Source: a virus
Lineage: Duplodnaviria > Caudoviricetes
Virus record (IMG/VR): IMGVR_UViG_3300042914_002678
Length of the DNA: 64,000 nucleotides
Strand: one strand, 5' to 3'
This document shows positions 1 through 64,000 of this stretch, piece after piece. How positions within the stretch are numbered: position 1 is the first letter of the stretch; every line of letters begins with the position of its first letter. The notes beneath the pieces were generated by a model. The model saw nothing but the letters and a program-made list of their open reading frames with translations. It was not told the origin of the DNA and did not search any database. A program made the position numbers and the translations under genes.

Positions 1-76
1 AAGACTATTACATTTTTGACGAAGAGGATTTGCTGAACTAAATAAAACATAGAAATATTTTTGTTCATATAATCCA

Positions 77-3000
77 ATGCCTCTTAATAAGTTAGAGAAC
101 TTTATAAAGAACTATGAAGGTAGAATTCTTTATGTTAATTCAAATGATCTTGACGCAACTGATAGTATCACCAATCAGGGTAACTCTCTTACAAAACCTT
201 TTAAGACTATTCAGAGAGCACTTCTTGAGTCTGCAAGATTTTCATTTGTTGCTGGGAATAACAACGATAGGAACGATAGAACTACAATTTTAGTATATCC
301 AGGTGAGCATGTAATTGACAATAGACCTGGTTATGGCATTAAAAAAATTGGCACTGCTTTAGCACAATCTGTTGCTCCAGATGGATCGGTAACAATACCA
401 GCAAGTGACGAACTCACATTAACATTAGAATCTAATTTTGATTTAACACAAGAGGATAATATACTTTATAAATTTAATAGTGTTAATGGTGGTGTTATTC
501 TACCAAGAGGAACTTCTATTGTAGGATTAGACCTTAGAAAGACTAAAATTAGACCAAAATACGTTCCAAACCCAACAGATTCTGATGTACCATCATCTTC
601 TATATTCAGAATTACTGGTAATTGTTACTTCTGGAATTTCTCTTTCTTTGACGCAAGTGAAAGTGAACTAGTTTATACTAATAATAGAATTTTTACCAGC
701 GGTACTGGAAATCAATCAACCCCAACATTTTCTCATCATAAACTAACTTGTTTCGAATATGCGGATGGTGTCAATGTACCAACTGGATATGATATTACTG
801 ACTTGGATATGTATTATGCAAAAATTAGTAATGCCTTTAATGAAGGTTCTGGAAGACAAATTCCTGCTGCTCAAAAATTCCCATTAGCACCACAAGCTTT
901 CTCCAAAGAACGTCCAGAATGGGAAATTGTTGGTGCATTTGGATCAGATCCAATTATCATATCTAGTCTATTTTCTGGAGACTCTGCAACACCAAGTCCT
1001 ATTGTAACAGTAAATACTCTTACTGATCACGAATTAACTGCAGGAACTCCTATTAAGATTAGAGGAGCAAATGTTAAGGATTATAATATAACAACGACTG
1101 TACAAACTGTTATTGGACCAAAGAGTTTTACTTATCTTTTACCATTTGTAAGAAGCGATCTTAATGCAAATCCAAGTGGATCTGCGTCAGTTACTATTGA
1201 AACTGATACCGTAAAAGGTTCTTCACCATATATCTTTAATATTTCTTTACGTTCTGTTTATGGTATGAACGGAATGCACGCCGATGGAAGCAAGGCGTCT
1301 GGATTCCGTTCCATGGTTGTCGCACAATTCACCGCAGTTTCCCTTCAAAAAGATGACAGGGCTTTTGTAAAGTATAATCCAATTACGAGAACTTATTCGG
1401 GAATTCCGGTTACAAAAACTCTTGGGACACTTCTCTCATCTGGATCTTCGTCTACAGATAATGATACCATTTATCACTTGGATGCTGATGCAATTTATAG
1501 AACAGGATGGGAAACTTCACACATTAAATGTTCTAATGATTCTGTCATTCAGGTAGTTTCTGTTTTTGCAATTGGATTTAATAGACATTTTGTTGCAGAA
1601 TCTGGTGGTGACCAATCTATTACCAACTCTAACTCAAACTTTGGACAAATTTCTTTATCTGCAAGTGGATTTAAAAAAGAAGCATTTAGTAAAGATGATT
1701 ATGGTTATATTACTTCTATTATTACTCCAAGATCAGTTATATCTCCAGAGTCAAAAATTGATTGGATTCCAATTGATGTTGGATTAACAACTTCAGTTGG
1801 AATTTCAAGTCATTTATATCTTTTTGGATTTAATTCTCAAGATAATGTTCCACCAAATCTTATACAAGGATATCGAGTAGGTGCAAGAAAAGAAGATAAA
1901 TTATATCTTGAACTTCCTAATAGAGATATAAAATCCGCTAAAATTTTAATGACAGATACTACACTTGTATCTGGTGGTTCATCTACTGTGAGTGGAACTA
2001 ACTCTGCAGTAAAAGAATACGTAGTTGGAAGTTTAACCTCTGCACCTAATTACGATACCATTCAATTTACCACAACACATAAATTACAAAATGGCGAAAA
2101 AATAATTATTATTAGTGATACTGGAGACCTTCCAGAAAACATAACAGAAAATAAAACATATTACACAATTGTAGTAGATAATACTAGAATTAAATTAGCA
2201 TCTTCATTTACTAACGCACAAAATAATGTTTCATTAAAAATGTATGGTGGATCTCAACTGAAAATTCAAAGTAGAGTTTCTGATAGAGATGCTGGACAAT
2301 TAGGATCTCCAATTCAATTCGACCCAAATCATAATAATTGGTTTGTATATGTTGAAAGAGATAATGATATATACAGTTCTATTGCTTCTCTTGGTGTTGT
2401 AGGGTTTGAAGAACCCAGAACAGGCGTATCTTACTTCAGCAGAATTGCAGATTCTCGTAGTTTAGATGAAAAAATTTATAAGGTTAGAATTGTAATTCCA
2501 AAAGAAGCACCTAATGGTAAAGATCCACAAGACGGATTTGTAATTCAAGAATCAAGTACTACTGGAGCTATTACTGATTCTGATTTTTCATTGAGTTCAA
2601 TTGATACTAGTAATTACAATTTCCAGAGAAATTATAGATTTATTAGTACATGCACAGAATCAAGTGGAACAGTAACTGTCATTACTGAACTTCCACATAA
2701 TTTAACTCAAGGCGATAGAGTATTAATTAAAAATGTCAAGTCTTCTACTAATTTATCTGGAGTTGGAGTAACTGGTTTTAACGGTGATTTTATTGTTTCT
2801 AGTGTCCCAGATGCAAATACTTTTAGTTATTCTACAACCGATTATAATTCAATAATACATAATGTTGGTATTTTTTCTGGTCCAACATCTAGAAGCACTA
2901 CGTTACCTAGATTTGAAAGAAATGACTTACAATCTAATTTCTTTATTTACAGATCGGAAACTATTTCCCCATATATTTTCAATGTTCAAGACGGTATTTA

Positions 3001-6000
3001 TCATGCTTATGTTCTAAAATCTGATAATGCAGTACCAGATCATTTTACAGATTACAAATATAATCAAAATATCGTAGATCTTTATCCACAGCAAGATAGA
3101 GATAATTATGATGATAATCCACCATCTGCCGTAACTTTTGCAAAAAGATCTCCAATTGGAGATGTGGTAACCAATGATCTTAAGAAAAGTATTACAAGAG
3201 AAACTGTAGATTCTCTTGTCAAAAAACTTGGGGTTACTCCAATAATTCAAAGTGTATCTCCTCTAATTGCAGGTGTAACAACAGTTACAACTACTCGTGA
3301 ACATGGATTTAATGGCGTAGTTGGATTTGCTACATTAACAAGTGGAACTGGATATAATAGTGGAACATATTATAATGTTAAACTTTTAAATTCGGACGAT
3401 AGTTGGAATGGTGCAAGAGCAACAGTTGTTATTTCTGGAGTTGCAAATTCAATTACTTCTCTCAATGTAACTTCACCTGGATCTGGATATAATGATGGTG
3501 TTTCTTTGAAAGTAGATGGATTCAGTGGATCTACAATTGGAATTACAACCACGACAATTTCATATTTAAATGATAATTCTTTACAGATAACAGGACTTGG
3601 AACTGCAACTGACGGACTGTATAGAGTTATTAGAGTTCCTTCAAAGAATCAAATTGCAATTGCAAGAACAACTGGAGATCCAGCAATTAATCCAAATCAA
3701 TATGTATTTAATGTTGCACCAAGCACTCAAATAACAAGTGTTGTTTATAATTCTACTGTTGGAATTTCCACTATTACGTGTTTCTCTGCTCATGGATTAG
3801 TTGCTGGCAATAGGTTTAGAGTTTTAGATACTAATAATAATAATCTAGGAGATCATATTGTAAATGATACTGTAGGTGTAACTACCTTTACAGTTTCTGG
3901 AAGTGTTAACACAAATTCTACCAGAATTCTAAAGCATGGATTATCTTCAAATAATTTAATTTCTGATGCTGGAAGTGAAAACTTAGCAGCAAGAGGAATT
4001 TCCTTCTACGATAATGAGTCTGCTATTCTTATAACAGACATAGCAACAGATACTACATCAGGAATTGCAACTTTCCCAATTAGATTAGTCAATTCTGGTA
4101 TTTCAACTGTAACTAGATTCCCAATTGGTAGTTTCATTCAAGTTGACAATGAAATTATGAGGGTTTCAAAAAGTACCCTGACTGGTTCTGGAAACAATGA
4201 AATTACAGTTCTTCGTGGTTATTTGGGAACTCAAAAAGAAACTCACTTAGCAAATTCTTTAATTAAAAAGATTAAACCACTTGCAATTGAGTTACGCAGA
4301 CCTTCAATTTTAAGAGCATCTGGTCATACTTTTGAATATCTTGGTTATGGTCCTGGAAACTATTCAACTGGTTTACCACAAATTCAAGTTAAGACCCTGA
4401 CAGAAAGAGAAGATTTCTTATCACAATCTCAGGAAAGATCTTGTGGAAGTGTTGTTTATACTGGAATGAACAGTGATGGAGACTTCTTCATTGGAAATAC
4501 CAAATACTCTTCAGCTTCTGGTCAACAAACAACTTTTGATATTCCAATTCCAACTGTCACTGGACAAGATCCTTCAAGACTTAGTGTTGTATTTGACGAA
4601 GTTATTGTTAAGGAAAGAATTCTTGTAGAAGGTGGCAAATCAAAACAAATTCTTTCACAATTTGACGGACCAACTACATTCAACAACAATGCAATCTTGA
4701 ATGGTGAAACTAAAATTAATGGTGAAGTTATTCTATCTAATATTTTAAGACAGAATAATAATACAGATTCTACTGCTGTAAATAATGGTTCAATTGTCTC
4801 AAAAGGTGGAGTTGGAATTTTAAGAAACTTAAATGTTGGTGGTAATGTAAGTATTTCTGGAACAGCAACATTTAATGGTCAAGTTCAATTTAACACAGGT
4901 CTTGTTCCAGATTCTATAGAAGATGCTTATGTTGGTTCTTCTACTAAACCATGGGCTTCTGGTTGGTTTGGTGGAATTGGAATTTCAACAGAGGGAACTC
5001 CTGGTGGAACAGAAATTGAAGATAGGAGAATTACTGGTTGGACTGGTGATTTAGTATTGAATAGTATAGGTGCTGGAACTTCTGTCAGAATAGAAAATAC
5101 AAGTTTTTATGCAGAAAATAATGCAATTATTGCAGGTATTTTAACTGTAGGAAGAACTTCAATTACTATTGATGGATCTTCAAACACTATTGCTGTTGGA
5201 AAAACTGCTTCTATAACTTTATCACCAGCAGGATCTCTTGTATTATCTTCAATTAATGGTGCTCCTCATGAATTTGATAATGTTAAGATAACCAACACCC
5301 TTGAAACTGTAGGAATAGCAACATTCAGAAGTTCTGTTGTTGTTGATAGTCAATTAACCGCAAAATCTAATTTAAATGTAACTGGTGTAACTACGTCTTC
5401 CACTGGATTCTTCCCATTAACAGATTCTGGTGCTCCTCTTGGATCATTACCACTATCATTCTCAGAAGCATTTGTTGATAATCTAAAACTTGATGGAAAT
5501 ACATTAAGCTCTACAAACACAAATGGAAATATTACGTTCAGTGCAAATGGAACTGGTGTTGTAGAAACTGTTAATGACGTAAACTTTGGAACCTCAGGTG
5601 ATAATTCAACTTTAACTGTTGTTGGACAACTAAATGCAGACAATTTAAGATTAGATACAAATAGCATTACTTCAACAGATTCAAATGGAAATATTATTCT
5701 TGACGCAAATGGAACTGGTATTATTGATATTAATTCTCCAATTGACGTTGAAGGTCATGCTAACTTCCAGAGTACTTCTAATTTTGTAGGTGAAGTTACA
5801 GTAGAAACTGGAATTATTCCAGATACTGCAGGAGACGCAGCTTATCTTGGATCAAACGCACGACCATTCTCTTCTGCATTCATTGGAAACATTCGAATAG
5901 CAGAGGGAACAGCGGTTGGAGATGACAATACAATTACAACTTCCAGTGGTGATTTAAACATTGATGCCTTTAGTAATAATATCAATATTAAAGGAAATCT

Positions 6001-6874
6001 AAATGTTGATAATGTTGCTACTTTTAATGATAATGTTATTATTCAAGGATCTGCTAAAACATTTAGTGTAAAAGATAGTTCATCATCTAGTAAATTTAGT
6101 ATTGCTTCTGATACTGGAAATACAATAATTGAAGGAACTTTAACTCTTAATGGTGGTCTCACACTTAATGGAAAACTTGGTATAACAAATACTACAGATT
6201 CTAGTAGCTCTACAGATACTAACGCTTCATTCTATACTTCTGGTGGCGGTTCAATTGCTAAAAAACTTTTTGTCGGTGGAACTTTAGCAGCAGCAGATAG
6301 AATAACAGCAAGCAATGGTTTGACAGTAACTACTGGTGGTTTAACTGTATCTGCTGGTGGGATTGATGCCGCTGGTCAAACAGTTACGGCAACTACATTT
6401 ACTGGCAATGCTGCGTCTGCCACTATAGCTACAAATGTTTCAGGCGGCAGTGGTAGAATATTATATAATAGCGGAACTGACTCAACAACAACTTCTGGTA
6501 ATTTAACTTTTGATGGAACAAACTTAACAGTTGGTGGAGAAATTAGATCAACAAGTGATATTGTTGCATACTACAGCTCAGATGAAAGATTAAAAACAAA
6601 TATTTCATTAATTGAAAATGCACTAACAAAAGTTTCTGAGATTTCTGGTGTAACTTATAATTGGAATGATTTAGCAATAGGCAAAGATCAAAATATTCGT
6701 GAAGCAGGTGTTATTGCACAAGAAATTGAGAAAGTTTTACCAGAAGTTGTAACTGAAAGAGATAATGGTTTCCTTGCGGTTAAATATGAAAAACTTGTTC
6801 CCCTGTTAATTGAGGCAATCAAAGAACTGAACATTAAGGTTCAAGATATTGAACAAAAATTAACAGATAAATAA
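77..6874 (+). CDS. Giant tail-fibre/virion structural protein (2265 aa) with C-terminal intramolecular chaperone (peptidase S74-like) domain
   Basis: ORF track. Gly/Ser/Thr-rich beta repeats and recurring T-x-x-H-x-L/F-x-x-G motifs. C-terminus YSSDERLKTNI...YNW...GVIAQEIEKVLPEVV...VKYEKLVPLLIEAIKEL is the typical S74 chaperone signature. Late-type ACTAAATA at 37-44. Confidence 0.8.
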   Translation: MPLNKLENFIKNYEGRILYVNSNDLDATDSITNQGNSLTKPFKTIQRALLESARFSFVAGNNNDRNDRTTILVYPGEHVIDNRPGYGIKKIGTALAQSVAPDGSVTIPASDELTLTLESNFDLTQEDNILYKFNSVNGGVILPRGTSIVGLDLRKTKIRPKYVPNPTDSDVPSSSIFRITGNCYFWNFSFFDASESELVYTNNRIFTSGTGNQSTPTFSHHKLTCFEYADGVNVPTGYDITDLDMYYAKISNAFNEGSGRQIPAAQKFPLAPQAFSKERPEWEIVGAFGSDPIIISSLFSGDSATPSPIVTVNTLTDHELTAGTPIKIRGANVKDYNITTTVQTVIGPKSFTYLLPFVRSDLNANPSGSASVTIETDTVKGSSPYIFNISLRSVYGMNGMHADGSKASGFRSMVVAQFTAVSLQKDDRAFVKYNPITRTYSGIPVTKTLGTLLSSGSSSTDNDTIYHLDADAIYRTGWETSHIKCSNDSVIQVVSVFAIGFNRHFVAESGGDQSITNSNSNFGQISLSASGFKKEAFSKDDYGYITSIITPRSVISPESKIDWIPIDVGLTTSVGISSHLYLFGFNSQDNVPPNLIQGYRVGARKEDKLYLELPNRDIKSAKILMTDTTLVSGGSSTVSGTNSAVKEYVVGSLTSAPNYDTIQFTTTHKLQNGEKIIIISDTGDLPENITENKTYYTIVVDNTRIKLASSFTNAQNNVSLKMYGGSQLKIQSRVSDRDAGQLGSPIQFDPNHNNWFVYVERDNDIYSSIASLGVVGFEEPRTGVSYFSRIADSRSLDEKIYKVRIVIPKEAPNGKDPQDGFVIQESSTTGAITDSDFSLSSIDTSNYNFQRNYRFISTCTESSGTVTVITELPHNLTQGDRVLIKNVKSSTNLSGVGVTGFNGDFIVSSVPDANTFSYSTTDYNSIIHNVGIFSGPTSRSTTLPRFERNDLQSNFFIYRSETISPYIFNVQDGIYHAYVLKSDNAVPDHFTDYKYNQNIVDLYPQQDRDNYDDNPPSAVTFAKRSPIGDVVTNDLKKSITRETVDSLVKKLGVTPIIQSVSPLIAGVTTVTTTREHGFNGVVGFATLTSGTGYNSGTYYNVKLLNSDDSWNGARATVVISGVANSITSLNVTSPGSGYNDGVSLKVDGFSGSTIGITTTTISYLNDNSLQITGLGTATDGLYRVIRVPSKNQIAIARTTGDPAINPNQYVFNVAPSTQITSVVYNSTVGISTITCFSAHGLVAGNRFRVLDTNNNNLGDHIVNDTVGVTTFTVSGSVNTNSTRILKHGLSSNNLISDAGSENLAARGISFYDNESAILITDIATDTTSGIATFPIRLVNSGISTVTRFPIGSFIQVDNEIMRVSKSTLTGSGNNEITVLRGYLGTQKETHLANSLIKKIKPLAIELRRPSILRASGHTFEYLGYGPGNYSTGLPQIQVKTLTEREDFLSQSQERSCGSVVYTGMNSDGDFFIGNTKYSSASGQQTTFDIPIPTVTGQDPSRLSVVFDEVIVKERILVEGGKSKQILSQFDGPTTFNNNAILNGETKINGEVILSNILRQNNNTDSTAVNNGSIVSKGGVGILRNLNVGGNVSISGTATFNGQVQFNTGLVPDSIEDAYVGSSTKPWASGWFGGIGISTEGTPGGTEIEDRRITGWTGDLVLNSIGAGTSVRIENTSFYAENNAIIAGILTVGRTSITIDGSSNTIAVGKTASITLSPAGSLVLSSINGAPHEFDNVKITNTLETVGIATFRSSVVVDSQLTAKSNLNVTGVTTSSTGFFPLTDSGAPLGSLPLSFSEAFVDNLKLDGNTLSSTNTNGNITFSANGTGVVETVNDVNFGTSGDNSTLTVVGQLNADNLRLDTNSITSTDSNGNIILDANGTGIIDINSPIDVEGHANFQSTSNFVGEVTVETGIIPDTAGDAAYLGSNARPFSSAFIGNIRIAEGTAVGDDNTITTSSGDLNIDAFSNNINIKGNLNVDNVATFNDNVIIQGSAKTFSVKDSSSSSKFSIASDTGNTIIEGTLTLNGGLTLNGKLGITNTTDSSSSTDTNASFYTSGGGSIAKKLFVGGTLAAADRITASNGLTVTTGGLTVSAGGIDAAGQTVTATTFTGNAASATIATNVSGGSGRILYNSGTDSTTTSGNLTFDGTNLTVGGEIRSTSDIVAYYSSDERLKTNISLIENALTKVSEISGVTYNWNDLAIGKDQNIREAGVIAQEIEKVLPEVVTERDNGFLAVKYEKLVPLLIEAIKELNIKVQDIEQKLTDK

Positions 6875-6890
6875 TTAAAAACTATAGGAA

Positions 6891-9800
6891 ATGGCAAATT
6901 ATAATAAGTCATTTAATTTTAGGAATGGTGTACAAGTTGATGAAGATAATTTTTTAGTTGCTTCCACTGGATTGGTTGGAATTGGAACAACAATTCCAAG
7001 ATATGATTTAGATGTTTATGGAAATACAAATGTAGTAGGACTTATTACAAGTAAAAATTTAGTTGTTTCTGGAATAGCATCATTCACAGAAGTAATCATT
7101 GGAACTGGTATCACTATTTACGGTAATACTGGTATTATTAGTGCCACTTTTTATGGCGATGGATCAAATTTATTTGGTGTCCCAACTTCACAATGGGTTG
7201 ACGTTGACGTTGGACTTGGATTTACTAGCATATACGCTGCAGGAAATGTTGGTATTGCTACAACAAATCCTTCAAGGATTAATTCACTTCAAATTGGAGG
7301 GAGACCAGAATTAGGACAGTCTGGTGTTGGAATTAATTCAATTGGAAATATTAGAGCTTCTGGAATTATCACATCATCTTATTTTGATGGTGATGGATCT
7401 TCCTTAACAAACTTAAATGCAAGTAATATTTCTTCTGGAACCATAAGTAATTCTAGATTACCATCTAATATATTAGTTGGATTTGTATCAGCGACTAACT
7501 TTTTAAGTGGTGTTTCAACAATTGGATTTTTAACAGCAACCAATGCTTATTTGGGAGTTGCAACTGTAGGATTTTCTACAATTTCAAATCTTTACTCCGG
7601 AATTGGCACAATAGTTAACTTTAGTTCTACTTTGGTTTCTATTGGTGAAACTATAACTTCCAAAAAATCAGTAACCACTACTGGAATAGTAACAAATTTA
7701 ACTGTAGTTTCTGGAATTGTTACCTCATTAACTTCCACATTTTCAAACAGTGGTGTTGGAACTGTTGGAATTTTTACAGCAACTCACGCAAACATAGGAG
7801 TTGCTACAATCAGTACTTTGTATATTCAGTCGGGAATTACAAGTTCTTTAACATCCGAGTATGCCAACATTGGAATTGCAACTGTAGGATTTTCAACGGC
7901 GACCTATTCAAATATTGGAATATCAACTGCTTCTAAAATCAATGTTAGTAATGTTCAAATCGCAGTTTCTGGGAATACGGAAATTGACACTGTAAGTGGA
8001 GAATTAGTTTTAGATTCAAATTCTGGAACAGTAAGAATTGATGATAGATTAATTGTCACTGGCATAAGCACACTTCAAGGATCAGTAACTGTTGAAACTG
8101 GAATTGTTCCAGATGTTAAAAATGGTGCTTATCTTGGGTCTTCAGCACTACCATTTTCCGATGCTTATATTTCAAGTATTAGAATTGGATATGCTGGTGT
8201 TACTGAAATTGATACAACTAATGGTAATCTTATATTAAGTTCTCAAGAAGGATTTGTAAACGTAAGCGATAATTTTTATGTAAGTGGAATTTCTACATTA
8301 ACTGGAGAGGTAACTTTAAATACTGGAATTGTTCCAGATGTAGATTTTGATTCTTATATTGGATCTAATACAAAGTCATTCACAAATGCATATATTGGTG
8401 ATATAAGAATTGGAACAGCATCTAGTAATACAATTACAACTAGATCAAAAGAATTAATTTTAGACTCTAATTCTGGAAATACTAAGGTTAATGATAATTT
8501 AACAGTAACTGGATTTACTTCTATAACAGGAGGTGCATTAAATGTTTCAAGTGGAAACATTTATTCTAGTGGAATTATAAGTGCATTTAGTGGATTTTTA
8601 CCATTTGATAATCAAACTTCTCCGCTTGGATCTTCTACTAAAAAGTTTAGTGAAGTTTATGTTGATAACATTAATATAGGAGTTGGATCTGATAACAAAA
8701 TAGCATCAAGTAGTGGAGATATTCAATTATCACCTTCAAGTGGAGTTGTTGATCTTGTAGGACAACTAAAAGTTTCAAATGGAGCAATAATATCAGGAGT
8801 AACGACAGTTAATTCTTCATTAGTTCCAAATGTTGATATAACTTCTAACTTGGGGAGTTTAACAAAAGCATTCTCACAGTCATACTTAAATGGCATAACT
8901 GTTGGTGTTGCTGGAACGACTACAATTAGTACTCGTGGTGGTAATCTAGTATTAGATTCTAACACAGATCAAGTTATTGTCAATAACAATTTACAAGTGA
9001 TTGAAGAATTAACAGTAAATGGTTCATTTGTTGTTGAAACTCAAGGTGGATCAAACATAATCAATATTAATGCAACAGATTCTGTAATTGGAATAGGAAC
9101 AACAAATCCTTATGTTCTTTCACCAAATAGTAATTTATTAATTTATGATACTGTTACATCTCAACTTGATTTATATTCAACTTCAAGTACTGGAGAATCT
9201 GCCATACAATTTATTACTAATGGTGGAGTAGAAGGTAGATTAGGATTTAGTACTTCGGGTGATTTTACATTAAAAAGTAATGATCCTAGAGGAAATATTA
9301 GTTTTATATTAAATAATTCTGCTTTTTCCGGAATTAGTAGTGGCAATTTTTATTGGGAAAATGAGTATTATGGCAATAATTTAGCTACACTTACTTGGGA
9401 TGGAAAATTTGGCGTTAATAATGATGAACCACAGTTTACATTAGACGTTGTTGGAACTTCTTCAATTACTGACAATTCCTATTTTGGTAATAACGTTACA
9501 ATATCTGGAAATCTTATTGTTAATGGAACGGCAACATTTTCTTCGGGAATTACTTTAACAAATGATAGTTTACCAAATATAATTACTAAAAACATTAATG
9601 TAACAAGTGGTGTTTCTACTTTTAATACAATTCATTCAAATATCATTGGAATTGGAACAACTACAACTGGATTATTATTAAATTTAATAGATATAGATGC
9701 TAAAAATTCAAAAGCTTTATTCCAATCAATTGGTATAGGAACAACAGGTATAACAGAAAATACTTACAGTGATGTTGGATTATTAATATCAGGTAAAATG

Positions 9801-10175
9801 ATTGTTGATTCTAGTTCATATATTGGAATTGGAACAACCACAAAATTCTATCCTGGCGGAGATCCTGAATTTATTACTCCATCTGGATTAGAAGGTGATA
9901 TTCAAATCTTTGATCATGGTGTAGATTTATATAATACTTATGTAAATATATACAAACAATCTTCAGTAGGATTTAATACAGATCTTCCGAGAGGTGTATT
10001 AGATTTTGGATATGCCGATGATACTGCTAATTTTTATCCAGTTGTAATTCTACCAAATATAAATGATACTGCAAGAAATGGTATTGGAGATACAGCAACT
10101 GGAGCAGTAATTTTTAACACTAGTTCAAATACATTCCAAGGATGGACTGGTAGTGCTTGGGTAAACTTTCACTAA
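6891..10175 (+). CDS. Long tail-fibre-like structural protein (1094 aa)
   Basis: ORF track. GIGTT motifs, GIATVGFST-like repeats and repeated TGIVPD...YLGS...F...YI units. Late-type GATAAATA at 6866-6873. Confidence 0.7.
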   Translation: MANYNKSFNFRNGVQVDEDNFLVASTGLVGIGTTIPRYDLDVYGNTNVVGLITSKNLVVSGIASFTEVIIGTGITIYGNTGIISATFYGDGSNLFGVPTSQWVDVDVGLGFTSIYAAGNVGIATTNPSRINSLQIGGRPELGQSGVGINSIGNIRASGIITSSYFDGDGSSLTNLNASNISSGTISNSRLPSNILVGFVSATNFLSGVSTIGFLTATNAYLGVATVGFSTISNLYSGIGTIVNFSSTLVSIGETITSKKSVTTTGIVTNLTVVSGIVTSLTSTFSNSGVGTVGIFTATHANIGVATISTLYIQSGITSSLTSEYANIGIATVGFSTATYSNIGISTASKINVSNVQIAVSGNTEIDTVSGELVLDSNSGTVRIDDRLIVTGISTLQGSVTVETGIVPDVKNGAYLGSSALPFSDAYISSIRIGYAGVTEIDTTNGNLILSSQEGFVNVSDNFYVSGISTLTGEVTLNTGIVPDVDFDSYIGSNTKSFTNAYIGDIRIGTASSNTITTRSKELILDSNSGNTKVNDNLTVTGFTSITGGALNVSSGNIYSSGIISAFSGFLPFDNQTSPLGSSTKKFSEVYVDNINIGVGSDNKIASSSGDIQLSPSSGVVDLVGQLKVSNGAIISGVTTVNSSLVPNVDITSNLGSLTKAFSQSYLNGITVGVAGTTTISTRGGNLVLDSNTDQVIVNNNLQVIEELTVNGSFVVETQGGSNIININATDSVIGIGTTNPYVLSPNSNLLIYDTVTSQLDLYSTSSTGESAIQFITNGGVEGRLGFSTSGDFTLKSNDPRGNISFILNNSAFSGISSGNFYWENEYYGNNLATLTWDGKFGVNNDEPQFTLDVVGTSSITDNSYFGNNVTISGNLIVNGTATFSSGITLTNDSLPNIITKNINVTSGVSTFNTIHSNIIGIGTTTTGLLLNLIDIDAKNSKALFQSIGIGTTGITENTYSDVGLLISGKMIVDSSSYIGIGTTTKFYPGGDPEFITPSGLEGDIQIFDHGVDLYNTYVNIYKQSSVGFNTDLPRGVLDFGYADDTANFYPVVILPNINDTARNGIGDTATGAVIFNTSSNTFQGWTGSAWVNFH

Positions 10176-10185
10176 TTAATCCATT

Positions 10186-11847
10186 ATGGCACATCAAACT
10201 GCTCTAGCACCTCTCTTCACGTCTGGTGAAATTAAATTTAGTAAAATTAGAGATAGTTTTGGATTTTCAAGTGGAGAATTAAGAGCTTCTAATTTTATTA
10301 GAGATACTGACGTTAATAATACAAATCCAAAAATACCAGATGCTACTGAAAATTCAAATATTCCAACTAGTTCTACATCTCAATGGAAAGCATCCTATTT
10401 TAGGAATACTCTTAAAAATTATGAAGTTATTCAATATGACACTGATACAAATCTTTCACTTTCTAGCGTTGGTTCTTGGAATTCAAATCTAGGTAAAAAT
10501 ATTCAAAAAATTTATAATATAGGTGGAAGAATTAATGGAACAACTTCTAATGGATATGCATTAACTCTAGATGGAACTACTTATAATCTAACAGTTGAAG
10601 TCAGGGGTTATGTTCTTGGATATGGTGGTGCTGGAGGTGTTAGAGGAGCTTCTGGAGTCACAGAAACTGTTAGTTCTAATGTAAGTGCTAATATTAACAT
10701 ATTTGATAATGACAGAGACAATGAAATTGTAAATTTACAGACAAGTGGAACTGGTACTGCAACAGTGCAGATGTATGCAGGAATGAGAGATTATAGCAAC
10801 GGTGATAAAAGACCATGGAGATATATTTATTTTGGAGATGATAATGGTGTTCAATCAGTTTATGTAGATCCTGGACCATCAGGTTCATCTTCAAATAGAG
10901 AACAAGATTTTTATATTAATCTTGCAGTGACGGCAAACCGATCATATAGTATTAATGTTACAAATTTACAAAAAGCACTTTCTTGGTTTACAGACTATGG
11001 AAAAAGTAGTACTGCTATTCCAGATGGAACAGTTGTTAGTGGATTTTCTATGAGAGATGCTGATAATAATATTTGTAGAGGTCAGGTTAAAATAAATGGT
11101 ATAACTCAAGGGTCCTATTCAAGAGAACGCCTAGGAACAAATGGTGAAGATGGTGGTCATGCTATAAGTGTTCTTTCTTCTGGATCCAAAATTAAAATAG
11201 TTGAACTATCTGGAGGGAATAGAATTCGTGGTGGTGGAGGTGGTGGAGGTGCTGGAAAAGATGGAGTTGCTGGTACTGGTGGTCTCTGCGATACATATGA
11301 TGAAGCTGTAAATAATAGAACTTCTACTACACGTTGTAGAGCAAGTAATATGGATTCTGCTAGAGCAAAAGAAATTTGTAGTGGATTAGGATATTCGTCA
11401 TCTAGTAGAGATAATAGTAGTAAATGTTGTGAAAGAGACCCAGAGTATATAACAGTTTGTCTTAGACGGAACGCAAAAGGAGTATGTAAACAACCAGAGA
11501 TAAGACCAGGACCATGTATAAAATGGATTACATACGTATATTGTTGGAATAACTATACAAGTAGTGGTGGTGCAGCAGGATTAGGTGGTAATGGTGGGCA
11601 TGGCAGGGGATCCAATTGGAATCAACTTGATGGATCAACAGATAAACCTATTACAGCACCAGATTATGGTGCTATGGCTGGACCAACAAGAGGTGGTGCT
11701 GGTGGTGGTTGCGGAGCAACAAGTGGAACTGATGGTGTTAAAGGTGGTGATGGTGGTCCTTGGAATACAGCAGGACAAAGTGTTTCAGGTGCAGGGTCAG
11801 GTGGTACAGCAGGAATCAAAATATCCGGAACCAACTGGACTTATTGA
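10186..11847 (+). CDS. Glycine-rich tail-tip/adhesin-like protein with a Cys-rich C-terminal segment
   Basis: ORF track. Gly runs (GYGGAGG, RGGGGGGGAG, GGAAGLGGNGG) resemble the glycine-rich motifs of T-even gp38-type adhesins. It follows two fibre genes. Confidence 0.5.
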   Translation: MAHQTALAPLFTSGEIKFSKIRDSFGFSSGELRASNFIRDTDVNNTNPKIPDATENSNIPTSSTSQWKASYFRNTLKNYEVIQYDTDTNLSLSSVGSWNSNLGKNIQKIYNIGGRINGTTSNGYALTLDGTTYNLTVEVRGYVLGYGGAGGVRGASGVTETVSSNVSANINIFDNDRDNEIVNLQTSGTGTATVQMYAGMRDYSNGDKRPWRYIYFGDDNGVQSVYVDPGPSGSSSNREQDFYINLAVTANRSYSINVTNLQKALSWFTDYGKSSTAIPDGTVVSGFSMRDADNNICRGQVKINGITQGSYSRERLGTNGEDGGHAISVLSSGSKIKIVELSGGNRIRGGGGGGGAGKDGVAGTGGLCDTYDEAVNNRTSTTRCRASNMDSARAKEICSGLGYSSSSRDNSSKCCERDPEYITVCLRRNAKGVCKQPEIRPGPCIKWITYVYCWNNYTSSGGAAGLGGNGGHGRGSNWNQLDGSTDKPITAPDYGAMAGPTRGGAGGGCGATSGTDGVKGGDGGPWNTAGQSVSGAGSGGTAGIKISGTNWTY

Positions 11848-11878
11848 AAATAAATAAATTTGAATTATATTTAATAAT

Positions 11879-12196
11879 ATGAATGAAGAAAATTTTTCCA
11901 ATTTAACCTGGGAATTGCTTAAATATTTTGCATTTAATTATGATGAAATGCTTGATTGCTCTCAAGAAGTTTATAAAAGTAGAATAAGTATTTGCAAATC
12001 TTGTGATCAATTTGATGACATTGAAAAAGTTTGTATGGCCTGTGGTTGTAAATTAGGATCTAAAGCAAGAGCAATTATTGAGTCTTGCCCATTATCAAAA
12101 TGGGATGTTGATAAATCTGATTGGTCAGAAAGAATGAAAAAAGTAGAAGAAATTAATATTCAACTAAGTCTTGACAATAATAAGGAATCTGAGTAG
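11879..12196 (+). CDS. Small Cys-rich protein (CxxC...CxxCGC...CP), possible metal-binding fibre-associated protein
   Basis: RISICKSCDQF...CMACGCKLGSKAR...ESCPLSKW. AATAAATA at 11849-11856 upstream. Confidence 0.5.
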   Translation: MNEENFSNLTWELLKYFAFNYDEMLDCSQEVYKSRISICKSCDQFDDIEKVCMACGCKLGSKARAIIESCPLSKWDVDKSDWSERMKKVEEINIQLSLDNNKESE

Positions 12197-12239
12197 ACTA
12201 CCTTTGTCCTGGTTGAAGATAAGGATCTAAGTTCTTTAA

Positions 12240-12295
12240 GACACTTGAGGAACTGGCATAATGGACTTGATTTTTGATTGAGAGTGCCCTACAAT
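12240..12295 (+). promoter_or_regulatory. Early sigma70-like promoter with upstream GACACTT-N3-AACTGGCA palindromic box
   Basis: GACACTTGAGGAACTGGCAT at 12240; TTGATT 12267-12272, 17-nt spacer, TACAAT 12290-12295. Confidence 0.7.
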
Positions 12296-12311
12296 ATTTT
12301 TATTGAATTGA

Positions 12312-13544
12312 TTGACAATGTTTCAACTCCGCCCTCACCAGCAACATGCTTTGGATGCTCTTATTCAGCATCTTAAAGGTATTCTTGTGATGCCTACAGG
12401 TGCTGGAAAAACTAATGTAGGAATCTTTGATGCTATTCATCAATTTTCTAACTTTGAATCACAGACTGTTATTGTAGTTAGTCCCCGCATCCTCTTGGCA
12501 GAGCAGTTGTCAAGTGAGTACCTTGAGTTTATCACAAATGCTCATGTGATGCACGTTCATACAGGTGAAACGCACCACTTCAGCAGCACTCGCCCTAACG
12601 TTATCCGTGCCTGGTGTGAGCAAGTGGAAGGTCACAAACTGATCTTCACCACTTACAACTCTCTGCAGCAACTGCAACGTGCAGGCATTGCCGTAGATAC
12701 TATCTACTTTGACGAAGCACACAATTCTGTTCGCCGTGACTTCTTTCCTGCTGTAGAGCATTTCTCTTCAGAAGCAAAGCGTTGCTACTTCTTTACTGCA
12801 ACTCCCAAGTATTCTTCTGTGGTTGGCAAACCTGGTATGAATGACGTTGATGTTTATGGTCAAATCATTGCTAAGGTTCCTGCTCCAGATCTTGTGCAGG
12901 GTGGTTACATCATTCCCCCCAAAGTTATGATGAAGGAGATGCGCCTCTCCATCAAGGGTGAGGACATTGCCCAGCGTGATTGTGAGTATCTTCTGCAAAC
13001 GATTGCAGATCATCCTGTCAATAAGATTCTGATCTGTGCCAAGGCAACTAAACACATTATTGGTTTGCTTTCTGAAACTGATTTTGCAAATCAACTTGCA
13101 GAACAGGGTTACTCTGTAATGCACATTACTTCTAAGCATGGTGCTTTTATTGACGGACAGCATGTGAATCGTGAAGTATTCTTTGACACTATTAACAAGT
13201 GGGGCAAAGACTCTGACAAGAAGTTTGTGGTTCTGCACCACAGCATTCTGGCAGAAGGAATCAACATTTCTGCTCTGGAGGCAGTGGTATTCATGCGCTC
13301 TATGGACGTTGTGGGGATCGGGCAGACCGTTGGACGCACTCTGCGTCTTCACCCCCAGGACGCTGCTGGGATCCGCTCTGGTGCCCTTCAGGCGGGCAAT
13401 CTGGAGGCATACACCAAATCCTATGGATTGGTGATCTGCCCCACCTTTGACAAGGCATCTACTAGCACTGCAAAGGCAGTGCAAAACGTGGTAGACATTA
13501 TCTTTAAACAAGGTGATGTCGCCATTAGCGTTATCCGACGCTGA
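12312..13544 (+). CDS. SF2 DEAH-box helicase (type III restriction Res-like domain), copy 1; likely start ATG 12318
   Basis: LRPHQ Q-motif, PTGAGKT Walker A, DEAHNS motif II, FTAT motif III, EGINIS and QTVGRTLR motifs V/VI. Confidence 0.9.
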   Translation: MTMFQLRPHQQHALDALIQHLKGILVMPTGAGKTNVGIFDAIHQFSNFESQTVIVVSPRILLAEQLSSEYLEFITNAHVMHVHTGETHHFSSTRPNVIRAWCEQVEGHKLIFTTYNSLQQLQRAGIAVDTIYFDEAHNSVRRDFFPAVEHFSSEAKRCYFFTATPKYSSVVGKPGMNDVDVYGQIIAKVPAPDLVQGGYIIPPKVMMKEMRLSIKGEDIAQRDCEYLLQTIADHPVNKILICAKATKHIIGLLSETDFANQLAEQGYSVMHITSKHGAFIDGQHVNREVFFDTINKWGKDSDKKFVVLHHSILAEGINISALEAVVFMRSMDVVGIGQTVGRTLRLHPQDAAGIRSGALQAGNLEAYTKSYGLVICPTFDKASTSTAKAVQNVVDIIFKQGDVAISVIRR

Positions 13545-13579
13545 TTTCTTTCCAATTAATTTACACAGGAGATTTTCAA

Positions 13580-13720
13580 ATGAAGTACGTTGTTCAACTC
13601 TACGTCGCTGGCAAAGTTTTTAACGAAGAGGTGCAAGCATCCAATCCACAAGACGCTCGTGCTACTGCAATTGCACGAAACCCTTCTGCTAAAGTAGTTG
13701 GTGTGAACGTTAAATTCTGA
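13580..13720 (+). CDS. 46-aa hypothetical protein (MKYVVQLYVAGKVF...), paralogue of 45184-45327
   Basis: Translated by hand (below the ORF-track cutoff). ACAGGAG ribosome-binding site upstream; stop overlaps the next start. Confidence 0.75.
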   Translation: MKYVVQLYVAGKVFNEEVQASNPQDARATAIARNPSAKVVGVNVKF

Positions 13721-13953
13721 TGACTAATGTTCAAAACGAAGGCATTCTAAATCCCACTCCAGGGAGTCCAAACGGATATGTGACTAAAAACATGGAGTGG
13801 GCAGCAATTCCTTGGGGCAAGAAATTTATTATTGTTCATAAGGGACAGCAAGTGCATACTGCAAACAACTATAAGAGTGCCGTATCCTATATTGAAAAAG
13901 AAGTCAAAGCACTCAAAAGAAACACTAATGGACCTTTGGACAAATTCCTATGA
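13720..13953 (+). CDS. Hypothetical protein, paralogue of 40580-40756
   Basis: WAAIPWGKKFIIVHKGQQV aligns with YAAVPYGNQLMVIHNGEQL. Confidence 0.7.
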   Translation: MTNVQNEGILNPTPGSPNGYVTKNMEWAAIPWGKKFIIVHKGQQVHTANNYKSAVSYIEKEVKALKRNTNGPLDKFL

Positions 13954-14765
13954 CTCAATTATTTACTTGCACATCCGATTCTCCTTATGATAGGCACACC
14001 TATGAAGTTGTGCTTAAAAGTGGTAAAAACGTAATTTTTGAGAACTGGGAGGACACTCAGAGGTATTGGTTTGAGCACAGTCAGATTCCTGATTTTTTGG
14101 ATCTTATAATCGTAAAGGACAAAAAGAAAAGTAAAGAAAAAGTAAAGAGTGGTGGATTTGGTCAATAAATAATTTTAATCATAGAGAAACTTATGACTCC
14201 TTTGTTTCTCGTAACAATTTTATCTTGTTCTGATATTGTGTTGATTGCGAATAGATTGGTAAATGTTAGACTATTGACACCAGAACAAAAAATAGAAATT
14301 CTTCGGGAACTTAAAAAAGTAGTTCCTTCCTGTCCTTTGATTATTAAACCAAATGGAACAAAATGAATCACAAACTGATAAATGGGATCGAGGTCTAACT
14401 CTTTTTGAGGAGAGTGTATTAAAACCTGATCCAGAACTTCGTCAGTGTGCTCACAATCAAAAGTGTTACAATGAACTCATGGCAGTGCGTGAGCATGTGT
14501 TAGAATACCTCAAAACTTTAAGACAATGAGTTCCACTTACATATACTTTGTTATCTTTTTTTGTATTGCTTACTTAATTGTTACCGATCAATCCATAGCG
14601 AGGGCATTTTATATGCTGACTCAACTTGCTCAAGTACAATATGAAAAAACAAAGTGGTGGATAATTCACTCACCAGATAATATCATAGTTAAATGGTTGA
14701 TTTACAGAAAATCTATGAAGATGGCGAAAGAACTGATGGGAGAATTGGAAAAGAAGAATAAATAA
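13950..14765 (+). CDS. Run of small hypothetical ORFs (13950-14168, 14193-14366, 14526-14765 and others)
   Basis: ORF track plus hand translation; tightly coupled starts and stops; ATAAATA at 14165-14171. Confidence 0.55.
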
Positions 14766-14768
14766 TAA

Positions 14769-14820
14769 TGCTTTTATGTGTGGTAACTAAAAGCAAAAGG
14801 GGGGATCCCCCCCCTTTTTT
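14769..14820 (+). ncRNA. Candidate antisense sRNA A (hairpin plus terminator) upstream of a GIY-YIG gene
   Basis: ATAAATA 14758-14764; stem TGCTTTTA/TAAAAGCA; G/C terminator hairpin followed by T6; 14772-14786 is complementary to leader 14845-14859. Confidence 0.5.
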
Positions 14821-14833
14821 ACTGCGTAATTCG

Positions 14834-14841
14834 TATAAATA
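14834..14841 (+). promoter_or_regulatory. T4-type late promoter TATAAATA
   Basis: Exact T4 late consensus upstream of ATG 14866. Confidence 0.75.
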
Positions 14842-14865
14842 GTATTACCACACATAAAAAGCAGT

Positions 14866-15480
14866 ATGAATACTCTACGCATATACACTTATCGTATATC
14901 CTTTGAGGAAGTGCCGTATTATTATTATGGGGTCCATAAAGAAAAAAATTTTAACGAAGAGTATTATGGGTCTCCTGTAACCAACAGATGGTGCTGGGAA
15001 ACTTATACTCCAAAGAAACAGATATTAGAATATTTTGTTGATTGGGAAGAAGCGCAAAGAGTAGAAGCAAGAATAATAAAAGAGTTTTATAATAAAGATA
15101 AGTGGTGTCTAAATGAAAATTGTGCTGGGTATATATCCTTACAGAAAAGAAGTGAGGCAGGAAAAGTTGGAGGTAAAAGGGGGTCGGCAAAATGTAAAGA
15201 AATGGGAATCGGAATATTTGGGATGTCCTCAGAAAAAAGAACTGAAACTGCTAAAAAATCTGTTAAACAGGCAAAGAAAAATAAAACTGGTATATTTGCT
15301 CTAACAAAAGAGCAATTAGTTGAGAATGGAAAAAAAGGTGGTATAATATCTTCTAAAAAGTTAAACTCTCAAAAGTGGATGTGTTTGGAAACTGGTATGG
15401 TATCTACCATAGGTCCTCTTACAAGGTATCAAAAAGTGAGGGGTATTGATACTTCTAAAAAAGTAAAAATAAATAACTAA
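14866..15480 (+). CDS. Free-standing GIY-YIG (Seg-like) homing endonuclease
   Basis: N-terminal IYTYRI...YYYYG...YYGS...E..R.E...I...LNEN catalytic-domain pattern and a basic GK/GGK-repeat C-terminus. Paralogous to 21198-21863. Confidence 0.7.
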   Translation: MNTLRIYTYRISFEEVPYYYYGVHKEKNFNEEYYGSPVTNRWCWETYTPKKQILEYFVDWEEAQRVEARIIKEFYNKDKWCLNENCAGYISLQKRSEAGKVGGKRGSAKCKEMGIGIFGMSSEKRTETAKKSVKQAKKNKTGIFALTKEQLVENGKKGGIISSKKLNSQKWMCLETGMVSTIGPLTRYQKVRGIDTSKKVKINN

Positions 15481-15499
15481 AACGGGGGTAAAACAAAAA

Positions 15500-16293
15500 A
15501 TGTTAAGCACTGCTTATAGGTTGAGATTGGAAGAAATCTGTGAAAAAATTGTAAAAGGAGAAACTGTAGAATTAAACGAAATCATCTGGGCAGAGAAACT
15601 TGCAAAAGCAAATCGTAGTGCTGGTACAATGCTCCGTCAGGCAAGAAGAAAAGCAGAAAATCCTGACATGGTTGAAGGAGACTTAGATGATTTCATGAAT
15701 CAGTTGGACTTGGGTGGTTTGGGGCATGAAGGCAAGGGAATTTCTAGATTTAATAGTATTGATGAAATTATAGATTTCTTTACAGAGGAAAAACCAGAAG
15801 ATTGGAGACAGCGTGACTGATCTCATACAATTTGCCTCTCATGAACTTTACTTATTTGTTGCGTTTATGTGTGGTCTTGTGCTAGGATACGTCGTAGGTA
15901 AACGTGAGGGTAATGACTGAACAACAACCCAATGAATTTGGTAAAGCACTTCAAGAGTGGTGGGATTCTGATTCATTCAAAGAAATGGAAAAGAAAAATC
16001 AAGAAGATCTAGAACGTGCAGTAGGAAAGTATTTTATGCTTTCTGAATCAGACAAACTTGATATGCTTCAGGCAATCTGCCACATTATGTGCAAGGCAGA
16101 ACAGGAAGGAACTAGTCATCGTGGTCTTCAAGATGCTCTTGGAGTTTATCCTGTTGGTTTCTGGGTGACAGAACTTATGGATGTTCATAATGCTCTCTGG
16201 TCTTATTATCATGATCAGAAGCAAGAGCAAGAACTTAAAGACGATTTAGAATCTCTTGAAAAATTTATAGATAAGAATGTAGAGTCTAACTAA
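15500..16293 (+). CDS. Two hypothetical proteins (15500-15820, 15904-16293)
   Basis: ORF track; plausible + strand coding composition. Confidence 0.6.
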
Positions 16294-16297
16294 CTCC

Positions 16298-16774
16298 ATG
16301 GATTACTTAAGAATTGAACCTGGAAAATCTGTTTTAGTTTTAAATTCCAGTTATGAACCACTTAACATTACAAGTTGGAAGAGAGCAATAGTTTTACTTC
16401 TCAAAGAAAAAGCACAAATTCTTTCAACTCAAGTAATCAGATTATTAGATTATGTGAAAGTTCCACTTTCAAAAATTATGTCACATAGACCATCAAAAAC
16501 GATGATCTATAAGCGTGATAGTAATTCTTGTCAGTATTGTGGATCTACCAGAAATCTAACCATAGATCATATCATTCCAAAATGTCGAGGTGGTGAAGAT
16601 ACTTGGGAAAATCTTGTAGTTGCATGTAGTTCATGTAATACAAAAAAAGGTAATACATTATTGGAGCAAACTGGAATGAAATTGAGAAAAAAACCCAGAC
16701 CTCCATTAAACAAAATGCAGTTTACTCTGCACAGTTCAAATATCCAAGAATGGAAATTATACACTTATTCGTAA
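16298..16774 (+). CDS. HNH endonuclease (McrA-like, Zn-binding)
   Basis: CQYCGS...LTIDHIIP..RGG.DTWENLVVACSSCNTKKG; N-terminal VLVLNSSYEPL. Confidence 0.9.
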   Translation: MDYLRIEPGKSVLVLNSSYEPLNITSWKRAIVLLLKEKAQILSTQVIRLLDYVKVPLSKIMSHRPSKTMIYKRDSNSCQYCGSTRNLTIDHIIPKCRGGEDTWENLVVACSSCNTKKGNTLLEQTGMKLRKKPRPPLNKMQFTLHSSNIQEWKLYTYS

Positions 16775-16780
16775 TTAATC

Positions 16781-19700
16781 ATGAAACCCAACTTTCGTAA
16801 AGTATTAGAAATGGCACTTGAAGAAGGTGTTCGTTTCGGTTATAATAGAGCACATAAACATGTAGAGAACCCACACGAAGATGCTGTGGTTGATCTTGTA
16901 GTAGAGGGTGCCATGAACTCTCTATACGAATGGTTTGATTTTCCAGAGGAGAAAACAATTGACTGAAAGATCGCAAGCATTTATGAATGCTATATGGGAA
17001 GCACGGAACGCTGGTGCTGATACTGAAGAGAAACTAGTTGCAGCAATTCTTAAAGTTGCTGCAGAGAATATTCAGTTTTATAATGCTCAAAATAACTTGA
17101 TTGTTTTGGACAAAAATGATATGCTACAACTAGCACAGGAATTAGAGGAATGAAAATCTTTCAAGTTGCAAAATGGTATGTGAGAGAAGATTATGGCAAA
17201 GAATATTGCCTGACGCTTTTCTTTAACGAAAGGCAAGCACTTCTTCAAGTTGCAGTTGATATTGGGGATTATGGTTCTTGGTTTGACTGGCCCTATCTGC
17301 AAATTTCTATGGGATATGGAAGGTTATTTTCTTTCCTATTTTCTCTTGGTAAGATAGGATTTACTTTTGATATTGCTGGTCGTAACTGGCGTGATGAATT
17401 ATTTTATGTAAAAGAGGTGAAGGAATGACTATTTCACAAGGATTAGTATCAGAAGAAAACGAAGATCCTGGATTTGAAATAATTCATCTATCCTTTCGTA
17501 AGAGAGAGTCCACCCATCTTTATGGTGGTCCAGTAGATTATTATATTGGTAACATCGTATTTCGTCTGACGGACCCAGATGCAAGGGGTCGAATGGAATA
17601 TTACATGAGAGAGAATGAAGAGATTCGTGTAGCACCAGACCTTGAGTTGATGGAAAAGTATTACGAAGACCTTCACTTTGTATTTGATGATCCAGAAGAA
17701 CTTGATGAAGAACATGATGGAGAAAAATATACTCCACTTCAAATTCTAAACAAAAATGGTATCAAGGATGAAGATGTATTCATTCGTGCTCATCGTCGCA
17801 ATACTGCACCACTCCATGACTTTATTCAATATAATGAAAAGTTTGATTGTTACCGAATGCACGAATACTTCCAAGACACTCCCGTGGTTCGTGGTATAAT
17901 GCAGTATCTACAAGACATGAAGGATGGAAAACCAAATCCTAGTAGAACTGTTTATCATGAACAGTTCATTAATACACTTGAAAACCTTTGCTGGTGGTGG
18001 GACTGATGAAAGAATTTCCTGATAAACTACAACTTGATATAATGTGGACTGTTGCCACCTCATCCAGTATTGAAACTGGCACAAGACCCCAGTACGGGTT
18101 CGCCCAGATGCTGTATGATTACATCACAGACAAAAAACCTCTTGTTGAACTCGATTATGACTTACAAAGCAACCCTGAAAGTTCAGTTTGATAGTGAATG
18201 GACTTCCACTAGTTACAGTAGTGGTTTTGATGATACAGTGCTCCCCGAAGAGCATTACACTTTTCAGGTTCCTGCCGAAGACCTTAATGTTCATCAACTG
18301 TTTCGCTTCTTTGCAACTGTTGCTCGCGCAATGGGACACGATGAGGTCAACATTATGAAAGGTGCTTGTGGTGTTGCATTTGCTGAGGATAAAAGTGTAG
18401 TGAATATGCGTAAGGTTGCTGATGAGTTTGAACTGACTTTGGGTGAGGACTTGAAGAAGAAGTTTGATGATATGCGAGAAGCAGAAGCAGAGTGGGCACG
18501 ACTGAAGAAAGGTCCGATGGGAACTGTTCTCTCTGATGAGAAAGACCAATGCGACGAGTAATCGTAAAACCTAAATCTAGCAAGGCAAAGAATCGTCTTG
18601 CTAACATTATGGAAAACAATCCTGTCTGTATTGTAGAACAGGATACTGGTGGTGAGTTATTCTTAGCATCAGAAAATCGCAAATACTTTATGTGGGTTAG
18701 TACTCGTACTGGTACTAACCGTTTTGGTGACAAATCTGACGCACATTGGGAGGTTATTTAATGAGTTTTTCTAAGACTGTTTCTGTTTTTGCTGCTCTCG
18801 CAAGTATCTTTGCTGCTGGTGCTACTGGTTGGAAACTTGCAGATTCTCAAAAAGAAGTTCCTCTGAGTCCATTAGACCAAAAGGTTATGGAGTTGGAGAA
18901 GAAACTGGATCAAGCACAACAACCTCAAGTTGCTCCAGAACCTGTAAATCTCCCACAACCTACAGTTCAAACAGCACCACAACTTAACGTACTTCCTGCT
19001 CCAACACCACCTCCTCCTGTTCCCGAAAATGCCACTCCTTGATACTCTCAACTACTTCATACAAGACCAAGAAGGGCACCTACAATGTCTTGAATGGGAC
19101 ATTAGGGAAGAAACCAATTATGAGAACAATGACATTGATTGGTATTGTGAACAGTATGATGAAGCAAAACAACGAATAGAAGACCTCAAACAAATCAAAA
19201 CCATTATTGAAAATCAATGAAAACCTACAATCTCACTATCACTGAAAAGCAGGCACGAGCACTTGTAGATGCTACTGATTTGCTTCAACGAGTTCAACTT
19301 GGTCAGTGGAGAGAAATTCAAGATAATCTACCTCTTCAAAAACCAATTGACTATGAGGAATTTCATCAGGATATGAGAATTATTGGAGCAATTCTATCCA
19401 AACATATGATTGATGGTATTGATGGTGGTGCTTCCTCACTTGGAGTAGGACATCCAGACCTTCCAGAAAGCAATGGTATTCTTTATGACCTTCATCGGGT
19501 AATTCGTAGGAAACTTTCTGTGGAACGAGCAGTAGAACAGGGCATTATTGAGAATGAAAATGTTTCCAGAAATGAAATGCCTATCACAGTAGATTTTGAT
19601 TTACCTATGAAATGGGGAACCGAACCACTTGCTCAAATGGAGAGAGTAAATGAATAAGGACGCATACTACGACTGGATTGCTGAAAACGATACTTATCCA

Positions 19701-21087
19701 GAACATTCTCATAAGTGGATAGTGGGACTTTATACTCCTGATGGTGGTAGATTTGATATGCTACACCGATACTTTGGAACATTTGATACAAGAGAAGACG
19801 CAAAGGTATTCGCAGCAGATTATAAGGACAAATATACAAAACCAGGATTTATTTCCAGAACCAAAATCTTTCCATTATGTGAGGTATTAAAGGACACTTG
19901 AAGAACTGGCACAGGGTATCTCCACAGGTGCCCTTTTTGCCATATAATAACTTCAGTTCAAACAAAGCGATGACCACCATCACTCAAGAGCACTGGGACA
20001 CACTCTACACCAAACTCTATGAGGCGTATGAAGAGTGCAGCAAAAACTATGATGAGACTTACCGACAAATGATCGGTCAAGTTCTGGATCACATGATCTA
20101 CAACAAACCTTATCTGAACATCAAATGATCAGAGCAATCCTCAATCAGTTTCCAGTTAAGTATGGAACTTACACTGCTGAAAACAACAAGATCCGCCGAA
20201 CATTTTCCAACGGTTTCAGTTACATCGTAGAAGAATTTAACTCACCAGAAGAAGCACAACGTATCGTCAGTGACCTCAACTATCTTACAGGCAAATGACT
20301 GAAACCAAAACCTATCCCTACCTCAAATACATTCCACATTGGTTTGCTCTTCGTTTTATTACATTTGCTCCACTTGCGGTCGTCCAATCAACAGTAGATT
20401 TTATTTCTATTTCTTTGGATAAACTTTATGATAAAATGGATAAAGTTCTTCCGCAAGCATATGTTGAAAAGCAAGTAGAATGGGATCAGTTGCCCAAACG
20501 AAATCAAGAGGCGATTGAGTATCTTGCAAAAAAGCGTGATACTACCAAAGAACGAATTCTCATTCAAACTGTGAAACCATGACTGACCACGAAGAACTCC
20601 CAGTATCAAACGAATTCGTCACATTTGTAAGAATTCAACTTGACCACGAACAAAGACAACAACTCCGTCGTTATCTAAATCTTCATTATCTTGGTGATGT
20701 GAATTGTAATGAGTATGATGAGAACTTCAAACTTGTTCCCAAATACCCAGAGAAAGAAACACAAGAGTTCAAAGATGCTATGTGGAGAGCAGATATGTCA
20801 GTAGATTATCAAGTCAAAGTGGTTTATGATGTGAATGGTAAATGTAAAATGGAGTTGCTATGAAACCTTATCTTTTGATTGTTGGGGACAACTACTACCC
20901 TTCTGCTTATACTGGTGATTGGGTTGCTTGTTATTCTACCGAAGAAGAAGCAAAAGAAAAATGGGAAGAACTATCTAAAGATAAGTATAGTAATGATTGG
21001 TATGAAATCGTTGATTTGAGGGAATGGATGGAAGATACTACATTTGATACTTTTGGACCTACTGGACTTATTGGAGACCCACAATAG
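16781..21087 (+). CDS. Run of about 17 small overlapping hypothetical ORFs (early-island type)
   Basis: ORF track; ATGA/TAATG overlaps; no motif recognised with confidence. Confidence 0.55.
19892..19956 (+). promoter_or_regulatory. Early promoter / stem-loop element with palindromic box
   Basis: GGACACTTGAAGAACTGGCACA, short GGGTATC..GGTGCCC stem, TATAAT 19943-19948. Near-identical to 23880-23943. Confidence 0.7.
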
Positions 21088-21102
21088 TAGAATAAATAGA
21101 AG

Positions 21103-21160
21103 TGTCTGTTTGGACGGCAATCTCTACAGACAAAAGATTAGGTGCTTTCGGGCACCTTTT
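21103..21160 (+). ncRNA. Candidate antisense sRNA B upstream of a GIY-YIG gene
   Basis: ATAAATA 21092-21098; stem TGTCTGT/ACAGACA; terminator GGTGC-TTTCGG-GCACC-TTTT; TTTGGACGGCA is complementary to leader TGCCGTCCAAA 21177-21187. Confidence 0.5.
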
Positions 21161-21164
21161 CTAT

Positions 21165-21172
21165 TATAAATA
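21165..21172 (+). promoter_or_regulatory. T4-type late promoter TATAAATA
   Basis: Exact consensus upstream of ATG 21198. Confidence 0.75.
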
Positions 21173-21197
21173 ATAATGCCGTCCAAATAGAATAGAA

Positions 21198-21863
21198 ATG
21201 ACTAAAAATAGTCCTAGAATTTACACATATAAGGTTACCTTTGAAGAAGTTCCTTATTACTATTATGGTAGTAAAAAAGAAAGGTATTTTGATGAAGAGT
21301 ATTGGGGTTCTCCCGTAGCAAACAAATGGTGTTGGGGACTTTATACTCCAAAGAAACAGATATTGGAATATTTTGAGTTTAGTGATGAAGGATATATCAA
21401 AGCACAAGAAGTTGAAGGGAGATTAATTAACCCAGTATATAATACCGATAAATGGTGCTTAAATGAAAGTTGCTTGGGAGTTTTTTCTTTAGAGCAAAAA
21501 AGTAAAGCAGGAAAAAAAGCATATGAACTTAAATTAGGGGTTCATTCAAGAAGTAAAGACCAAATGAGTAAAGATGGTAAAAAAGGTGGAAACAGCAATA
21601 GAGAAAATAAAACTGGAATTTGTGGAAGAAGTTTGGAAGAAATGATTGAACACGGCAGAATAACTGGTTATAAAAAGAAAGAATTAAATATCGGTGTTTG
21701 TGGTTTATCAAAAGAACAGAGAATTGAAAATTCTAAAATAACTAATTCTCAAAGATGGAAATGTTGTATAAGTGGTTATGTATCTACTGCTTCTGGTGTA
21801 GTTCAGCATCAAAAAGGAAAAGGAATAGATACATCAAAAAGTAATAGACGCAGAATAGCATAG
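21198..21863 (+). CDS. Free-standing GIY-YIG (Seg-like) homing endonuclease, paralogue of 14866-15480
   Basis: RIYTYKVTFEEVPYYYYG...YWGSP...TPKKQILEYF...DKWCLNE is nearly identical in pattern to the 14866 gene. Confidence 0.7.
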   Translation: MTKNSPRIYTYKVTFEEVPYYYYGSKKERYFDEEYWGSPVANKWCWGLYTPKKQILEYFEFSDEGYIKAQEVEGRLINPVYNTDKWCLNESCLGVFSLEQKSKAGKKAYELKLGVHSRSKDQMSKDGKKGGNSNRENKTGICGRSLEEMIEHGRITGYKKKELNIGVCGLSKEQRIENSKITNSQRWKCCISGYVSTASGVVQHQKGKGIDTSKSNRRRIA

Positions 21864-21928
21864 GACACTTCTCAAACTGGAACAAGGGCACTTGAAAACG
21901 GGTGCCCTTTGTCGTATAATGACTTCAT
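21863..21928 (+). promoter_or_regulatory. Early promoter / stem-loop element with palindromic box
   Basis: GGACACTTCTCAAACTGGAACA; stem AAGGGCAC/GTGCCCTT; TTGAAA 21892-21897, 17 nt, TATAAT 21915-21920. Confidence 0.75.
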
Positions 21929-24900
21929 AAGAAACAAACCGATGAAACCACTTAAACTCTTTCAATACGATAAAAAAGTTTGGGATGATGGTGATGCCGA
22001 CTACACTTGGCAGTTCGGTATCATCAACAACAAAACATTATTCTGGGTTCATTATGAAAATCCCAGTCGTTTAGTTTTTAGTGATGGTGGATTACACATC
22101 CTATTCTCATTCTTTACTAATTCTTTATTTGGAGTAGATTTTCAACTTGGTAAGGTTGGTTTGAGTTTCAATTTTTTCACAGAATACTTTGATGGGTGGG
22201 AAGAATGACTAACCAACAACGAGCAGAAGAACTCCTAAAAGTTATTTGTAAAAGTGAAGCACACAATACTGCTTGGATGCTTCAAGAGGTTCTTCAACAA
22301 CTTCGTAAGCAACTATCAGGAACTAATAAGATTGATTTTACTGATGAACTGGATGTGATGTTTAATGCTGGATGGGATGAATGTCTCAAAGAGATTGATG
22401 CTATTTGTGATGAACTTTTAGAACTATGATGACTAACACAGCACACCAAATCTGGGAAGCATTCAAAGCAGAACTTACACAACCAGCAACAGATGATATG
22501 AAGGAAGCACTTGCTACTGCTATTCGTGTGATTTCTTCTCTAATTTATAGAGATGGAGTGCTTGCAAATGAACCTTGGCTTACTCATACTGCTCAAGAAC
22601 TAAATGAAATTGCTGGTGATGTGGAGGCACTCTAATGTCTATTGAAGATGGATTGACTTATCGGCACAAAGCATATGCTAATTCTATGAAAGCATATCGT
22701 CAGGCAAATCCCGATTGGAAAGAACAACAACTCGCAAGTGAAGAGTATGCTAAAAAATGGATGGAAACATCTGCTCGTGCTTATCAAATAGCACAAGAAA
22801 AACTTGCTGAATTGAATTTGGAGGCATTATGAAAGAACAAGCAAAGAAAATAGATGATGCCTACTGGAGAGCAATAACTAATGTTCCCGATATTTACACA
22901 AAGGGTCGGGTGCGTTTTGCTGCTGGTCTCCGTGAAACTATCAACCAACTCCAACAAAGCCCTGGTGTGATTATGTGTGCTGATGTGTTAGAATTGTGTG
23001 ATGAATTGGAGGCACTATGATTGAACTTCGTATCGTTGAAAATGAACTGGCAATGAAACCAGACATTCAGTATCGTTTTATGTTGTTTTCTGTTGATGCT
23101 TCTGGTGCTTTGTGCCCACCAAATCCTGATATGAAATGGTCTGAATGGAGAACTGCCGAATATGTGAAGGCAGAGGAGATTGTAAATGACTAAAACTCAA
23201 TCAGCATTAGAACGAGTTATTATTGAACTTGATAGTTGGTGTGATAATTGGACACCAACATCTTATAATGACCCTCGTATTAGTTTGAGACAGATTGCTG
23301 ACCGTGCCCGTGATGTTTTAGAACAGGAAGATGACTGAACCATTAAATCATAAACTTGATGTAAGTAAAATCAAAACACTCACAGATGTAAAGAATGTCT
23401 TTGAGTGTATGTGTTTGATTACTAATGCGAGTGAAGGATACGAAAAGTATGAACTCATCAAAGAATACTTCACTATTCCAAATGAGCCACAAGAACTTAC
23501 TGGATTTAAACTACCACGCAAGTCATTAGAAGAAATCTCACAAGAGTTTGATGAGAAAATTGATAAACAGATTGAGGATGTAGAGTATAAGTTCGCACAA
23601 CTCAAACATTATCAAGAGTATCAGTTTAGTAAAAAGATTACCAGGATTATTGAAGATATTGAACACGCAAAAAAATATGGTAGTTTTCCAGCAAAATTAG
23701 ATTACTCTAAACTTACTGCGACTGGTGGCAATATTACTTCCAATTTTGTAATCAAATCAGGTGGTAAAGAAGTTGGGTATTATACATTCGGTAATGGATA
23801 TTTGAGGTATCATATGGATAAAAAACCGACTGCGATTGTTCGGTTCTTTATGAATAAACTTTTAGATTTCCGTTGGATAGACACTTGAAGAACTGGCACA
23901 GGAGCATCCCACAGGTGCTCCTTTTGCCCTATAATGACTTCATACACACAGACACCTGATGAAACGCAACAACTTTGATTTTATGGATGCTTGGATTGCT
24001 GTGATTGCTGGTGGTGCTGTTTTGGTTTTTCTTGCTGCTCCCATCACAGGAATTATGAATGTCATTACAACTCAACAAGCACTCAACGAACAGTGTGGGA
24101 CTAACTACAACTTCTTCCAAGTTGCTACTGCGGGTGATAATCTTTCCCGTCTTTGTCAAATCAAAAATCAAACGGTGACGATTAAATGACTGAACGAGTA
24201 AAATTCACACAAGTCTCTAGAGTAATCTGTCCAAAGACAGGTGTGCATTATCTTGATGCAGTTGATATGAATGGGATTCACTGGATGGCACAAATGGAAA
24301 CTGGTGTAGAAAAGTGGATTACATATAAAAAAGTTTGGTATAAAGACCCACAGCAACCTTATGACGTTTGAAGAAATCCTAGAAGAATACGGACAGGAAG
24401 TATTAGACATATACTACGAACTCTTCCCAGATAAAAGTATCTCAAAGTTTCCTGACCGTTTCTGTGGTTTTGTTGGTGAATATCATGATTTTGTGTTAGA
24501 CTGTTATCATTCAACTGGTAGTGATGAACTGGAAACACTTGAAGACTTTATGAATGGTGTATTTCAAGAGTATTATTACTATTGCGAAAAGACAGCAACA
24601 GGATTTATATTTTATAATGAAGACCGATGACTGAGACCGACATCTCAAAAGTTCTCATAGAAGGAGAATACGCAACCATTATGGGAGTGAAGTATAAGAG
24701 AGTGGAAGAACCAAAGACAGCAGTAGAAGAAGCATATAAAGAAGTTTTCGGCAAGTATCCTGAAACTGGTTCAGATGCAACTAAATTTGATATTCAATCC
24801 TGGAATATCTTTCGGTATGGTTGGAATGCAGCAAAGGAAGATGGAGTGGTTGATGAACCAGAGTATTATGATGAAGTAGAGTGGGATGAGAAAGATAATC

Positions 24901-27496
24901 CAAAACCTATGGATGAAGTAGTTGATAAGTTGATAAAAGAACAACAAGCACAAAAACTCTACAATAGATTGTATGATGAACTTGGTTATGATTTTGATGC
25001 TTGTAATGATGTTGTAGATTTGGTGGAGGACTGGTTGCCGAAAGAACAATCAGCAGCAGGAAGTCAAAATGTTTATGTGGAGTGTAGTGTAGAAGGTTTT
25101 AATGATTGTCTCACAAAAATCAAGGGGATGTTACGATGACTCAACGCAACTTTGAAAAAGAACTTTTCTATTCCCGATATATTGATATGGAAGATGGGAA
25201 TGATAGTGAAACCATTTATTATCCTTCTTTGATTGGTATTATCACAGAGTTGTGTGATAGAATTGAGAAACTTGAAAAGAAGTTAGAAAAACAAGAAGAG
25301 TATGTTGCAGAGCAAAATGAACGATGATATGCCGTGGGTTAATCTCACACAAGAGGAAGTAGAAGAACTCCGCAGTAAGAAACAAGAACTCACTGAATAC
25401 GGCAAAGAGAAATTGAGGAAACTTATGAACCAACCTATTGAAGCAAAAGTATCCGAAGAAGATTTTAATAAGATTGTGGATCTTATGAATAATCCACAAC
25501 CATATCCAGATTCTATGTTTGAGGAAGCAGAGCGTCGTGAAGCAGCAAACAGAGAACTTGCAAAGGAAGAATGGGAACGTAGAGAACGTGCTGATACTGT
25601 CCTGCGACGATATAATCACTTCTATAATGAAGAATGTTCTGGTCTTCCCCATGGAACACCAATCACACCAGAACATATGCAGGCAATGACACTTGAATGT
25701 ATGATTGATGCTCTCCGTTGTGAGAATATGAATGTAGAGTATGATGTGATTGCTGTTGACGACATCAAGGATTTGATTGAAGGATTGTATCGGCAAAGTA
25801 ATGAGTTTCTAAAGAGAGTGGAAGAGTTTAAAGATAGTGCTGATGGAGTAGCATAATGAACCTTACATTTAAACAACATATTCTCTTGTTAGCAGGACTT
25901 ACATTGTTGTGTGATGAATCTGTAAAGGTTAATAACTCTGAAATGCAACACGAAATTCTAGAACTTTCTGCTATTGTTCAAGAGTATGCTGAAAGGAGGC
26001 AAAGGGCAGATGAACGACGAAAAAAACTATCATGAGTAGATTTACTGAAAATCCTGACGAAATTGTGCTGGAAGATGTGAAGATGTTTCACCTTGAAAGT
26101 ATGAATGAGCGCAGTTTGTGGGTGGGCATTTACACACAAAACGGCAAGACTTACCACTTGAATATTCACGCTGATGGTGATAAACTTAAATACTATTGGA
26201 GTAACGAAACAATCTAAAACTCAAAGGAGAACACTAAAATGAAACTCTGCAACGTTATCTTTTTCTCACTCATTGGTGTTTGTGTTGCTGGTATGGTGTA
26301 TGCTAATACTACGGTAGAAAGGACATCACAACATACATCTACCATTTCTGGAACATCTGGCGATTTGAATTGTTCTGGAACATCCTGTGTTGTAAAAGAA
26401 AAATGAGATTTGAAAACCCAACAAAATGGGAACTCTTCCTTGATGGTTTCCGCAATATTCTGTATATTCTTGACTGTTATGATGACGGTGATGAATGGGG
26501 TTATGGTGAGTTCTGGGAGAGTTTGAGTATCGGTTGGTTTGAGGAATACATCTATCCTTATGATGACCCATACAATCTAACCATCAGTCCAGAACGTAAG
26601 TTGAGGTTAGCACAAGAACTACCAAAGATTACTCTATCAGTAGAGGACTATGATGAACTTGTGCGAAAAATCAATGAACCACAAGATCCTGCTGTGGTGG
26701 AAAGAATTAAAGAACTGATGAGTAGGAAAGCCCCCTGGGATGATAATGATGACTGAAGAAGATAAGTATGCTCTCAAAGAGTTGCTCCGTGGTTTTGGTG
26801 TATTTGCTGGTGCCTCTGTTGTATTCATTGTTATTCTGATTGTACTTGCTTATTTTGCCTCAGGTGGTAAACCATTGAGTTCATCATTTGAAATGGTTGA
26901 CAAATACAAAGAATGTGATGTAGTACGCTATGCCCCACATCAGGTTGCAGAATACAAATATTTTTTATATTGTCCGAAATGACTGAGAAATCTAAAATCT
27001 TCTATGACATCTGGAAATGTGCTTATCAACGTAGATTCCTATATAAAGGAACTGTAAGAGAGCACAGAGAGCATGAAACTGTGCGTATGTGTCTTGATAT
27101 GAAAGACGTGAAGTTCTATGAGTTTGATACAGACAAACCGCATTATCTACGATGACTTGGGCAGAGTATATCTTTCAACATCTCATTCCTACTTGGTTTC
27201 ATTCTTTTGGATGTAACTTCCGTATGTGGAGGGACTTGATGACTGGAAACTATGAGAATTATGCTCTACTGAAAGATGATGACCCATTCCAAGAATGTTA
27301 TGAATGGTTCTGGACTTCTATTAACTTGGATGAAACTTACCCTAAAGAGTTTCTTGAGTATTTGCAGCAGATGGTTGATGATATAGAATCTGGCAAAGTA
27401 AAAACATATCCACTTGATGAGGTTATGGATAGAATGAAAGAACTTGTGGGAGATATTATAGATACTGTAGATTTAGATGAGACATTAGATGAGTGA
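21909..27496 (+). CDS. Run of about 20 small hypothetical ORFs, some with hydrophobic segments (23959, 26740)
   Basis: ORF track; translational coupling; no recognised domain. Confidence 0.55.
23880..23943 (+). promoter_or_regulatory. Early promoter / stem-loop element with palindromic box
   Basis: GACACTTGAAGAACTGGCACA; stem AGGAGCAT/GTGCTCCT; TATAAT 23930-23935. Confidence 0.75.
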
Positions 27497-27962
27497 AGTT
27501 ACTTTTAAGAAACATAGAGTATTCCGTGAAACAGATGCAGTTGTTTTCTATGATATCTCGGTGGATGGGTCAAACGCTCAGGACCTTGTGGTACATTCTG
27601 GTCCTGCTATCAGTCCTCCTGATGATATTGTAGGAGCAAAGCAGTTTTATATTCACTATCATCAAATAGATCACAATCGTGTTCTATCTGGACTTCGCAC
27701 ATTTGAACTTGTAAATCCAGAGTGGCGTTATCCTTATCATATCGTTCATCTTAATCGTTCTTCTGGTGCATTGGTTATTCCTAAGATGACTTACCATCGT
27801 TCTTATTCTGGTGCCGATGGTTCTATTGTTATCAATCAAGCAATTCGTGATGGTGAGTTTGATCCTGAAACAGAATTTGTGCCAGTATCAGCAGCAAAAG
27901 ATAGTAAACTGTATCATATCCTTGCACACGAAAAACCAGTGATTCATACGCTTGGAGAATAA
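27489..27962 (+). CDS. Cupin (RmlC-like) fold protein
   Basis: HYHQIDH..V.SG motif 1 and LVIPKMTYH motif 2, typical cupin metal-binding pattern. Confidence 0.55.
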   Translation: MSEVTFKKHRVFRETDAVVFYDISVDGSNAQDLVVHSGPAISPPDDIVGAKQFYIHYHQIDHNRVLSGLRTFELVNPEWRYPYHIVHLNRSSGALVIPKMTYHRSYSGADGSIVINQAIRDGEFDPETEFVPVSAAKDSKLYHILAHEKPVIHTLGE

Positions 27963-27964
27963 CT

Positions 27965-28360
27965 ATGGGGATGTTTGATTATGTCCGTTCTTCATATGAT
28001 TTGGGAGAACAGTTCACAAATGTAACTTGTCAGACAAAAGATATTGAAGAATGTTATAGTGGTACTATGACACACTTTTGGATTGACCCCAAAGGTGTTT
28101 TGTGGTGTCCTGATTATAAAGGTACAAGCACCTTTGAGATTATAGAAAAGGATGATCCTAGATATAATCCTAAGCATCTATTCTTGAACTATGAGTGGAT
28201 ACCTACGGGGCAACATGGAAAGTATCAAGTTCATCCAATCACAAAGTATATTGAAATCTACCCTGAAAGTTGGAAAGGCGAATGGGAAGATTGGCCCCGA
28301 TTGCGATTACACTTTAAGAATGGTGTGTTACAAGATTATGAGGATGTGACAGGGCGATGA
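27965..28360 (+). CDS. Conserved phage hypothetical protein (MGMFDYV...)
   Basis: ORF track. Confidence 0.6.
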   Translation: MGMFDYVRSSYDLGEQFTNVTCQTKDIEECYSGTMTHFWIDPKGVLWCPDYKGTSTFEIIEKDDPRYNPKHLFLNYEWIPTGQHGKYQVHPITKYIEIYPESWKGEWEDWPRLRLHFKNGVLQDYEDVTGR

Positions 28361-28481
28361 GTGACAAGGTTAAGGTGGTCATTATGTTAAGTGTCCTGGT
28401 GGCACTTGACTTGTGCATCATTGGTGGGATATTATGGAAGGGTCACGCAAACTTCCCTGAACTCATCAAACACCTGCACAA

Positions 28482-28943
28482 ATGAAAGAGTTTGATTATT
28501 CACTTGATTACAAAACTTTAGATTTCACAAATTTTAGTACAAGAAAACTATATAGAATTGGACGCGGGGAGCAGGGAGTTCTCTTGTGTCGCCCATACAC
28601 CGAAGATATTTGCCAGTATTGGAGGTTCAAGGATGAGACTACTGCTCGCAAATCTGCTCTTAAGATATACGAAATGTTCTGTTCGTACAACAGGAACGAC
28701 GATTTCATTGGTATGGATATGGCACGCAAATTCCTTGAGATGGGATTTACACGGAGTCGGAGATACGCGAATCACTCTGACGGGAAAAAATACTCTGAAG
28801 ATGGTAAAGTATTACCCCAGAACAAAGATGCACTTACAAATGAGAAGGCAAGAGCGGCAACAATCTTCAAACATTTCAGAGATTTAGCAGCAAAAGACCC
28901 AAAGTATGTTATGATGCGTAAAGAGTGGAGAGCAGCAGAATGA
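28482..28943 (+). CDS. DUF4385-family protein
   Basis: YRIGRGEQGVLLCRPY...WRFKD...DFIGMDMARKFLEMGFTRSRRYANH signature. Confidence 0.75.
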   Translation: MKEFDYSLDYKTLDFTNFSTRKLYRIGRGEQGVLLCRPYTEDICQYWRFKDETTARKSALKIYEMFCSYNRNDDFIGMDMARKFLEMGFTRSRRYANHSDGKKYSEDGKVLPQNKDALTNEKARAATIFKHFRDLAAKDPKYVMMRKEWRAAE

Positions 28944-30613
28944 CTGAAGCACCTTTGTTTCCCTATGAAAAGTTTGGATACAGACTTGAATTTGGTGAAA
29001 AGAAGAATACTACAATCTGCTGGTTTGAGTGTCAAGAACACCTTGACAAATACCTAGAAAGATATAAACTGGATAAGAGAACTATTAAGATTGATTATCG
29101 TGATGGAGAACCCGTTTCACCCAGTAAAAGGAACAAGAGAAGTGTGGAGCAAACACCTAAACCAAAAAGTAACAGAGGTTCAGGTGCAGTTCAAAAACGA
29201 AAGTCCAGCGTGGATTCCACTAGAAACACTGCTCGCACTACAAAGCGTAAAAAATGAACGATAAAACCAAACTCATTCTTGCTCTAATGCAAATTGATAA
29301 TCTTACAAAACTGTTGGAAGGTAATGAATATCAAAAATTTTTATATGGACATTTGATTTCAACACAAATTGAACTACAGAGGCAATTAAGTCATTATGAG
29401 TAAAGAATTGATTGACGAAGCATTTTATGTAGAAGAAAAGAAATATGGACTATGGCAATCTCATTATCCTGATGGAAAAGGTATCATCACATCACTCACT
29501 GAAGAAGAATGTGTGAGAGCAACAAGATTTTATCTGAAAGGGTTGCAAGAAGGATGGGATGATGATAATATTGTAAAACACGAAGGAACTGTAGGAGGAA
29601 AACTCTAATGGCATTACGCACTTTTACTGACAAGAATGGCAATGTTTGGGAATGGAATGAAACACCCGAAGTATTAGCAGCACTTAAAAACTTTCACGCT
29701 AGAAACTATGAAGGACCACTCTATGCCCCACATCCTGATTTGAGTAATGAAAATAAGACTAACTCCTAATCAACAGATGTGGGCTAATATCTTTAAGTGT
29801 GCTGTTGAAAGGTCTAACATTTACTTCAAAGAAAAAGATCTTGATAGACACGCAAGAGAGCACACAACTGTGGTATTAGCAATACAAAAAGGTGAACAGT
29901 TTTGGAAGCAATTGTTGTGAACTATCACGTTCTTGATGAAACAACACCTTGGTATGAGTGGTTGTGTTATTGTGAAATCTGTTATCAATTAGACGTTCCT
30001 GAGCAACCATCTCTGGGACGTTTTATGGCATATCGTAGATACTTAAAATCTATTGGAGTTTTGTAATGTTTAATGCTGATCCATTTTGGTTTCATAAAAA
30101 ATGGGGACTAAATGATAAATCACTTGAAGAGAGAATAACAGAATTAGAAAACCTGGTTTCTAGTCTTCAAGAGAAATATAATGAAGCCCTTGAAGATATT
30201 GAAAGGTTAAAAGAAGAAAACGTAGAAACTTCTAATTGTTTGTATGAATTGTCTAATTGTATTGATGCAGTTGATGCGCGTATAGATATTCTGACTTTGG
30301 ATAATTGGGGAAAGAAAAATGTATGAACTTGACTCCTTTGAACGCGCATTAGCACACTTTGGAACCAGAGTTGATATAATCATCGCACTAGAAATGGGAG
30401 GAAAACTTGATGCTGACTCTGCTTACAAGAATATTAAATCTGAACTTAAAGAACTCAAGCGAATCCGTAAACAATACAAAAAAGACACGGATTTGTGATA
30501 AATGTGGCGAGACAAAACCACTTGACATAGACCACTACCAGGTGGTAAAGTATTTCCGTGATGGTTTCTCCTACTACTGCCACGACTGCTCTAAACCCAA
30601 ACCCAGAGATTGA
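28925..30613 (+). CDS. Run of small hypothetical ORFs
   Basis: ORF track and hand reading. Confidence 0.5.
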
Positions 30614-31329
30614 TTATGGACTATAAAAAGTATTCGCTTGAAAATCTTGAGAAGTGGATTGAAGATGCAATCAATAGTAGTGAAGCATCCCCGCAAGAGA
30701 TTTACAATGTCATCAAAAATGTAGTGGCAGATAATTATTACTGCTATAAAAATCACACTGAAAGGTGTTATGAACTTCTAGCACTTCTGAATGGTAATGG
30801 TAATTTTAATCTATCCGAAATTCTAAAAGAAAAAGAGTACTATGAAGGTTCCGAGGATGACAAGATCCTCTCTTGCAATAAAGACGACCAATCACCCGAA
30901 TGTCAAAAGTCTTGGACTGATTTTTGGAATGAGGTAGATGAAAAGCATAGTCGTGAGTATAACCTGCGTGAAGCAGAGTATTATGACAAGCGAGCACAAC
31001 TTGATGCTGAAGTAGAAGCAATCAAAAAAGCAGGTGGTTATGAATGGACACCACATACAAGTTCTGAATATACCCACGCAAAGATTCAGGCAGCATCTCC
31101 ATACAATGACGGATTTACTCAAGAATACTACCAAAACATCGTAGATAAGTATGAGGGGAAAAAAGATACAGTAGTTAAGTGGCAACTTCCCGTTGAGGTA
31201 GATGGTGCAAGTGGTGAATACTTTATTAACTTCCCAGATGATTTGCTAGAAGCAGCAAATCTAAAAGAAGGAGACCAAGTTGAGTGGGTTGCCCAAGGTA
31301 ATGGTTCATATCTGTTGAAGAAAGTGTAA
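30610..31329 (+). CDS. Hypothetical protein with C-terminal AbrB/SpoVT-like swapped-hairpin domain
   Basis: C-terminal KWQLPVEVDG.SGEYFINFPDDLLEAANLKEGDQVEW....NGSYLLKK pattern. Confidence 0.5.
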   Translation: MIMDYKKYSLENLEKWIEDAINSSEASPQEIYNVIKNVVADNYYCYKNHTERCYELLALLNGNGNFNLSEILKEKEYYEGSEDDKILSCNKDDQSPECQKSWTDFWNEVDEKHSREYNLREAEYYDKRAQLDAEVEAIKKAGGYEWTPHTSSEYTHAKIQAASPYNDGFTQEYYQNIVDKYEGKKDTVVKWQLPVEVDGASGEYFINFPDDLLEAANLKEGDQVEWVAQGNGSYLLKKV

Positions 31330-32008
31330 TGCATACTCTTCAATTTCTTGCACCTATTCTTGGTGGTCTTTGTGTTAATAATTTTATGGAAAAACAAGGT
31401 GACTTCTGTAACTTTAGACAAGAACCACCATCTGCGATAAAATATTATGAACCTGGAATGTCCTGTTACAAGAATGGGATTTTCTATGAAAAATGTGAAA
31501 ATAGCCCTGAGGTTAAGTATTAATGGCACTAAGTAATTCTGTAGAAGAAAGTTTAAAAGAGGCAGAGCAAAGTTTAAGAAATGCTCTTGCCTTTGCTGCG
31601 CGACAAGAAAAACCTTTTGTTGCCCGCGAGTTGTCAGAAATGATTTGTAGGATTGATACTCTTATCAAAACAGATCAACTTTTTGATAAACTTGAGGAAC
31701 GGATGAAAAGTGATGGTGAAGACCGTGGTTCTTTTGGAACTTTCTTTGGTTAAGAGATATTAACCAACTACGAAGAAAATATTAAGTTTATAGATACTGA
31801 TGTATTGGTATGCTAACATACCATTGTTATCTGGGGACACACTATGACTTATTCGGCAAAACGTAATACTAAACTTACCGATGCAGAATGGCAAGAGATG
31901 ACTGCACTTAAAAATGCAATCAATGAGCGCCCACAGTCAGTTCATCCAGATAAAATGGAAGAGTTCACTGAGTATTTGGTACGAAGTTTGAAGGAAAAGG
32001 GCGGTTGA
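31329..32008 (+). CDS. Three small hypothetical ORFs (31329-31523, 31523-31753, 31844-32008)
   Basis: ORF track; the last was translated by hand. Confidence 0.55.
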
Positions 32009-32056
32009 AAAAGTGTCACAAGGGGACTTTACAAGTCCCCTTTTTTCATATATACT
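32001..32056 (+). promoter_or_regulatory. Early promoter overlapping a GGGGAC/GTCCCC stem-loop, with degenerate palindromic box
   Basis: GCGGTTGAAAAAGTGTCACA; TTTACA 32028-32033, 17 nt, TATACT 32051-32056. Confidence 0.7.
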
Positions 32057-32077
32057 ACTTTAAGAATATTAAATCCA

Positions 32078-32494
32078 ATGAATCTCAAGGCAGTTTTACT
32101 TGCTAGTTTGATTGCATCTCCAATCGCCGCTTTTGCACAACAAACTAATATCTACTCAGTTTGTACAAACTATCAAGAAAACTATACTCCTGGATATTAT
32201 GACCAATACGGCAATTATGTTCAGGGTAGGGTGAATACTGAACGATACAATGTTCAGTGCGGAACTGGTACATATTATCGTCCAAATGGTGGGACAGTGT
32301 ATCAGTCTCCAGTTTCTGCTCCTGTACCTCAACCTGGATACGGTAGGCGTTATTGCTCTCCTGCAAGAACCACTCTTGGTGGTCTTTTGGGTGGAGGAAT
32401 TGCAGCTGCAGTTTCAAAGAAAGATGCTTGGAGTTGGGCAATTCCTTTGGGTGCAGTTCTTGGTAGTGGTGCAGCACAAGCAGGTTGCTATTGA
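32078..32494 (+). CDS. Signal-peptide, glycine-zipper membrane protein
   Basis: N-terminal MNLKAVLLASLIASPIAAFA; C-terminal GGLLGGGIAAAV...IPLGAVLGSGAA. Confidence 0.6.
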   Translation: MNLKAVLLASLIASPIAAFAQQTNIYSVCTNYQENYTPGYYDQYGNYVQGRVNTERYNVQCGTGTYYRPNGGTVYQSPVSAPVPQPGYGRRYCSPARTTLGGLLGGGIAAAVSKKDAWSWAIPLGAVLGSGAAQAGCY

Positions 32495-32519
32495 CAACTC
32501 TATCTTTTAATATTATACT
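32491..32519 (+). promoter_or_regulatory. Near-consensus sigma70 promoter for the ParB-like/dam pair
   Basis: TTGACA 32491-32496, 17 nt, TATACT 32514-32519. Confidence 0.75.
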
Positions 32520-32588
32520 TTTAATAGTCCAAATCAGACGATGACTATAAACTCAAGTCCTACTTTCTAAACTCCACAGGAGAATACA

Positions 32589-33533
32589 ATGACAAGTTAC
32601 ATTCAAGATCCAAAGTTAAAAACTTTGGCAGAAATTGCCGTGTCTCTTGGTAAAATTAAGTTTGCCAAAGGTGCAGTAGGAAAACAATTAAAACTAATTT
32701 ATCTAAAAGTTTCACAACTTCGTGTAAGTTCAGACTATCAAAGGTTTATTCAAACTGCTACTCTGAAGAAAGCAAAGCAGTTTAATAACGAACTATGCCA
32801 ACCTTTGTTTGTTGCCCTCCGTCCAGATGGTGTCTATGTGATTGTAGACGGACAACACAAAGCAATTATGGCATTTCTGGCAGAACTTCCAGAAGATTTT
32901 GAAATCCCATGTTTTGTTTATATTCACGATAAAGATTCAACTCTTTCTGACTGTATTGCAAAGGAAGCAAAACTTTTTGAAGACCTGAATACCACTCGCA
33001 AAAATACAAGCACTCTTGATAAAGTTCGTGCTGGTCTTTCGTATGGTGATGAAGATTCCGTGCAGTTTGAGAACAACTTCATTGCTATTGGTGTTAAAGC
33101 AGAAGGAATCGGGTATAAGAACGGTCCAGAGGTGAATGGATTTGCGAAAGCAGTTGAATCTATCAATAAGTGGAAGATTAGCAACACCAAACAAGCAGTT
33201 GATTTTCTTTATCCCATTTACAACAATCAGTGGGGATGTGATTATATTGATGGGAGCATGATTGGTGGACTTGCTGGCATATTCAACTTGATTGACGCTC
33301 TTGGCAATGGTAAAAAAGCAGATGGTCTCCAAGGTTATCTAAAGAATAACTTTGCCAATGTTTCTAAAGCAAAATGGACTGAAAATACTAGGGGAAACTC
33401 TGATGTTCTGATTGCCAGAAAGATTGTCAAGAAGTATAATGATCTTGTAGAGCAAAATATGATTGATGGTGCCGTGATTGGTGAAGATATGCTCTCAAAC
33501 AACAAACTTGGAAGACTTGATGAAGTTTCATAA
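32589..33533 (+). CDS. ParB/Srx-like (DGQH-motif) N-terminal domain protein
   Basis: L.VSSDYQRFI...PLFVALRPDG.YVIVDGQHK motifs. Confidence 0.6.
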   Translation: MTSYIQDPKLKTLAEIAVSLGKIKFAKGAVGKQLKLIYLKVSQLRVSSDYQRFIQTATLKKAKQFNNELCQPLFVALRPDGVYVIVDGQHKAIMAFLAELPEDFEIPCFVYIHDKDSTLSDCIAKEAKLFEDLNTTRKNTSTLDKVRAGLSYGDEDSVQFENNFIAIGVKAEGIGYKNGPEVNGFAKAVESINKWKISNTKQAVDFLYPIYNNQWGCDYIDGSMIGGLAGIFNLIDALGNGKKADGLQGYLKNNFANVSKAKWTENTRGNSDVLIARKIVKKYNDLVEQNMIDGAVIGEDMLSNNKLGRLDEVS

Positions 33534-33536
33534 TCT

Positions 33537-34394
33537 ATGAACAAACCTTTACTTAAATGGGCAGGAAACAAGTATAGGGTCCTGCCCTTTCTTATTCCAC
33601 ATATTGGTTACCCAAAGCGTTATTGTGAACCCTTTGGTGGTAGTCTTGCTGTTGCACTGAATACGCCAGCAGAGCAATACATTCTCAACGATGTGAATAA
33701 AGATTTGGTGGCAATCTACCAGAATCTGGTGAATCCAAATGATGATAATTTTATCAAGTATTGTCAAGAACTATTCACCTCAGAAAATAACACCAGAGAA
33801 GCATACATTGATTTGGTAAAACACTTCAATCAGGCAACAGATTCTGTAGAGAGAGCACGATTATTCATCTATCTAAATCGTCATTGCTTCAATGGTCTGT
33901 CAAGATACAACAAAAAGGGTGACTTTAATGTTCCCTATGGTAGAGAGTTTAAAGATAAAAAAACTGGAGAAAAATACATTCAAAGTGCTTATTTTCCTGA
34001 AGAAGAGATGATGAACTTTAGAATGTATTTTCTCACTAAACAACTGGTAAGGTTCACATCACTTTCTTTTGAAGATCCTTCACTTTATGAAGACCTAGAA
34101 GCGGGAGATGTTGTCTATTTTGACCCACCATATGTTCCTGCTTCAGATACTGCTAACTTTACAAGTTATGCTACTGATGGTTTTACTCACGACCAACAGG
34201 TTCAGTTGGCAAACTTAGCAGAATCTCTTGCTGCCAAAGGTATTAAAGTGATTGTGTCCAATCATAATACACCAGTCACACAAGAACTATACAAAAATGC
34301 TACAATCTATCCTATTCAGGTGACTAGAACTATTGCTGCAAATGGCAATAGTAGGAAGAAAGCAGATGAGTTAATCGCTGTGTATTCTTGTTAG
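33537..34394 (+). CDS. dam: Dam-family (D12 class) DNA adenine methyltransferase, probably GATC-specific
   Basis: LKWAGNK, EPFGGS, LNRHCFNGLSRYNKKGDFNVPYG (Dam recognition hairpin), DPPY, SNH. The stop codon lies inside the first repeat copy. Confidence 0.9.
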   Translation: MNKPLLKWAGNKYRVLPFLIPHIGYPKRYCEPFGGSLAVALNTPAEQYILNDVNKDLVAIYQNLVNPNDDNFIKYCQELFTSENNTREAYIDLVKHFNQATDSVERARLFIYLNRHCFNGLSRYNKKGDFNVPYGREFKDKKTGEKYIQSAYFPEEEMMNFRMYFLTKQLVRFTSLSFEDPSLYEDLEAGDVVYFDPPYVPASDTANFTSYATDGFTHDQQVQLANLAESLAAKGIKVIVSNHNTPVTQELYKNATIYPIQVTRTIAANGNSRKKADELIAVYSC

Positions 34395-34434
34395 GATCGT
34401 CTAAAGTGTCCTAGTAATGTAAGCACACAACACA

Positions 34435-34845
34435 ATGGCAACTCGCTCTCGCATCGGTCTTGAACTTTCTGATGGTTCTGTTCTTTCTGTGTATCATCAC
34501 TGGGACGGGATGCCTTCTTGGTTGGGTCGTATTCTCAAAACCCATTACAATAGCAAAGAACTTGTTGCTGAACTGATTGATGGTGGTGATATGAGTTCTG
34601 CCTGGACTAATGCTGGTTGGAATAATGAAACCCGCAAACAAGGTCCACTCTATTATACTGAGCGTGGTGATGAGTTTATTGCTCCTCGTCTTGATAAAGA
34701 TGCTGGTGAGTTTCTGACTAAAGATGCAGAGGAGTATGCCTATCTTTATACTCAAGATGAAGGTTGGTTGTGCTATGATACTTGTGATTGGCGCGATTCT
34801 TACCTTGAGAGCATTGAAATTCCCTCTGGAGCACTTGCTGTCTGA
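34435..34845 (+). CDS. Conserved phage hypothetical protein (MATRSRIG...YHHWDG)
   Basis: ORF track; first gene after repeat copy 1. Confidence 0.7.
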   Translation: MATRSRIGLELSDGSVLSVYHHWDGMPSWLGRILKTHYNSKELVAELIDGGDMSSAWTNAGWNNETRKQGPLYYTERGDEFIAPRLDKDAGEFLTKDAEEYAYLYTQDEGWLCYDTCDWRDSYLESIEIPSGALAV

Positions 34846-34848
34846 TCT

Positions 34849-35419
34849 ATGAAAACTTCTACTGCTCTTGGTGTTGTCTTCTTTGCAATCGTCATTGTTG
34901 TTGTTTCTGTTTTATTTGAAGCATGGTTGCTTGGACTGATTCTGTCTTGGTTTAATGTATCCTTGACCTTCTGGCAGAACCTTGCTATTGTGGTTCTTGC
35001 TAATATGATTTTCAAAAACTCTGGGGGTTCTTCCAAATGAATCGCAAGTACATCGCCGTATTTGCAATAGGTTTTCTTGCCATTATTGGTTGGAATATCT
35101 TTCTAGTTCAACGCGATGATCGAATGTATGATGCTTACTATCGCACAAAAGCGATAGAAAACCTCAAACAACCTCCTAGTAATCAAATTAGGTGATTTAC
35201 TTTCTTCTCATCTCTGCAGCATTTGGATGGTTCTTCTTCGTACTATTCTCCAAACACTTTGACTACCTAGATAAACGCAAATGATTTCTAAACTCCTTCG
35301 TGAACTGATTATGAACGCTGAACGTGAAAAGATTGCCCGTGAGTTCTGGGAAGAGATTGAACGTGAAGCAGCAAAACTTGAGATTCCTGTAGACTACTAC
35401 CTCGCGGAGTTTTATTGAT
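34849..35419 (+). CDS. Small hypothetical ORFs, several hydrophobic
   Basis: ORF track and hand reading. Confidence 0.5.
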
Positions 35420-35543
35420 GACTTTTATTCTTGGAGTTGGAGTTGGTGTTCTCATCACAGTGGGATTTGCACTTCTATCTGTTGCATCCGATGCTGATGA
35501 TGTGATTGGCAAAGATGACGAAAACTACTACAATAAATAATAA

Positions 35544-35598
35544 TGCCTGCGTTGGGTGCAATCTTCACAGGTAGAGGAGGGGCAGAGATGCTCCTTTT
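35544..35598 (+). ncRNA. Candidate antisense sRNA C upstream of a GIY-YIG gene
   Basis: ATAAATA 35533-35539; stem TGCCTG/CAGGTA; terminator AGGGGCA-GAGA-TGCTCCT-TTT; GTTGGGTGCAAT is complementary to leader ATTGCACCCAAC 35613-35624. Confidence 0.5.
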
Positions 35599-35602
35599 CT
35601 TG

Positions 35603-35610
35603 TATAAATA
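35603..35610 (+). promoter_or_regulatory. T4-type late promoter TATAAATA
   Basis: Exact consensus upstream of ATG 35636. Confidence 0.75.
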
Positions 35611-35635
35611 CTATTGCACCCAACAAAGAGCAGTT

Positions 35636-36337
35636 ATGACTAACAAAGGCAAAATTTATTGTGCCCATTGTATTTTTACTGGAAAGAAATACATAGGACA
35701 AACAAAACAAAAATTACTTTGCGATAGAATAGCAACTCATTTTGCAGATGCTAATAAAAATCATAGTAATGGTAAGTTTCAAAGAGCACTAAAAAAATAT
35801 GGAAGAAGTGGATTTATATGGGGAGTAATTGAAGAGTGTGATTTTGATACGTTAAATGATAAAGAAATCTATTGGATTGCAGAATACAAAACTGTAGAAA
35901 AGGGATATAATCTGTCTCCTGGTGGTGGGCAACCTCCAGAATATTTTTCTAAAGAATATTTGGTAGAAGAACCAAGTGGCAATAGAAAAGAAATTAAGAA
36001 TCTTTCGCAATATTCTAGGGAAAATAACTTAAATGCCGCACATATGCACGAAACACTTTATGGTAAAAGGTTGCACCATAAAGGATATAAACTTATACCA
36101 AGAACTGATGTAGAAATTGAAAGATATGAAAATGAAAGAAGTATAAGAGAGGATACTAGTAGAAAAGGAGCGCCTGGAGAAAAAAATGGTAGAGCGATAC
36201 TTGATTGGGACAAAGTTAATGAAATAAGAAAATTACATAATACCAAGAAATATAAAAATCAAGAAATATCAAATATGTTTGGAATTAAAAAAGTAACATT
36301 AGAAAAAATAGTCTCCAATAAACTGTGGACAGTTTAG
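35636..36337 (+). CDS. GIY-YIG homing endonuclease; true start probably ATG 35636, not 35543
   Basis: KIYCAHCIFTGKKYIGQT...DRIATH...EIYWI...GYN motifs. The late promoter lies inside the longer ORF-track version. Confidence 0.85.
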   Translation: MTNKGKIYCAHCIFTGKKYIGQTKQKLLCDRIATHFADANKNHSNGKFQRALKKYGRSGFIWGVIEECDFDTLNDKEIYWIAEYKTVEKGYNLSPGGGQPPEYFSKEYLVEEPSGNRKEIKNLSQYSRENNLNAAHMHETLYGKRLHHKGYKLIPRTDVEIERYENERSIREDTSRKGAPGEKNGRAILDWDKVNEIRKLHNTKKYKNQEISNMFGIKKVTLEKIVSNKLWTV

Positions 36338-36377
36338 AAACCGAACACTTGACTTTTGCCCATAAAACTTTTATGAT
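36327..36377 (+). promoter_or_regulatory. Early promoter with degenerate palindromic box
   Basis: GGACAGTTTAGAAACCGAACAC; TTGACT 36349-36354, 17 nt, TATGAT 36372-36377. Confidence 0.7.
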
Positions 36378-36392
36378 GTATCTGTTAAACAA

Positions 36393-37969
36393 ATGAGGTT
36401 AATGGCACAAAAGTTTCTCTATATCTTGGACTATTTCGTTCCACAGTTTCAATCGGAATATGGTGGATTGCTCAACGTAATCGCAGAAAATGATGAAGAA
36501 TGTTTTGATGTTGTTGTTGAATGGGATAATGAAACCTGGACAGAATACTACAGCAAACTACGAGAAAACATTGTAAAAGCACAACGCTTTCCTCTTCTTG
36601 AAAACGAAGAATCCCGAGTTGTTGAATCTTTTACCACCTGATGATTGAAACTTCAATAAATCGTCTTGAGTTTAACTTAAAACAGCAGTATCAAGAACGT
36701 ATTACTCATCTTCAGCAAAAGATTACGGAGCAACAACATGAAATCTTGCGACTCCAAGAGCAAATCAAATACATGTCAAAAGACAGATTTTACGATTGCT
36801 GAGTTTCCGCATCATCCGCCCGAAGGTTATAGTTATGAGTTTGAAGAGTTCAAGCGTGGTGTGGTCGCTGTTTGGTTGCGTTGCCATCGTAAGTTTGACT
36901 ACAATAATGGTGCCACAACTCGTACCATTTGGGGATTCTATAAATCCAAAACCAGAGAATACTTCGCCCCAGTCAATAGTAAGACCATCGGTGCTTGTGT
37001 AAATATCAAGGACACGCGGAACTATACCGCGATGCCGATTAAACTTTCACCACTAGAACTTGCATTTGTATGACCTACGAACCACAAGTCAATGATTATG
37101 TAAAATGGACAAAAGGAGTTGAGGGTTGGGTTTACTTTAAGGATAAAGAATACATTACCATTGAGTATAGTGTTCGTCCTAAAGATGAAGTCAACCTTGA
37201 GTGCTGCCCTATCCATAAGAATGAGAGATTACTTGTGATTTGTTATAATGAGCAATGGAAAGAGTTGGAGTACATTACGTCACGAAAATCAATCTATGAA
37301 GAAACAGAAAAATGCTTGGCGATTGCTTGCTAAAGCACTGGGAGAAAAAGCAAGTAAATGTGATAAAGAGGCGGATAGGGTTGCACTTATCCGCCTTGTG
37401 ATGTTTCTGTCTATTCTTATTACCAACTGTTTCATTGTTGCTAATGCTATCAGGCATTGGAATGATAAAACAGAAATCTATTTGATTATTGATGAGAATT
37501 ATGTGCCAAATAGTGGAGTATTAAAGTTAGGATCGTCTAAAGTGTCACTATAATGTAAGCACAGAATCTATGGACTGCTACGACGACATCCAAATTGAAG
37601 AATTGCAAAACTTTGATTTCGTTGGAGAAGATTTGATTGATTTGATTGAAGAAAACAACGATTTCAACATCAAAGATTACATCAACGGCAACTACGATTA
37701 CTGAGTGACAGTTTCCAAACTGTCCACTAAATCACCCACACACCTCTTTAATCCTTTATTATTCTCAAATGACTGAACACATCCCTAACGTGCTGTCTCA
37801 CATTCAAGAACTGAAAGAAACCTGGCGTCGTCAAGATTTCACGTTCACTAAACAGCAACAAGAAGAATACGATCTCTTGCTTGCTACTCGCCGCGAACGT
37901 GTTAAGCAATTCTATGCTGAGGGTCGCGTCTTTAAGGGTTCCTATAAAGCAAAGGAAGAGGACATCTAA
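36393..37969 (+). CDS. Run of small hypothetical ORFs
   Basis: ORF track (36393, 36738, 37070, 37248 with likely start about 37284, 37769). Confidence 0.55.
37707..37727 (+). promoter_or_regulatory. Perfect palindromic box GACAGTT-TCC-AAACTGTC
   Basis: Most symmetric copy of the upstream early-promoter box; precedes ORF 37769. Confidence 0.65.
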
Positions 37970-37998
37970 ATACTAAAAAGTAGTGTTTAGATACTAAA

Positions 37999-38646
37999 AT
38001 GAAAACCTTTCAGGAGTTTATGTCTCTTTGTGAAGCATCTGATGCTGATACTGCAAAGCAACTTGGTTGGGGTGGTGGTGCATCTGTCACCCGCCAAGGT
38101 GAAGGTGGTAGAGTAGGAAGAGAGCGCAAAAAGTCTACTCCTGAAAGACGCAGAGTAAAACACGTTGGTGGTGGTAAAACTGAACCTGTAGATTACAAAC
38201 CACGCAAAGATATTGGTCAACAAAGACAACGTTCTGAGCGTGAACAACAACCAACACAAGAGCGTGGAAGTGCTAGAGAAAGACAACTAGCAGCAGCAAA
38301 AGAAGAAAGAAGAAAAGCAGCACAAGCAAGAGCAGCAGCAAAGAAAGGTGGTGGAGAAACACCTACAGCAGCAAAACCAAAAGCAAAAGAAGTAGCAAAG
38401 ACTGCTACTAAGTTACTTGCAACCAAGAAAGAAAAGAAACCAGTAAGTCCTGACTACAAACCAGCAAAAGCATCTGGTTTGTCTGCAAAAGAAAGAAACA
38501 AGCAGACTAGAGAAGGTGAAAGAATGTTGAGAGGTATAATGAAACAGCAAGAAACTGAGAAGTATAAGAAAGCAACTGGAGAATCGCCAAAAGGTAAAGC
38601 AAAGACCAAGATTCTCGCTCACGTTGAAAAGAGAATGGCAAATTGA
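37999..38646 (+). CDS. Highly basic K/R/A/E-rich protein, probably late-expressed
   Basis: Low-complexity charged composition; late-type TCTAAATA at 37965-37972. Confidence 0.6.
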   Translation: MKTFQEFMSLCEASDADTAKQLGWGGGASVTRQGEGGRVGRERKKSTPERRRVKHVGGGKTEPVDYKPRKDIGQQRQRSEREQQPTQERGSARERQLAAAKEERRKAAQARAAAKKGGGETPTAAKPKAKEVAKTATKLLATKKEKKPVSPDYKPAKASGLSAKERNKQTREGERMLRGIMKQQETEKYKKATGESPKGKAKTKILAHVEKRMAN

Positions 38647-38687
38647 GTTGCCATTAAAGTTAGGATCGCTCAAAGTGTCCTAGTAGT

Positions 38688-39184
38688 ATGACTGATGCCT
38701 TCGCTATGGACCGAATTGAAATCCAACGCAAACTCTATGATGCTCGCAATGAGTATCTGAAGGCAAAGAAGTCTATGGAGTTTTGGAAACGTGAAATCTC
38801 CTTCCTGAAAGAGTGTGAAGACAACCTCAAAAAAGGTCGCACTGGAGATTGGTTATTTGATGAAATGTTTGGCGATACTCCTATTGCTGAAGAAGTCTAC
38901 GGCGGTTGATTGACTGCTACTAGCACCCTCTAGAATCGCCTAGAAGGGTGCTATTCTTGTCTTTAGATACCAAACCACTGAGAACAATGAGTTACATTCA
39001 AATCCCTGATTTTGTGTTTGATAGCATCATCAACAACCTACAAAGAGGTTATGCTGTGTGTGATGCAGTAGACCATAACTCTGAAGAAATAGAGAAGTCA
39101 CCATCCTATGCAACTGGGTACAGTCGTGCTACAATAGCAAGTGTACTTGAAGACCTGAAGCGATACAAACAAACTGTGAATTAA
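38688..39184 (+). CDS. Two small hypothetical ORFs separated by a hairpin (38921-38953)
   Basis: ORF track; TAGCACCCT...AGGGTGCTA inverted repeat. Confidence 0.55.
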
Positions 39185-39216
39185 AGTTAGGATCGTCCAA
39201 ACTGTCCCAATACTAG

Positions 39217-40461
39217 ATGATGATACCAATGCAAATCCAACTCCGCCCCCATCAAGAACGTGGTGTTGCTGCTATGCAGAAGCACAACAAAGGTCAAATC
39301 ATTGTGCCTACTGGTGGCGGCAAGACTCTCAAGATGATCTATGATGCTCTGCGACAGTTGCAGTCTGAAACTCCGCAGACCATTGTTGTAGTTGCTCCGC
39401 GTATTTTGCTTGCTGAGCAACTCTCTTCTGAGTTTCTTGAGTTCATCACTAATGCTAAAGTCTTCCACGTCCACAGTGGAGAAACTCACCACGAATCTTC
39501 TACTCGCCCTCAAGAGATTCGCAACTGGGTTGAGCGCAATGCTGGCAATCATCGCCTGATTGTAACCACCTACAACTCTCTGTCGCGTCTTCAAGTGGCA
39601 GAGATTGATGTGGATACGATCTACTTTGATGAGGCACATAACTCTGTTCAGCGTCACTTTTTCCCTGCAACTGAGCACTTCTCTGCTAACGCAAAGCGTT
39701 GCTACTTCTTTACCGCAACTCCAAAGCATAGTCTTGCTGTTGGCAAACCTGGGATGAATGATGCTGCTGTTTATGGTCAGGTCATCTGCAAAGTTCCTGC
39801 TCCTGAGTTGGTTGAAGGTGGTTACATTGTGCCCCCTAAAGTCATCGTCAAGCAACTTGCTATGGTGACTGGAAAGCAGACCAACTTTGACCGCGACGCG
39901 GAGAATCTGCTGGAAACGATTGACGACAACAAAGTCGGCAAGATTCTGATTTGTGCTAAGGCAACCAAGCAGATTGTCTCCCTGGTGTCTGAAACTGATT
40001 TCTGCACTCAACTAGAGTTTCGCGGATACTCTTGGATGTATATTACTGCCAAGACTGGAGCAGTCATTGATGGTCGCAAAGTGAACCGTGAGGTATTCTT
40101 TGACACCCTATCTGCCTGGGGCAAAGACAACTCCAAGAAGTTTGTGGTTCTGCATCATAGCATCCTCGCAGAAGGCATCAACGTCAGCGGTCTGGAAGCA
40201 GTGCTGTTTCTTCGCAACATGGACTTCATCGGTATCTCCCAGACCATTGGACGTTGCATCCGTTTGCATCACGATGATGCCAAAGGTATGCGCGATGGAC
40301 GTATTGAACCTGGCAACCTGAGTCAGTATAGCAAATCGTTCGGTCTTGTGTGCATCCCTGTCTACAGCAAGGTTGGTATTGCTACTGCCCGCAGTGTTCA
40401 GTCGGTTGTTGACACTATCTTCCAGAAGGGCGAACCTGCCATCTCTGTGGTGAGGCGGTGA
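39217..40461 (+). CDS. SF2 DEAH-box helicase, copy 2 (start may be ATG 39229)
   Basis: LRPHQ, PTGGGKT, DEAHNS, FTAT, EGINVS, QTIGRCIR; colinear with 12312-13544. Confidence 0.9.
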   Translation: MMIPMQIQLRPHQERGVAAMQKHNKGQIIVPTGGGKTLKMIYDALRQLQSETPQTIVVVAPRILLAEQLSSEFLEFITNAKVFHVHSGETHHESSTRPQEIRNWVERNAGNHRLIVTTYNSLSRLQVAEIDVDTIYFDEAHNSVQRHFFPATEHFSANAKRCYFFTATPKHSLAVGKPGMNDAAVYGQVICKVPAPELVEGGYIVPPKVIVKQLAMVTGKQTNFDRDAENLLETIDDNKVGKILICAKATKQIVSLVSETDFCTQLEFRGYSWMYITAKTGAVIDGRKVNREVFFDTLSAWGKDNSKKFVVLHHSILAEGINVSGLEAVLFLRNMDFIGISQTIGRCIRLHHDDAKGMRDGRIEPGNLSQYSKSFGLVCIPVYSKVGIATARSVQSVVDTIFQKGEPAISVVRR

Positions 40462-40579
40462 GTCTCACCCGAGACTCAAGTGCTGGTCATGGGTCAAACC
40501 CTGATTTTTTTGCAATTCTACCTGGAGGGTGTCATAGGTTATCCTCCGCAACCAAATCAACGATTTTTTTGAAAGTATA

Positions 40580-40756
40580 ATGAAAGAAGGATTTACAATG
40601 TTCAAAGACACCTATGCTGCTGTTCCTTATGGTAATCAACTGATGGTCATTCACAACGGAGAGCAACTCAAAGTGTGCAGGACCGAAGCATCAGCTAGAA
40701 AGTTCATTGATGACCACAAAAAAGGTAAATCAATGGCAAAACTTCCTGTCAATTAA
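40580..40756 (+). CDS. 58-aa hypothetical protein, paralogue of 13720-13953
   Basis: Hand translation MKEGFTMFKDTYAAVPYGNQLMVIHNGEQL...; stop TAA inside repeat copy 5. Confidence 0.7.
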   Translation: MKEGFTMFKDTYAAVPYGNQLMVIHNGEQLKVCRTEASARKFIDDHKKGKSMAKLPVN

Positions 40757-40786
40757 AGTTAGGATCGTCTAAAGTGTTCCCATAGA

Positions 40787-41542
40787 GTGAGTGCTCCCAC
40801 AATGCAACAAGTAATCAAGCAACTGATTGAGGATTGTACCTCTCATCTTCCTAAAGCATTGCGATGGTACACTGATGTCAACCAACCGATTAAGGTGATT
40901 GATGATACCCTCAGTGAGGTCATCCACGCATACTGCCACAACACAAGATGTGGTGGTTCTGGTGGTGGTGGATGGGACCACGTTGATAATGGCGAAGACA
41001 AGAATAGTTCGCACATTCAATCCTACATCTGCCCTGATTGTGGTAAGAAAGTAGTATTCTTTGCTGAGCAATGCCCCTCTTGTGGTAGTACAAAGCGCGG
41101 TAAGATTCCTCACGATGGACGTTGGGGAATCAGTGCATCTTCTCACTTTAAGTGGTATGATGAACTAAAAGAATACCGACTCCAACTGATTGAACCTCTG
41201 ACAGATGATGCTTCTTGTCGTCAGTTTCGCCTGCGTTATTGGGTGCTTGCTAAAGACTCTGAGCACCTGAATCTTTATGCAAAAGCACAACTAGAGAGTC
41301 CAAAGTCTAATCACATCAACTTCCAACCATTGAAGGTTGATTTCTACCTGAGTCGCCCTATTCTCAAGTATGATGGTGTACTCACCATCCACGATGATCG
41401 TACTCAATTTGAGTTTGATTTCTTTGATTTGGATAACCAAACTCCTGAAGAAATCCCTGTAGAGTATGCTGGTGCAAACTCCCAAACTGTGGTAGAATCT
41501 AAGAAACTTGGCAAGGAGCGTGGAGAATGGGTGAGGAACTAA
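40787..41542 (+). CDS. Putative restriction-type endonuclease with Zn ribbon
   Basis: CPDC...CPSC; GWD...GEDK resembles a PD-(D/E)xK core; overlaps the downstream methylase by 16 bp. Confidence 0.4.
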   Translation: MSAPTMQQVIKQLIEDCTSHLPKALRWYTDVNQPIKVIDDTLSEVIHAYCHNTRCGGSGGGGWDHVDNGEDKNSSHIQSYICPDCGKKVVFFAEQCPSCGSTKRGKIPHDGRWGISASSHFKWYDELKEYRLQLIEPLTDDASCRQFRLRYWVLAKDSEHLNLYAKAQLESPKSNHINFQPLKVDFYLSRPILKYDGVLTIHDDRTQFEFDFFDLDNQTPEEIPVEYAGANSQTVVESKKLGKERGEWVRN

Positions 41543-42450
41543 TTTACAAGAATCAAGACTGTATTGAGTTCCTCCAGTCCCTAGAAAGTAGGTCTGTAGA
41601 TTTAATCTGTACAGACCCACCTTACTATCGTGTTGTCAACGATGAGTGGGACAATCAGTGGTTCACTATAGACCAATACTACGAATGGTGTGAGCAGTGG
41701 ATTACTGAGTTGGGTAGAGTTGCCAAGTGGGGATGTAGTTTCTGGTTGTTTGGTTTCCCACAACAACTCTGCAATCTTCTGCCTGTGATTGAACGTGCTG
41801 GATTCACATTCCGTCAGCAGATTGTAGTGAACAAAGGGATGCAAGCAGTTGCAGGTAGAACAAGTGATAAACTTAAAATGTTTCCTACTGCCACCGAATC
41901 TATCTTCTTCTTTCACTATGAAGCAAGAGATTACATCCGTGATTTACTACAGGCAGAGCGTAAAAGATTGGGGTGGAAAGGTTGCGACGTGAATGGATTT
42001 CTTGGTAAAGCAACAACAGGTGGTGGCACATTTGCTTGCATTGCATCCGAAAAGAAACCACGGGAGCATAGAGTCTACCCTACCAGAGATGATTGGACTA
42101 AGTTACAAGAAGTAATGAATCTTCCTGAGTATGATGAACTGGTCTACACATTTAATTTACAGCGAGGTCTGACAGATGTGTGGGATGACATCAACTTCTA
42201 TGACCGCAAAGTTGAGAAGTTCCATAGCACACAGAAACCTATTCCGTTAATGGAAAGGTTAGTGCTTACTTCATCCAAACCAGGGCAAACAGTTCTTGAC
42301 ATTTTTGGTGGATCAGGTTCTACTGGTGTTGCTTGCAAAATGCACGGAAGAAAGTTCGTTGGTTGTGAAGTTGATGAGACATACTATCAGAAGTCACTGC
42401 AAAGAATTGAAAGCACAGAAAAACAGTCAACTCCTATTGATTTCTTCTGA
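41527..42450 (+). CDS. Beta-class N6-adenine/N4-cytosine DNA methyltransferase
   Basis: DCIEFL...DLICTDPPY near the N-terminus, HSTQKP, and VLDIFGGSGSTGVA...FVGCE SAM-binding motif near the C-terminus. Confidence 0.9.
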   Translation: MGEELIYKNQDCIEFLQSLESRSVDLICTDPPYYRVVNDEWDNQWFTIDQYYEWCEQWITELGRVAKWGCSFWLFGFPQQLCNLLPVIERAGFTFRQQIVVNKGMQAVAGRTSDKLKMFPTATESIFFFHYEARDYIRDLLQAERKRLGWKGCDVNGFLGKATTGGGTFACIASEKKPREHRVYPTRDDWTKLQEVMNLPEYDELVYTFNLQRGLTDVWDDINFYDRKVEKFHSTQKPIPLMERLVLTSSKPGQTVLDIFGGSGSTGVACKMHGRKFVGCEVDETYYQKSLQRIESTEKQSTPIDFF

Positions 42451-42485
42451 ATTAAAGTTAGGATCGTCCAAACTGTCCCAATAGT

Positions 42486-43409
42486 ATGAGCAAGCAACCA
42501 ATGCAGAACAAGCACCTAGAGCATCCTGAAGATGAGATCCTGACGGGCAATCTGTCAGTTCTGGATTGGTTCTCTGAGGTAGATTCTACCATCAGCATCA
42601 AGATGGATGGTGCGCCTGCTATCGTTTGGGGAACTAATCCTCAGAATGGTAAGTTCTTTGTTTGCACGAAAGCAGCATTTAACAAGAAAAAGATTCGCCT
42701 TTGCTATAACGAGGATGACATCTTCACTCATTTCGGTGGACAACCTCGTGTAACTCAAATCCTCATTTTCTGCCTGGATTTTCTGCCTCGCACTAAGCAA
42801 GTGCTGCAAGGTGATTGGATTGGTTTTGGTAGTGGGTTGGATACATTTACTCCCAATACAATTACCTACAAGTTCCCTGCACCAGTTCGTCAGGACATTA
42901 TCATTGCTCCGCATACAATCTACAGCGGTTCTGATGACATCCGTGAGATGATTGCTGCTCCTCTGCAATCCAAACTCATTAGCACTAAGCATTGCCTGTT
43001 TGTGCAACCTGAAGTGGAACTGAACCCTTATCGTGAAGATTTGGAGGATGTGTGTAAGTTTGCCAAGCAAATGAGCACTCTGTGTGAGTTTGTGACGCCG
43101 AACAAAGCAACACAAATCAAAAAAGAGATTAACGCTTGCATCAGGGAGCAAATCCCCGTGAATGAAAATGAAATTGCAGAAAAATGCGATTGTGACATCA
43201 ACCTGATTCGTTTGTGGAAACTCGTTGCATCTATCAAGGAAGATTTGTTCCTGTTCATTCACGAGAAGGATGAGATTGAGTGTTACATTCACGATGTGCA
43301 ATCCTTCCACGAAGGTTATTGTATCACCAACAAACACGGCATTTATAAAGTCGTTGATCGTGAAGTATTCTCTCATGCCAACTTCACCATCGCTAAGAAT
43401 TGGGGTTGA
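42486..43409 (+). CDS. Conserved cyanophage-type protein with a KxDG motif (possible ligase/nucleotidyltransferase-like fold)
   Basis: NKHLEHPED...SIKMDGAPAIVWG...QGD...HEGY...YKVV. Confidence 0.45.
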   Translation: MSKQPMQNKHLEHPEDEILTGNLSVLDWFSEVDSTISIKMDGAPAIVWGTNPQNGKFFVCTKAAFNKKKIRLCYNEDDIFTHFGGQPRVTQILIFCLDFLPRTKQVLQGDWIGFGSGLDTFTPNTITYKFPAPVRQDIIIAPHTIYSGSDDIREMIAAPLQSKLISTKHCLFVQPEVELNPYREDLEDVCKFAKQMSTLCEFVTPNKATQIKKEINACIREQIPVNENEIAEKCDCDINLIRLWKLVASIKEDLFLFIHEKDEIECYIHDVQSFHEGYCITNKHGIYKVVDREVFSHANFTIAKNWG

Positions 43410-43444
43410 ATTAAAGTTAGGATCGTCCAAAGTGTTCTAGTAGT

Positions 43445-43879
43445 ATGACAACCACAACTTTCGCAGAATACGCTGCACAAGCAGAAGCAAAACAAAACAT
43501 TGCTAATGCTGTTCTAGCACATACTTACGCATTGTGTGAAGCATTGCGTCAAAACTACATCGACTATTCTATTCGTAGTCATCAACTTCGCACTTCTGAT
43601 GTAGAGTATCATGATGCACAGATTGCTAAACTTAAGCAAGGAACTTGTGATTATGATTTCTACCCCGAGACTGGTAGAAAGTATCATAAAGTTATTCTGA
43701 ACGCTGCTGGATCTCGTTCGGTTCATTGTTTCATTGACAAGCAAACTGGTGAGGTTTATAAGTCTGCCAGTTGGAAGTCTCCTGCCAAAGGTGTACGTTA
43801 TGACCTGCGAATCATAGAGCAACGTGAATGGTTGCTTGAACATGCAGATTGGGCAGGTGCCTATCTTTACCAGCGTTGA
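43445..43879 (+). CDS. Conserved phage hypothetical protein (GRKYHKV...VHCFID...YKSASWKSPAKGVRY)
   Basis: ORF track; starts at the end of repeat copy 7. Confidence 0.7.
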   Translation: MTTTTFAEYAAQAEAKQNIANAVLAHTYALCEALRQNYIDYSIRSHQLRTSDVEYHDAQIAKLKQGTCDYDFYPETGRKYHKVILNAAGSRSVHCFIDKQTGEVYKSASWKSPAKGVRYDLRIIEQREWLLEHADWAGAYLYQR

Positions 43880-46122
43880 TGTATCTTCAAACCCAAATCT
43901 TTTCCTTAATGGCTGACTACCAACAAGAAATTAAAGACCTAACAGTAACACGTTCCCTGCGTCTGCTGCGTGATGGTTTCAAGAGTGATTTTGCGACCTT
44001 TGCTTATGCTGATGAGAGAATGAACACTCTTTTGCAACAACTAGCAGCAGAGTTTGTTGATGCCAACATTCCGATTGTTGATGAGGATGTTGAGGTTGAC
44101 TTGGCACTGATGCTGATGGAATCTGTTGACATTATTGCACGATGACTTACTCCAACCTCTCAAAGATTCGTCCTAAATTGAGGACACAAGGCAACATCAC
44201 TGGTAACTTTGGACGTGCTAAATCTAAGGCAGGTTCTCCACTCAATGACATTGGTGGTGATGGTAACATAGGAGCAACACAAGATGAATACCTAAACCGT
44301 CTTTATTATGCTTTTGATAACACTACCGAACCTAAACTTCGTCAGTTCATTTATCAGGAAATCCGTAAAATCCACATCCAAAGAGGCACCTGGTAATGCA
44401 AATCCTCTTGAATTAAAGTTAGGATCGTCCAAAGTGTCCTAGTAGTATGAGCAACACTAACATCGTTTCCGAAATCTACTCCTACCACACGAATTGGAAG
44501 GAAGGTAAAGTCAACCAGATGTGGATTGAGCAGTCTGGTGATGAATACAAAGGTTATTCCTATGTCGCTGTTGCACACAATCCCCGCAATGGTAAGACGA
44601 TGGAAATGTCCAACCCTCGCACATCTTACCAGGAAACTCTAAACTGGGTTCGTGGTTGGTGTGGAACTTTCTGTGTTCTTCCTGCCTGATTGATTATGAC
44701 TATCCTAGCAACTGACATTCTCCTGCTACTCAACAAAGTACAGCAACTTGGTGCCACTTATAACATCAATCAGAATGATGATGGGTTTATTGTAGAAATC
44801 CGTTATAACTGGTGGGATGATAATGAATGGTATTCCAATAAACTTTTCATCACAAATGAGAGTGAATCTACTTGGCAAGAAGGTGATTATGAGTTTAGCA
44901 ACATGATGACTATTCTTGATGAGAAACTAGAAGAGCAAAGGCAAAAAGAAGAAAAGGCACAAAAGCGTAAAGAACTCATCAATTCTCTCACACCTGAACA
45001 GCGCGAACTTCTAGGAGTTTAAGTAATGAAAAACTATCGCGTTCGAGTTGAAACCTATGATGGATGTGTGACCATTTGGTATGAGAAATCCAAGGCAAAG
45101 ACTGCGGACAAACTTATACTCAATCGCGTCTACAATCAACTCTGTGGTCTAAACATCAAAGAAATCTCTGTTAATCCTTCTGTATGAAATACGTTGTTGA
45201 ACTCTACATTGGTGGCAAAGTCTTCAAGGAAGAAGTGTATGCTACCAACCCAAAAGATGCGCGTGAAACTGCCATTGCTCGCAATCCTACCGCAAAAGTT
45301 GTTGGTGTCAACGTAAGTTTCAAGTAATTAAAGTTAGGATCGTCGAAAGTGTCCTAGTAGTATGAGCAAAACATTCACCGTCCGTTTCGTATCCGATGCC
45401 CTGGATTCTCCAGAATACATTGGACCTTTCTACTCTGAAGATGAGGCACAAGATTATGCTGATGATCGCAACAGTTCTTTAGCATTATCTGGTATTCCTT
45501 CCTCTGTTGCTTGTTACTCTGTTGTTGACTGATTATGAGAACTCTTACACTCCAAGTCACCGAAGTTACATTTGATTTTGATGACGAAGATTTCACCGTA
45601 GAAGAACAACAATCGGTCATCAATTCTGTTGTTGGTAATGTCTTTGAGGTTGAAGTTGATGATGACGATGATGATGAAGCAATCGCAGATGTGTTAGTTG
45701 AAGAGGTGACAGATTACACTGGTTGGTGTGTTTTTTCCCTTGATTTTGTCCACGTTCTGAATACTCATTGAAATGAGAATTGCTCTTTTGATTGCTACTC
45801 TTGCACTCGGTCTTAAAGTAGGTTTAGCAGCACATGCTACCGTGAATGTGTATCAAGAACAGCAAGCAGAAAAGTTCTGCCAAATTGACCCTAACTATTG
45901 CAACGCAAAATGACTCTTTCCTCTGACCAACTTTCCAAACTTGTTCAACTTTATGCTGAGCGAGTTGTTGATAGCATGGATGTGCGCGATTTGTGTGCAT
46001 TTGCCATTGATACAATTTGTGACAACATGCACGACTATAATGAGTCTGAATTGATGGAAGAATTGTCACACTATTATGAAGAAGATGAACTCAACGAACT
46101 GGTTGAATCTGTAAAGGATTAA
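43849..46122 (+). CDS. Run of small hypothetical ORFs within repeat-bounded modules
   Basis: ORF track plus hand-read 45184-45327 and 45362-45532. Confidence 0.55.
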
Positions 46123-46169
46123 AGTTAGGATCGTCCAAAGTGTTCTAGTAGTATCAGCACCGAACCACA

Positions 46170-46760
46170 ATGAGCAAACTAACAACGAATGAGGTTTATG
46201 GCAAACTGAAAGTAACTGATTTCAGTGTATTTGAGAAACCTGGAAAGAACAAAGGTGCTCGTGGGCAACTGTTAGAAATTGCCCTTGGAGTTCCTAACTC
46301 TTCTGACCTGCAAGATCTGGAAGATGGAGAGATTAAGACTTTCACGATTGGTGAAAGCATTGCAGCAACACAGTTGAAGCATTGTTTGTCTGAAATCATC
46401 GAAGATTCTGTATCTTTTGAGAATAGCAAAGTCGGGCAGAAACTGAAGCAAACTCTTTATGTTGGTTTCACCCGTAGCAATGATTATGTCGGTTGTGCTG
46501 TACTGAATGAAGAAACTGATCCTCAGCACTATAACGAATTGCGTGAGGATTATGAGTTCATTTGTAACAGCATCCGCACACTTTTCAATGCTGGCAAAGA
46601 ACTTTCTACCATCACTGGACCTCACGGATTGCTGCAGATTCGCACCAAAGCATCTAAAACCAACGGTCGCTATGTACCTCTGACCTTTGCAGGTGTGACC
46701 CTGAAGGATAAAGGAATGGCATTTTATTTGTGTGGACAATTCGGACGCAATCTGTTCTGA
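46170..46760 (+). CDS. MutH/Sau3AI-family endonuclease
   Basis: NKGARGQLLEIALG..NSSD..D...GEIKT matches the MutH KG..G.LLE..LG...D.....ELKT pattern; LLQIRTKAS and AFYL match the MutH C-terminal LQIRPKA and FYL motifs. Confidence 0.75.
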   Translation: MSKLTTNEVYGKLKVTDFSVFEKPGKNKGARGQLLEIALGVPNSSDLQDLEDGEIKTFTIGESIAATQLKHCLSEIIEDSVSFENSKVGQKLKQTLYVGFTRSNDYVGCAVLNEETDPQHYNELREDYEFICNSIRTLFNAGKELSTITGPHGLLQIRTKASKTNGRYVPLTFAGVTLKDKGMAFYLCGQFGRNLF

Positions 46761-46795
46761 ATTAAAGTTAGGATCGTCTAAAGTGTCCTAGTAGT

Positions 46796-48778
46796 ATGAG
46801 CATCACACTTGACCTTGAAATGGCATCCGAACTAATCGGATTTATGAATGACTTTCCTGTTGCAGATTTGAATGATTGTGTAGACTTCATCTGTGACAAG
46901 TTTGACATCTCTGCATCTGATGAGTTGATTGATGCTATCGCTGACTTTTTCTTTGCTAACTGATAACAAATGACACACTACAATCCTTATGTTCAAAACC
47001 TGATTGAGATGGGTTATGATGAGCAAGACTGCCGTAATGTTGCTGCAGTTGGTGAAACAAACGTAACCTATCCGCGTACCATTCACTGCCGCACATTTGC
47101 AACTGAAAGTGAATACAAGGAAGCACTTGCTGATTTCATCAATGGAATGTAATGAGTCGCAAAACTTTAACATTCAAGTCACCTTGTAAAGTGAAGACAA
47201 TTCTTCTCATTTTCATTGTTGCGTTTATACTTTCACCAGGAGTTCGTAACACTACCTCAAGCACATTGCACACTGTAGCAGACATTATTTCAACCAATGA
47301 TTGAAACTCAATTCTTTATTCTTGATGCTGAACAATTCCAAGAATACACACAATTAGCAGATGAGGTTGGTGTTACATTAGACTATTATTTGTCTGAGTT
47401 TTGTGATGTCGAAGGACCAACCATTACTAGCAATTAAAGTTAGGATCGTCGAAAGTGTCCTAGTAGTATGAGCAACACTTCAATCAACTACAATCTCATC
47501 AAGCAACAACTTGGCACTGTTGTGATTGATAGCAACTGGAAAGAATACGTCGTTTCTGATTATAAGATTGGATGCGATGCTTACCAACTCTGGAACAAAG
47601 AAGAGCAGCAGTATTATTATACTGACTACAATGCCTTCAATGCACTTTTCACTCAAATCTCTGGTTGATTTCTAACACAAACACAATGACTCAAACTGAC
47701 ATCAACAATGCAATCAATGCTGCATTTGATAATCTTTTCTCACTGAATGAGCAGTTGTTTGATTATTGGTATTGGGAACTTCACAAGACTAATGATTACC
47801 CAATCTCTGAGCGTTGGAATGAACAAACACTGTATCAGATGGAGAAGGATGTGATGATGAACTCCTGAGGCAATTAAAGTTAGGATCGCCCAAAGTGTCC
47901 TAGTAGTATAAGCACAACCACAAAACCACAATGCGAGTCATCGAAAAGCAAATGAATGATGCAATCTCTCAAGAGATTGATTGGAAGAAAGATAACACTG
48001 AAGTTATCAACATTGAAGGTGTATCTTTTGTCTATCTGTATAACAATCTGATTGCAATGGTTGCTGATACTTGGTTGGAATTGTTTGATGGCGGACATAA
48101 GACTGCAACCACCAAGTCTCGCCTTAATGCTATTCTCCAAGCACATGGAAATGGAGAGTACATTTTCCAGAAAAACTTTGAGTGGATTGTTTATACCAAT
48201 CAAACCAATGTTCCTTTCAACAATGGTATCAAACTGAACTGATAATACAATGACAAAATCGTTCAAAAAGTTCATCTGGAAAGACTCTAACTCTGACCAA
48301 ACAAAAGTTATCATAGCAAGGTCAGAATACTCAGCAAGGAAACAAAACTTTGGCAATCTTGCTGGTTATCTTTACTCTCACTCTGTTCCTCTTAAATGAC
48401 ATTCACGATTCGCTATTTCACTCCTTATCAGCAACAGTGGAGGACGCAAAGTTTCTCTACATTAGAAGAGGCAGAACGCATGGTTGAGTTTTACAAATCG
48501 TGTGGAAGTCCTGCTGAATTGGTCAACAACTAACTCTCTCAATGTTACTCTCCAAGTCTTCATTCAACGACCAAAAAGTTCTTCCTTTCATTGTTAAGAA
48601 AGAAGCAAAAAGAACTGAAGATGGTGTCTACTCTCTACACCTATTCTCCCGAATTGTGATGACTAAGGAAGGGAAGAAGTATAGGTATCTACCTCTTAAG
48701 TTTGAAGGTGAGTTAGCAATGTTCCGTAAAAGAAGGGATGCAGAAGATTATGCAAGGTACAGATTAGCACTTGATTGA
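46796..48778 (+). CDS. Run of small hypothetical ORFs (46796-46963, 46970-47152, 47297-47437, 47468-47668, 47665-47868, 47931-48242, 48542-48778)
   Basis: ORF track and hand translation. Confidence 0.55.
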
Positions 48779-48896
48779 ATACACATAGGGAGCAATCATC
48801 AGCATCCTTTTTTTATGCTTATTTGAGTGATTTATAGTAAAAAAACAATAAAAAACGATTAAAAATGTATTAAAAAATGTATTTGAGTGTTGTAAA

Positions 48897-49027
48897 TCAT
48901 TCTCAATAAGTTATAGTTTATTGAGAATCATTAGGGGTTATTATTGAGAATGAGGAGGGCATTTATGACCAATTAAATGTGCTCAGACCTTGTGTTTATA
49001 GTCAATTAAATGTGCTCAGACCTTGTG
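48897..49027. repeat. Iteron-like cluster: three copies of TTATTGAGAAT (one inverted) and a 25-bp direct repeat
   Basis: ATTCTCAATAA 48899-48909, TTATTGAGAAT 48918-48928 and 48941-48951; CAATTAAATGTGCTCAGACCTTGTG at 48970-48994 and 49003-49027. Confidence 0.85.
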
Positions 49028-49142
49028 ATCTTAGCGTGCATGATAACACGACCCCGCAAAAATGTCAAGACCCCCCGCGTTCTCAAATCCCCACAATCCC
49101 CCCGCACAAATACCCCACCCCATCATAAATACACCCTAGGAC

Positions 49143-49171
49143 TTGACACAAACACCAGAGCATCTTACAAT
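49143..49171 (+). promoter_or_regulatory. Near-consensus sigma70 promoter
   Basis: TTGACA 49143-49148, 17 nt, TACAAT 49166-49171; gene start ATG 49199. Confidence 0.75.
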
Positions 49172-49198
49172 ACCTCTATACACATTCGGAGCGTACTT

Positions 49199-50308
49199 AT
49201 GTCAGTTGCTTATCAGACAGCACAGAAGCAGCGTTATAGAATCACTCTGGATCTATCAGTGTTCGGTGACTTCGACCCACACCAGATTGACTGGGAGAAG
49301 TTATTCAAGTTGGAACCTGCAGAGAAGTGTGATGCCTACGTTGAGGACCTAAGTGTACCTGACCGCTGGTGATGTGTAGGGGAATTAAAGTTAGGATCGT
49401 CCAAAGTGTCCTAGTAGTATGAGCACTCCTACCCGCTACAACTTCCAGACTGGGCAATACGAACCACTGCCCGATTATCTACTCAATTCCCCCAATTATC
49501 ACGGGGACTTTGATGACAACTGGACCGCTGATGATTATGATCGTCGCCGTGCGGAACGTGATGGTTGGACCTCTCAAGTTTGGGACGGTCGCTGACTCTA
49601 ACTCTTTCGTCCTTAATTAACACTCACTCTTCAAAAATGACTGTCACTTATCAGCGTAATCTACTCTCCACTGAGTATAACGGTTGGGAGAATTATGAGA
49701 CCTGGAATGTTGCTCTCTGGATTAACAATGATGAGGGTTTGTATCACCTCGCTATGGAAGTTGGCAACTACGTTGACTTCATTGATCTGCTGAATGATCA
49801 GGGTATTGTTAGCACTCCTGACGGGGTTAAGTATAACGACCCCGGGGTAAATGTGGTCCAATTGAATAGCGATGTGTTCGACCTCTGATTAACACATAAG
49901 ACACACACAGTTATTAACACTCTCATGCGTTACATTCCACAGTCTAAGTATTCGTTTGATGAGATCTGTAAGCAATGCTCAGATGCCATCAATCGTCCTT
50001 CAAGTGTGAACATCAAACCCATCACAGTTTCTTATGATGAGGTGCGTAAGTTTTACCACTACAGCAACTCTCTGCTAGTCGCACGGTAAGCATCACACAA
50101 GGGAATAAGATGCGCCCTATAAAGACACTTACTTGACACACAGTTTCTTACACTTTTCTTCTTTATTATGACCAAGCAAGTTCTCACCTCTCTGCTTGCC
50201 CAAGGTAACACTGGCACTGAGATTCTGTCCATTCTGGATGCAATCGTTGCTGAGCAATCCTCTGAGCAGGGTTATAACGAACCCACTGCAGATAGCATCG
50301 AGTTCTGA
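49199..50308 (+). CDS. Small hypothetical ORFs (49199-49372, 49419-49595, 49637-49888 with YNGWENYETWNVALW, 50168-50308)
   Basis: Hand-refined starts from the ORF track. Confidence 0.55.
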
Positions 50309-50318
50309 TACTAACTGT

Positions 50319-50346
50319 GTGCCCCTTGGTTGACACTGAGGGGCAC
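50319..50346 (+). terminator. Stem-loop closing the early island
   Basis: GTGCCCCT / AGGGGCAC inverted repeat after the last small ORF. Confidence 0.5.
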
Positions 50347-50696
50347 TTATGTTATTATGCGTTAATGTAGTCGTTTGGCAGTTAATTGCGGGCGGTTGTT
50401 ATAGGCGCGTGGCGGCGTTGCGTTATAAAAAACCCAAACTACCCTAACCTACAGAGGTGACAAAACGCGAACGATATATCAATCTCAAAAAAATTTTCCG
50501 GAAGTATGATTAGTCTTAAAAACCCCCGCAGATATACACGGAGGGCACCATATTGGAATTTTTGGAAGGTTGTATTGGCGGGATGGATGATTCGTTATCC
50601 ACGCCCCTTTTTTGTTGCACTAGGATTTTGTGTGGTTGTGATATATAATGCGGTATCAAAATAAGATCGAAAGAAAAAATTCCGGAGATATTTTTT

Positions 50697-50897
50697 ATGA
50701 CTCATAACGAAAAAATATATCACATCTATGCAAAGGATAAGTGTATCTTTCATTCTCTGAGAGAGGAAGAGTTTGATACAACATGGAATACTTTGAAGAA
50801 TCTTGTTGGTCTAATGAAAACTGATTATAGTGAAAGTGATTTAAGTTATGAGGAACTCTTAGTAAACAAGAAGGTGGTTGGCGATTCTTCTTATTGA
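50697..50897 (+). CDS. Small hypothetical protein
   Basis: ORF track. Confidence 0.55.
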   Translation: MTHNEKIYHIYAKDKCIFHSLREEEFDTTWNTLKNLVGLMKTDYSESDLSYEELLVNKKVVGDSSY

Positions 50898-50923
50898 CAA
50901 ACACATATATAGACTGTTAAAAT
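50894..50923 (+). promoter_or_regulatory. Sigma70-like promoter
   Basis: TTGACA 50894-50899, 18 nt, TAAAAT 50918-50923, preceded by TGT (extended -10). Confidence 0.6.
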
Positions 50924-50947
50924 TGAACTTGATGGTTGATTTAACTT

Positions 50948-51715
50948 ATGGCAAAAGGATTTACTGTTAAAGCTACTGCACCAAAACCCAAAGAAGTCGA
51001 ATGGGATATTGATGCAATTAAAGAAAGAATGAAAGGTAAGAGTATTGTATTCTGTCTTCCTGGACGTGGATGCTCTTTTATTTTTCTGAAGAACTTTGTA
51101 CAACTGTGCTTTGATATGGTACAGAATGGTATGAGTATTCAGATTTCTCAAGATTATTCTTCTATGGTTAACTTTGCACGATGCAAATGTCTTGGTGCAA
51201 ATGTTCTTCGTGGACCAAAGCAAATTCCTTGGGATGGTAAACTGCAGTATGATTATCAACTTTGGATTGACTCGGATATTGTCTTTGACACTAACAAGTT
51301 CTGGCAACTCTGTGATCTTGCTCTGAGTGAGGATGGTACAGAACGTGAAGTTGTTGCTGGTTGGTATGCTACAGAGGATGGACACACAACTTCTGTCGCA
51401 CACTGGTTAGAGGAAGATGATTTCCGCAAGAATGGTGGAGTGATGAATCATGAAACCGTTGATTCTATTCAAAAGCGTAGAAAGCCCTTCACAGTGGATT
51501 ACACTGGATTTGGTTGGGTACTGATTAAGAAAGGAGTATTTGAGAATCTCGAATATCCTTGGTTTGCTCCTAAGATGCAAGTATTTGAATCTGGGAACGT
51601 ACAGGATATGTGTGGTGAGGATGTTTCATTCTGTCTTGATGCTAAAGAAGCAGGCTTTGAGATTTGGTGCGATCCTCGCATTCGTGTTGGACACGAAAAA
51701 ACCCGTATTATTTGA
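50948..51715 (+). CDS. Glycosyltransferase-like (GT-A fold) conserved cyanophage protein
   Basis: YDYQLWIDSDIVF DxD motif; GFGWVLIKKGVFE; GEDVSFC; VGHEK. Confidence 0.65.
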   Translation: MAKGFTVKATAPKPKEVEWDIDAIKERMKGKSIVFCLPGRGCSFIFLKNFVQLCFDMVQNGMSIQISQDYSSMVNFARCKCLGANVLRGPKQIPWDGKLQYDYQLWIDSDIVFDTNKFWQLCDLALSEDGTEREVVAGWYATEDGHTTSVAHWLEEDDFRKNGGVMNHETVDSIQKRRKPFTVDYTGFGWVLIKKGVFENLEYPWFAPKMQVFESGNVQDMCGEDVSFCLDAKEAGFEIWCDPRIRVGHEKTRII

Positions 51716-51728
51716 TTAGGAGATTATT

Positions 51729-51869
51729 ATGGCAAAGGGCGGATCTAATAAAGTACTTTTTCAACCTGGAGCACCAAAGAAAACTCGCCAAGGACGCTCC
51801 CCTCGCACATTACTGAGTCCAACTTCTCGTAATGGACGCAAGAAAAAATATCGCGGTCAAGGCAAATAA
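51729..51869 (+). CDS. 46-aa basic protein (..RKKKYRGQGK)
   Basis: Hand translation; GGAG ribosome-binding site upstream. Confidence 0.65.
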   Translation: MAKGGSNKVLFQPGAPKKTRQGRSPRTLLSPTSRNGRKKKYRGQGK

Positions 51870-51876
51870 TATAGAT

Positions 51877-51903
51877 AAAGCAGGAAGCAATTCCTGCTTT
51901 TTT
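51877..51903 (+). terminator. Rho-independent terminator
   Basis: AAAGCAGGAA-GCAA-TTCCTGCTTT followed by a T run. Confidence 0.75.
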
Positions 51904-51913
51904 ATTAGGTGTT

Positions 51914-52609
51914 ATGGCATATTTAAATCACAATCTTCCAACGATTACTTGTTACATACGTAATGAGTTTTTATATAATCATAAAAAAGGGCACGGTGAG
52001 GTAACTTTATGCGACGTACACTCCGTAGCGTCCTTAGAGAAGCACGTACCCCTCTTTGAAGCGTTTTTAGAGAATGGGGTTAACTGGACTCGTAGACCCA
52101 TTCATGCATTTTGCTGGAAACCAGATGCACCTGTTCCGAAATTAGAAGAGTGTATGTGGTGGGATTGCTTTTCTCCTTATGTTGATGTTCAAATTCGTTC
52201 AAGACTAGCAGGACTACGTGCTGAATTAGTCAATTATAAAGGAGAAAAGAATGAGGGAACTTATTTGTTTACTCTTGATTGGTCATGGGAATCAAAATCT
52301 ACATTGAATACTAATTTCAGTGAAACACCAGAGCATAAATGTGCTCATTTTTTCAAGATGGATAATGGAAATTTCTATGCATACCCTAATAATAAGATAT
52401 TATGGTATGATGATGCATGGATTCGCAATAGAATTACCAAAAATCCAGGATATGAAATTGATTTAACCGAATATTCCGTCGAAAATCGTCGCAAAATCGA
52501 AACATCTGATGATTTTATGTACGAAATCAAAGAAATTCGGGATAGCAACCCCGTAAAAAGTTCTGATTTAACAAATCAGGAGCAAAAAAATGACCAAAAA
52601 AGTCGATAA
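51914..52609 (+). CDS. Conserved hypothetical protein (MAYLNHNLP...)
   Basis: ORF track; position before the baseplate genes. Confidence 0.7.
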   Translation: MAYLNHNLPTITCYIRNEFLYNHKKGHGEVTLCDVHSVASLEKHVPLFEAFLENGVNWTRRPIHAFCWKPDAPVPKLEECMWWDCFSPYVDVQIRSRLAGLRAELVNYKGEKNEGTYLFTLDWSWESKSTLNTNFSETPEHKCAHFFKMDNGNFYAYPNNKILWYDDAWIRNRITKNPGYEIDLTEYSVENRRKIETSDDFMYEIKEIRDSNPVKSSDLTNQEQKNDQKSR

Positions 52610-52844
52610 AGATGAAAATTTTATGAAAAATCAGTGGGGAACTGAGTTTTTATCATCAGAATATGGTTGGGAACAGAAAATCAACAAGCAGAGAATGCTT
52701 CGTGAGATTTCAAACGATGATCTAACACCAAAAAAGCATGATTTTTTCCATCAAAACGAAATTCACTCAAAAATTCGTAATGATGAAGACTATGATGACT
52801 GGGAATATGGCACTGAACCACTCTATGAATCAAAAAATCCTTAA
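52590..52844 (+). CDS. Hypothetical acidic protein
   Basis: ORF track. Confidence 0.55.
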   Translation: MTKKVDKDENFMKNQWGTEFLSSEYGWEQKINKQRMLREISNDDLTPKKHDFFHQNEIHSKIRNDEDYDDWEYGTEPLYESKNP

Positions 52845-52870
52845 TAAATAAGGTAGAATTGTAATATTCA

Positions 52871-53272
52871 ATGCCTGTAGAAAGGGTAAGTAAAGGTTTT
52901 AGGGATGTTAGTATGACTTTTCAGAGCAATCCTCTGAATGGTGACTTGATTGCGCTTAAAAATGAAAATGCGATTGCAAGATCAATCCGAAACATTGTAT
53001 TTACCCTTCCTGGTGAGAAATTTTTTAATCCAGACTTTGGATCTAGAATTTCCAGAACACTTTTCGAAAATGTTGATGATATTTCTGCATCGATTATTGT
53101 TGATGAAATTAGACAGTCAATTATAAATTATGAACCAAGAGTTAGATTGATTGATGTTCAGTCTTTTCCTGATTATGACAATAATGCTTTTGACGTAACA
53201 ATCATCTATGAAGTTATAGGAATAGATGCTTTACCTCAAGAATTACAGTTTGTATTGCAACCAACTAGGTAA
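52871..53272 (+). CDS. gp25: Baseplate wedge subunit gp25
   Basis: AIARSIRNIVFT.PGEKFFNPDFGS...YEPRV.L..V motifs; AATAAATA at 52843-52850. Confidence 0.9.
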   Translation: MPVERVSKGFRDVSMTFQSNPLNGDLIALKNENAIARSIRNIVFTLPGEKFFNPDFGSRISRTLFENVDDISASIIVDEIRQSIINYEPRVRLIDVQSFPDYDNNAFDVTIIYEVIGIDALPQELQFVLQPTR

Positions 53273-53274
53273 AA

Positions 53275-55335
53275 ATGCCATTAGTCAATTTTTCTAATCT
53301 GGATTTTGACCAGATTAAATCTACACTTAAAGATTATTTAAAGTCAAACTCCAATTTCACGGACTATGACTTTGAGGGGTCTAACCTCTCAACAATTCTT
53401 GATGTTTTGGCATACAACACCTATATTACTTCATATAATGCAAACATGGTTGCAAATGAAGTTTTTATTGATAGTGCAACTCTGAGAGAGAATGTTGTAA
53501 GTCTTGCAAGAAATATTGGATACGTACCAAGATCTAGAAAAGCAGCAAGAGCAACGATTAGTTTTTTTGTAGACACAACTAATCTGACTACTGCTCCACC
53601 AGCATCAATTACTCTCCACAAAGGTATTGTTGCAACAACATCTGGTGCTTTTGGTAATCAATCTCTTATATTCTCTATTCTTGAGGACATCACAGTTCCA
53701 GTCTTTAATAATATTGCATCGTTCGATGAAGTAGAAATTCACCAAGGATCTTTACTATCTTCAAACTTTACATATAGTGCAAGAAATGTAAATCAGAGAT
53801 TTGTTCTGCCAAACTCTGGGGTTGATACTGAGTTAATTTCAGTATCAGTTAAAACAAATGAGAATTCAACAAACTCTGTAAAATACTCTCTTCAAGATAG
53901 TCTATTCACAGTTAAGTCTGATTCCAATGTATATTATATCCAAGAGATAGAAGATGAGAGATATGAATTACTTTTTGGTGATGGTGTTTTTGGTAAGAAA
54001 TTAGAAGAAGGAAATTATATTACAGCAAATTATATTGTTTCTGATGGTGATAGTGGAAATGGCGTGAGTCAATTTTCTTTTGCTGGAAGACTAACATATA
54101 CAAGAAACTCAATAACATATCCTATTGAATCGGGAATTTCTTTAGTATCTACAGGTCTCATTTCATCTGGTGGAGAAAACATTGAATCTGTGGATTCAAT
54201 TAAAAAGTATGCTCCAAAGATATATGCATCTCAAAATAGAGCACTAACTGCAGATGATTATGAAAGTCTGATACCAACAAAAATTTACCCAGAAACTGAA
54301 TCAATTTCTGTTTTTGGTGGAGAAGAACTAATACCACCTCAGTATGGAAAAGTATTCATTAGTATCAAGCCAAGGTTTGGTGATTTCCTACCAAACTTAA
54401 TTAAAGAGAATATTAAATTAAAACTCAAAAAATATGCAGTTGCAGGTATAGTGCCTGAAATTTTAGATCTCAAGTATCTTTATCTTGAAGTGAATTCGAA
54501 GATCTATTACAATACTAATTCCGCACCATCTGCAGAAGCAGTTTCTTCAATGGTTCAAAGTAATGCAACTAAGTATGCAGAATCTTCAGAATTAAACAGA
54601 TATGGTGCTAGATTTAAGTATAGTAAATTTTTAAAAATTATTGATGACAGCCACGAATCAGTGACTTCGAATATAACAACTATTCAGATGAGACGTGATC
54701 TTAGAGTTGTTTTAAATTCTTTTGCAGAATATCAAATTGGATTTGGAAATGAATTCCATATTCGCAGTATAAATGGATACAATATTAAAACAACTGCATT
54801 TAGAATATCTGATGTTCAGCAAGATGTATATCTATCAGATGTTCCAAATAGTGATAGAGTGACGGGATCACTTTTCTTCTTCACATTGCCTTCTGAAAAT
54901 TCTACAACTCCAACAATTATAAAAAGAAATGTTGGTAATATTGACTATAAAAGGGGAATAGTGACGATTAATCCTGTCAATATCCAGGCAGGAAAAATAA
55001 AGGATGGTCAAACAATTATTGAGATATCTGCAGTACCTCATTCAAATGATGTAGTCGGATTACAGGATTTATATTTGCAACTAGATATAAGTAACAGCAA
55101 TTTTGAAATGGTGGTGGATAGTATTTCTTCAGGACTAGATCCTTCAGCATCCAATTATATAACTTCTTCTAGTTATGCAAATGGGTCTCTAGTTCGCTCT
55201 ACTGGAGAAATCGGTGCTGTATCAGCAAATGTAGTTGTATCAACTACAACTGGAAGTGCAACAAATCCAAGTACAACCACAGTTACCTCCACAACAGGAG
55301 TAACTAATACATTCACCACTGGGTCATCCTATTAA
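53275..55335 (+). CDS. gp6: Baseplate wedge subunit gp6
   Basis: LDFDQIK..LK.YL...FTDYDFEGSNLS.ILDVLAYNTY...DSATLRENVVSLARNIGY.PRS; QNRALTADDY. Confidence 0.9.
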   Translation: MPLVNFSNLDFDQIKSTLKDYLKSNSNFTDYDFEGSNLSTILDVLAYNTYITSYNANMVANEVFIDSATLRENVVSLARNIGYVPRSRKAARATISFFVDTTNLTTAPPASITLHKGIVATTSGAFGNQSLIFSILEDITVPVFNNIASFDEVEIHQGSLLSSNFTYSARNVNQRFVLPNSGVDTELISVSVKTNENSTNSVKYSLQDSLFTVKSDSNVYYIQEIEDERYELLFGDGVFGKKLEEGNYITANYIVSDGDSGNGVSQFSFAGRLTYTRNSITYPIESGISLVSTGLISSGGENIESVDSIKKYAPKIYASQNRALTADDYESLIPTKIYPETESISVFGGEELIPPQYGKVFISIKPRFGDFLPNLIKENIKLKLKKYAVAGIVPEILDLKYLYLEVNSKIYYNTNSAPSAEAVSSMVQSNATKYAESSELNRYGARFKYSKFLKIIDDSHESVTSNITTIQMRRDLRVVLNSFAEYQIGFGNEFHIRSINGYNIKTTAFRISDVQQDVYLSDVPNSDRVTGSLFFFTLPSENSTTPTIIKRNVGNIDYKRGIVTINPVNIQAGKIKDGQTIIEISAVPHSNDVVGLQDLYLQLDISNSNFEMVVDSISSGLDPSASNYITSSSYANGSLVRSTGEIGAVSANVVVSTTTGSATNPSTTTVTSTTGVTNTFTTGSSY

Positions 55336-55353
55336 TAAAAGTAAGATAGTAAA

Positions 55354-58300
55354 ATGATAGAAAAAAGAATTCAGTTTCAGAACGTTGTTCAGAATCAACT
55401 TCCAGAATATGTAAAGGAAGAGTTTCCATTAATATCTGAATTTTTGAAGCAATATTATCTTGCTCAAGAGTTTCAGGGTGCTCCAGTAGATCTTATTCAG
55501 AATATTGATCAATACATTAAACTAGATGAAACGACAAATCTTACAGGAAGTGTAATATTAAAAACTAACTTAGATTATGCAGATGAAACTATTGAAGTTG
55601 ATTTAATCCAGTCACCATCCGGAACAAATGGGTTTCCAGATTCTTACGGTCTTATCAAAATTAATGATGAGATAATAACATACACTGGTAAAACTTCTAC
55701 ATCTTTTACTGGATGTATTAGAGGATTTTGTGGGATAACTTCTTATGTATCGGAGAGTAATCCAGAACAACTGACCTTTTCTTCATCCAATGCAGATTTA
55801 CACACAGGTAGTGTATATGGAACAAATAGTGAATTAATTACAGAGGGTGATAAAATTGAAAATTTAAGTAATCTTTTCTTAAATGAATTTCTTAAAAAGA
55901 CAAAGAATCAAATATTACCAGGATTTGGTAATAGAAATTTAGATAAAGATCTGGATCAGAATCTCTTTATTAAACAATCCAAAGATTTTTATTCTAGCAA
56001 GGGAACAGATCGTTCTTTTGAAATTCTATTCAAAGCATTATATAATGAAAATGTAGAGATTGTAAGACCGAGTAATTATCTCTTTACCCCGTCAAATGCA
56101 AATTATAGAATAACTAATGACCTAGTTGTAGAAAGCATTTCTGGCGATCCAACTCAGTTGGAAAATTCATTTTTATTCCAAGATGAATATGGTTCATCTT
56201 TCTCCAAAGCATATGCTCCTATTACTAATATTGAAAAAATAGATTCTGGCGTAGGAAAGACTTTTTATAAACTCAGTTATGATGCTGGATATAACAGAGA
56301 TATTATTGTAGATGGATCATTATATGGTGGATTTAAGGTACACCCCAAAACAAGAATAATCGGTAGAGTATCTGCAGGTGCAACAGTACTTGATGTAGAC
56401 TCTACTGTAGGATTTGGAACATCTGGAGAACTTACTGTAAAGTATAACGATAGAACCACAGGTACAATATCGTATACGTCAAAGTCTCTTACACAGTTCT
56501 ATGGATGCTCTGGAATAAGCAAATCAATTCTAGATGCGGAAGAAGTTGGAATTAATACTTATGCTTATGGAAGGTATTATACTTTCGAAAATGTTGGGTC
56601 ATCATCAACGGTAAGAACGGAAAATATTGTCACTCTGAGAATTAATTCAGTTCTTTCGAATTTTGAATACGAAGAAAAGTCTAATTATTATACACCAAAA
56701 GATACATCTATTATAAAAACTTTAGGTTCTTCTGCTAAAGATTTTATATCTAAAAATTGGTTCTATAATGTTTCTTCTATTCATGAAGTTACAAAAAATG
56801 GATTAGTACTATTGAATGTCGCAGACAACACTTATGGCATAACTTTAAAAACTGAACACTATTTTAGAGAAGGTGATATTATTTCTATCATTGAAGGTGA
56901 TGTTGAAAGAGAAACTGCAGTAATTAAAACAGTAACATCTAAAACTTCTTTCCAAGCATCTCTGGGAAGCAGATTTACTTTATCGGCTACTCAAGATTAT
57001 AAAGTAAAAAGAAGAATACTGAAAGCACAATCAAATACTTTTAAATTAACCAACTACTCATCTAACGTTCAAAACGTATATACAAGTCTTCCAAGCACAG
57101 GAGATAAAGCCACTAAGATTTTAGTATCTTCTCCATCTCTACCATATTACAATGGGCAACCAACAGATGTTTCTGATAGATCTGTTGTTTTCTCTGGAAC
57201 ATTTTCTGCAAACAGCAATGGAACACAATTCACCATAAGAAATCATAATTTCTACACTGGAGATGCGGTCTATTATATTCCAGAAAAAGTAGATACTCAA
57301 TACACCAATCTTTCGGGAATAAGTAGTGCAGGTCTTACTGTAAATTCGAGTATATTCAATGATGATAATTTTGTCATTACTGGAATAGTTAACGGAGAGG
57401 AAGTTTTTAATAGAGTTCCTGAGAATGAAAGACTGTATTTTATTAAAAAAATTGATAGAGATACAATTAAGCTTGCTAGAAGCAGAGATGACATTTTTAA
57501 TTCAAAATTCATTGATATAAAAAATAATAAGACAGTAACTAATAATAAATTTGTACCTTACAATTTCAAATTAAAAACTTTAGAACCACAAAAAATACTC
57601 AGAGAAGTCTCAGAACCAATTGTTGATGGCAAATTTTACGAAACAGAACCAGGTTTTAATGGAATCCTAATAAATGGTGTAGAAATTTTAAATTATAAAT
57701 CAACTGATCTTGTAAAATATGGAAAAATTGAAGAGGTTGAAGTAGTTTCTCCTGGAACTGATTATGATATTATTAATCCCCCAGTAATTGATATCAATGA
57801 CCGTGTTGGTACTGGTGCAACTGGATATGTTGCAGTTTCTGGATCCCTTGATGAAATAAGAATTATTAATCCTGGATTTGATTTTAAAGAAATTCCTGAT
57901 GTAAACATAACTGGTGGCAATGGAACTGGTGCTCTAGTTTCAGTTAATATGAAACTCATTGAGCATTCATTGGATTTCTTCTCGGATGCTGGATCTGCAA
58001 GAATTTCAATAGGAGCATCTAATTCTACAATTGGATTTACAACATATCATAGATTTAGAAATGCTGAAAGAGTAATATACTTAACAGATGGACAATCTGC
58101 AGTTGGTGGAATCGCCACAGGTGCTTCTTATTATGTTTCTGTTGTCAATCAATCAACAGTAAAACTACATCAAACACAATCTGATGCTATATCTGGTATA
58201 AACACAGTAACACTAACATCATTTGGTGTTGGAAAACATCACTTAAAATCCTTTAACAATAAATCAATACTTGAATCAATTAATGTAATTGATGGTGGTT

Positions 58301-61300
58301 CTGGATATGCAAACAAGCAAAGATCTGTAAGTTCATCTTCGGGAATAAGCACATCTCTTGGACAAATAACCATAAGAAATCACGGTTACAACTCTGGAGA
58401 AATTTTAAGATATGTTGGAGTATTAACCAGTACAGATTCTCCTATTGGTGGAATATCAACAAATACTGATTACTACGTAACAAAGGTTGATAGTGATACA
58501 TTTAAGCTATCTTCTGTTGGTTTAGCAACCGATAATATTGACTTTAACTATCGCACAAAACAATATGTAAAACTAACTTCGGTTGGTAGCGGAATTCATT
58601 TATTCAATTATCCACCAATATCTGTAACAATTTCTGGAGGAGAACAGGTTCCAGCAGTCATCCAACCTATTTTTAGAGGAAGTATTGATTCTATACATCT
58701 AACAAATAATGGAGTTGGTTATGGTTCTTCAGAGATTATTAACCTCGATAGACAACCAGTAATAACTCTAAAGAGTGGAAAAAATGCTCAGTTATATCCA
58801 ATAGTTAATAATGGAAAAATAACAGAAGTATTAGTATCAAATTCTGGAGTACAATATAATTCTCCACCAGACTTAATTATTGAAGGTGATGGAATTGGAG
58901 CTGTAGTAACCCCTGTGATGAATGGTTCTACACTAGAGTCCGTCAAAGTTATCGAAAGTGGTGCTGGATATACTCAGTCTAGAACTACTATTAGAGTATC
59001 TTTTTCAGGTAACGGAGCATCGTTTAAAGCAAAAATTCAAACTTGGAGAGTAAATCTATTCCAAAAGTACTTTAACACTTTTACAAATGATGATGGAATT
59101 ATACATGAAGGTATTAGTGGAAATTACGGATTACAATATTCGCATTTGTATGTCCCAAGAAAACTGAGAGAAACCGTTTATTCAGTAGATCAGGATGGAC
59201 AAATTCTCTATGGACAAAAAGATTTACCATTCATCAATAATAAAGAGTCTTCCCCAATAAACCATTCTCCAATAATTGGTTGGGCATATGATGGTCACCC
59301 AATATACGGACCATATGGATATGTAACAAAATCGGGCGGTATCGTATCTCAAATGAAGTCCGGTTACGTTGAAGAATCTTCTAAAAAAGAAAATAGACCA
59401 CCAATTGGAGATGGAGAGGGGCAATTCCCTGCAGGTTTCTTCGTTGAGGATTTTACATATAAAAAGTCGATAGATGAAACTGTTCTAGACGAAAATAATG
59501 GAAGATTCTGTGTAACTCCAGAATTTCCAAAAGGCACTTATGCATATTTTGCAACTGTTAATTCCTTATCTGTAGATGCTTCCCCACCTTTCCTAAACTA
59601 TAAGAGACCAACTTTTCCATATTTAATCGGTAATAGTTTTAGAGGAGTTCCTAATAAGTTCAATTACAGATATGATTCCAACCAAGACAATTATGATCTA
59701 AACTCAAATAAGTGGTTTAGAAATACCGATCCATATAATTTACTCGGTATAAACTATGATTATGATTATATTTCTCTACCAAATAAGTTAACCCAAACTG
59801 TAGACGTAACTGCAGTATCTCCGGGATTTGTAGATACTGTGGGAATAGTTACTGGTGGAAATAATTATAAGATTAATGACAATGTAGTTTTTAATAATAC
59901 TGGAACTGAAGGTGATGGTGCTATTGCAAGAGTAAGTAGAATACTCGGAAAACCCGTTACTAGTGTTAGTGTAGCAACTACAACTATTTTTAATGTAAGT
60001 ATAGTTCCTTCAGACAATAAGGGAAATTATACAGTCATTTGCGATAATCCACATAACTTTGAAAAGTTTGATACTGTAAATGTTCTTGGATTGTCAACAA
60101 CTTCTTCCAAGATAGAAGGCACATATAGAATTGGTATCGGTTCTACAGCACTATTCTCTGTCATAGGACTTGGTACAACATCTCCTGGCATTGCAACAGT
60201 TGGTGCAACTGGAGTGGTTACTTATTTTAGCGTATCTGGAAGATTTGATAATGTTAGAGAGAATGATATACTTGGAATTGGAACAGAAAAAATAAAGGTA
60301 CTTAATGTTGAACCTAGATTCTCTAGAATAAGGGTTTTAAGGGCAGTTGATGGTACTGTTGGATCTTCACATTCAGAAACAACAGTAATTTATGATGACC
60401 CAAGAAGGTTTACAATTAATGCAGGGTTCAGTACAACATACAACTATAAAGAAAATAGACAAATATATTTTAATCCAATAGAATCTGTTGGATTGGGAAC
60501 TCTTGCTGGAGTTGGTATTGGAACTACAATCTCTCTGGCAAATCCAGGAACAGGTATAACTCAGATTTTCATTCCAACAAAATCAATTTATATCAAAAAC
60601 CATAATCTCAATACAGGAGATCAAGTAACTTATTCTGCAAACAATGGTAGTGGTCTCATTGTATTGGAATCTGGTGGAGTTGGTATTGGAACAACTCTAG
60701 CAGATCAGCAAACTTTATTTGTTGCAAAACTCAGTGAAGATTTGATTGGTCTGGCAACAGTTAGAGTTGGATTAGGAACGACTGGAACATTTGTTGGAAT
60801 TGCAAGCACACTAAGATCATCCACAACACTGTTCTTTACTGGTGTTGGTACTGGGGTATATCATAGCCTTAAGACAAATTATTCAGTTATAACTGGAGAG
60901 GTTAATAGAAACATTGTTACAGTTTCTACCGCTCAAACACACGGATTAACAACCGGTCATGATGTTTTTGTGGATATAAATCCTTCGATAGCATCTACAT
61001 TTACTGTCAAATATAATGACTTTAATAGAAGAGTGATAATAAATCCACAATCATTCGATGCGACTGGAATTAATACATTAACAAATTCAATAACAATTAA
61101 CAATCACGGATTTAAAACAGGACAAAAAGTTCTACACACATCATCTGCACCAGCTGGTGGTCTAGTAAATCAGAACGAATATTTTGTTGTAAAGGTTGAT
61201 AACAACAATTTTAAACTGTCCACAAGTTATTATAATTCAACTCAACTAAAACCATCAATCGTTGGCATTTCTAGCACATCTTTTGGTGTTATCTCTCCAG

Positions 61301-64000
61301 TCAATCCACCAATAGAAGTTTATAGAGATTCTACTGTAACTTTTGACTTAACAGATTCTTCACTATCATATCCAAATCAAGGAACAATTTATCCAGCTTT
61401 TGAACTGAATTTTTATCTAGATGAAAACTTTACTAGAAGATATGATAAGAATTTTGATAGTTCCACATTTGAAGTTCAAAAAACTGGCACTGTTGGTGTA
61501 GATACTTTTGCGAAAGTAACGTTATCCGTTAATAGCGATACTCCTTCAGTTTTATATTATAGATTAGAACCACTGTCAGATGCACCATCAGTCAAACAGC
61601 AAGTATGCATTGATGATGAAGTATTGTTCAACAATAGAATTATACCTAAGGTTAGTGTTTATAATGGAAAACATAACATTACCATTGCTTCCACAAATTC
61701 ATTCACATACACATTAAAAGACTATCCTGAGCAGGGTTCTTATATTTCAACAACCTCTTCTGCGGTTCTTAGATATGAAACTGATTGTGTACACGCATAT
61801 GGTCCTATTACTGAAATTGAAATAAAGAATGGTGGAAGAAACTATTATTCTCTTCCAGGAATTTCATCAGTTAATAGTGGAATTGGATCTGGAGCTATTC
61901 TAGAAGTTTCTAGTAAGTCTATCGGCAAAATTAAGAACCTAAAGATTAAAAATATCGGTTTTGATTTTCCATCAGATAACACTTTAAGACCAAGCACGGC
62001 TCTTCCACAGATTGTAAAAATTGATCCTCTTTCTTCATTTGAATCGGTTGGTGTAACTTCATTTGGAAAGGGATATACTTCACCACCAAAACTATTAGTA
62101 TTTGATGGAAAAACTAAAGAACTAATGTCCGATGTTGATTTGAAGTATACTCTTGGTAATAATCAACTAACAATATTAAAGAATACATACGGAATCAACA
62201 AAGTAAAACCAACAATTCTACCTATCCAAAATTCCAATGGGGTGGGGATTGGTAGCATCCGTTATAATTCTGCGACAAAGGATGTTGCGGTAACTCTTGC
62301 CGTTGGATTTAGCACCGCAGATTCATTCCCATTTGCTGTTGGTGATAGGGTATTAATTGAAAATGTTAGTGTTGGCGTCGGATCAACCGGTAAAGGTTTC
62401 AACTCAGAAAATTATAATTACAATTTATTCGTTCTTACTTCTGTAGATGAAAATAGAGGAGGAATAGGATCGGTAACATACAGCTTATCTGGATTCGTTA
62501 ATGATGGTGAAATAGTTGGATTATTCAACGATGCAAAATCATCTGGACGTATTATTCCGGAAAAACATTTCCCAATATTTAATCCAGTATTAAAAACTAA
62601 TAATTACTCTGTTGGAGAAACTGTAAGGTCACTATCATCATCTTTCACCGGAAAGGTTGAAAGTTGGGATCCAAAAAATACAATCTTAAAAGTTTCATCA
62701 AAAGAAACATTTAAGAGAGGAGAAATACTGGAAGGTTTATCATCAAAAACTCAAGGTATAGGTTCTTCAGTATCAAACTTCGATTCGCACTTAGATTATT
62801 CTGCAGAATCTAAAGTTTTTGGTGGATGGCAAAATAATTCTGGATTCCTAAATGATAACTTACAGAGAGTTCAAGATAGTTTCTACTATCAGAATTTCTC
62901 ATATTCACTAAAATCAAGAGTAGATTATGACACTTGGAATGAAGTTGTTGGTTCTCTAAACCACACTCTAGGATTTAAAAAATTCTCCGACTATCAATTA
63001 GAATCGTTACCACGGAATTCTGGTTCTGTTGGTTTATCTACAGACATTGGATATTTTGAAGTTATTAGTGATTTAGTTGGATTCGGAAATTTGAACTGCG
63101 TATATGACTTTGATAACGTCAGAGAAAATTCAATCAACATTAATGGCAAAACTGTGTCTGATGAAATTATATTTGCGAATAGAATATTGACAGATTATGA
63201 AGAATCTGTAGGAAACCGTGTTCTATCGATTGATGATTTGTCCTCCCAGTTTAACAGTAATCCAAGATCAACAGCATTTAGTGTTGTCAATACGTTTAAT
63301 CTTTCTGATATAAGAGCTCAAAAATATATTACTTTTGTCACTGACAAGAGATTTACGGCTCAAAGACAATTATTGCTGGTAGATTTAATTCACGATGGTT
63401 CATTTGCATATATCAACCAATATGGAAGAATAGAAACTCAGTATGATCAAGGTTCATTTGATTTTTCAATATCAGGAACTGAAGGGCAATTACTGTTCTA
63501 TCCTGTAAAATCTTCTGTCAATGATTACAATATTACCTGCCTCTCTTATAATCTTGATGATAATTTATTGAGTACTGGATCAACTAGTATTGGCAACATT
63601 GCTATTGTAGATACTGATAGTATTGCTCTTAGGGCTGGAGTTTCTACAACTATTGTTTCTATAGCAAATACTTATAGTTCACTTAAAGTTCTTGTTCAGA
63701 TCACTCCTGATATTAACTATAATGAATTTGAATTTGAAGAGCTTAATATTGTTCATGATGGAACAAACATTGAATTGCTAGAGTATGGTCAACTGACAAC
63801 TGTTCAAACTCCATTTGCTGCACCTGGACTTGGAACATATTATCCATATTACAGTGGTTCCAACGTAAATGTAGACTTCATACCATCTGCTGGAGTTGGT
63901 GTTGGAACGACTGGTGTAATAAACACCATCCTTGTTGGTATTGCAAACTCAGATTACAGTGGAATTGGAACTGTTAATATGAGACATGCAAGACTTGAAG
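55354..64000 (+). CDS. Giant gp7-like baseplate wedge initiator (over 2880 aa, 3' end beyond the window), with an internal YHYH-like segment at about 59263-59550
   Basis: Absent from the ORF track because there is no stop in the window. Starts MIEKRIQFQNVVQNQLPEYVKEEFP. Spot checks at 57001, 59221, 59461 and 63961 are all open in the same frame. Follows gp25-gp6. Confidence 0.8.
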   Translation, partial: MIEKRIQFQNVVQNQLPEYVKEEFPLISEFLKQYYLAQEFQGAPVDLIQNIDQYIKLDETTNLTGSVILKTNLDYADETIEVDLIQSPSGTNGFPDSYGLIKINDEIITYTGKTSTSFTGCIRGFCGITSYVSESNPEQLTFSSSNADLHTGSVYGTNSELITEGDKIENLSNLFLNEFLKKTKNQILPGFGNRNLDKDLDQNLFIKQSKDFYSSKGTDRSFEILFKALYNENVEIVRPSNYLFTPSNANYRITNDLVVESISGDPTQLENSFLFQDEYGSSFSKAYAPITNIEKIDSGVGKTFYKLSYDAGYNRDIIVDGSLYGGFKVHPKTRIIGRVSAGATVLDVDSTVGFGTSGELTVKYNDRTTGTISYTSKSLTQFYGCSGISKSILDAEEVGINTYAYGRYYTFENVGSSSTVRTENIVTLRINSVLSNFEYEEKSNYYTPKDTSIIKTLGSSAKDFISKNWFYNVSSIHEVTKNGLVLLNVADNTYGITLKTEHYFREGDIISIIEGDVERETAVIKTVTSKTSFQASLGSRFTLSATQDYKVKRRILKAQSNTFKLTNYSSNVQNVYTSLPSTGDKATKILVSSPSLPYYNGQPTDVSDRSVVFSGTFSANSNGTQFTIRNHNFYTGDAVYYIPEKVDTQYTNLSGISSAGLTVNSSIFNDDNFVITGIVNGEEVFNRVPENERLYFIKKIDRDTIKLARSRDDIFNSKFIDIKNNKTVTNNKFVPYNFKLKTLEPQKILREVSEPIVDGKFYETEPGFNGILINGVEILNYKSTDLVKYGKIEEVEVVSPGTDYDIINPPVIDINDRVGTGATGYVAVSGSLDEIRIINPGFDFKEIPDVNITGGNGTGALVSVNMKLIEHSLDFFSDAGSARISIGASNSTIGFTTYHRFRNAERVIYLTDGQSAVGGIATGASYYVSVVNQSTVKLHQTQSDAISGINTVTLTSFGVGKHHLKSFNNKSILESINVIDGGSGYANKQRSVSSSSGISTSLGQITIRNHGYNSGEILRYVGVLTSTDSPIGGISTNTDYYVTKVDSDTFKLSSVGLATDNIDFNYRTKQYVKLTSVGSGIHLFNYPPISVTISGGEQVPAVIQPIFRGSIDSIHLTNNGVGYGSSEIINLDRQPVITLKSGKNAQLYPIVNNGKITEVLVSNSGVQYNSPPDLIIEGDGIGAVVTPVMNGSTLESVKVIESGAGYTQSRTTIRVSFSGNGASFKAKIQTWRVNLFQKYFNTFTNDDGIIHEGISGNYGLQYSHLYVPRKLRETVYSVDQDGQILYGQKDLPFINNKESSPINHSPIIGWAYDGHPIYGPYGYVTKSGGIVSQMKSGYVEESSKKENRPPIGDGEGQFPAGFFVEDFTYKKSIDETVLDENNGRFCVTPEFPKGTYAYFATVNSLSVDASPPFLNYKRPTFPYLIGNSFRGVPNKFNYRYDSNQDNYDLNSNKWFRNTDPYNLLGINYDYDYISLPNKLTQTVDVTAVSPGFVDTVGIVTGGNNYKINDNVVFNNTGTEGDGAIARVSRILGKPVTSVSVATTTIFNVSIVPSDNKGNYTVICDNPHNFEKFDTVNVLGLSTTSSKIEGTYRIGIGSTALFSVIGLGTTSPGIATVGATGVVTYFSVSGRFDNVRENDILGIGTEKIKVLNVEPRFSRIRVLRAVDGTVGSSHSETTVIYDDPRRFTINAGFSTTYNYKENRQIYFNPIESVGLGTLAGVGIGTTISLANPGTGITQIFIPTKSIYIKNHNLNTGDQVTYSANNGSGLIVLESGGVGIGTTLADQQTLFVAKLSEDLIGLATVRVGLGTTGTFVGIASTLRSSTTLFFTGVGTGVYHSLKTNYSVITGEVNRNIVTVSTAQTHGLTTGHDVFVDINPSIASTFTVKYNDFNRRVIINPQSFDATGINTLTNSITINNHGFKTGQKVLHTSSAPAGGLVNQNEYFVVKVDNNNFKLSTSYYNSTQLKPSIVGISSTSFGVISPVNPPIEVYRDSTVTFDLTDSSLSYPNQGTIYPAFELNFYLDENFTRRYDKNFDSSTFEVQKTGTVGVDTFAKVTLSVNSDTPSVLYYRLEPLSDAPSVKQQVCIDDEVLFNNRIIPKVSVYNGKHNITIASTNSFTYTLKDYPEQGSYISTTSSAVLRYETDCVHAYGPITEIEIKNGGRNYYSLPGISSVNSGIGSGAILEVSSKSIGKIKNLKIKNIGFDFPSDNTLRPSTALPQIVKIDPLSSFESVGVTSFGKGYTSPPKLLVFDGKTKELMSDVDLKYTLGNNQLTILKNTYGINKVKPTILPIQNSNGVGIGSIRYNSATKDVAVTLAVGFSTADSFPFAVGDRVLIENVSVGVGSTGKGFNSENYNYNLFVLTSVDENRGGIGSVTYSLSGFVNDGEIVGLFNDAKSSGRIIPEKHFPIFNPVLKTNNYSVGETVRSLSSSFTGKVESWDPKNTILKVSSKETFKRGEILEGLSSKTQGIGSSVSNFDSHLDYSAESKVFGGWQNNSGFLNDNLQRVQDSFYYQNFSYSLKSRVDYDTWNEVVGSLNHTLGFKKFSDYQLESLPRNSGSVGLSTDIGYFEVISDLVGFGNLNCVYDFDNVRENSININGKTVSDEIIFANRILTDYEESVGNRVLSIDDLSSQFNSNPRSTAFSVVNTFNLSDIRAQKYITFVTDKRFTAQRQLLLVDLIHDGSFAYINQYGRIETQYDQGSFDFSISGTEGQLLFYPVKSSVNDYNITCLSYNLDDNLLSTGSTSIGNIAIVDTDSIALRAGVSTTIVSIANTYSSLKVLVQITPDINYNEFEFEELNIVHDGTNIELLEYGQLTTVQTPFAAPGLGTYYPYYSGSNVNVDFIPSAGVGVGTTGVINTILVGIANSDYSGIGTVNMRHARLE

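Follow-up and report, generated by a model that had tools for sequence, protein, structure and literature searches.

The window, i.e. the whole 64,000-nt stretch of DNA that was analysed, derives from an uncultured T4-like cyanomyovirus which was found in lake-water metagenomes and has its nearest cultured relatives among the Kyanoviridae. A gene for a Seg-like homing endonuclease (gene A) is preceded by a compact control head, in which a late-promoter-like box (P1), a 5′ stem-loop, an intrinsic terminator, a second late promoter box (P2) and a leader complementary to the stem-loop follow one another (Table 1). This layout had originally been predicted from the letters of the locus, and each of its elements was recovered at the predicted place, base for base.

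Table 1. Positions of the features of cassette A and of the related cassettes B and C, in the numbering of the window
Feature	Position	Strand	Remarks
Whole control head of gene A	14757-14866	+	portable, ~110 bases
P1, late-promoter-like box AATAAATA	14757-14764	+	overlaps the stop codon of a 79-aa ORF (14526-14765)
5′ stem-loop, 8-bp stem and 11-nt loop	14769-14795	+	stem 14769-76/14788-95
Anti-leader arm, 5′ half of the stem and most of the loop	14769-14786	+	complementary to 14845-14863
Intrinsic terminator	14796-14820	+	G6-AT-C8 hairpin and T6 (14799-14820)
P2, perfect T4-type late promoter box TATAAATA	14834-14841	+
Leader arm	14845-14863	+	nearly the entire 5′ UTR of the predicted P2 transcript; pairs with 14769-14786
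Gene A, 204-aa Seg-like homing endonuclease	14866-15480	+	phrog_314, T4 SegC
Sigma-70-like promoter (TTGAGA, 16 nt, TG-TATAAT)	15320-15347	+	in the 3′ part of gene A; 11/12 matches
Second copy of the junction box AATAAATAA	15468-15476	+	23 nt before the 106-aa downstream ORF
Cassette B, same module with different arms	21091-21200	+	before gene B (21198-21863); covariance model 117 bits
Cassette C, same module with different arms	35532-35638	+	before gene C (35636-36337); covariance model 65.6 bits

The 15-nt complementarity of the leader (14845-59) to positions 14772-86 that had been noted for cassette A is exact. When one bulged A is allowed, the pairing grows to 18 bp (14769-86/14845-63), stopping 2 nt short of the ATG at 14866; RNAduplex yields -23.6 kcal/mol for this arm and its leader. 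P1 is followed 4 nt later by the 5′ stem-loop, whose base coincides with the predicted transcription start. In isolation, the segment bounded by P1 and the terminator folds into two hairpins (-25 kcal/mol, z = -4.0); in the read-through RNA, a long-range helix forms around the terminator (-42 kcal/mol, z = -6.6), and none of 200 shuffles folded as well.

Gene A matches phrog_314, annotated as “homing endonuclease” (E 6.6e-10), shows a weak tblastn match to T4 SegC (29% identity, E 8e-4), and shares 52% identity with gene B. Its N-terminus bears a GIY...YIG-like motif. Neither gene A nor gene B matched the Pfam GIY-YIG family (PF01541) even at E 10, whereas gene C passes (24.3 bits, cut-off 22.6). 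Similarity between genes A and C is not detectable, and none of the solved structures is related to gene A by sequence. Of the original prediction that the same layout precedes three GIY-YIG genes, the layout was borne out, but gene A does not reach the Pfam family. The sigma-70-like promoter within gene A is a candidate for restarting early transcription of the downstream gene past the cassette terminator, as judged from its sequence.

The arm sequences of cassettes A, B and C are mutually unrelated, and the order of parts is identical. Duplex energies are -24 to -26 kcal/mol for cognate combinations and -6 to -15 kcal/mol for non-cognate ones, and the three cassettes are predicted by this modelling not to cross-react. 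P2-type boxes (TATAAATA) occur three times in the 64 kb, compared to 4.7 copies expected, and all of them are P2 boxes of nuclease genes. Of the 14 ATAAATA sites in the window, six belong to the cassettes. A covariance model derived from relatives found exactly three matches in the window, all preceding nuclease genes. The placement of the P2-type boxes, the clustering of ATAAATA, the z-score of the read-through fold and the covariance model matches together indicate that the layout exceeds chance. Searching the entire window against Rfam, which includes the C4 antisense RNA family, did not reveal any match at the gathering score.

Comparison with alleles lacking the homing endonuclease gene (HEG-less alleles) delimited the inserted DNA. 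At site A, 30 HEG-less contigs carry the 79-aa ORF (phrog_3344) and the 106-aa ORF (phrog_507) next to each other, about 20 nt apart. Their empty junction, AAAAATAAATAA, comprises the stop codon of the 79-aa ORF and, 16-17 nt ahead of the 106-aa ORF, a late-promoter-like box, and this box is present in all 30 alleles (the loci listed for the junction comparison are L110, L134 and L171). The insert of the window is flanked by two AATAAATAA boxes, at 14757-65 and 15468-76, whereas empty alleles have one. Site A is an insertion hot spot, with different nuclease cassettes residing there in five other loci (L171, L032, L062, L064, L068). At site B, the flanking genes of eight HEG-less alleles (L180-L187) overlap in GTGA and TAAATA is absent. 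The insert, which spans about 21084 to 21954, supplies a stop codon for the upstream gene, P1, the hairpin, the terminator, P2 and the nuclease gene, as well as a stem-loop with a sigma-70-type promoter and a new start codon for the downstream gene. Since the empty site B lacks TAAATA, P1 is part of the mobile element rather than a leftover of the target. The idea that P1 is a mere insertion seam was thus discarded for site B, the empty site being boxless; at site A, P1 could still be such a seam. Presence/absence polymorphism at a precise intergenic site in collinear genomes was seen at both sites, which identifies the nuclease unit as a free-standing mobile homing-endonuclease cassette that has inserted between conserved genes of the phage.

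The right end of cassette B (21864-21954) consists of GGACACTT, followed by a G/C stem-loop with TTGAAA in its loop and by TATAAT, and its new start codon (MKPL) is fused to the downstream gene. A PeSL-like exit promoter stem-loop of this kind occurs in about 38 of 64 related cassettes.

Scanning IMG/VR for relatives of genes A and B retrieved 80 loci, which together with phages S-SRM01 and B3 provided 65 distinct upstream regions. The order of late-promoter box P1, stem-loop, intrinsic terminator, late-promoter box P2 and leader is common to all 65 cassettes. TAAATA does not vary at P1 in any of the 64 aligned cassettes and is equally constant at P2, and an xTAATG context downstream of the box is shared by P1 and P2. 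The local stem starts 4-6 nt past P1 in 65/65 cassettes; the leader arm starts about 3 nt past the P2 box and ends 0-5 nt before the ATG. Expected transcription starts follow from the geometry of T4 late promoters. As had been proposed for cassette A, both helices begin at the predicted +1 of their own promoter, and neither reaches upstream of it. The 5′ hairpin and the terminator hairpin fold in all 65 P1-to-terminator stretches, the distance from P1 to the end of the terminator helix being about 50-66 nt. Read-through is likely, because the U tract of most terminators (49/65) comprises four U only. P2 reads TATAAATA in 62 of the 65 cassettes, while P1 does so in just 19 and has C at the second position in 11. 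The late-promoter consensus of cyanomyoviruses is NATAAATA (PMC2984593), and P1 agrees with it in 54/65 cassettes. Being less canonical than P2, P1 may be weak. In nine loci (L011, L021, L025, L028, L042, L049, L061, L066 and L070), the true TATAAATA is immediately preceded by one or two degenerate P2 boxes in tandem, of the TTATAAAC type.

The genes located behind the module code for Seg-like, I-TevI-like, HNH/NUMOD3, endonuclease VII-like and other NUMOD3 proteins; judged from these sequences, one module type serves at least five nuclease families. According to the covariance model, complete relatives harbor one to six units per genome, with six in S-SRM01. Two loci, one of them in S-SRM01 (L087 and L093), have an identical control module, arms included, before two different nuclease families, indicating that the module is exchanged as a unit whose 3′ border is the start codon. 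Among cultured phages, a blastn search with cassette B detected the module in S-SRM01 and in B3/B23 only. The leader of the F-CphI gene of phage S-PM2 contains a terminator and TATAAATA, but neither an upstream arm nor P1; the published RNA work on S-PM2 is therefore no test of the module.

Pairing of arm and leader is conserved far beyond the window. Duplexes of the 65 cassettes are 14-23 bp in length (mean 16.9), and their energy averages -23.8 ± 1.9 kcal/mol for cognate partners, compared to -12.2 kcal/mol for non-cognate ones and -11.1 kcal/mol for shuffled leaders. In a hand-checked alignment of one class (29 sequences), seven of 15 arm pairs change on both sides with 98% of the cells paired, and the terminator stem is nearly unchanging. 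When 59 sequences were aligned under guidance of the model, and thus fitted to the structure, 14 of 15 arm pairs and all eight terminator pairs change on both sides, with 95% of arm cells paired. The covariation score of this alignment was 0.759, compared to 0.220 after shuffling (0/500 as high) and 0.09-0.13 when the partners were slid. Co-variation of loop and leader in homologues had been named as a check of the original prediction, and its outcome is strongly positive, in the score as well as in the cognate energies. The duplexes contain 70 G-U pairs and not a single A-C mismatch, indicating that the pairing has been selected on the sense-strand RNA and not as a DNA repeat. On these comparative grounds, RNA pairing of arm and leader may be regarded as good as proven.

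The closing stem of the 5′ hairpin occurs in 35 versions, and its cognate halves pair with -6.4 kcal/mol, compared to -3.5 kcal/mol for swapped halves. The loop part of the anti-leader arm is mostly unpaired (probability 0.67). Where local hairpin and arm-leader helix conflict, the arm-leader pair is retained and the hairpin pair is lost, at one position in 11 of 29 sequences. Pairwise identity is 0.58-0.63 in the variable core and 0.60 in the P1 spacer, the least constrained spacer. Diversifying selection on the arms was considered and set aside as unproven, since the variable core is no more diverged than this spacer; enforced orthogonality within a genome was likewise abandoned, one genome having two cassettes with the same arms and specificity. 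In alignment A3 (columns 32-50, one class), identity reaches 92-95% in the pre-terminator spacer and in the 3′ portion of the loop that stays unpaired, compared to about 60% in the arms and the P1 spacer of the same class. Part of the pre-terminator spacer extends the terminator helix. The conservation of these columns suggests a sequence-specific constraint on the putative short RNA beyond pairing.

In the mechanism that we propose, the terminator would halt transcription arriving from upstream, so that nuclease mRNA would originate from P2 only, late in infection. Pairing of the leader with any RNA that carries the anti-leader arm would extend to 2-6 nt from the AUG and thereby deny the 30S subunit access to this leader, which lacks a strong Shine-Dalgarno sequence; the duplex may also serve as a substrate of RNase III. 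In cis, the arm would reside on transcripts reading through the terminator. In trans, it would be delivered by an RNA of about 50-60 nt extending from P1 to the terminator, and also by the 3′ ends of terminated upstream transcripts, with the loop offering a variable core of about 8 nt for first contact. As a net outcome, the potentially harmful nuclease would be supplied late, in small amounts and in a self-limited manner.

A separate RNA is plausible because P1 is invariant and, at site B, element-borne, its spacing to the hairpin is fixed, and hairpin and terminator are present in 65/65 cassettes. We lean slightly towards a leader mask which acts in cis on read-through RNA and, in addition, in trans via the RNA of about 55 nt. 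As an addition to the cis mask, a discrete antisense RNA of this size, initiated at P1 and ended by the terminator, thus appears somewhat more probable than its absence. The terminated antisense RNA of the original prediction is partly supported by the conserved and element-borne P1, the hairpin and the terminator, but its case is weakened by the fact that a cis mask would use the same arms. The balance is about even for the broader proposal, namely that T4-like cyanophages possess a family of late-promoter-driven antisense RNAs of about 55 nt, each with a loop “address” of about 8 nt matched to the adjacent nuclease leader, together making up a portable silencer, naturally diversified and for the most part orthogonal, that moves as one unit from one selfish nuclease gene to another, unrelated one.

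A T4-type translational mask acting exclusively in cis is a serious but distinctly less probable reading. In that case, the arms would matter only on read-through transcripts, and P2 transcripts, devoid of the 5′ arm, would be translated; P1 would be inactive, irrelevant or a by-product, and the short RNA would be functionless. This logic is proven for I-TevI, I-TevII, I-TevIII, segB and mobE of phage Aeh1 (PMC2988022), and it is how such hairpins in metagenomic endonuclease leaders are interpreted in the account given in PMC2677866. The read-through RNA indeed forms a long-range helix enclosing the terminator, and read-through could suffice, considering the short U tracts with four U in 49/65 cassettes. 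The arm-leader pairing prevails over the local hairpin, and in the 65 cassettes the two partners are always adjacent and never apart, as expected of a cis element. However, a mask confined to cis gives no reason for an invariant, element-borne late box 4-6 nt from the hairpin base in 65/65 cassettes, for the co-variation of a local hairpin competing with the mask, or for helices that halt at the predicted P1 start; moreover, a late promoter directly upstream of the 5′ arm would yield masked RNA only.

It is improbable that the P1 RNA is made but has a positive or neutral role, for instance guarding the mRNA from 5′-end-dependent decay or guiding a processing cut. The duplex would start at the extreme 5′ end of the P2 transcript, and both promoters belong to the late class, so both RNAs would be made together, which would suit such a role; yet a helix reaching to 0-5 nt from the AUG of a leader without a strong Shine-Dalgarno sequence has the geometry of an inhibitor, and the characterised relatives of such logic are all repressive (PMC2988022). 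Very unlikely, in our view, is a feature at the DNA level, i.e. an inverted repeat or promoter seam for recombination or cassette insertion without any RNA function. The location of the site A insert between two AATAAATAA boxes, at a hot spot with different cassettes, would agree with such a feature, but the 70 G-U pairs against no A-C mismatch indicate that selection has acted on the sense RNA, a native box is missing from site B, and the arms lie inside the element instead of at its ends. That the short RNA is a nuclease-bound cofactor or guide is scarcely credible and had already been ranked as less likely, since the closeness of the RNA to the nuclease gene is all that speaks for it, while the module is shared by unrelated families (genes A and C being without detectable similarity), precedes two families in identical form (L087, L093), and would encode an RNA matching its own leader only.

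The antisense RNA reading, in cis and in trans, has several known counterparts. The c4 antisense RNA of the immI operon of bacteriophages P1 and P7, reportedly described by Citron and Schuster in 1990, likewise precedes its target and shares its strand; base pairing of the c4 loops involves the downstream ribosome-binding region, and relatives differ in specificity by matched changes in loop and target. Unlike the RNA proposed here, c4 arises by processing of an operon transcript, not by termination at a signal of its own, and controls an antirepressor. In the type I pairs IstR-1/tisB and OrzO/zorO, too, the 5′ UTR of a gene coding for a harmful protein is complementary, over about 18-20 nt, to a small RNA that is encoded next to it and ends at a terminator. 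These pairs are, however, divergent, reside on bacterial chromosomes and rest on differential RNA stability, and addiction logic is inapplicable in a lytic phage; the likening to a type I antitoxin that had been suggested for cassette A holds as an analogy of mechanism and goes no further. In lambda PR′-tR′ 6S RNA and in StxS (PMC7547250), a late promoter followed immediately by an intrinsic terminator gives rise to a short, possibly regulatory RNA, but these RNAs depend on Q antitermination and have host targets rather than a neighbouring leader.

Closely related in logic are the T-even genes I-TevI, I-TevII, I-TevIII and segB and mobE of Aeromonas phage Aeh1, whose ribosome-binding site is masked by a hairpin that holds a late promoter (PMC2988022). 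In these systems, and as predicted for the cassettes, an RNA helix hides the translation start on upstream transcripts, a late promoter between the arms lets late transcripts escape the 5′ arm, and the genes controlled code for selfish nucleases. Cassette A shows both features of such a mask, a predicted helix over the initiation region and TATAAATA between the arms. In contrast to the simple local hairpin of the T4 type, the cassette arms are separated by about 60 nt that accommodate a full intrinsic terminator (65/65), and the 5′ arm is presented in a conserved stem-loop with a second late-promoter box at its base (TAAATA upstream of this arm in 65/65). In ocean-sampling metagenomes, Dassa et al. 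2009 (PMC2677866) observed hairpins containing TATAAATA in the 5′ UTRs of free-standing endonuclease genes of the GIY-YIG and Vsr-like types; these hairpins have two complementary conserved motifs on a stem that holds the late-promoter box, lie at cyanophage-like loci, and were interpreted as cis masks of the T4/Aeh1 type. Their description of these hairpins mentions neither a terminator nor an upstream promoter; compared by this textual description, they are probably the same or a sister element. CfrI of cyanophage S-PM2 (Millard et al. 2010, as cited in PMC2984593) is, among the reported antisense RNAs, the only one known to be linked to a homing endonuclease gene of a cyanophage; unlike the putative cassette RNA, it is a true antisense transcript of about 225 nt from the opposite strand. 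A promoter-terminator antisense RNA for a phage homing endonuclease was not found described in the literature searched. The cis mask is already known. What is new is that HEG-less alleles reveal the whole unit, including P1, as part of the mobile insert, that both helices start at the predicted +1 of a promoter, and that one module serves at least five families.

For virulent phages, the control of selfish nucleases has been worked out in a handful of T-even systems only, and each of these is a cis hairpin. Here, the control unit itself is mobile, exchangeable and self-insulated, having an entry terminator, a private late promoter and putative exit promoters for its neighbours, and it is conserved in dozens of uncultured lake cyanophages and before several nuclease families. 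If the short RNA is real, small-RNA control would join the biology of T4-like phages, and the cassettes would represent a natural source of dozens of RNA-leader pairs, matched and for the most part free of cross-reaction; if the antisense family reading is true, these RNAs would be the first class of trans-acting small RNAs known to control homing endonucleases. The cultured carriers S-SRM01 (six copies), B3 and B23 make the module directly testable.

A contig of 222 nt from a polyA metatranscriptome library matches positions 15264-15485, at the 3′ end of gene A, with one mismatch; DNA carry-over is possible, and as an assembled contig it cannot show transcript ends. Searches of sequencing runs listed no RNA data set that contains the control region, and neither outcome speaks for or against the short RNA. 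Elsewhere in the window (37966-38010), a CTAAATA box and, behind it, a short inverted repeat lie right before an ATG and may represent another small late-promoter leader structure.

Follow-up and report, generated by a model that had tools for sequence, protein, structure and literature searches.

Homing endonucleases need restraint if the phage that carries them is to be spared, and the answer known from T4 is a cis-acting hairpin with a late promoter inside it. Gene B (21198..21863, + strand; ATG at 21198, 221 aa), a nuclease gene within the 64,000-nt stretch of viral DNA analysed here (the window), is preceded by a hairpin, a terminator and a leader complementary to that hairpin, and this arrangement raises the question of whether the nuclease is restrained within its own transcript, by a separate small RNA, or by both. 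A reading of the sequence alone had proposed that gene B shares this architecture with a paralogue, gene A, and that hairpin and leader had been replaced together in a compensatory manner, giving each nuclease its own non-cross-reacting regulator. The window has a G+C content of 36.8% and Synechococcus phage S-SRM01 as its nearest isolate match, and its sequence resembles that of freshwater T4-like cyanophages. The motif [AC]TAAATA (14 copies on the + strand, 2 on the − strand) lies 17–32 nt 5′ of several large ORFs and fits the late promoter reported for cyanomyoviruses, NATAAATA (PMC2984593).

Anatomy and conservation of the control module

The control module occupies the first ~110 nt of the cassette that carries gene B, and all of the elements previously proposed are present in it. 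A late-promoter-like motif, P1 (ATAAATA, 21092–21098, + strand; AATAAATA; predicted start G21104), is followed by a local hairpin (21103..21132, +) with a 7-bp stem (TGTCTGT 21103–09 and ACAGACA 21126–32) and a 16-nt loop, an intrinsic terminator, T1 (21140..21162, +), in which a 7-bp stem with a UUCG loop (21140–21157) precedes TTTTCT, and P2, a consensus T4-type late promoter (TATAAATA, 21165..21172, +; predicted start G21178). The 5′ half of the local stem and the 5′ part of its loop together make up an anti-leader arm (21105..21119, +), most of which is held in the loop. This arm pairs, over the proposed 15 bp with one G–U, with a leader arm (21177..21191, +) formed by the first nucleotides of the predicted P2 mRNA and ending 6 nt 5′ of the AUG. 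The two arms constitute a 15-nt inverted repeat that is 93% complementary, the G–U being its sole mismatch; a helix of this length was reached in 0 of 5000 shuffles (largest, 13 bp), and the duplex energy of −26.4 kcal/mol compares with −7.1 ± 2.3 kcal/mol for shuffled arms. A spacing of 57 nt separates the arms and encloses both P2 and the complete terminator T1. No Shine–Dalgarno sequence is evident in the leader of gene B, the 3′ end of which (21186–21197) is a tandem AATAGA/ATAGAA repeat (three such units occur in the related locus L022); this element between helix and AUG may be a ribosome landing site, though it is unlike a Shine–Dalgarno sequence. An Rfam search returned no family matching the module, its sole match being a spurious miRNA precursor (20 bits, cut-off 80).

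Upstream of two further nuclease genes in the window, A and C, the elements recur in the same order with paired sequences of their own. Gene A (ORF 14866–15477) is indeed a paralogue of gene B (46% identity, E 1.5e-56), and its module (14758..14868, +) has another pairing class and another terminator. The module of gene C (35533..35638, +) precedes a canonical GIY-YIG gene (ATG at 35636; Pfam GIY-YIG score 24.3 bits, cut-off 22.6). The octamer TATAAATA occurs only three times in the window, once before each of genes A, B and C. The gene A insertion site (window 14700–14780) is also occupied in another phage, L088/L019 (IMGVR_UViG_3300025674_000409), in which the shared upstream gene is followed by a module of another pairing class and by another B-family nuclease. 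Apart from a few substitutions in that upstream gene, the two sequences match closely up to and including P1 and ATAATG; from the first hairpin base onward they diverge totally.

To define the wider family, loci were collected through an exact 32-mer spanning terminator and P2 (78 IMG/VR loci) and through B-family proteins (15 further loci), and the retrieved DNA was scanned for the pattern N[A/C]TAAATA, 4–6 nt, hairpin, terminator, TATAAATA, leader and ATG. The scan gave ~90 unique modules from lake phage contigs in IMG/VR and from the isolate S-SRM01. Duplex energies of their cognate arms range from −19 to −36 kcal/mol, compared with −4 to −11 kcal/mol for ordinary pairs of late-promoter motifs. 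In an alignment of 78 unique module sequences, the core helix between anti-leader and leader was paired in 90.4% of cells and the local hairpin in 91.3%, each with changes on both sides at 6 of 7 pairs, while slid controls were paired in 37–57%; both helices therefore covary. The 972 ungapped helix-core cells contained 34 G·U mismatches, 0 A·C and 2 others, an asymmetry which argues that the constraint acts on the + strand RNA and not on DNA.

This count bears directly on a reading in which the inverted repeat around P2 is a DNA-level element, that is, a protein operator, a cruciform or a recombination site. The repeat does flank P2, and I-TevI is known to bind an operator that overlaps its own late promoter (PMC2988022). 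However, an excess of + strand wobble mismatches is unexpected for a DNA duplex or a protein site, the same repeat sequence precedes nucleases of different families, and the arms are not palindromic half-sites of fixed sequence. A DNA operator or cruciform was rejected on the 34-to-0 count, and we regard a DNA-level explanation as a whole as very improbable.

Both promoter motifs also hold conserved positions. In all 78 modules a late promoter separates the arms, and the long-range helix starts at the fourth to sixth nucleotide past the P2 TAAATA, where the late mRNA is predicted to begin; P2 is exactly TATAAATA in 75 of them. A P1 TAAATA was found 39–49 nt 5′ of the terminator in 56 of 56 unique loci chosen solely by terminator and P2, and in 14 of 14 loci chosen by protein. 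The sixth base past TAAATA is a purine in nearly all modules (76/78 for P1, 77/78 for P2), and the downstream flanks of both motifs have an nTAaTGC context in common. P2 is nearly invariant, whereas in P1 the first base is free and the second position is A or C; judged by this sequence, P1 may be a weak promoter. The RNA predicted to run from P1 to T1 has a median length of 53 nt across the 78 modules.

Among cultured phages, the two-promoter pattern occurs at seven places, all on one strand, in the freshwater isolate S-SRM01, which is cultured with Synechococcus sp. KCZYC6 (MW015081; positions 17955, 48435, 51249, 55961, 62408, 77561 and 192423, the last matched twice at 192419/192423). The hairpin-plus-terminator layout was seen at six of these, and 77561 is a pattern match alone. 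Of the other genomes scanned, Syn9, S-PM2 (S-PM2d), P-HM2 and P-SSM2 had no copy of the module; infection transcriptomes or transcript maps have been published for these four phages. A search of sequencing runs matched lake-water DNA runs, and six metatranscriptome runs contained just 7–9% of the words; the sequences of the four runs examined are de Bruijn contigs that break off wherever module variants part, and are thus uninformative on RNA starts, ends and strand.

A mobile nuclease cassette and the exchange of its module as a block

Comparison with eight IMG/VR relatives (L095–L102) that have an empty site delimits a mobile cassette of ~870 bp (21084..21954, +), the right edge of which is uncertain by ~8 nt owing to a TGAAAC repeated at the junction. 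In the empty sites, CCCACA is joined directly to GTG-AAACTCTTTCAA, forming an overlap between the upstream stop and the downstream GTG start; the upstream gene is 88–100% identical to that in the window, and an RNA-library contig (X15 record 1) carries the same joint. These empty sites lack P1, so that P1 belongs to the cassette and is not a leftover host promoter. Presence/absence polymorphism at a conserved site (flanking genes 88–100% identical) marks the unit as mobile, and its insertion into this lake-water T4-like cyanophage is recent. Read 5′ to 3′, the cassette supplies the upstream gene with a stop codon, carries the module elements P1, hairpin, T1, P2 and leader ahead of the nuclease ORF, and ends with a second hairpin, a sigma-70-like promoter and a new ATG for the downstream gene. 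The second hairpin, T2 (21884..21909, +), lies 3′ of the nuclease ORF; its 8-bp stem and weak T tail were recognised by eye, not by the terminator scan. The sigma-70-like promoter (TTGAAA-17-TATAAT, 21892..21920, +; 11 of 12 matches) sits within the 3′ end of the cassette, and relative to the empty sites the downstream gene gains an ATG and three extra codons (21943..21954, +). From these sequence features, the cassette seems to restart, via the sigma-70-like promoter, the host-polymerase transcription that its own terminators break. The −35 box of this promoter lies in the loop of the cassette's 3′ hairpin (21884–21920).

The protein encoded by the cassette had been labelled a GIY-YIG nuclease, and here the evidence from fold and the evidence from sequence models part ways. 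Protein B has a GIY-YIG-like N-terminal domain, NUMOD3-like repeats in mid-protein, variable in number, and a conserved C-terminal W-C-x-TG...YQ..GID domain, and it matched no Pfam, PHROG or PDB sequence profile; its paralogue A matches phrog_314 ("homing endonuclease") at 6.6e-10. Residues 1–103 of protein B were modelled with AlphaFold (pLDDT 71.6), and in an exhaustive structural alignment of the model with 48,161 chains the six best matches were all GIY-YIG nucleases: I-TevI (Z 6.0, rmsd 2.8, 77 residues aligned), PD-T4-3 (Z 5.9), T4 EndoII (4.0), UvrC (3.9), HIGLE (3.9) and Slx1 (3.8), values that are moderate. A Foldseek search of the PDB with the same model gave no significant E-value. 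The invariant residues Y9, Y20–23, G24, E73, N82 and N89 fit the GIY-YIG motif, with no invariant Arg after YYYG. We therefore hold with moderate confidence, on the strength of the predicted fold and not of sequence models, that protein B is a GIY-YIG-fold nuclease.

The module is not confined to this nuclease. The 95 nt from hairpin to ATG (21103–21197) are 100% identical to modules in three other loci (L025, L034 and L069), where they precede an unrelated HNH-type MNYLK nuclease that matches NUMOD3 and phrog_655. Identity of 95/95 nt before an unrelated gene indicates that hairpin and leader were swapped as one block and that the module is tied to no particular nuclease. Across the family, the 78 unique modules fall into 32 pairing classes, with mean duplex energies of −22.8 kcal/mol for cognate and −10.3 kcal/mol for non-cognate combinations, and one class can serve several nuclease families (B-type and canonical GIY-YIG, HNH, NUMOD3); a weak PD-(D/E)XK match (E 0.006, below the Pfam cut-off) also occurs among the proteins served. 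The earlier proposal of a joint replacement is supported, hairpin and leader always changing together, and the part of it that has to be given up is compensation, the joint change being a block swap rather than a stepwise process. The module therefore moves as a block whose ends lie near P1 and at the ATG.

Between the arms, terminator and P2 form a conserved stretch that is a possible recombination handle. Recombinants that separate hairpin from leader are nearly absent nonetheless (one chimera and one orphan among ~127 instances), which argues for selection on cognate pairing. In the chimera (L071:306-406:+), a hairpin of the "cttatgtgtgtcgcaacc" class stands before a leader of the "tgcggtttcaatag" class, with a duplex of just −6.9 kcal/mol, and an intact 251-aa MNYLK nuclease ORF follows, which leaves this nuclease apparently unmasked. 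The orphan (L053, − strand, oriented position 6128) consists of P1, hairpin and terminator; CATAAATA and a gene that does not encode a nuclease come next, and no leader complementary to the hairpin is present. It may be what is left of a cassette since lost, or else a small-RNA gene in its own right. The module also stands before three small proteins with no clear nuclease family, of 136, 161 and 143 aa (L038:6886-7390:+; L047, − strand, 9752–10329; and L006, − strand, 11591–12119, respectively); the third has a weak PD-(D/E)XK match, and the three may be new cargo types of the cassette family.

Proposed masking in cis and a candidate small RNA

Taking these observations together, we consider it probable that the locus is a free-standing homing-endonuclease cassette with a portable RNA module, in which a T4-type cis mask is combined with a probable ~53-nt antisense RNA. 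The cassette (21084–21954) sits between two small genes of a freshwater T4-like cyanophage that are coupled in translation, and in the proposed model T1 would stop transcription entering from upstream or from P1. In any RNA reading through T1, arm 21105–21119 would pair with the first 15 nt of the leader (21177–21191) and hide the ribosome landing zone, leaving only P2-started mRNA translatable, on the principle of T4 I-TevI and mobE. P1, one start-distance before the covarying hairpin and T1, would probably release a ~53-nt hairpin RNA, the loop of which could act in trans by pairing with the start of the P2 mRNA, so lowering nuclease output in the late phase of infection.

Predicted folds describe the first of these two routes. 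In the read-through RNA of gene B, the long-range helix dominates (−41.5 compared with −27.5 kcal/mol), and genes A and C behave alike; pairing probability is at least 0.84 over the arm, from −21 to −7, and the AUG stays unpaired, while the 5′ end of the P2 mRNA alone is predicted to be unstructured and open. That the helix stops 6 nt before the AUG and that no Shine–Dalgarno sequence is evident count against the model at this point, and the block to translation is a putative one. The two routes would also compete: an efficient T1 would leave few read-through RNAs for the cis mask, and a leaky T1 would yield less short RNA. As P1 and P2 are both of the late type, a repressor acting in trans would be made together with its target.

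The cis and trans readings both fit the data and are not mutually exclusive, and another account keeps the first route only, with the upstream arm acting solely within read-through transcripts as in T4 I-TevI and Aeh1 mobE. The mask is favoured by 14 kcal/mol in the read-through fold, the placing of a late promoter between the arms follows the paradigm published for T4 (PMC2988022), metagenomic endonuclease genes have been interpreted likewise (PMC2677866), orphan hairpins are rare (1 in ~127), and orthogonality within genomes is no greater than chance. Under this account, P1 would be kept for another reason (e.g., for the stop codons of the upstream gene) or would be the promoter of a functionless short product. 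Left unexplained, however, are the TAAATA hexamer, invariant at a fixed distance in both locus sets (56/56 and 14/14), the purine start and TAATGC context common to P1 and P2, the conserved strong terminator between the arms and the covariation of the local stem, the 3′ half of which never pairs with the leader. A purely cis model gives no role to the conserved P1, the covarying local stem or the terminator between the arms, and we view it as possible but hold it only tentatively. As read from sequence, P1, a 5′ hairpin at the predicted start and T1 form a compact predicted gene for a ~53-nt small RNA, and it is this layer that the combined model, with mask and candidate antisense RNA, accommodates.

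A stronger trans reading assigns each nuclease a dedicated small RNA whose pairing sequence has been diversified by selection against cross-reaction. The succession of promoter, 5′ hairpin and terminator is typical of a small-RNA gene, and cognate pairing is preferred both across the 78 modules and among the predicted RNAs A, B and C, for which in silico co-folding gains with their own leaders were −12.6, −15.7 and −14.8 kcal/mol, respectively, compared with 0 to −7.5 kcal/mol for cross pairs. In a search across the window, unconstrained RNAduplex energies failed to discriminate targets; by contiguous helix length the cognate site was the single best for B, and for arms A and C, with G–U allowed, equally long chance helices can be formed at other places in the window. 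Same-class module pairs were also depleted within contigs (0 of 52 pairs in 25 multi-module contigs, compared with 6.1% between contigs; P ~0.04), a marginal difference in which the pairs are not independent and which is confounded by assembly and recombination.

Against a dedicated regulator stands the service of unrelated nucleases by the same module (the 95/95-nt identity), since such a module is not the regulator of one nuclease. Selection against cross-reaction fares no better: the cross-pairing penalty within genomes is no higher than background (mean ddG 13.1 compared with 12.5 kcal/mol for all pairs), one genome holds two classes one base apart (ddG 4.7–6.2), and in 14 B-family loci the divergence of the pairing core, 0.40, is close to that of third codon positions, 0.30, taken as a synonymous proxy, so that diversifying selection is not clearly indicated. 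Covariation between arm and leader is also accounted for by a mask formed in cis within read-through RNA. Of the original claim of a private, non-cross-reacting regulator for each nuclease, cognate preference in silico survives and selected non-cross-reaction is not supported, and we judge the stronger trans reading unlikely. A different extension of the trans route is that the modules form a natural library of at least 30 mutually selective small-RNA/leader pairs, in which the ~53-nt RNA of each cassette would throttle its own nuclease in trans and, in mixed infection, would shut down nucleases of the same class encoded by a competing phage, classes would act as incompatibility groups for homing endonucleases and block exchange would provide escape; this proposal we regard as doubtful.

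Relation to known control systems

The cis part of the module is known in kind, and the added layer of promoter, hairpin and terminator is new. Hairpins that sequester the ribosome-binding site and have a nested late promoter are described for I-TevI, I-TevII, I-TevIII, segB and mobE of Aeromonas phage Aeh1; transcripts from that late promoter start past the 5′ arm, while longer ones contain it and are masked, and terminators and multi-layer control have been reported for mobE (PMC2988022). The present locus resembles them in its T4-type phage, its selfish nuclease gene and the late promoter TATAAATA between the arms. It differs in the 57-nt spacing of the arms, which takes in an entire intrinsic terminator; in the 5′ arm, which lies within its own covarying hairpin with a second late-promoter motif one start-distance upstream; and in the target of the helix, which is the very start of the late mRNA and not a recognisable Shine–Dalgarno sequence.

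Also related are the hairpins that Dassa et al. (2009) described in 15 of 16 endonuclease 5′ UTRs at "fractured gene" loci of ocean metagenomes, ten of which contain TATAAATA, with two conserved, mutually complementary motifs that were read as simple cis hairpins (PMC2677866). The word "terminator" is absent from the text of that paper, the accessible part of which makes no mention of an upstream promoter, a small RNA, pairing classes or the exchange of blocks between families (PMC2677866). These hairpins, in cyanophage-like DNA, probably represent the same module family or a sister family.

Antisense restraint of a mobile element's own enzyme has a precedent in IS10/Tn10, in which the loop of a stem-loop RNA, RNA-OUT, pairs with the 5′ end of the transposase mRNA (RNA-IN) and blocks ribosome binding. 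Whereas RNA-OUT is read, with full complementarity, from the other strand of the DNA that encodes its target, the putative RNA here would be encoded in tandem upstream on the same strand, with 12–18 nt of complementarity. Encoding beside, and not opposite, the harmful gene is a feature of the type I toxin–antitoxin pairs tisB/istR-1, zor/orz and shoB/ohsC, the non-overlapping small RNAs of which are complementary to the toxin 5′ UTR over ~18–20 nt. The small RNAs of those pairs are chromosomal and divergently transcribed, and the toxins they control are membrane peptides; the present case differs in its lytic phage, its tandem orientation and its DNA endonuclease. An RNA linked to a homing-endonuclease gene is also known from a T4-like cyanophage, S-PM2, the CfrI of which was reported by Millard et al. 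(2010; cited in PMC2984593) to be a ~225-nt true antisense transcript spanning the endonuclease gene and psbA. As noted above, the S-PM2 genome has no copy of the present module.

The module family is widespread among T4-like cyanophages of lakes. To the T4 solution it adds a terminator, a further promoter motif and a covarying hairpin that presents the pairing sequence, and it passes as a block from one nuclease gene to another, whether GIY-YIG, HNH/NUMOD3 or of other type. Should the short RNA exist, it would to our knowledge be the first trans-encoded antisense regulator of a homing endonuclease, and the family would offer a ready set of compact, selective riboregulator pairs. Even with the cis mask as its sole activity, the module usefully flags mobile nuclease cassettes and miscalled start codons. 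An example of the latter is a NUMOD3 gene of S-SRM01 (L001:1508-2209, equivalent to MW015081 51291–51992), the annotated CDS of which begins within the module terminator, and for which the module layout puts the real start at an ATG ~58 nt downstream (L001 1565).

Follow-up and report, generated by a model that had tools for sequence, protein, structure and literature searches.

A two-part 44-nt repeat at module borders of a T4-like cyanophage: a likely phage-specific promoter and shared seam for module swapping

Organization of the repeat array

The window, i.e., the whole 64-kb stretch of DNA from an uncultured lake cyanophage analysed here, carries a helicase-to-baseplate variable region in which 14 copies of a 44-nt repeat lie between + strand genes in a single orientation. 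Positions within the repeat are counted from the G of its core, GTTAGGATCG, as position 0. Mismatch-free copies of the GTTAGGATCG core start at positions 34390, 37526, 38659, 39186, 40758, 42457, 43416, 44418, 45333, 46124, 46767, 47439, 47879 and 49390, all on the + strand. A search allowing one mismatch is expected to return 1.9 copies, the maximum in shuffled sequence was 6, and 0 of 100 shuffles gave 14. A weight matrix built from the 14 copies scores its own copies at 54–81 bits and detects no further repeat of at least 15 bits on either strand of the whole 64 kb, indicating that there are no weaker copies. The 14-copy, one-orientation repeat with an invariant core described in the initial annotation is thus borne out, and the aligned consensus agrees with its string across ~44 nt. 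Our recounts also returned its numbers for the flanking genes: in 9 of the 14 copies the gene upstream ends within or directly against the repeat (stop codon TGA at −9 to −7 or TAA at −4 to −2), and in 10 the next ORF opens with an in-frame start codon (ATG or GTG) at the 3′ end of the repeat.

The array starts at the end of a D12-class (Dam-type) N6-adenine DNA methylase gene (33537–34394, + strand; PF02086, E 1e-57), which terminates inside copy 1 (34383–34426) and replaces the AT-rich 5′ part of that copy. Copies 1 and 2 (37519–37562) have no ATG at +29, and the genes that follow them begin at +45 and +44, respectively. Copy 3 (38652–38695) offers two in-frame ATGs, at +29 and +47, and the ortholog in contig L010 starts at the second of these. 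Copy 4 (39179–39222) lies upstream of a superfamily-2 helicase gene (39217–40461, + strand), the conserved anchor module of the array found in all relatives; the same copy is split by an HNH endonuclease gene in the near-identical contig L014. Copy 5 (40751–40794; GTG at +29, ATG at +44) and copy 6 (42450–42493; ATG at +29 and +44) form the left and right edges of the most variable slot, which in the window holds a module (40787–42450, + strand) encoding an N6_N4 DNA methylase and a 251-aa protein that weakly matches a zinc ribbon. L026 is the sole comparison contig that also carries this module. Downstream of copy 6 is a conserved single-gene module, the DUF6267 gene (42486–43409, + strand), known from the initial annotation as the KxDG gene. 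Copy 7 (43409–43452) is followed by a DUF7717 gene read from the +29 ATG, with no alternative start codon. An ATG at +29 is likewise present in copy 8 (44411–44454), which is near consensus, and in copies 9 (45326–45369), 11 (46760–46803) and 12 (47432–47475). Copy 10 (46117–46160) precedes a single-gene module encoding a MutH/Sau3AI-fold protein (46170–46760, + strand), whose start lies at +46, and the gene behind copy 13 (47872–47915) begins at +52. Copy 14 (49383–49426), the last of the array, is closest to consensus. All copies are on the + strand, and the previously named modules, namely the helicase with small ORFs, the 251-aa protein with the N6_N4 methylase, DUF6267 and the MutH/Sau3AI-fold protein, are real.

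Anatomy of the element

The 44-nt unit has a two-part build with ~37 near-invariant positions. On the 5′ side, an AT-rich stretch at −7 to +2, which usually contains the stop codon of the upstream gene, is followed by a GC-rich, lineage-specific box of ~10 nt at +3 to +12, whose version in the window is GGATCGTC(C/T). The 3′ half is universal and reads AAAGTGT-N5-TAGT(A/G)T(G/A)AGCAC, with the TAGT(A/G)T hexamer at +25 to +30 and (G/A)AGCAC next to it. T25, A26 and T30 are conserved at 95–98% across 129 contexts. This 3′ half is retained in copies whose 5′ half has been replaced, and TAnnnT is kept in degenerate copies within 3 nt of its usual place.

Start codons show a sharp onset at +44 in elements both with and without the +29 ATG. 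Among 201 elements with a +29 ATG, a second in-frame ATG occurs at +44 to +56 in 115 (exactly at +44 in 72), and out-of-frame ATGs are near-absent. By comparison, ATA or GTA replaces the +29 ATG in about half of all elements, and the genes behind these start 15–27 nt further downstream at a varying distance. The +29 ATG is the sole start for window genes such as 43445–43879 and for DUF6267 in L036, S-SM2 and SynMITS9220M01. The leaders are A/C-rich, and no Shine-Dalgarno sequence was found at the elements.

An internal TAGGA-N12-TCCTA dyad had been read from the window consensus. Of 55 distinct copies, about half have its two outer pairs disrupted, no compensatory change occurs and pairing equals that of a shuffled control; the RNA of the element folds no better than shuffles, and an Rfam search returned no family match. 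We therefore rejected the dyad, and an RNA hairpin with it, as a feature of the element.

Element family and lineage-specific boxes

The family to which the element belongs is widespread and appears not to have been described before; its members differ in the first half from one phage lineage to another. Members occur in more than 50 non-redundant metagenome contigs, and in 40 of 40 related viral contigs (177 copies) they lie between + strand genes in one orientation. Two cultured marine phages carry arrays, S-SM2 (11 forward, 0 reverse) and SynMITS9220M01 (12 forward, 0 reverse), which are restricted, as in the window phage, to the helicase-to-baseplate variable region. The full repeat, as a 45-nt query, has no match in 50,697 cultured phage records, and the universal half is absent from Syn9 (above chance level), Bellamy, S-CREM1, S-SRM01 and S-CRM01.

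The box is uniform within genomes and variable between them. It differs at 0.89 of 9 positions within contigs versus 4.09 between contigs, a contrast that 0 of 1000 permutations reach, and over 36 positions the copies of one genome differ at 3.4, whereas copies at unrelated positions of different genomes differ at 4.8. The boxes found at orthologs in other genomes are different ones. In L002, for instance, the modules are ~85% identical to those of GATC-box contigs, yet the boxes are nearly all of the GGGGCC type. This within-genome uniformity points to exchange between copies. Foreign boxes appear occasionally inside otherwise uniform arrays; a position flanking modules from the lineage of the foreign box is suggestive in L030 only, and the sampling is biased. 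The GATC core is not general to the element but one lineage's version of the variable box: the boxes of most lineages lack GATC, and the architecture is unchanged. By eye, the element fits none of the HIP1, NtcA, Pho-box, CRP or LexA sites. CCCTATAGT resembles T7-type promoters read on the reverse strand, a likeness judged to be coincidental.

Module exchange at the repeats

Our comparison with relatives reveals that they differ by entire inter-repeat modules and that homology stops inside the repeats at base resolution. Across relatives, the slot that separates the helicase module from DUF6267 is either empty or filled with one of five different contents, and one module that precedes its neighbour in L034 follows it in L010. 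Between 31% and 40% of homology ends fall within the 6.4% of sequence that is repeat. Counted per junction, homology ends in 6.7 comparators at repeats versus 3.4 at plain junctions (p 0.006; the comparators are not independent).

The exchange evidence is comparative, and selection for intact transcription units could also put breakpoints at unit borders. The read data consist of k-mer contigs only, which end at repeats, as Logan contigs of public runs often do. Because of these contig ends, apparent repeat joints in run X16 are untrustworthy, and we attribute them to mapping or graph ambiguity.

Promoter and seam interpretation

Taken together, we propose that the repeat in the window represents the local form of a two-part element common to a subset of T4-like cyanophages, which most likely serves as a phage-specific promoter and as a shared seam for module swapping; for this explanation as a whole we estimate a probability of roughly 0.55. 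Each copy would be a compact transcription-unit junction, in which TAGT(A/G)T acts as the −10 element and RNA starts near +36 to +38. The box would then lie at about −34 to −25, 12 bp from the −10 element, in the place of the activator box of T4 middle promoters. Genes starting at +44 to +56 would be translated from the element's own short-leader RNA, whereas +29 ATG starts, which overlap the proposed −10 element, would be readable only on read-through RNA from promoters further upstream, across units that no terminators separate. No terminator-like site was found at any junction of the array. Where the +29 ATG is the only start, as for the gene at 43445–43879, the gene would not be served by the adjoining promoter on this reading. 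Leaders on the element's own RNA are predicted to be only ~6–10 nt long, which we counted against a promoter.

The junction position, the single orientation and the promoter-like layout with a −10-like TAGTAT favour the promoter part of the initial annotation. Against it, a scan with the sigma-70 consensus did not call the repeats, and the −35 position is poor. The hexamer 18 bp upstream of TAGT(A/G)T is TTAGGA in the window, a 3/6 match to −35, and GGGGGG (S-SM2) or ACTGAA in other lineages. Two other −10 candidates were considered. TAGGAT (+2 to +7, with a start at ~+14) was favoured initially because the +29 ATG would then be on the RNA; in variant copies and in other lineages CTGAAG, TACTCA, TTGGAT or GGGGGG stands in its place with the rest of the element kept, and copies with a replaced 5′ half that keep the 3′ half exclude it as a general −10 element. 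The second, nAAAGT (+12 to +17), would give a near-leaderless RNA and is disfavoured, since S-SM2 mostly has AAAGCGT, most of its copies carrying C at +17. The RNA data, a single run, comprise only low-coverage contigs of relatives, and metagenome contig ends, taken as a proxy for transcript starts, show no pile-up.

For the seam, the copies would provide ~40 nt of near-identity among diverged or unrelated genes, so that the phage's general recombination would cross over there preferentially. Crossovers in the repeats would delete, insert or replace whole modules and keep the copies of one genome alike. The recombination-anchor role ascribed earlier to the repeats agrees in this respect with the whole-module swaps, the roughly twofold homology ends and the concerted copies; it has to accommodate turnover at plain junctions as well.

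That turnover argues for a repeated promoter and nothing else, in which each copy delimits a transcription unit, insertions that leave the units intact are the ones to persist, and the repeats contribute nothing to recombination. Almost all plain gene junctions of the island are also synteny breaks in at least one relative, and the homology ends at repeat junctions (102) compare with 124 at plain junctions and 72 inside genes. In addition, homing endonuclease genes explain some of the differences between relatives, and the window phage lacks one repeat present in L010 through a deletion with both ends at plain junctions. We nevertheless consider this account unlikely. It leaves the twofold surplus per repeat junction and the base-resolution ends inside the repeat to be explained, and uniform boxes within a genome, set against other boxes at orthologs, are hard to obtain without exchange between copies. 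Furthermore, T4-type phages recombine at repeats of similar size (PMC2839356).

More doubtful is a junction acting at the RNA level with no promoter, namely an intercistronic spacer on a long polycistronic early RNA at which ribosomes stop and restart at the built-in AUG; as a variant, a translational repressor such as RegA might use the element as its operator, or the RNA might be processed there. Such a spacer would suit several features of the element: in 66 of 69 cases the +29 ATG is followed in frame by a long ORF, all three frames are stopped within −9 to +33 in 191 of 278 elements, AGCAC after the AUG is kept regardless of the gene, and the ~36 nt from stop to start leave too little room for a full promoter and leader. 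However, a fixed translation-start site should not tolerate ATA or GTA for ATG and a variable later start in about half of its copies, and the elements have neither a Shine-Dalgarno sequence nor a conserved RNA structure or Rfam match. It is not obvious what a lineage-specific GC-rich box would do in an RNA, and shifts of TAnnnT by up to 3 nt in degenerate copies are the behaviour of a −10 element.

GATC box, methylase and MutH-fold protein

The GATC box occurs together with genes for a Dam-type methylase and a MutH-fold protein, a putative link. The product of 46170–46760 gave no match in sequence searches; its predicted structure (pLDDT 72.7) is modelled with a MutH/Sau3AI fold, the top 11 Foldseek matches all being MutH or Sau3AI (E down to 1e-5, probability 1.0). 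A D-x6-E-x-K string, noted in the protein by inspection, is a candidate for the D...E-x-K catalytic residues of MutH.

The box could conceivably be a specificity site for the phage's own proteins, in which GATC is Dam-methylated and under-methylated new DNA is nicked by the MutH-fold protein, other lineages having other box/enzyme pairs. If true, the 44-nt unit would combine methylation-timed promoters with nick-targeted module exchange between copies, i.e., a self-addressed gene-cassette system in a lytic phage. We regard this as improbable, and as still less credible a dedicated cassette-exchange system in which the repeats are sites for an integron-like recombinase or for MutH-like nicking of GATC under Dam control. 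The latter can draw on the Dam-type methylase gene that ends in copy 1, on the MutH/Sau3AI-fold protein encoded within the array, on the depletion of GATC in the island outside the repeats (20 seen versus ~85 expected for the whole island), and on a MutH-like gene accompanying GATC-type boxes in 6 of 7 loci fetched regardless of box type versus a 20% background, an association confounded by relatedness; against it, no recombinase is found among the 20 larger proteins scanned, in line with the initial annotation, nor a hairpin-forming site, the repeats are direct with much turnover away from them, most lineages share the architecture with boxes lacking GATC, one MutH-like gene sits in a GGGCCC-box contig, and attack on unmethylated host DNA is a simpler role for Dam and a MutH-like nuclease. 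With nearly all plain junctions also broken, no stem-loop or hairpin site found and no recombinase among the proteins scanned, the distinct gene-cassette system proposed earlier is not upheld.

Comparison with known systems

Integron attC sites are imperfect inverted repeats that fold into hairpins and need an adjacent IntI integrase, a tyrosine recombinase, and integron cassettes are mostly promoterless. The cyanophage array is similar in that repeats separate short, single-function, co-oriented modules, whereas its repeats are direct, show no conserved pairing and come with no integrase among the 20 proteins scanned.

T4 middle promoters combine a MotA box centred near −30 with a TAnnnT −10 element. 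The likeness of the cyanophage element, with TAGT(A/G)T taken as the −10 element, is one of geometry only, with a ~10-nt box 12 bp upstream of that hexamer and no −35 consensus; its boxes are unrelated to the MotA box (TGCTT) and vary between lineages. Doron et al. 2016 (ISME J) reportedly described a 'novel regulatory element' at early genes of cyanophage Syn9, which is said to be non-sigma-70-like, to lie upstream of T4-like cyanophage early genes and to be abundant in genomes and metagenomes. Since the universal half is absent from Syn9, the present element appears to be different or diverged from the Syn9 element. Cyanomyoviruses as a group have been reported to lack motA and asiA (PMC2984593, PMC5780444), a statement from the literature on the group rather than on this genome. 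The element offers a concrete handle on early and middle gene timing in T4-like cyanophages without the T4 regulators MotA and AsiA. A universal half joined to a box that is uniform within and variable between genomes predicts either that a phage factor co-evolves or that gene conversion is very active.

Like promoter-early stem-loop (PeSL) elements, the repeats are short conserved, probably regulatory sequences between small genes in hyperplastic regions, have one orientation and extend to or near the start codon of the next gene, which is at +29 in about half of the copies and otherwise at +44 to +56, lie at insertions, deletions and replacements between relatives, and need no recombinase of their own. 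PeSL elements are documented in the T4-type phages RB49/phi1, T4/PST and KVP40/nt-1 (Arbiol 2010, PMC2839356; Comeau 2014, PMC4122927). By comparison, the cyanophage element has no stem-loop or terminator, and the coding sequence upstream runs into it with the stop codon inside; it lacks a clear −35 element and a Shine-Dalgarno sequence, and its start codon can overlap the −10-like hexamer. It is also much more tightly conserved, at ~37 near-invariant positions, and is built in two parts with a lineage-varying box. PeSL mini-circles have been demonstrated by PCR. The likeness to PeSLs drawn in the initial annotation accordingly holds for the variable-region seams, the single orientation and module replacement, and fails for the stem-loop; with no stem-loop and no recombinase among the proteins scanned, the element would work in a PeSL-like manner without being a PeSL, and is not integron-like.

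S-PM2 was found to have too few PeSLs for PeSL-style module shuffling (PMC4503421), and the present element would extend such shuffling to cyanomyoviruses. In these abundant phages it labels the seams of the region that varies most, which helps to interpret metagenomic mosaics and to account for fragmented assemblies. As the element is found in two cultured phages, these predictions are testable.

A discrete family of junction repeats

Our analysis points to the 44-nt GATC repeat as a phage-specific, promoter-type junction that doubles as a shared seam for gene-module exchange, a reading to which we assign a probability of roughly 0.55. The window is a piece of a T4-like Synechococcus myovirus of lake-metagenome origin that has no close cultured relative, and the genes of the island all lie on the + strand. 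A scan of the window recovered 14 mismatch-free copies of GTTAGGATCG, from 34390 to 49390 and on the + strand only, compared with 1.9 copies expected at ≤1 mismatch; none of 100 shuffles reached 14. This confirms the same-orientation repeat of the initial annotation, whose counts of stop and start codons at the copies also proved correct on recount. Alignment of the 14 copies with their flanks gave a shared length of about 44 nt. In a weight matrix built from them, the copies score 54–81 bits and the rest of the window, on both strands, at most 15 bits; since nothing else exceeds 15 bits, the repeat is a discrete family rather than the top of a continuum. The G+C content is 40–45% in the array region (38000–50000), compared with 32–38% on either side of it within the window.

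A pattern search of IMG/VR yielded 40 loci with 177 copies, in a single orientation within every locus. With position 0 set at the G of GTTAGGATCG, and over 129 distinct contexts, positions –6 to +19 are 94–100% conserved except for the two-state positions +12 and +16, +20 to +24 are variable, T25, A26, G27, T28 and T30 are 88–98% conserved, +31 is G or A, and AGCAC occupies +32 to +36. On the 5′ side, AA at –18/–17 and TT at –15/–14 are the sole standouts. The TAGGA/TCCTA dyad proposed earlier did not hold up: compensatory changes are missing, and about half of 55 copies break the outer pairs.

The GATC repeat belongs to a wider two-part element

Sequence comparison shows the GATC repeat to be a lineage-specific form of a more widespread two-part element. 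A search of metagenome contigs with the 3′ half alone (AAGTGT, five free bases, TAGTRTRAGCA) gave at least 120 loci. Among the matches listed, an identical 3′ half joins differing GC-rich boxes of ~10 nt at +3 to +12 (for example GGATCC.., CTCACCTC, GGGGGGACGTG, CTGGGCCCCTG, CTGAAGCCTCT and GGGGCCTTC, all with an AT-rich stretch before them), and one orthologous gene stands behind differing boxes in differing contigs. The boxes are nearly uniform per contig, with 0.89/9 differences within contigs versus 4.09/9 between them, which 0 of 1000 permutations matched. In the comparison locus L002, the modules are ~85% identical to those of GATC-box contigs, but the boxes are nearly all of the GGGGCC type. 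Because most lineages carry boxes without GATC, GATC does not define the element. Lone foreign-type boxes occur within otherwise uniform arrays (L002, L007/L030/L039, L151 and L024), for example one CTCACC among GATC boxes and one GATC among GGGGCC boxes; such single elements are candidate scars of inter-lineage exchange.

Two cultured marine phages, S-SM2 (10 copies, 42.7–57.1 kb) and SynMITS9220M01 (11 copies, 36.3–50.0 kb), carry the element on one strand, in arrays spanning the same region as that of the window, from helicase to baseplate genes. Their records annotate this region with coding sequences alone, without a regulatory feature. The element is absent from the searched genomes of Syn9, Bellamy, S-CREM1, S-SRM01 and S-CRM01. 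No earlier description was found in the searchable literature, which left out Doron et al. 2016, where a novel early element was reportedly described in Syn9. The novel points are a two-part build whose box is uniform per genome and specific to a lineage, a start codon that forms part of the element, and a family broad enough to include two cultured phages.

Module exchange at the repeats

Cutting each locus at its repeats and clustering the pieces gave a module map that is largely collinear, with replaced modules. The helicase–DUF6267 slot holds a 1.66-kb unit (a 251-aa protein and an N6_N4 methylase) in the window, two other modules in L010, a third kind of module in L018 and L024, and 3 kb in L026, and it is empty in L036, where one repeat joins both neighbours. 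At this slot, homology ends at +19 to +33 of the left copy and restarts at –6 to –10 of the right copy. Another module precedes its neighbour in L034 and follows the same neighbour in L010. Repeats make up 6.4% of the sequence but hold 31–40% of homology-block ends; in the window, homology ends at a repeat junction in a mean of 6.7 comparators, versus 3.4 at a plain gene junction (Mann–Whitney p 0.006, the comparators being non-independent). Copies differ at 3.4/36 positions within a genome versus 4.8/36 at unrelated positions of other genomes. In contigs of public runs containing the phage, joints at repeats are untrustworthy, because k-mer contigs end there.

For the promoter-early stem-loop (PeSL) repeats of T4-type phages, homologous recombination at the copies has been proposed and partly shown (PMC2839356, PMC4122927). 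In our comparisons, too, module exchange is most simply explained by general homologous recombination, for which the copies would serve as stretches of identity. Against a special exchange system count that nearly all plain junctions are also broken in some relative, that several locus differences are due to homing endonuclease genes, that no recombinase was found among the 20 larger proteins scanned, and that the repeats contain no hairpin site. The first two points would suit a repeat acting as a promoter only; the concentration of homology ends at the copies would not, and we regard that alternative as unlikely. The initial interpretation is supported in part, its distinct gene-cassette system not being borne out; the repeat acts like a PeSL, and its array is not integron-like. 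Nevertheless, it is not a member of the PeSL family, because it lacks the stem-loop of PeSLs and has no clear –35 and no Shine-Dalgarno sequence.

In L014, an insert of ~560 nt (2985–3550, corresponding to window 39186–39238) cuts the repeat preceding the helicase directly after AATTAAAG and carries an HNH endonuclease gene with TATAAATA ahead of it. Identity to the window falls from 99% upstream of the insert to 93% in the helicase beyond, which homing with co-conversion would lead one to expect. The gene for a GIY-YIG homing endonuclease (35543–36337) is missing from all related contigs; the relatives' homology skips from ~35512 to 36401, where contigs of two runs have 22 other nucleotides.

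Promoter-like layout and start codons

The position of the element at junctions in one orientation, together with its layout, suggests promoter function. The hexamer TAGT(A/G)T, a putative –10 element, matches TAnnnT, and degenerate copies retain such a hexamer within 3 nt. With this –10, transcription would start near +36 to +38, and the box would lie at about –34 to –25 relative to the start, 12 bp from the –10, a geometry like that of T4 middle promoters. Two other –10 candidates were rejected: TAGGAT, as other lineages have unrelated bases there, and AAAGT, as most S-SM2 copies read AAAGC. No –35 consensus was found in the repeats, a plain sigma-70 scan did not call them, and the ATG at +29 overlaps the TAGT(A/G)T hexamer, which is a difficulty for the promoter reading. 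A junction acting at the RNA level instead is considered improbable; shuffles fold as well as the repeat RNA, and an Rfam search with the repeat found no family match.

Of 126 copies, 69 have the +29 ATG, and in 66 of these it begins a long ORF. It is the sole start for some genes, among them the gene at 43445–43879 and DUF6267 in L036, S-SM2 and SynMITS9220M01. In the published genomes of the two cultured phages (S-SM2 49307–61335 and SynMITS9220M01 40125–52158), annotated starts such as those of SSM2_070, SSM2_075 and SynMITS9220M01_060 coincide with it. The overlap difficulty is eased by the wider element set, in which a second in-frame ATG follows at +44 to +56 in 115 of the 201 elements bearing the +29 ATG (exactly at +44 in 72), out-of-frame ATGs are nearly absent, and start codons set in sharply at +44 where the +29 ATG is missing. 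For a promoter-type element, we infer two routes to translation: its own RNA would serve starts from +44 onward, and the +29 ATG would be read on RNA running through from upstream copies, which may be why it is kept in frame. This scheme fits the junctions, at which no terminator-like sites were found, and array copies 1 and 2, which lack the +29 ATG. The predicted leaders of 6–10 nt are unusually short. In S-SM2 and SynMITS9220M01, a strong hairpin lies in the ~100–150-nt leader after the element preceding the helicase.

The GATC box, a Dam-type methylase and a MutH-fold protein

A D12-class (Dam-type) methylase gene (33537–34394) terminates within repeat copy 1. The gene at 46170–46760, 12 kb downstream, encodes a 196-aa product; the only solved structures matched by its model are MutH and Sau3AI, and sequence searches, including Pfam and PDB, found no match. 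MutH and Sau3AI are GATC-specific nucleases. GATC is rarer than expected in the island (34–50 kb) outside the repeats, with 34 sites in all, 14 of them in repeats, versus ~85 expected; along the window the depletion is uneven, the observed/expected counts being 49/40 at 1–12 kb (structural genes), 43/94 at 12–34 kb and 42/67 at 50–64 kb. Several other 4-nt palindromes are depleted in the window too (ratio 0.13 for GGCC and 0.20 for AGCT). Among loci fetched regardless of box type, 6 of 7 MutH-like genes accompany GATC-type boxes, versus a 20% background, an association confounded by relatedness, and the box types of helicase and DUF6267 track the background. One MutH-like gene stands behind a GGGCCC box. 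On the simpler reading, the methylase and MutH-fold pair would attack unmethylated host DNA; that it targets exchange to the repeats by nicking seems very doubtful.

Other repeated features of the window

A second junction element, distinct from the GATC repeat, occurs in the region of small genes preceding the array (window 12228–12330, 19886–19960, 21858–21935, 23873–23945 and 31993–32065; comparison locus L041 5088–5126, 14791–14870 and 15802–15880). It comprises CTTGA(A/G)GAACTGGCACA, a GC-rich hairpin with a T run, TATAAT and a start codon ~25 nt on, and is also carried by the marine phage Bellamy. In contrast to the GATC repeat, this element shows a true terminator-plus-promoter, PeSL-like layout. 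Paralogous helicases (12312–13544 and 39217–40461) both match phrog_16, and a 199-nt repeat with 73% identity (14854–15052 and 21192–21390) marks paralogous homing-endonuclease-like genes (14866–15480 and 21198–21863).

Follow-up and report, generated by a model that had tools for sequence, protein, structure and literature searches.

What does the short array of signals in front of the GIY-YIG endonuclease gene C do, is the same layout carried by nuclease genes of other lineages, and where does the gene itself begin? These questions were addressed in a stretch of viral DNA of 64,000 nucleotides (IMG/VR record IMGVR_UViG_3300042914_002678; hereafter the window), which has a G+C content of 37%. 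The gp6 baseplate protein encoded in the window was 76% identical to those of Synechococcus phages Bellamy and S-SM2, and nearly all the DNA runs containing the window sequence came from lake water; the source is a freshwater T4-like cyanomyovirus sampled in lake-water metagenomes. A megablast search with the region of gene C gave no match among isolate phages. The elements located in and upstream of gene C, with the evidence for each, were the following:

35533 to 35539, plus strand: box 1, an outer late-promoter-like motif ATAAATA, read from the sequence
35544 to 35573, plus strand: P1 hairpin, stem TGCCTG (35544-35549) with CAGGTA (35568-35573), from folding and stem covariation
35551 to 35562, plus strand: anti-leader arm GTTGGGTGCAAT in the P1 loop, the 5' arm of a long-range helix, from the complement and covariation
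35573 to 35601, plus strand: intrinsic terminator hairpin, 35573-35584 with 35589-35600, GAGA loop at 35585-35588 and T-run, from folding and covariation
35603 to 35610, plus strand: box 2, an inner T4-type late promoter TATAAATA, one of three copies in the window
35613 to 35624, plus strand: leader arm ATTGCACCCAAC, the 3' arm of the long-range helix, from the perfect complement, shuffles and covariation
35626 to 35630, plus strand: Shine-Dalgarno-like AAGAG, 1 nt past the helix, from the sequence and the long-form minimum-free-energy fold
35636 to 36337, plus strand: gene C, GIY-YIG homing endonuclease of 233 aa, from Pfam, phrog_7168, the I-TevI alignment and a comparison of homologue starts

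Direct reading of the sequence found, at these positions, all the leader elements that the first-pass annotation had named for gene C, as well as the heptamer GCAATCT that it had noticed in the loops of both B and C, the former being one of two sister leaders described below. The stop codon of the upstream ORF (35538-35540) overlaps the final two bases of box 1. The segment 35613-35624 is a perfect 12-nt complement of 35551-35562, a length that was reached in 0/2000 shuffles of the downstream segment. RNA spanning 35525-35660 folded as a long-range 12-bp helix around the terminator (-42.9 kcal/mol, z = -5.1), with no equally stable structure in 200 shuffles, and in the long-form fold AAGAG (35626-35630) was found in an internal loop closed by the pairing of CUGC (35547-35550) with GCAG (35631-35634). 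A G+C-rich stem, a short loop and a U-run, the features of an intrinsic terminator, were all observed at 35573-35601. This hairpin was not listed by a simple consensus terminator scan, probably because the scan extends the stem into the T-run; despite the scan, its reality is supported by folding and covariation. The late transcript of gene C presumably starts near 35616, a position that follows from the T4 spacing rule, in which the TATA box lies about one helical turn upstream of the transcript start (PMC2988020). When the leader was compared with the Rfam covariance models, no family was recovered, the sole hit being a snoRNA at chance level (E 0.58). Candidate sigma-70-like promoters reading into P1 (TTGGCA-17-TACAAT at 35506-35534, and TTGACA-17-TAAATA in some relatives) were rejected, given that they occurred at the rate seen in shuffled sequences.

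The protein encoded by gene C matched the Pfam GIY-YIG domain (PF01541) with 24.3 bits (cut-off 22.6) and the PHROG family phrog_7168, "homing endonuclease", with an E value of 5e-22. Its residues 6-94 aligned with the catalytic domain of I-TevI (1LN0/1MK0, E 5.7e-05), and in this alignment the KIY, YIG and GYN motifs were kept, an Arg was present in the segment equivalent to RHF, and a catalytic-site Glu occupied the position at which the 1MK0 variant has Ala. By these matches the product is a GIY-YIG enzyme resembling I-TevI, for which site-specific cleavage is predicted. Proteins A and B were 46% identical to each other, and BLASTP gave no significant similarity between protein C and either of them, in agreement with the earlier view that gene C is not a close paralogue of A or B. 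The same annotation had judged the ORF-track start at 35543 to be probably wrong, and the homologues bear this out: the frame is open from 35543 in the window copy alone, close homologues have in-frame stops as near as three codons 5' of the conserved ATG, and none of them has a start equivalent to 35543. The homologue comparison further revealed that the region 5' of the ATG evolves through RNA covariation and not as codons. The start codon of gene C, as read from this comparison, is 35636, and not 35543.

The motif TATAAATA was found three times in the 64 kb, which is no more than expected by chance; all three copies were located 32-33 nt 5' of an endonuclease ATG (A, 14866; B, 21198; C, 35636). 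Two sister leaders were thereby added to that of gene C, both of them backed by the sequence, folding and a covariance model:

14756 to 14868, plus strand: sister leader of nuclease gene A
21090 to 21200, plus strand: sister leader of nuclease gene B

The order of the parts was identical in leaders A, B and C, and the arm sequences were different. In the fold of each leader, the terminator and box 2 were surrounded by a long-range helix (z = -5.1 to -6.2), and RNAs beginning 6 nt past box 2, the presumed late leaders of A, B and C, were unstructured in folding. Within the window, the covariance model described below matched these three leaders and nothing else. Six other boxes of the form [A/C]TAAATA were present 23-38 nt 5' of non-nuclease ORFs of the window, three of which were checked (a tail-fibre-like gene, its downstream neighbour and the gene immediately 5' of gp6), and the leader module was found at none of the six. 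The pattern had been considered doubtful in case it proved equally common 5' of non-nuclease late genes, and these six boxes without a leader speak against that. Since [A/C]TAAATA boxes also stand before non-nuclease ORFs, the short motif itself is probably a general late promoter of the window phage; in marine cyanomyoviruses this part is played by NATAAATA (PMC2984593).

A search with protein C recovered 49 viral contigs, three of which carried distant homologues without the cassette and were set aside, leaving 46 loci. The full leader was present in 45/46 of these related metagenomic loci, all of them retrieved by protein homology alone; in the remaining locus the gene copy is decayed and its box 1 mutated. 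Box 1 ([A/C]TAAATA) was present in 45 of the 46 loci, and in as many it was fixed 5-6 nt from P1. Both boxes are followed by the context n-T-A-w-T-R-C, in which the structural roles of the bases differ between the two boxes. With the neighbouring genes in the C loci and two isolate genomes added, about 46 distinct leaders were available in total. MAFFT alone left many of them out of register; therefore, a covariance model was built from 12 well-aligned leaders and the rest were re-aligned to it (37 hits, 32 distinct). An alignment-free test is given as well, because a model-based alignment leans towards structure: this search yielded contiguous Watson-Crick complements of 9-15 nt (p <= 0.001 for most unique leaders), and the 3' arm began 2-5 nt past box 2 in all copies (2 nt in C).

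In the model-based alignment, 91.8% of the cells were paired, as opposed to 64.8% in shuffles and 32-51% when the partner was slid, and 181 compensatory cells were observed versus 51 +/- 8 expected. Among the 32 distinct leaders, 10/12 pairs of the long-range helix changed on both sides, as did 6/8 modelled pairs of the terminator (94.7% of cells paired). G-U pairs were present in the helix and the minus-strand model scores were much lower, indicating that the leader acts as a sense-strand RNA. The strongly conserved pairs started at the fifth nucleotide past box 2, so that nearly all of them are within the presumed late mRNA. P1 was represented by several covarying stem types at the same position (among them CCTG/CAGG, CTCTA/TAGAG, CTTAA/TTAAG and CTTTTA/TAAAAG); its statistics were modest, with a mean stem of 6.2 bp versus 4.9 bp in shuffles in a position-anchored test. 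The short form folded as P1 plus terminator in most of the 29 copies folded.

The cassette was restricted to nuclease genes in the isolate genomes in which the model found it, with six matches in the complete genome of Synechococcus phage S-SRM01 and three in phage B3, all of them before GIY-YIG or HNH nuclease genes. The layout had been proposed to be shared across nuclease lineages, and its distribution turned out to be wider than that proposal: at least six families of cargo were recorded, namely C-like GIY-YIG, A/B-like (phrog_314), the "YYTYAYL" GIY-YIG/NUMOD3 type, the "YYSYEE" NUMOD type, an HNH type (phrog_655) and an EndoVII/HNH type. In lake contigs, homology to other copies started exactly at box 1, and a near-identical leader C was joined precisely at, or just before, the ATG to different nuclease families. 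Homology edges at box 1 and foreign cargo at the ATG therefore define the leader as an exchangeable module, and a leader C with foreign cargo is, as far as the joined sequences tell, the outcome of recombination between leader and cargo exactly at the start codon. The portability of the module across nuclease lineages is thus confirmed and extended. Among the marine reference phages, the model found no cassette in Syn9, S-PM2, P-SSM2 or S-SM2, and none in Bellamy, where the single weak match was just a terminator.

Some individual loci are described here separately. Junctions of leader C with other cargo were located at window positions 35627 and 35638 (runs X25 and X1), the cargo being of the MSKGK... 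and "RFYTYA" types. At L072:1504-2178 a full cassette precedes a 190-aa protein without a Pfam or PHROG match, which represents either an unrecognised nuclease family or the sole non-nuclease cargo seen. Locus L073 (contig IMGVR_UViG_3300049043_000066, about 44436-44539, minus strand) is a half-cassette composed of box 1, P1 and terminator, with no box 2, leader arm or nuclease gene, and represents either the remains of a lost gene or a terminator put to new use. Decayed nuclease genes of 5-92 aa with largely intact leaders were found at L033 and L046, both on one 66-kb contig; at L046, box 1 was mutated to TAATATA beside a 63-aa nuclease remnant.

Nuclease-less alleles with near-identical flanks, in which a unit of about 890 bp is missing, were detected in three loci (L083, L084 and L088), the first of them 98% identical in the downstream gene. 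These alleles match the window up to about 35509 and then again from the ATG at 36402, and 35453-36400 is missing from a DNA contig of a related strain; accordingly, the mobile unit spans about 35510-36400. C-type genes always had the same downstream gene 3' of them, and presence/absence polymorphism at a fixed site, the criterion of mobility, was found for gene C. Box 1 is absent from the nuclease-less alleles and is therefore part of the insert, in which the upstream ORF is slightly extended, followed by the leader, gene C and an early promoter that, with its ribosome site, replaces the native one:

36349 to 36377, plus strand: replacement sigma-70-type early promoter TTGACT-17-TATGAT, conserved behind C-type genes

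The insert rewrites the final residues of the upstream 41-aa ORF (window 35506-36402 versus L083:100-200). The junction at about 35509 falls within the downstream gene's early promoter, in its -35 hexamer (TTGACA to TTGGCA). Since the insert starts in this hexamer and stops at the ATG of that gene, its native early-promoter region is the probable homing site of nuclease C. In the downstream ORF listed at 36393-36641, it is the second ATG, 36402 (MAQKF...), with GAGG before it, that opens the gene in the homologues and in the empty allele; the mechanical start at 36393 is probably wrong and the true start 36402. Behind gene A, an ATAAATA at 15469-15475 was observed within the last codons of the nuclease gene, 30 nt 5' of the next ORF (15500), and, by analogy with the T4 seg and mob genes, it probably serves the displaced downstream gene as a late promoter.

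The reading that we favour, and hold to be reasonably probable, is that the leader of about 105 nt is a portable expression gate of free-standing homing-endonuclease genes in freshwater T4-like cyanophages. RNA entering from upstream, whether from early-gene traffic or from box 1, would mostly stop at the intrinsic terminator, which would insulate the nuclease gene. Read-through RNA would fold the long-range helix of 12-20 bp (35551-35562 with 35613-35624 in C) as a back-up mask, and because this helix abuts or includes the ribosome-binding region, translation of the nuclease would be poor. In the late phase of infection, the phage late polymerase would start about 6 nt past the inner TATAAATA, inside the 3' arm, so that the late leader of about 20 nt would have no 5' arm and would be unstructured and translated. 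The promoter at the 3' end of the unit would restore the expression of the downstream host gene. In this scheme we infer both transcription starts, the efficiency of termination and the effect on translation.

The predicted mean unpaired probability at positions -14 to +3 was 0.38 in the long form versus 0.57 in the late form, and for copy C the predicted gain in accessibility was modest, from 0.57 to 0.72. The helix of A, of B and of several relatives extends into the purine-rich region that lies 5-6 nt 5' of the ATG; in copy C it ends 1 nt 5' of AAGAG, adjoining and not covering it. Further points weigh against the cis mask: with a terminator in its loop, both read-through and the masking that depends on it become a minor pathway, and the strictly conserved box 1 and P1 are left without a role. 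None of the RNA runs contained the C stretch, and no small RNA or 5' end was seen there. In metatranscriptome X25 (share 0.04), a 198-nt contig covers 35558-35627 and then continues into a different nuclease gene; it represents another copy of the leader and may be DNA carry-over, and contigs of this kind cannot show starts or ends.

The two elements left without a role by the cis mask would find one if box 1 were a working promoter. Its transcript, about 58 nt long, would then consist of two hairpins (P1 and the terminator), display the anti-leader in the loop of the first and act as a tandem small-RNA control: the RNA would pair in trans with the first 10 nt or so of the late nuclease mRNA and either throttle or stabilise it, in addition to the cis mask or in its place, as the two can coexist. 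Box 1 is indeed part of the insert and keeps its fixed spacing from P1 in 45/46 loci, the T-A-w-T-R-C context is common to both boxes although its bases differ in structural role between them, P1 covaries, and the fold of the short form consists of P1 and the terminator, the P1 loop holding the arm. The location of nearly all the strongly conserved pairs inside the presumed late mRNA (from the fifth nucleotide past box 2) fits as well, and the cognate intermolecular duplexes reached -20.8 to -25.7 kcal/mol, with a cofold gain of -12.6 to -15.7. These features, however, also fit a folding pathway of the cis helix or a duplication of promoter modules, and shuffled targets sometimes matched the cognate duplex energies. 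Moreover, the P1 statistics are modest (6.2 bp versus 4.9 bp in shuffles), a 12-bp helix is impossible in a closed loop of 17 nt unless P1 opens, and the RNA of about 58 nt is predicted only, with none observed. We therefore regard the small RNA as a tentative proposal, possible and somewhat doubtful.

The long-range helix could instead be a processing site for a double-strand-specific enzyme of the RNase III type, which would cut read-through RNA and so separate the upstream and nuclease messages, considering that a conserved duplex of 12-20 bp surrounds a terminator at the junction of two transcription units. Many copies, however, have only 10-13 contiguous pairs, short for the enzyme, no conserved internal-loop or cleavage signature was seen in the helix, and the constant start of the 3' arm directly past the late promoter would be left unexplained, which makes processing very improbable. 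Even less credit can be given to a role of the inverted repeat as DNA, in nuclease recognition or as a recombination site: its elements do lie at the edge of a mobile insert, but the arms are wholly different among copies of one nuclease family and common to different families, the tolerated G-U pairs would be mismatches in DNA, and the orientation relative to the gene is strict.

Homing endonucleases need to be expressed without harm to the carrier phage, and, on the reading of the leader as an expression gate, unrelated nuclease genes of freshwater cyanophages would have one exchangeable RNA leader as their common solution, combining terminator insulation, masking by a long-range helix, timed release by an inner late promoter and restoration of the host transcription unit through a promoter at the 3' end. 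A richly covarying RNA structure without an Rfam family would also help with the annotation of cyanophage metagenomes, both for start codons and for mobile nuclease genes. If the outer box does make a small RNA, it would be a new kind of portable RNA regulator, in which each homing-endonuclease gene carries a cognate small RNA in tandem on the same strand; such a toxin/antitoxin-like RNA brake would move with the selfish gene while its arms diversify, leaving each copy in a genome with its own matched pair. S-SRM01, with six copies, is an isolate in which the small-RNA proposal can be tested directly.

The core logic of the leader is an established T4 mechanism and was already known (PMC2988022, PMC3014915). 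A late promoter lies inside an inhibitory helix in T4 I-TevI, I-TevII, I-TevIII and segB, in Aeh1 mobE and in the T4 genes e, soc and 49; transcripts initiated upstream hide the ribosome site in the helix, and the inner late promoter gives an open mRNA (PMC2988022, PMC3014915). As proposed here, early read-through of e, soc and 49 is masked, and leaders are open when transcription begins at the late promoters, which lie in the 5' strand of the structure; the three are, however, ordinary phage genes with local hairpins, which contain no nested terminator and are not portable (PMC3014915).

The closest description in metagenomic material is that of Dassa et al. (2009), in whose report the 5' UTRs of GIY-YIG and Vsr-like endonuclease genes contain hairpins, ten of which include TATAAATA together with complementary motifs; the genes belong to "fractured gene" loci from the ocean and Lake Gatun metagenomes (PMC2677866). 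Those loci, like the present ones, are cyanophage-like and metagenomic. The word "terminator" is absent from the main text of that paper, whose passages on the hairpins describe no outer box and no P1 (PMC2677866), the comparison with the present cassette being one of descriptions and not of sequences. In the main text of the S-SRM01 genome paper, the words "late promoter", "terminator" and "hairpin" are likewise absent. A T4-like cyanophage in which a non-coding RNA goes with a homing-endonuclease gene, as the hypothetical one would here, is S-PM2, whose CfrI is an antisense RNA of about 225 nt described as linking psbA and the F-CphI endonuclease gene (Millard et al. 2010, via PMC2984593). 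CfrI is given there as a true antisense RNA from the opposite strand, whereas any small RNA of the present leader would be in tandem on the same strand.

The T4 seg and mob genes contain embedded promoters for downstream genes (PMC2988022), and in a similar way the inserted nuclease units of the window would supply the promoter of the displaced gene (36349-36377 behind C, ATAAATA at 15469-15475 in A); unlike in T4, the replacement promoter of C is placed just past the stop codon and not in the coding region. The comparison is closest with the endonuclease genes of the T-even phages (PMC2988022), which are also selfish nucleases with a TATAAATA late promoter within a helix that forms only on upstream-initiated RNA and involves the ribosome-binding region, the late transcripts having no 5' arm. 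Copy C has its Shine-Dalgarno-like sequence adjacent to the helix and not inside it, and in this resembles the unusual seg43(25) hairpin of Aeromonas phage 25 (PMC2988022). In contrast to the T-even genes (PMC2988022), the present helix is long-range and encloses a complete intrinsic terminator, its 5' arm is placed in the loop of a conserved hairpin of its own (P1), a second conserved promoter-like box precedes the module, and the whole is one homologous cassette found with at least six nuclease families.

Follow-up and report, generated by a model that had tools for sequence, protein, structure and literature searches.

A MutH-family nuclease accompanied by Dam in a T4-like cyanophage: a candidate restriction-modification-like pair

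Introduction

What use could a lytic phage have for a relative of the mismatch-repair nickase MutH? The 64,000-nucleotide stretch of viral DNA analysed here (the window) belongs to a lytic T4-like cyanophage from a lake and encodes both a MutH-like nuclease and a Dam-type methylase. In T4, hydroxymethylcytosine marks phage DNA as distinct from that of the host. The bases of T4-like cyanophages are ordinary, and to our knowledge the means by which they spare their own DNA during host DNA degradation is not settled. A sequence-only reading of the window had offered two suggestions, namely that a methylation-sensing GATC nuclease discriminates host or competitor DNA, or that it nicks newly replicated GATC-bearing repeats and thereby stimulates cassette recombination.

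Results

The MutH-like gene is one cassette of an early-region array (Table 1), and the sequence-only reading had placed it correctly between repeat copies 10 and 11 of a phage with a dam gene at 33537. Its start codon lies 17 nt past copy 10. Copy 11 starts at the last base of its stop codon, and the 3' end of that copy supplies the ATG with which the next ORF starts. The dam stop codon falls inside repeat copy 1, and in this window 11.8 kb lies between dam and the nuclease gene. The array resembles the PeSL promoter/stem-loop cassettes of T4-like phages, where each small ORF of a hyperplastic early region stands alone between repeated regulatory junctions and relatives differ in the cassettes they carry. 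Unlike PeSL, the phage repeat often ends in the next start codon with no obvious terminator hairpin, and its upstream box has been replaced outright from one close lineage to another. The region had no match among isolate phages by megablast. In one lake DNA run a contig joins 45372 to 46759, for which a cassette-less variant and a repeat-induced assembly join are equally possible explanations. One RNA run represented only a small share of the region, with no contig for the MutH-like gene, and says nothing on its expression.

Table 1. Positions of the nuclease gene, dam and the junction-repeat array in the window
Feature	Position	Strand	Remarks
Phage Dam	33537..34394	+	D12-class, GATC N6-adenine methyltransferase family
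Early-region gene cassette array	34383..49419	+	14 copies of a ~36-43 nt junction repeat as separators
Repeat copy 10	46117..46153	+	Directly 5' of the MutH-like gene; has GGATCG
MutH-like endonuclease gene	46170..46760	+	196 aa, P0002
Repeat copy 11	46760..46796	+	Has GGATCG

Profile and structure comparison bore out the proposed family of the protein: P0002 is a single-domain, intact nuclease with the MutH/Sau3AI/BcnI superfamily fold (PD-(D/E)XK, two-arm clamp), in which the catalytic, GATC-contacting and methyl-sensing residues are kept. A single-sequence search of Pfam gave nothing significant (best MvaI_BcnI, E 0.13), a single-sequence match in the PDB was a repeat protein and was discarded as spurious, and a profile of 14 phage sequences had no match in the PDB; a 61-sequence family profile was required, with which MutH emerged as the closest solved relative. 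Similarity to the monomeric restriction enzymes BcnI and MvaI, which recognise CCSGG and CCWGG, is much weaker (family profile E 9e-4).

P0002 carries E36, D49, E54, K56 and K91 at the positions of the catalytic Asp-Glu-Lys and the auxiliary Glu and Lys of E. coli MutH (E56, D70, E77, K79 and K116), and R158/K160 and F185/Y186 at those of R184/K186 and F211/Y212. All nine are invariant among 14 phage homologues and are the majority residue in the wider family alignment (51-61 of 61 sequences), and D49, K56 and K91 are invariant across all 61 members. R158, K160 and Y186 correspond to the GATC contacts and methyl sensor of MutH, and their conservation throughout the phage clade suggests that the nuclease is GATC-specific and methyl-sensitive. 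The equivalents of MutH E91 and F94 are changed (A65 and Q68), so the nuclease may recognise a site other than precisely GATC.

The protein is nevertheless distinct from MutH and from Sau3AI. It scored 44 bits against the canonical MutH equivalog TIGR02248 and 33.6 bits against NF003458, compared with cut-offs of 243 and 230, and none of 61 diverse relatives came near these cut-offs (best E 1.2e-17). It is about 30 residues shorter than MutH, being trimmed at both termini. In E. coli MutH, E68, H112 and H115 mediate activation by MutL (bioRxiv 10.64898/2026.04.21.719898); in the phage homologues these positions hold Q/K/T/N, K and Q/E/A, respectively, and the nuclease thus does not fit the functional definition of MutH as a MutL-activated latent enzyme. 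Sau3AI, a type II enzyme for GATC, has about 490 aa with two tandem MutH-like domains, the second a non-catalytic effector, whereas P0002 is one domain of 196 aa with no match to the Sau3AI family NF040973. The methylase partner of Sau3AI is a C5-cytosine methylase, and Sau3AI is insensitive to Dam methylation.

The dam ORF scored 247 bits against the Dam family TIGR00571 (cut-off 115), and its product aligns over its full length to EcoDam (E 2e-64), with a DNA-reading hairpin of the EcoDam type and the DPPY motif. Dam was found in all 25 isolate records that carry the nuclease. It was also present in each of five large viral contigs in which the 6 kb on either side of the nuclease gene held no dam; four of these contigs are at least 96% complete. 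Among five partial viral contigs (41-68% complete), Dam was above cut-off in three; these are fragments, so the figure does not speak against co-occurrence. At 19 of 80 IMG/VR loci dam lies within 6 kb of the nuclease gene, on either side and with gaps as small as 30 nt. It is directly 5' of the nuclease in the S-RIM8, S-IOM18 and WH25-B lineages, and in S-8S29 the two are fused into a single 492-aa ORF, a fusion also present in two metagenome contigs and a further difference from MutH. The co-occurrence that the sequence-only reading proposed to check therefore holds for nuclease and dam in every complete genome checked, with adjacency in both orders and a natural fusion. The nuclease always accompanies a methylase, as in restriction-modification (R-M) systems, where the two genes are usually adjacent. 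The retained residues together with this linkage suggest that nuclease and methylase share one common site, at which methylation would block the nuclease.

The converse does not apply: the nuclease is absent from about 39 of 64 Dam-carrying cyanophage records and is an accessory gene. S-RIM50 and S-RIM12 are relatives that carry Dam but not the nuclease. We considered whether the cassette is a passenger, either selfish or in decay: a leftover of an R-M system that spreads via the junction repeats and benefits the phage little. Its variable position relative to dam is compatible with this, as is its place among other mobile nucleases of the window (HNH at 16298, GIY-YIG at 35543). The family, however, is abundant in metagenomes of lakes and the ocean: clustering at 90% identity gives more than 800 clusters from lake and marine lineages, whose proteins are full-length with invariant catalytic residues, and the gene is retained in 25 isolates, which makes a passenger very improbable.

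The psbA gene of the phage lineage is nearest to those of freshwater Cyanobium and Synechococcus, and the host family is likely picocyanobacterial. A Dam-family search found no member in five of these Cyanobium/Synechococcus genomes and members above cut-off in four of 201 sampled genomes of the likely host family, that is, the Dam family is absent from 98% of them, in agreement with an earlier report (PMC4390886). MutH-like proteins were found in none of the 201 genomes. MutL was above cut-off in none of 101 host-family genomes and in none of four large contigs of related viruses, although the search did find it in control genomes, and mutH is missing from all cyanobacteria (PMC5101192). Given the rarity of Dam and the lack of MutL and MutH-like proteins in these samples, canonical mismatch repair is implausible and was set aside. 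The phage nuclease thus differs from the Dam-directed nickase of E. coli and H. influenzae also in its setting: it is encoded by a lytic phage, and in the sampled genomes of the host family MutL and MutH are missing altogether and Dam is missing from 98%. Host-like DNA contains 8.5 GATC per kb.

The nuclease could still act on the phage's own hemimethylated DNA, nicking the nascent unmethylated strand as a mark for mismatch correction or as a source of 3' ends for recombination-dependent replication. T4-like phages rely on recombination-primed replication, MutH is the closest solved relative, the methyl-sensing Tyr is retained and Dam is always present. Against such a role, MutL, on which canonical repair depends for activation and coupling, was not found in the sampled host-family genomes and related viral contigs. 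The replacement of the MutL-responsive E68, H112 and H115 and the absence of mutH from cyanobacteria also count against it, as does the methylase fusion, which would be more at home in an R-M enzyme than in a repair nickase. We regard own-DNA nicking as improbable.

GATC is kept in 14 of 14 junction repeats. The 34.4-49.5 kb region has 29 GATC sites compared with about 80 expected, 14 of the 29 being in the repeat copies, and one GATC in each repeat stands out against this threefold local depletion. The depletion itself was rejected as a mark of the nuclease, since the early region avoids many other 4-bp palindromes more strongly. The sequence-only reading had linked the nuclease to these sites, and cutting the GATC of each repeat after replication would promote cassette shuffling; cassette content does differ among contigs with an identical nuclease. 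Relatives with both enzymes do not bear this out. In L017, whose nuclease is 89% identical and which carries dam, the same repeat scaffold has GGGCCC in place of the GATC box, and in L059, also with both enzymes, it has GAGCCAC. The box is CTCACC in a lake strain whose gene is about 97% identical (608 nt compared, with 20 differences and two gaps), and the junction repeats of S-CAM7, L072 and L084 are unrelated and GATC-free. The GATC box is hence lineage-specific, and the proposed association of nuclease, dam and GATC repeats across phages fails for the repeats. In addition, the nuclease has no extra domain for reading repeat context, and homologous recombination suffices to account for repeat-mediated shuffling in T4-like phages (PMC2839356, PMC4122927). 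Repeat targeting is largely refuted by the relatives, and we give it almost no weight. Scarcely more probable is a version confined to this lineage, in which the repeat GATCs would be preferred sites of Dam and a MutH-like nickase. Transient hemimethylation after replication would then give cassette borders either nicks or a transcription switch that depends on methylation, and would link replication with the shut-off of early genes or with cassette shuffling.

Discussion

The best reading of these data, drawn from sequence comparison, is an R-M-like attack on unmethylated GATC DNA, and its most likely targets would be host DNA or rival-virus DNA, not repair substrates or phage repeats. Of the earlier interpretation, the nuclease family and the tie to Dam stand and repeat nicking falls, and its idea of discrimination fits a likely host family in which Dam-family methylases are rare. 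In its specific form, an active, MutL-independent GATC nuclease paired with phage Dam mainly against host DNA, we give the proposal an even chance. The nuclease would recognise GATC and cut only strands with unmethylated adenine, without MutL. Virion DNA would enter Dam-methylated and be spared, and unmethylated GATC DNA in the infected cell would be nicked, two nicks at one site producing a break. The GATC-dense chromosome of a Dam-less picocyanobacterial host would be the main target, and DNA of co-infecting Dam-less phages would also be cut.

A precedent exists in the chlorovirus PBCV-1, likewise a virus of a phototroph with its own GATC m6A methylase and GATC nuclease (M.CviAI/R.CviAI), a specificity that is predicted for the phage enzyme. 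Host DNA breakdown is presumed to begin with the packaged restriction enzymes of chloroviruses (PMC7248222, PMC7019647), and the role proposed here is likewise attack on host DNA with viral DNA protected. The systems differ in that chloroviruses are giant viruses of eukaryotic algae, their R-M genes always sit side by side and their virions carry the enzyme.

Several points weigh against the R-M-like pair. E. coli MutH alone is a weak, latent nickase. Its preferred substrate is hemimethylated DNA, and newly replicated hemimethylated phage DNA would be at risk from the nuclease. Discrimination between self and non-self would be only kinetic, because phage Dam would methylate host DNA too. The accessory status of the gene, its distance from dam here and the altered E91/F94 equivalents were also counted against it.

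With the same chemistry, the selected function could instead be exclusion of co- or superinfecting cyanophages that lack Dam methylation, host damage being a by-product. Dam occurs in only about a third of cyanophages (PMC12801897), and unmethylated rivals are therefore common. The early region is hyperplastic and the gene is one of its mobile, accessory cassettes, a setting typical of conflict genes, and Dam always accompanies it. On the other side, chlorovirus restriction enzymes were tested and are not responsible for mutual exclusion (PMC7019647). Nothing here directly separates attack on rival phages from attack on host DNA, and we consider rival exclusion as the selected function unlikely.

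If the R-M-like pair is real, Dam and the MutH-like nuclease would give T4-like cyanophages a simple self-mark with a matching nuclease, as a phage-borne system directed at a host family that rarely carries Dam and yielded no MutL. A MutH descendant would then be at work outside mismatch repair and free of MutL, and the S-8S29 lineage would hold a natural methylase-MutH fusion. Cultured phages (S-RIM8, S-CAM7 and S-8S29) exist with their hosts Synechococcus WH7803 or WH8102, and the idea is therefore open to direct test. A small, methyl-sensitive GATC nickase that works without MutL could also serve as a reagent. In the wider family, whose cellular distribution was sampled through three representatives, the gene of the distant member P0162 overlaps a convergent N6_N4 methylase gene on a metagenome contig whose remaining genes look bacterial (PdaC, SepF).

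A MutH-like nuclease gene lies alone between two junction repeats

The sequence-only reading had placed a MutH/Sau3AI-like nuclease gene alone between two copies of a repeat that contains GATC in every copy, and the coordinates bear out this arrangement. The junction repeat occurs in 14 copies on the + strand from 34383 to 49419, every one intergenic and every one with GGATCG, and its 33-nt consensus finds 10 copies at no more than 3 mismatches versus 0 in 100 shuffles. The source of the window is a T4-like cyanomyovirus whose nearest isolates are Kyanoviridae. The nuclease protein is 67% identical to that of S-CAM7 and 55-58% to those of the S-RIM8, S-IOM18 and WH25-B group, and its exact region was found in lake-water metagenomes from 19 studies.

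Features of the nuclease locus, the methylase genes and neighboring elements in the window
Feature	Position	Strand	Remark
ResIII/DEAD-box helicase gene	12312-13544		paralogue of the next helicase gene
DUF6551 protein gene	32589-33533		314 aa
dam	33537..34394	+	
ResIII/DEAD-box helicase gene	39217-40461		
251-aa ORF	40787-41542		no Pfam match
N6_N4_Mtase gene	41527-42450		second DNA methylase, E 6.5e-38
Repeat copy upstream of nuclease ORF	46117-46153	+	contains GGATCG
MutH-like nuclease ORF	46170..46760	+	196 aa, sole ORF inside 46118-46800
Repeat copy downstream of nuclease ORF	46760-46796	+	contains GGATCG
Tandem pair of 33-nt unit	48962-49027		perfect register, 91% identical; non-coding, just upstream of last repeat copy

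A single-sequence Pfam search with the nuclease gave no significant match, its PHROG family (15364) has no assigned function, and database labels of the family are hypothetical or "MutH" by automatic transfer. NCBIfam MutH models match residues 17-195 (E 1.4e-11 and 2.2e-8), with scores far below their equivalog cut-offs (44 versus 243 bits). An exhaustive representative search yielded 185 clusters, of which 61 sequences were aligned (A2). The A2 profile matched E. coli MutH (7e-17), H. influenzae MutH (1.3e-16), Sau3AI (2.5e-6) and BcnI (9e-4), in agreement with the identity first proposed, and an AlphaFold2 model built with A2 reached a pLDDT of 96.1 and a pTM of 0.90. None of the 61 A2 members reached the MutH equivalog score, therefore the family is a separate clade of the superfamily. 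Compared with MutH, the nuclease is ~30 residues shorter, with both ends trimmed. Judged by these sequence comparisons, it is a genuine MutH homologue but not an orthodox MutH.

The phage family was aligned with MutH of E. coli MG1655 and the numbering was script-checked. All residues in the first six rows of the following table are invariant across 14 phage homologues, and K28, D49, K56 and K91 in all 61 family members. Tyr212 of MutH is reported to sense the GATC methylation state (PMC3848065), and in the MutL-MutH structure E68, H112 and H115 transmit activation by MutL (bioRxiv 10.64898/2026.04.21.719898).

Nuclease residues and their equivalents in E. coli MutH
Nuclease	MutH	Role or state
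K28	K48	conserved
E36	E56	auxiliary Glu
D49, E54, K56	D70, E77, K79	catalytic triad
K91	K116	auxiliary Lys
R158, K160	R184, K186	DNA contacts
F185, Y186	F211, Y212	Y212, methylation sensor
Q48 (K/T/N in relatives)	E68	MutL response, lost
K87	H112	MutL response, lost
Q90 (E/A in relatives)	H115	MutL response, lost

The nuclease is tied to a phage-encoded Dam

The Dam-type methylase noted at 33537 was confirmed: the ORF scores 247 bits against TIGR00571 (cut-off 115) and aligns full-length with E. coli Dam (EcoDam, E 2e-64), an alignment that takes in both DPPY and the DNA-reading hairpin. Its next solved relatives after EcoDam are two other GATC enzymes, DpnM and T4 Dam.

Dam is encoded in all 25 isolate records with the nuclease. 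The dam gene is directly upstream, with a gap of ~70-90 nt, in S-RIM8, KBS-M-1A, S-IOM18, S-RS29, S-H25, WH25-B, QB2 and S-M1, and is 32 kb away in S-CAM7 and 11.8 kb away in the window. At 19 of 80 IMG/VR loci, dam lies no more than 6 kb from the nuclease gene; in L011-13, L046 and L070 it is directly downstream, 30-92 nt away, and in others 1-2 kb downstream or 4-5 kb upstream. In five of five large viral contigs without a nearby dam (completeness at least 96% in four, 78% in one), it lies 11-35 kb from the nuclease gene. Cyanophage records with Dam (roughly 64) outnumber those with the nuclease (25), so Dam can occur alone; the distribution of the nuclease is therefore nested within that of Dam, which is carried by 36% of cyanophages (PMC12801897).

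In Synechococcus phage S-8S29 (L090:610-2088; proteins P0272, P0273 and P0282), replacement of the dam stop codon joins dam to the MutH-like gene in one 492-aa ORF. An independent metagenome contig carries the same fusion (99% identical), another contig encodes a member of this protein cluster with 493 aa, and the catalytic motifs are intact in both halves. The gene of P0162, a distant family member, convergently overlaps an N6_N4 methylase gene on a metagenome contig whose remaining genes look bacterial (PdaC, SepF); this is the usual layout of a type II restriction-modification (R-M) pair.

Several neighboring features were also observed. The end of the DUF6551 gene and the dam start codon are separated by 3 nt, therefore both genes may be co-transcribed. 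Related viral contigs (G210, G213 and G214) carry a further Dam-family paralogue that scores lower (82-87 bits, under the cut-off); in some of these phage contigs it is present alongside the main Dam or in its place. The N6_N4_Mtase gene overlaps the end of the 251-aa ORF; together they occupy a single cassette between repeats, possibly as a second R-M-like unit. In S-RIM8-type phages, the dam and MutH-like pair is closely followed by a helicase gene.

The likely host and a possible role of the pair

The psbA of a related viral genome has its closest matches (92-94%) in Cyanobium and Synechococcus from fresh and brackish water, and no Dam-family member was found in five such genomes. Dam was above cut-off in 4 of 201 sampled host-family genomes, with Synechococcus elongatus, not a picocyanobacterium, matched as control; this scarcity fits the published view that nearly all cyanobacteria other than picocyanobacteria have the GATC methylase DmtA (PMC4390886). 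The MutH-like profile matched 0 of 201 host-family genomes (positive control 3/3), and mutH is reported missing from all cyanobacteria (PMC5101192). Of 101 picocyanobacterial genomes sampled from the host family (G006 and 100 others), none passed the cut-off for MutL (TIGR00585), nor did any of four related large viral contigs; 11 of 14 control genomes passed, S. elongatus among the matches. GATC density is 8.5 per kb in 80 kb of a Cyanobium genome (71% GC) versus 2.6 per kb in the window.

We propose that the nuclease would be a MutL-independent, methyl-sensitive GATC endonuclease forming an R-M-like pair with Dam, in which unmethylated GATC DNA would be cut and methylated virion DNA spared; on the sequence evidence we hold this to be an even call. 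MutH-like monomers such as BcnI and MvaI can break both strands through sequential nicks. The obvious target would be the host chromosome, GATC-dense and unmethylated. DNA of rival phages without Dam would be a second target, and it is unlikely that their exclusion is the main role. In function, the nearest precedent is the GATC pair M.CviAI/R.CviAI of chloroviruses, and packaged chlorovirus restriction enzymes are presumed to start host DNA breakdown within minutes (PMC7248222, PMC7019647).

The R-M-like reading has weak points. Dam would methylate host DNA too, so self/host discrimination would be kinetic; nascent hemimethylated phage DNA would be a substrate; and, by alignment, the equivalents of MutH E91 and F94 differ in the nuclease. 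The nuclease gene is also accessory, and that it is a selfish passenger seems highly improbable. What is new is the setting rather than the fold. Lytic cyanophages carry a MutH descendant that is strictly linked to Dam and in some cases fused with it, and the genomes sampled from their host family yielded no MutL or MutH and only rarely a Dam. A literature search found no paper describing a Dam-tied MutH-like nuclease of cyanophages.

GATC in the repeats is not shared by all relatives with the nuclease

Junctions of T4-like phages known as PeSLs are repeated and allow cassette exchange via homologous recombination (PMC2839356, PMC4122927), and nicking of the repeats had been suggested to drive such shuffling here. 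The downstream repeat half (AAAGTGTCC..TAGTAT..) is common to related lake phages, while the upstream box is swapped: it is GGATCG in the window, GGATCC in L038, GGGCCC in L017 (with dam and an 89% identical nuclease), GAGCCAC in L059 and CTCACC in a lake strain (sequencing run X17) whose nuclease gene DNA is ~97% identical (20 differences and 2 gaps over 608 nt). S-CAM7, L072 and L084 have unrelated junction repeats of promoter and stem-loop type, with a core without GATC. Several relatives with the nuclease thus have GATC-free repeats, and GATC nicking as a driver of shuffling was rejected. The sequence-only reading therefore stands in part, for a MutH-family nuclease tied to Dam and not for repeat-directed nicking. 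Self-directed nicking for repair or recombination in general is quite improbable.

Lineage-specific use of the repeat GATC keeps a very slight residual probability because the repeats hold 14 of the 29 GATC sites at 34.4-49.5 kb, where about 80 are expected. This depletion is not GATC-specific, since the early region (18000-49460) shows even stronger avoidance of other 4-bp palindromes (observed/expected AGCT 0.03, TCGA 0.04-0.27, CATG 0.15-0.23, CCGG 0 and GGCC 0-0.13, versus GATC 0.26-0.36). All these palindromes are avoided much less in the structural-gene regions 1-18000 and 49460-64000 (GATC 1.17 and 0.66).

The upstream box is replaced wholesale among close relatives and the downstream half is the same in all copies within a genome, a pattern that is concerted evolution of a regulatory junction. 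A consensus promoter scan of the window did not pick up the junction repeats. In many copies (42486, 43445, 44447, 45362, 46796, 47468 and 49419), the next ORF starts with the ATG at the repeat end (GTAGTATGAGCA), which makes its start codon overlap with the -10-like TAGTAT. This would mean leaderless mRNAs or transcription from another start site, unless the repeat is something other than a simple sigma-70 promoter.
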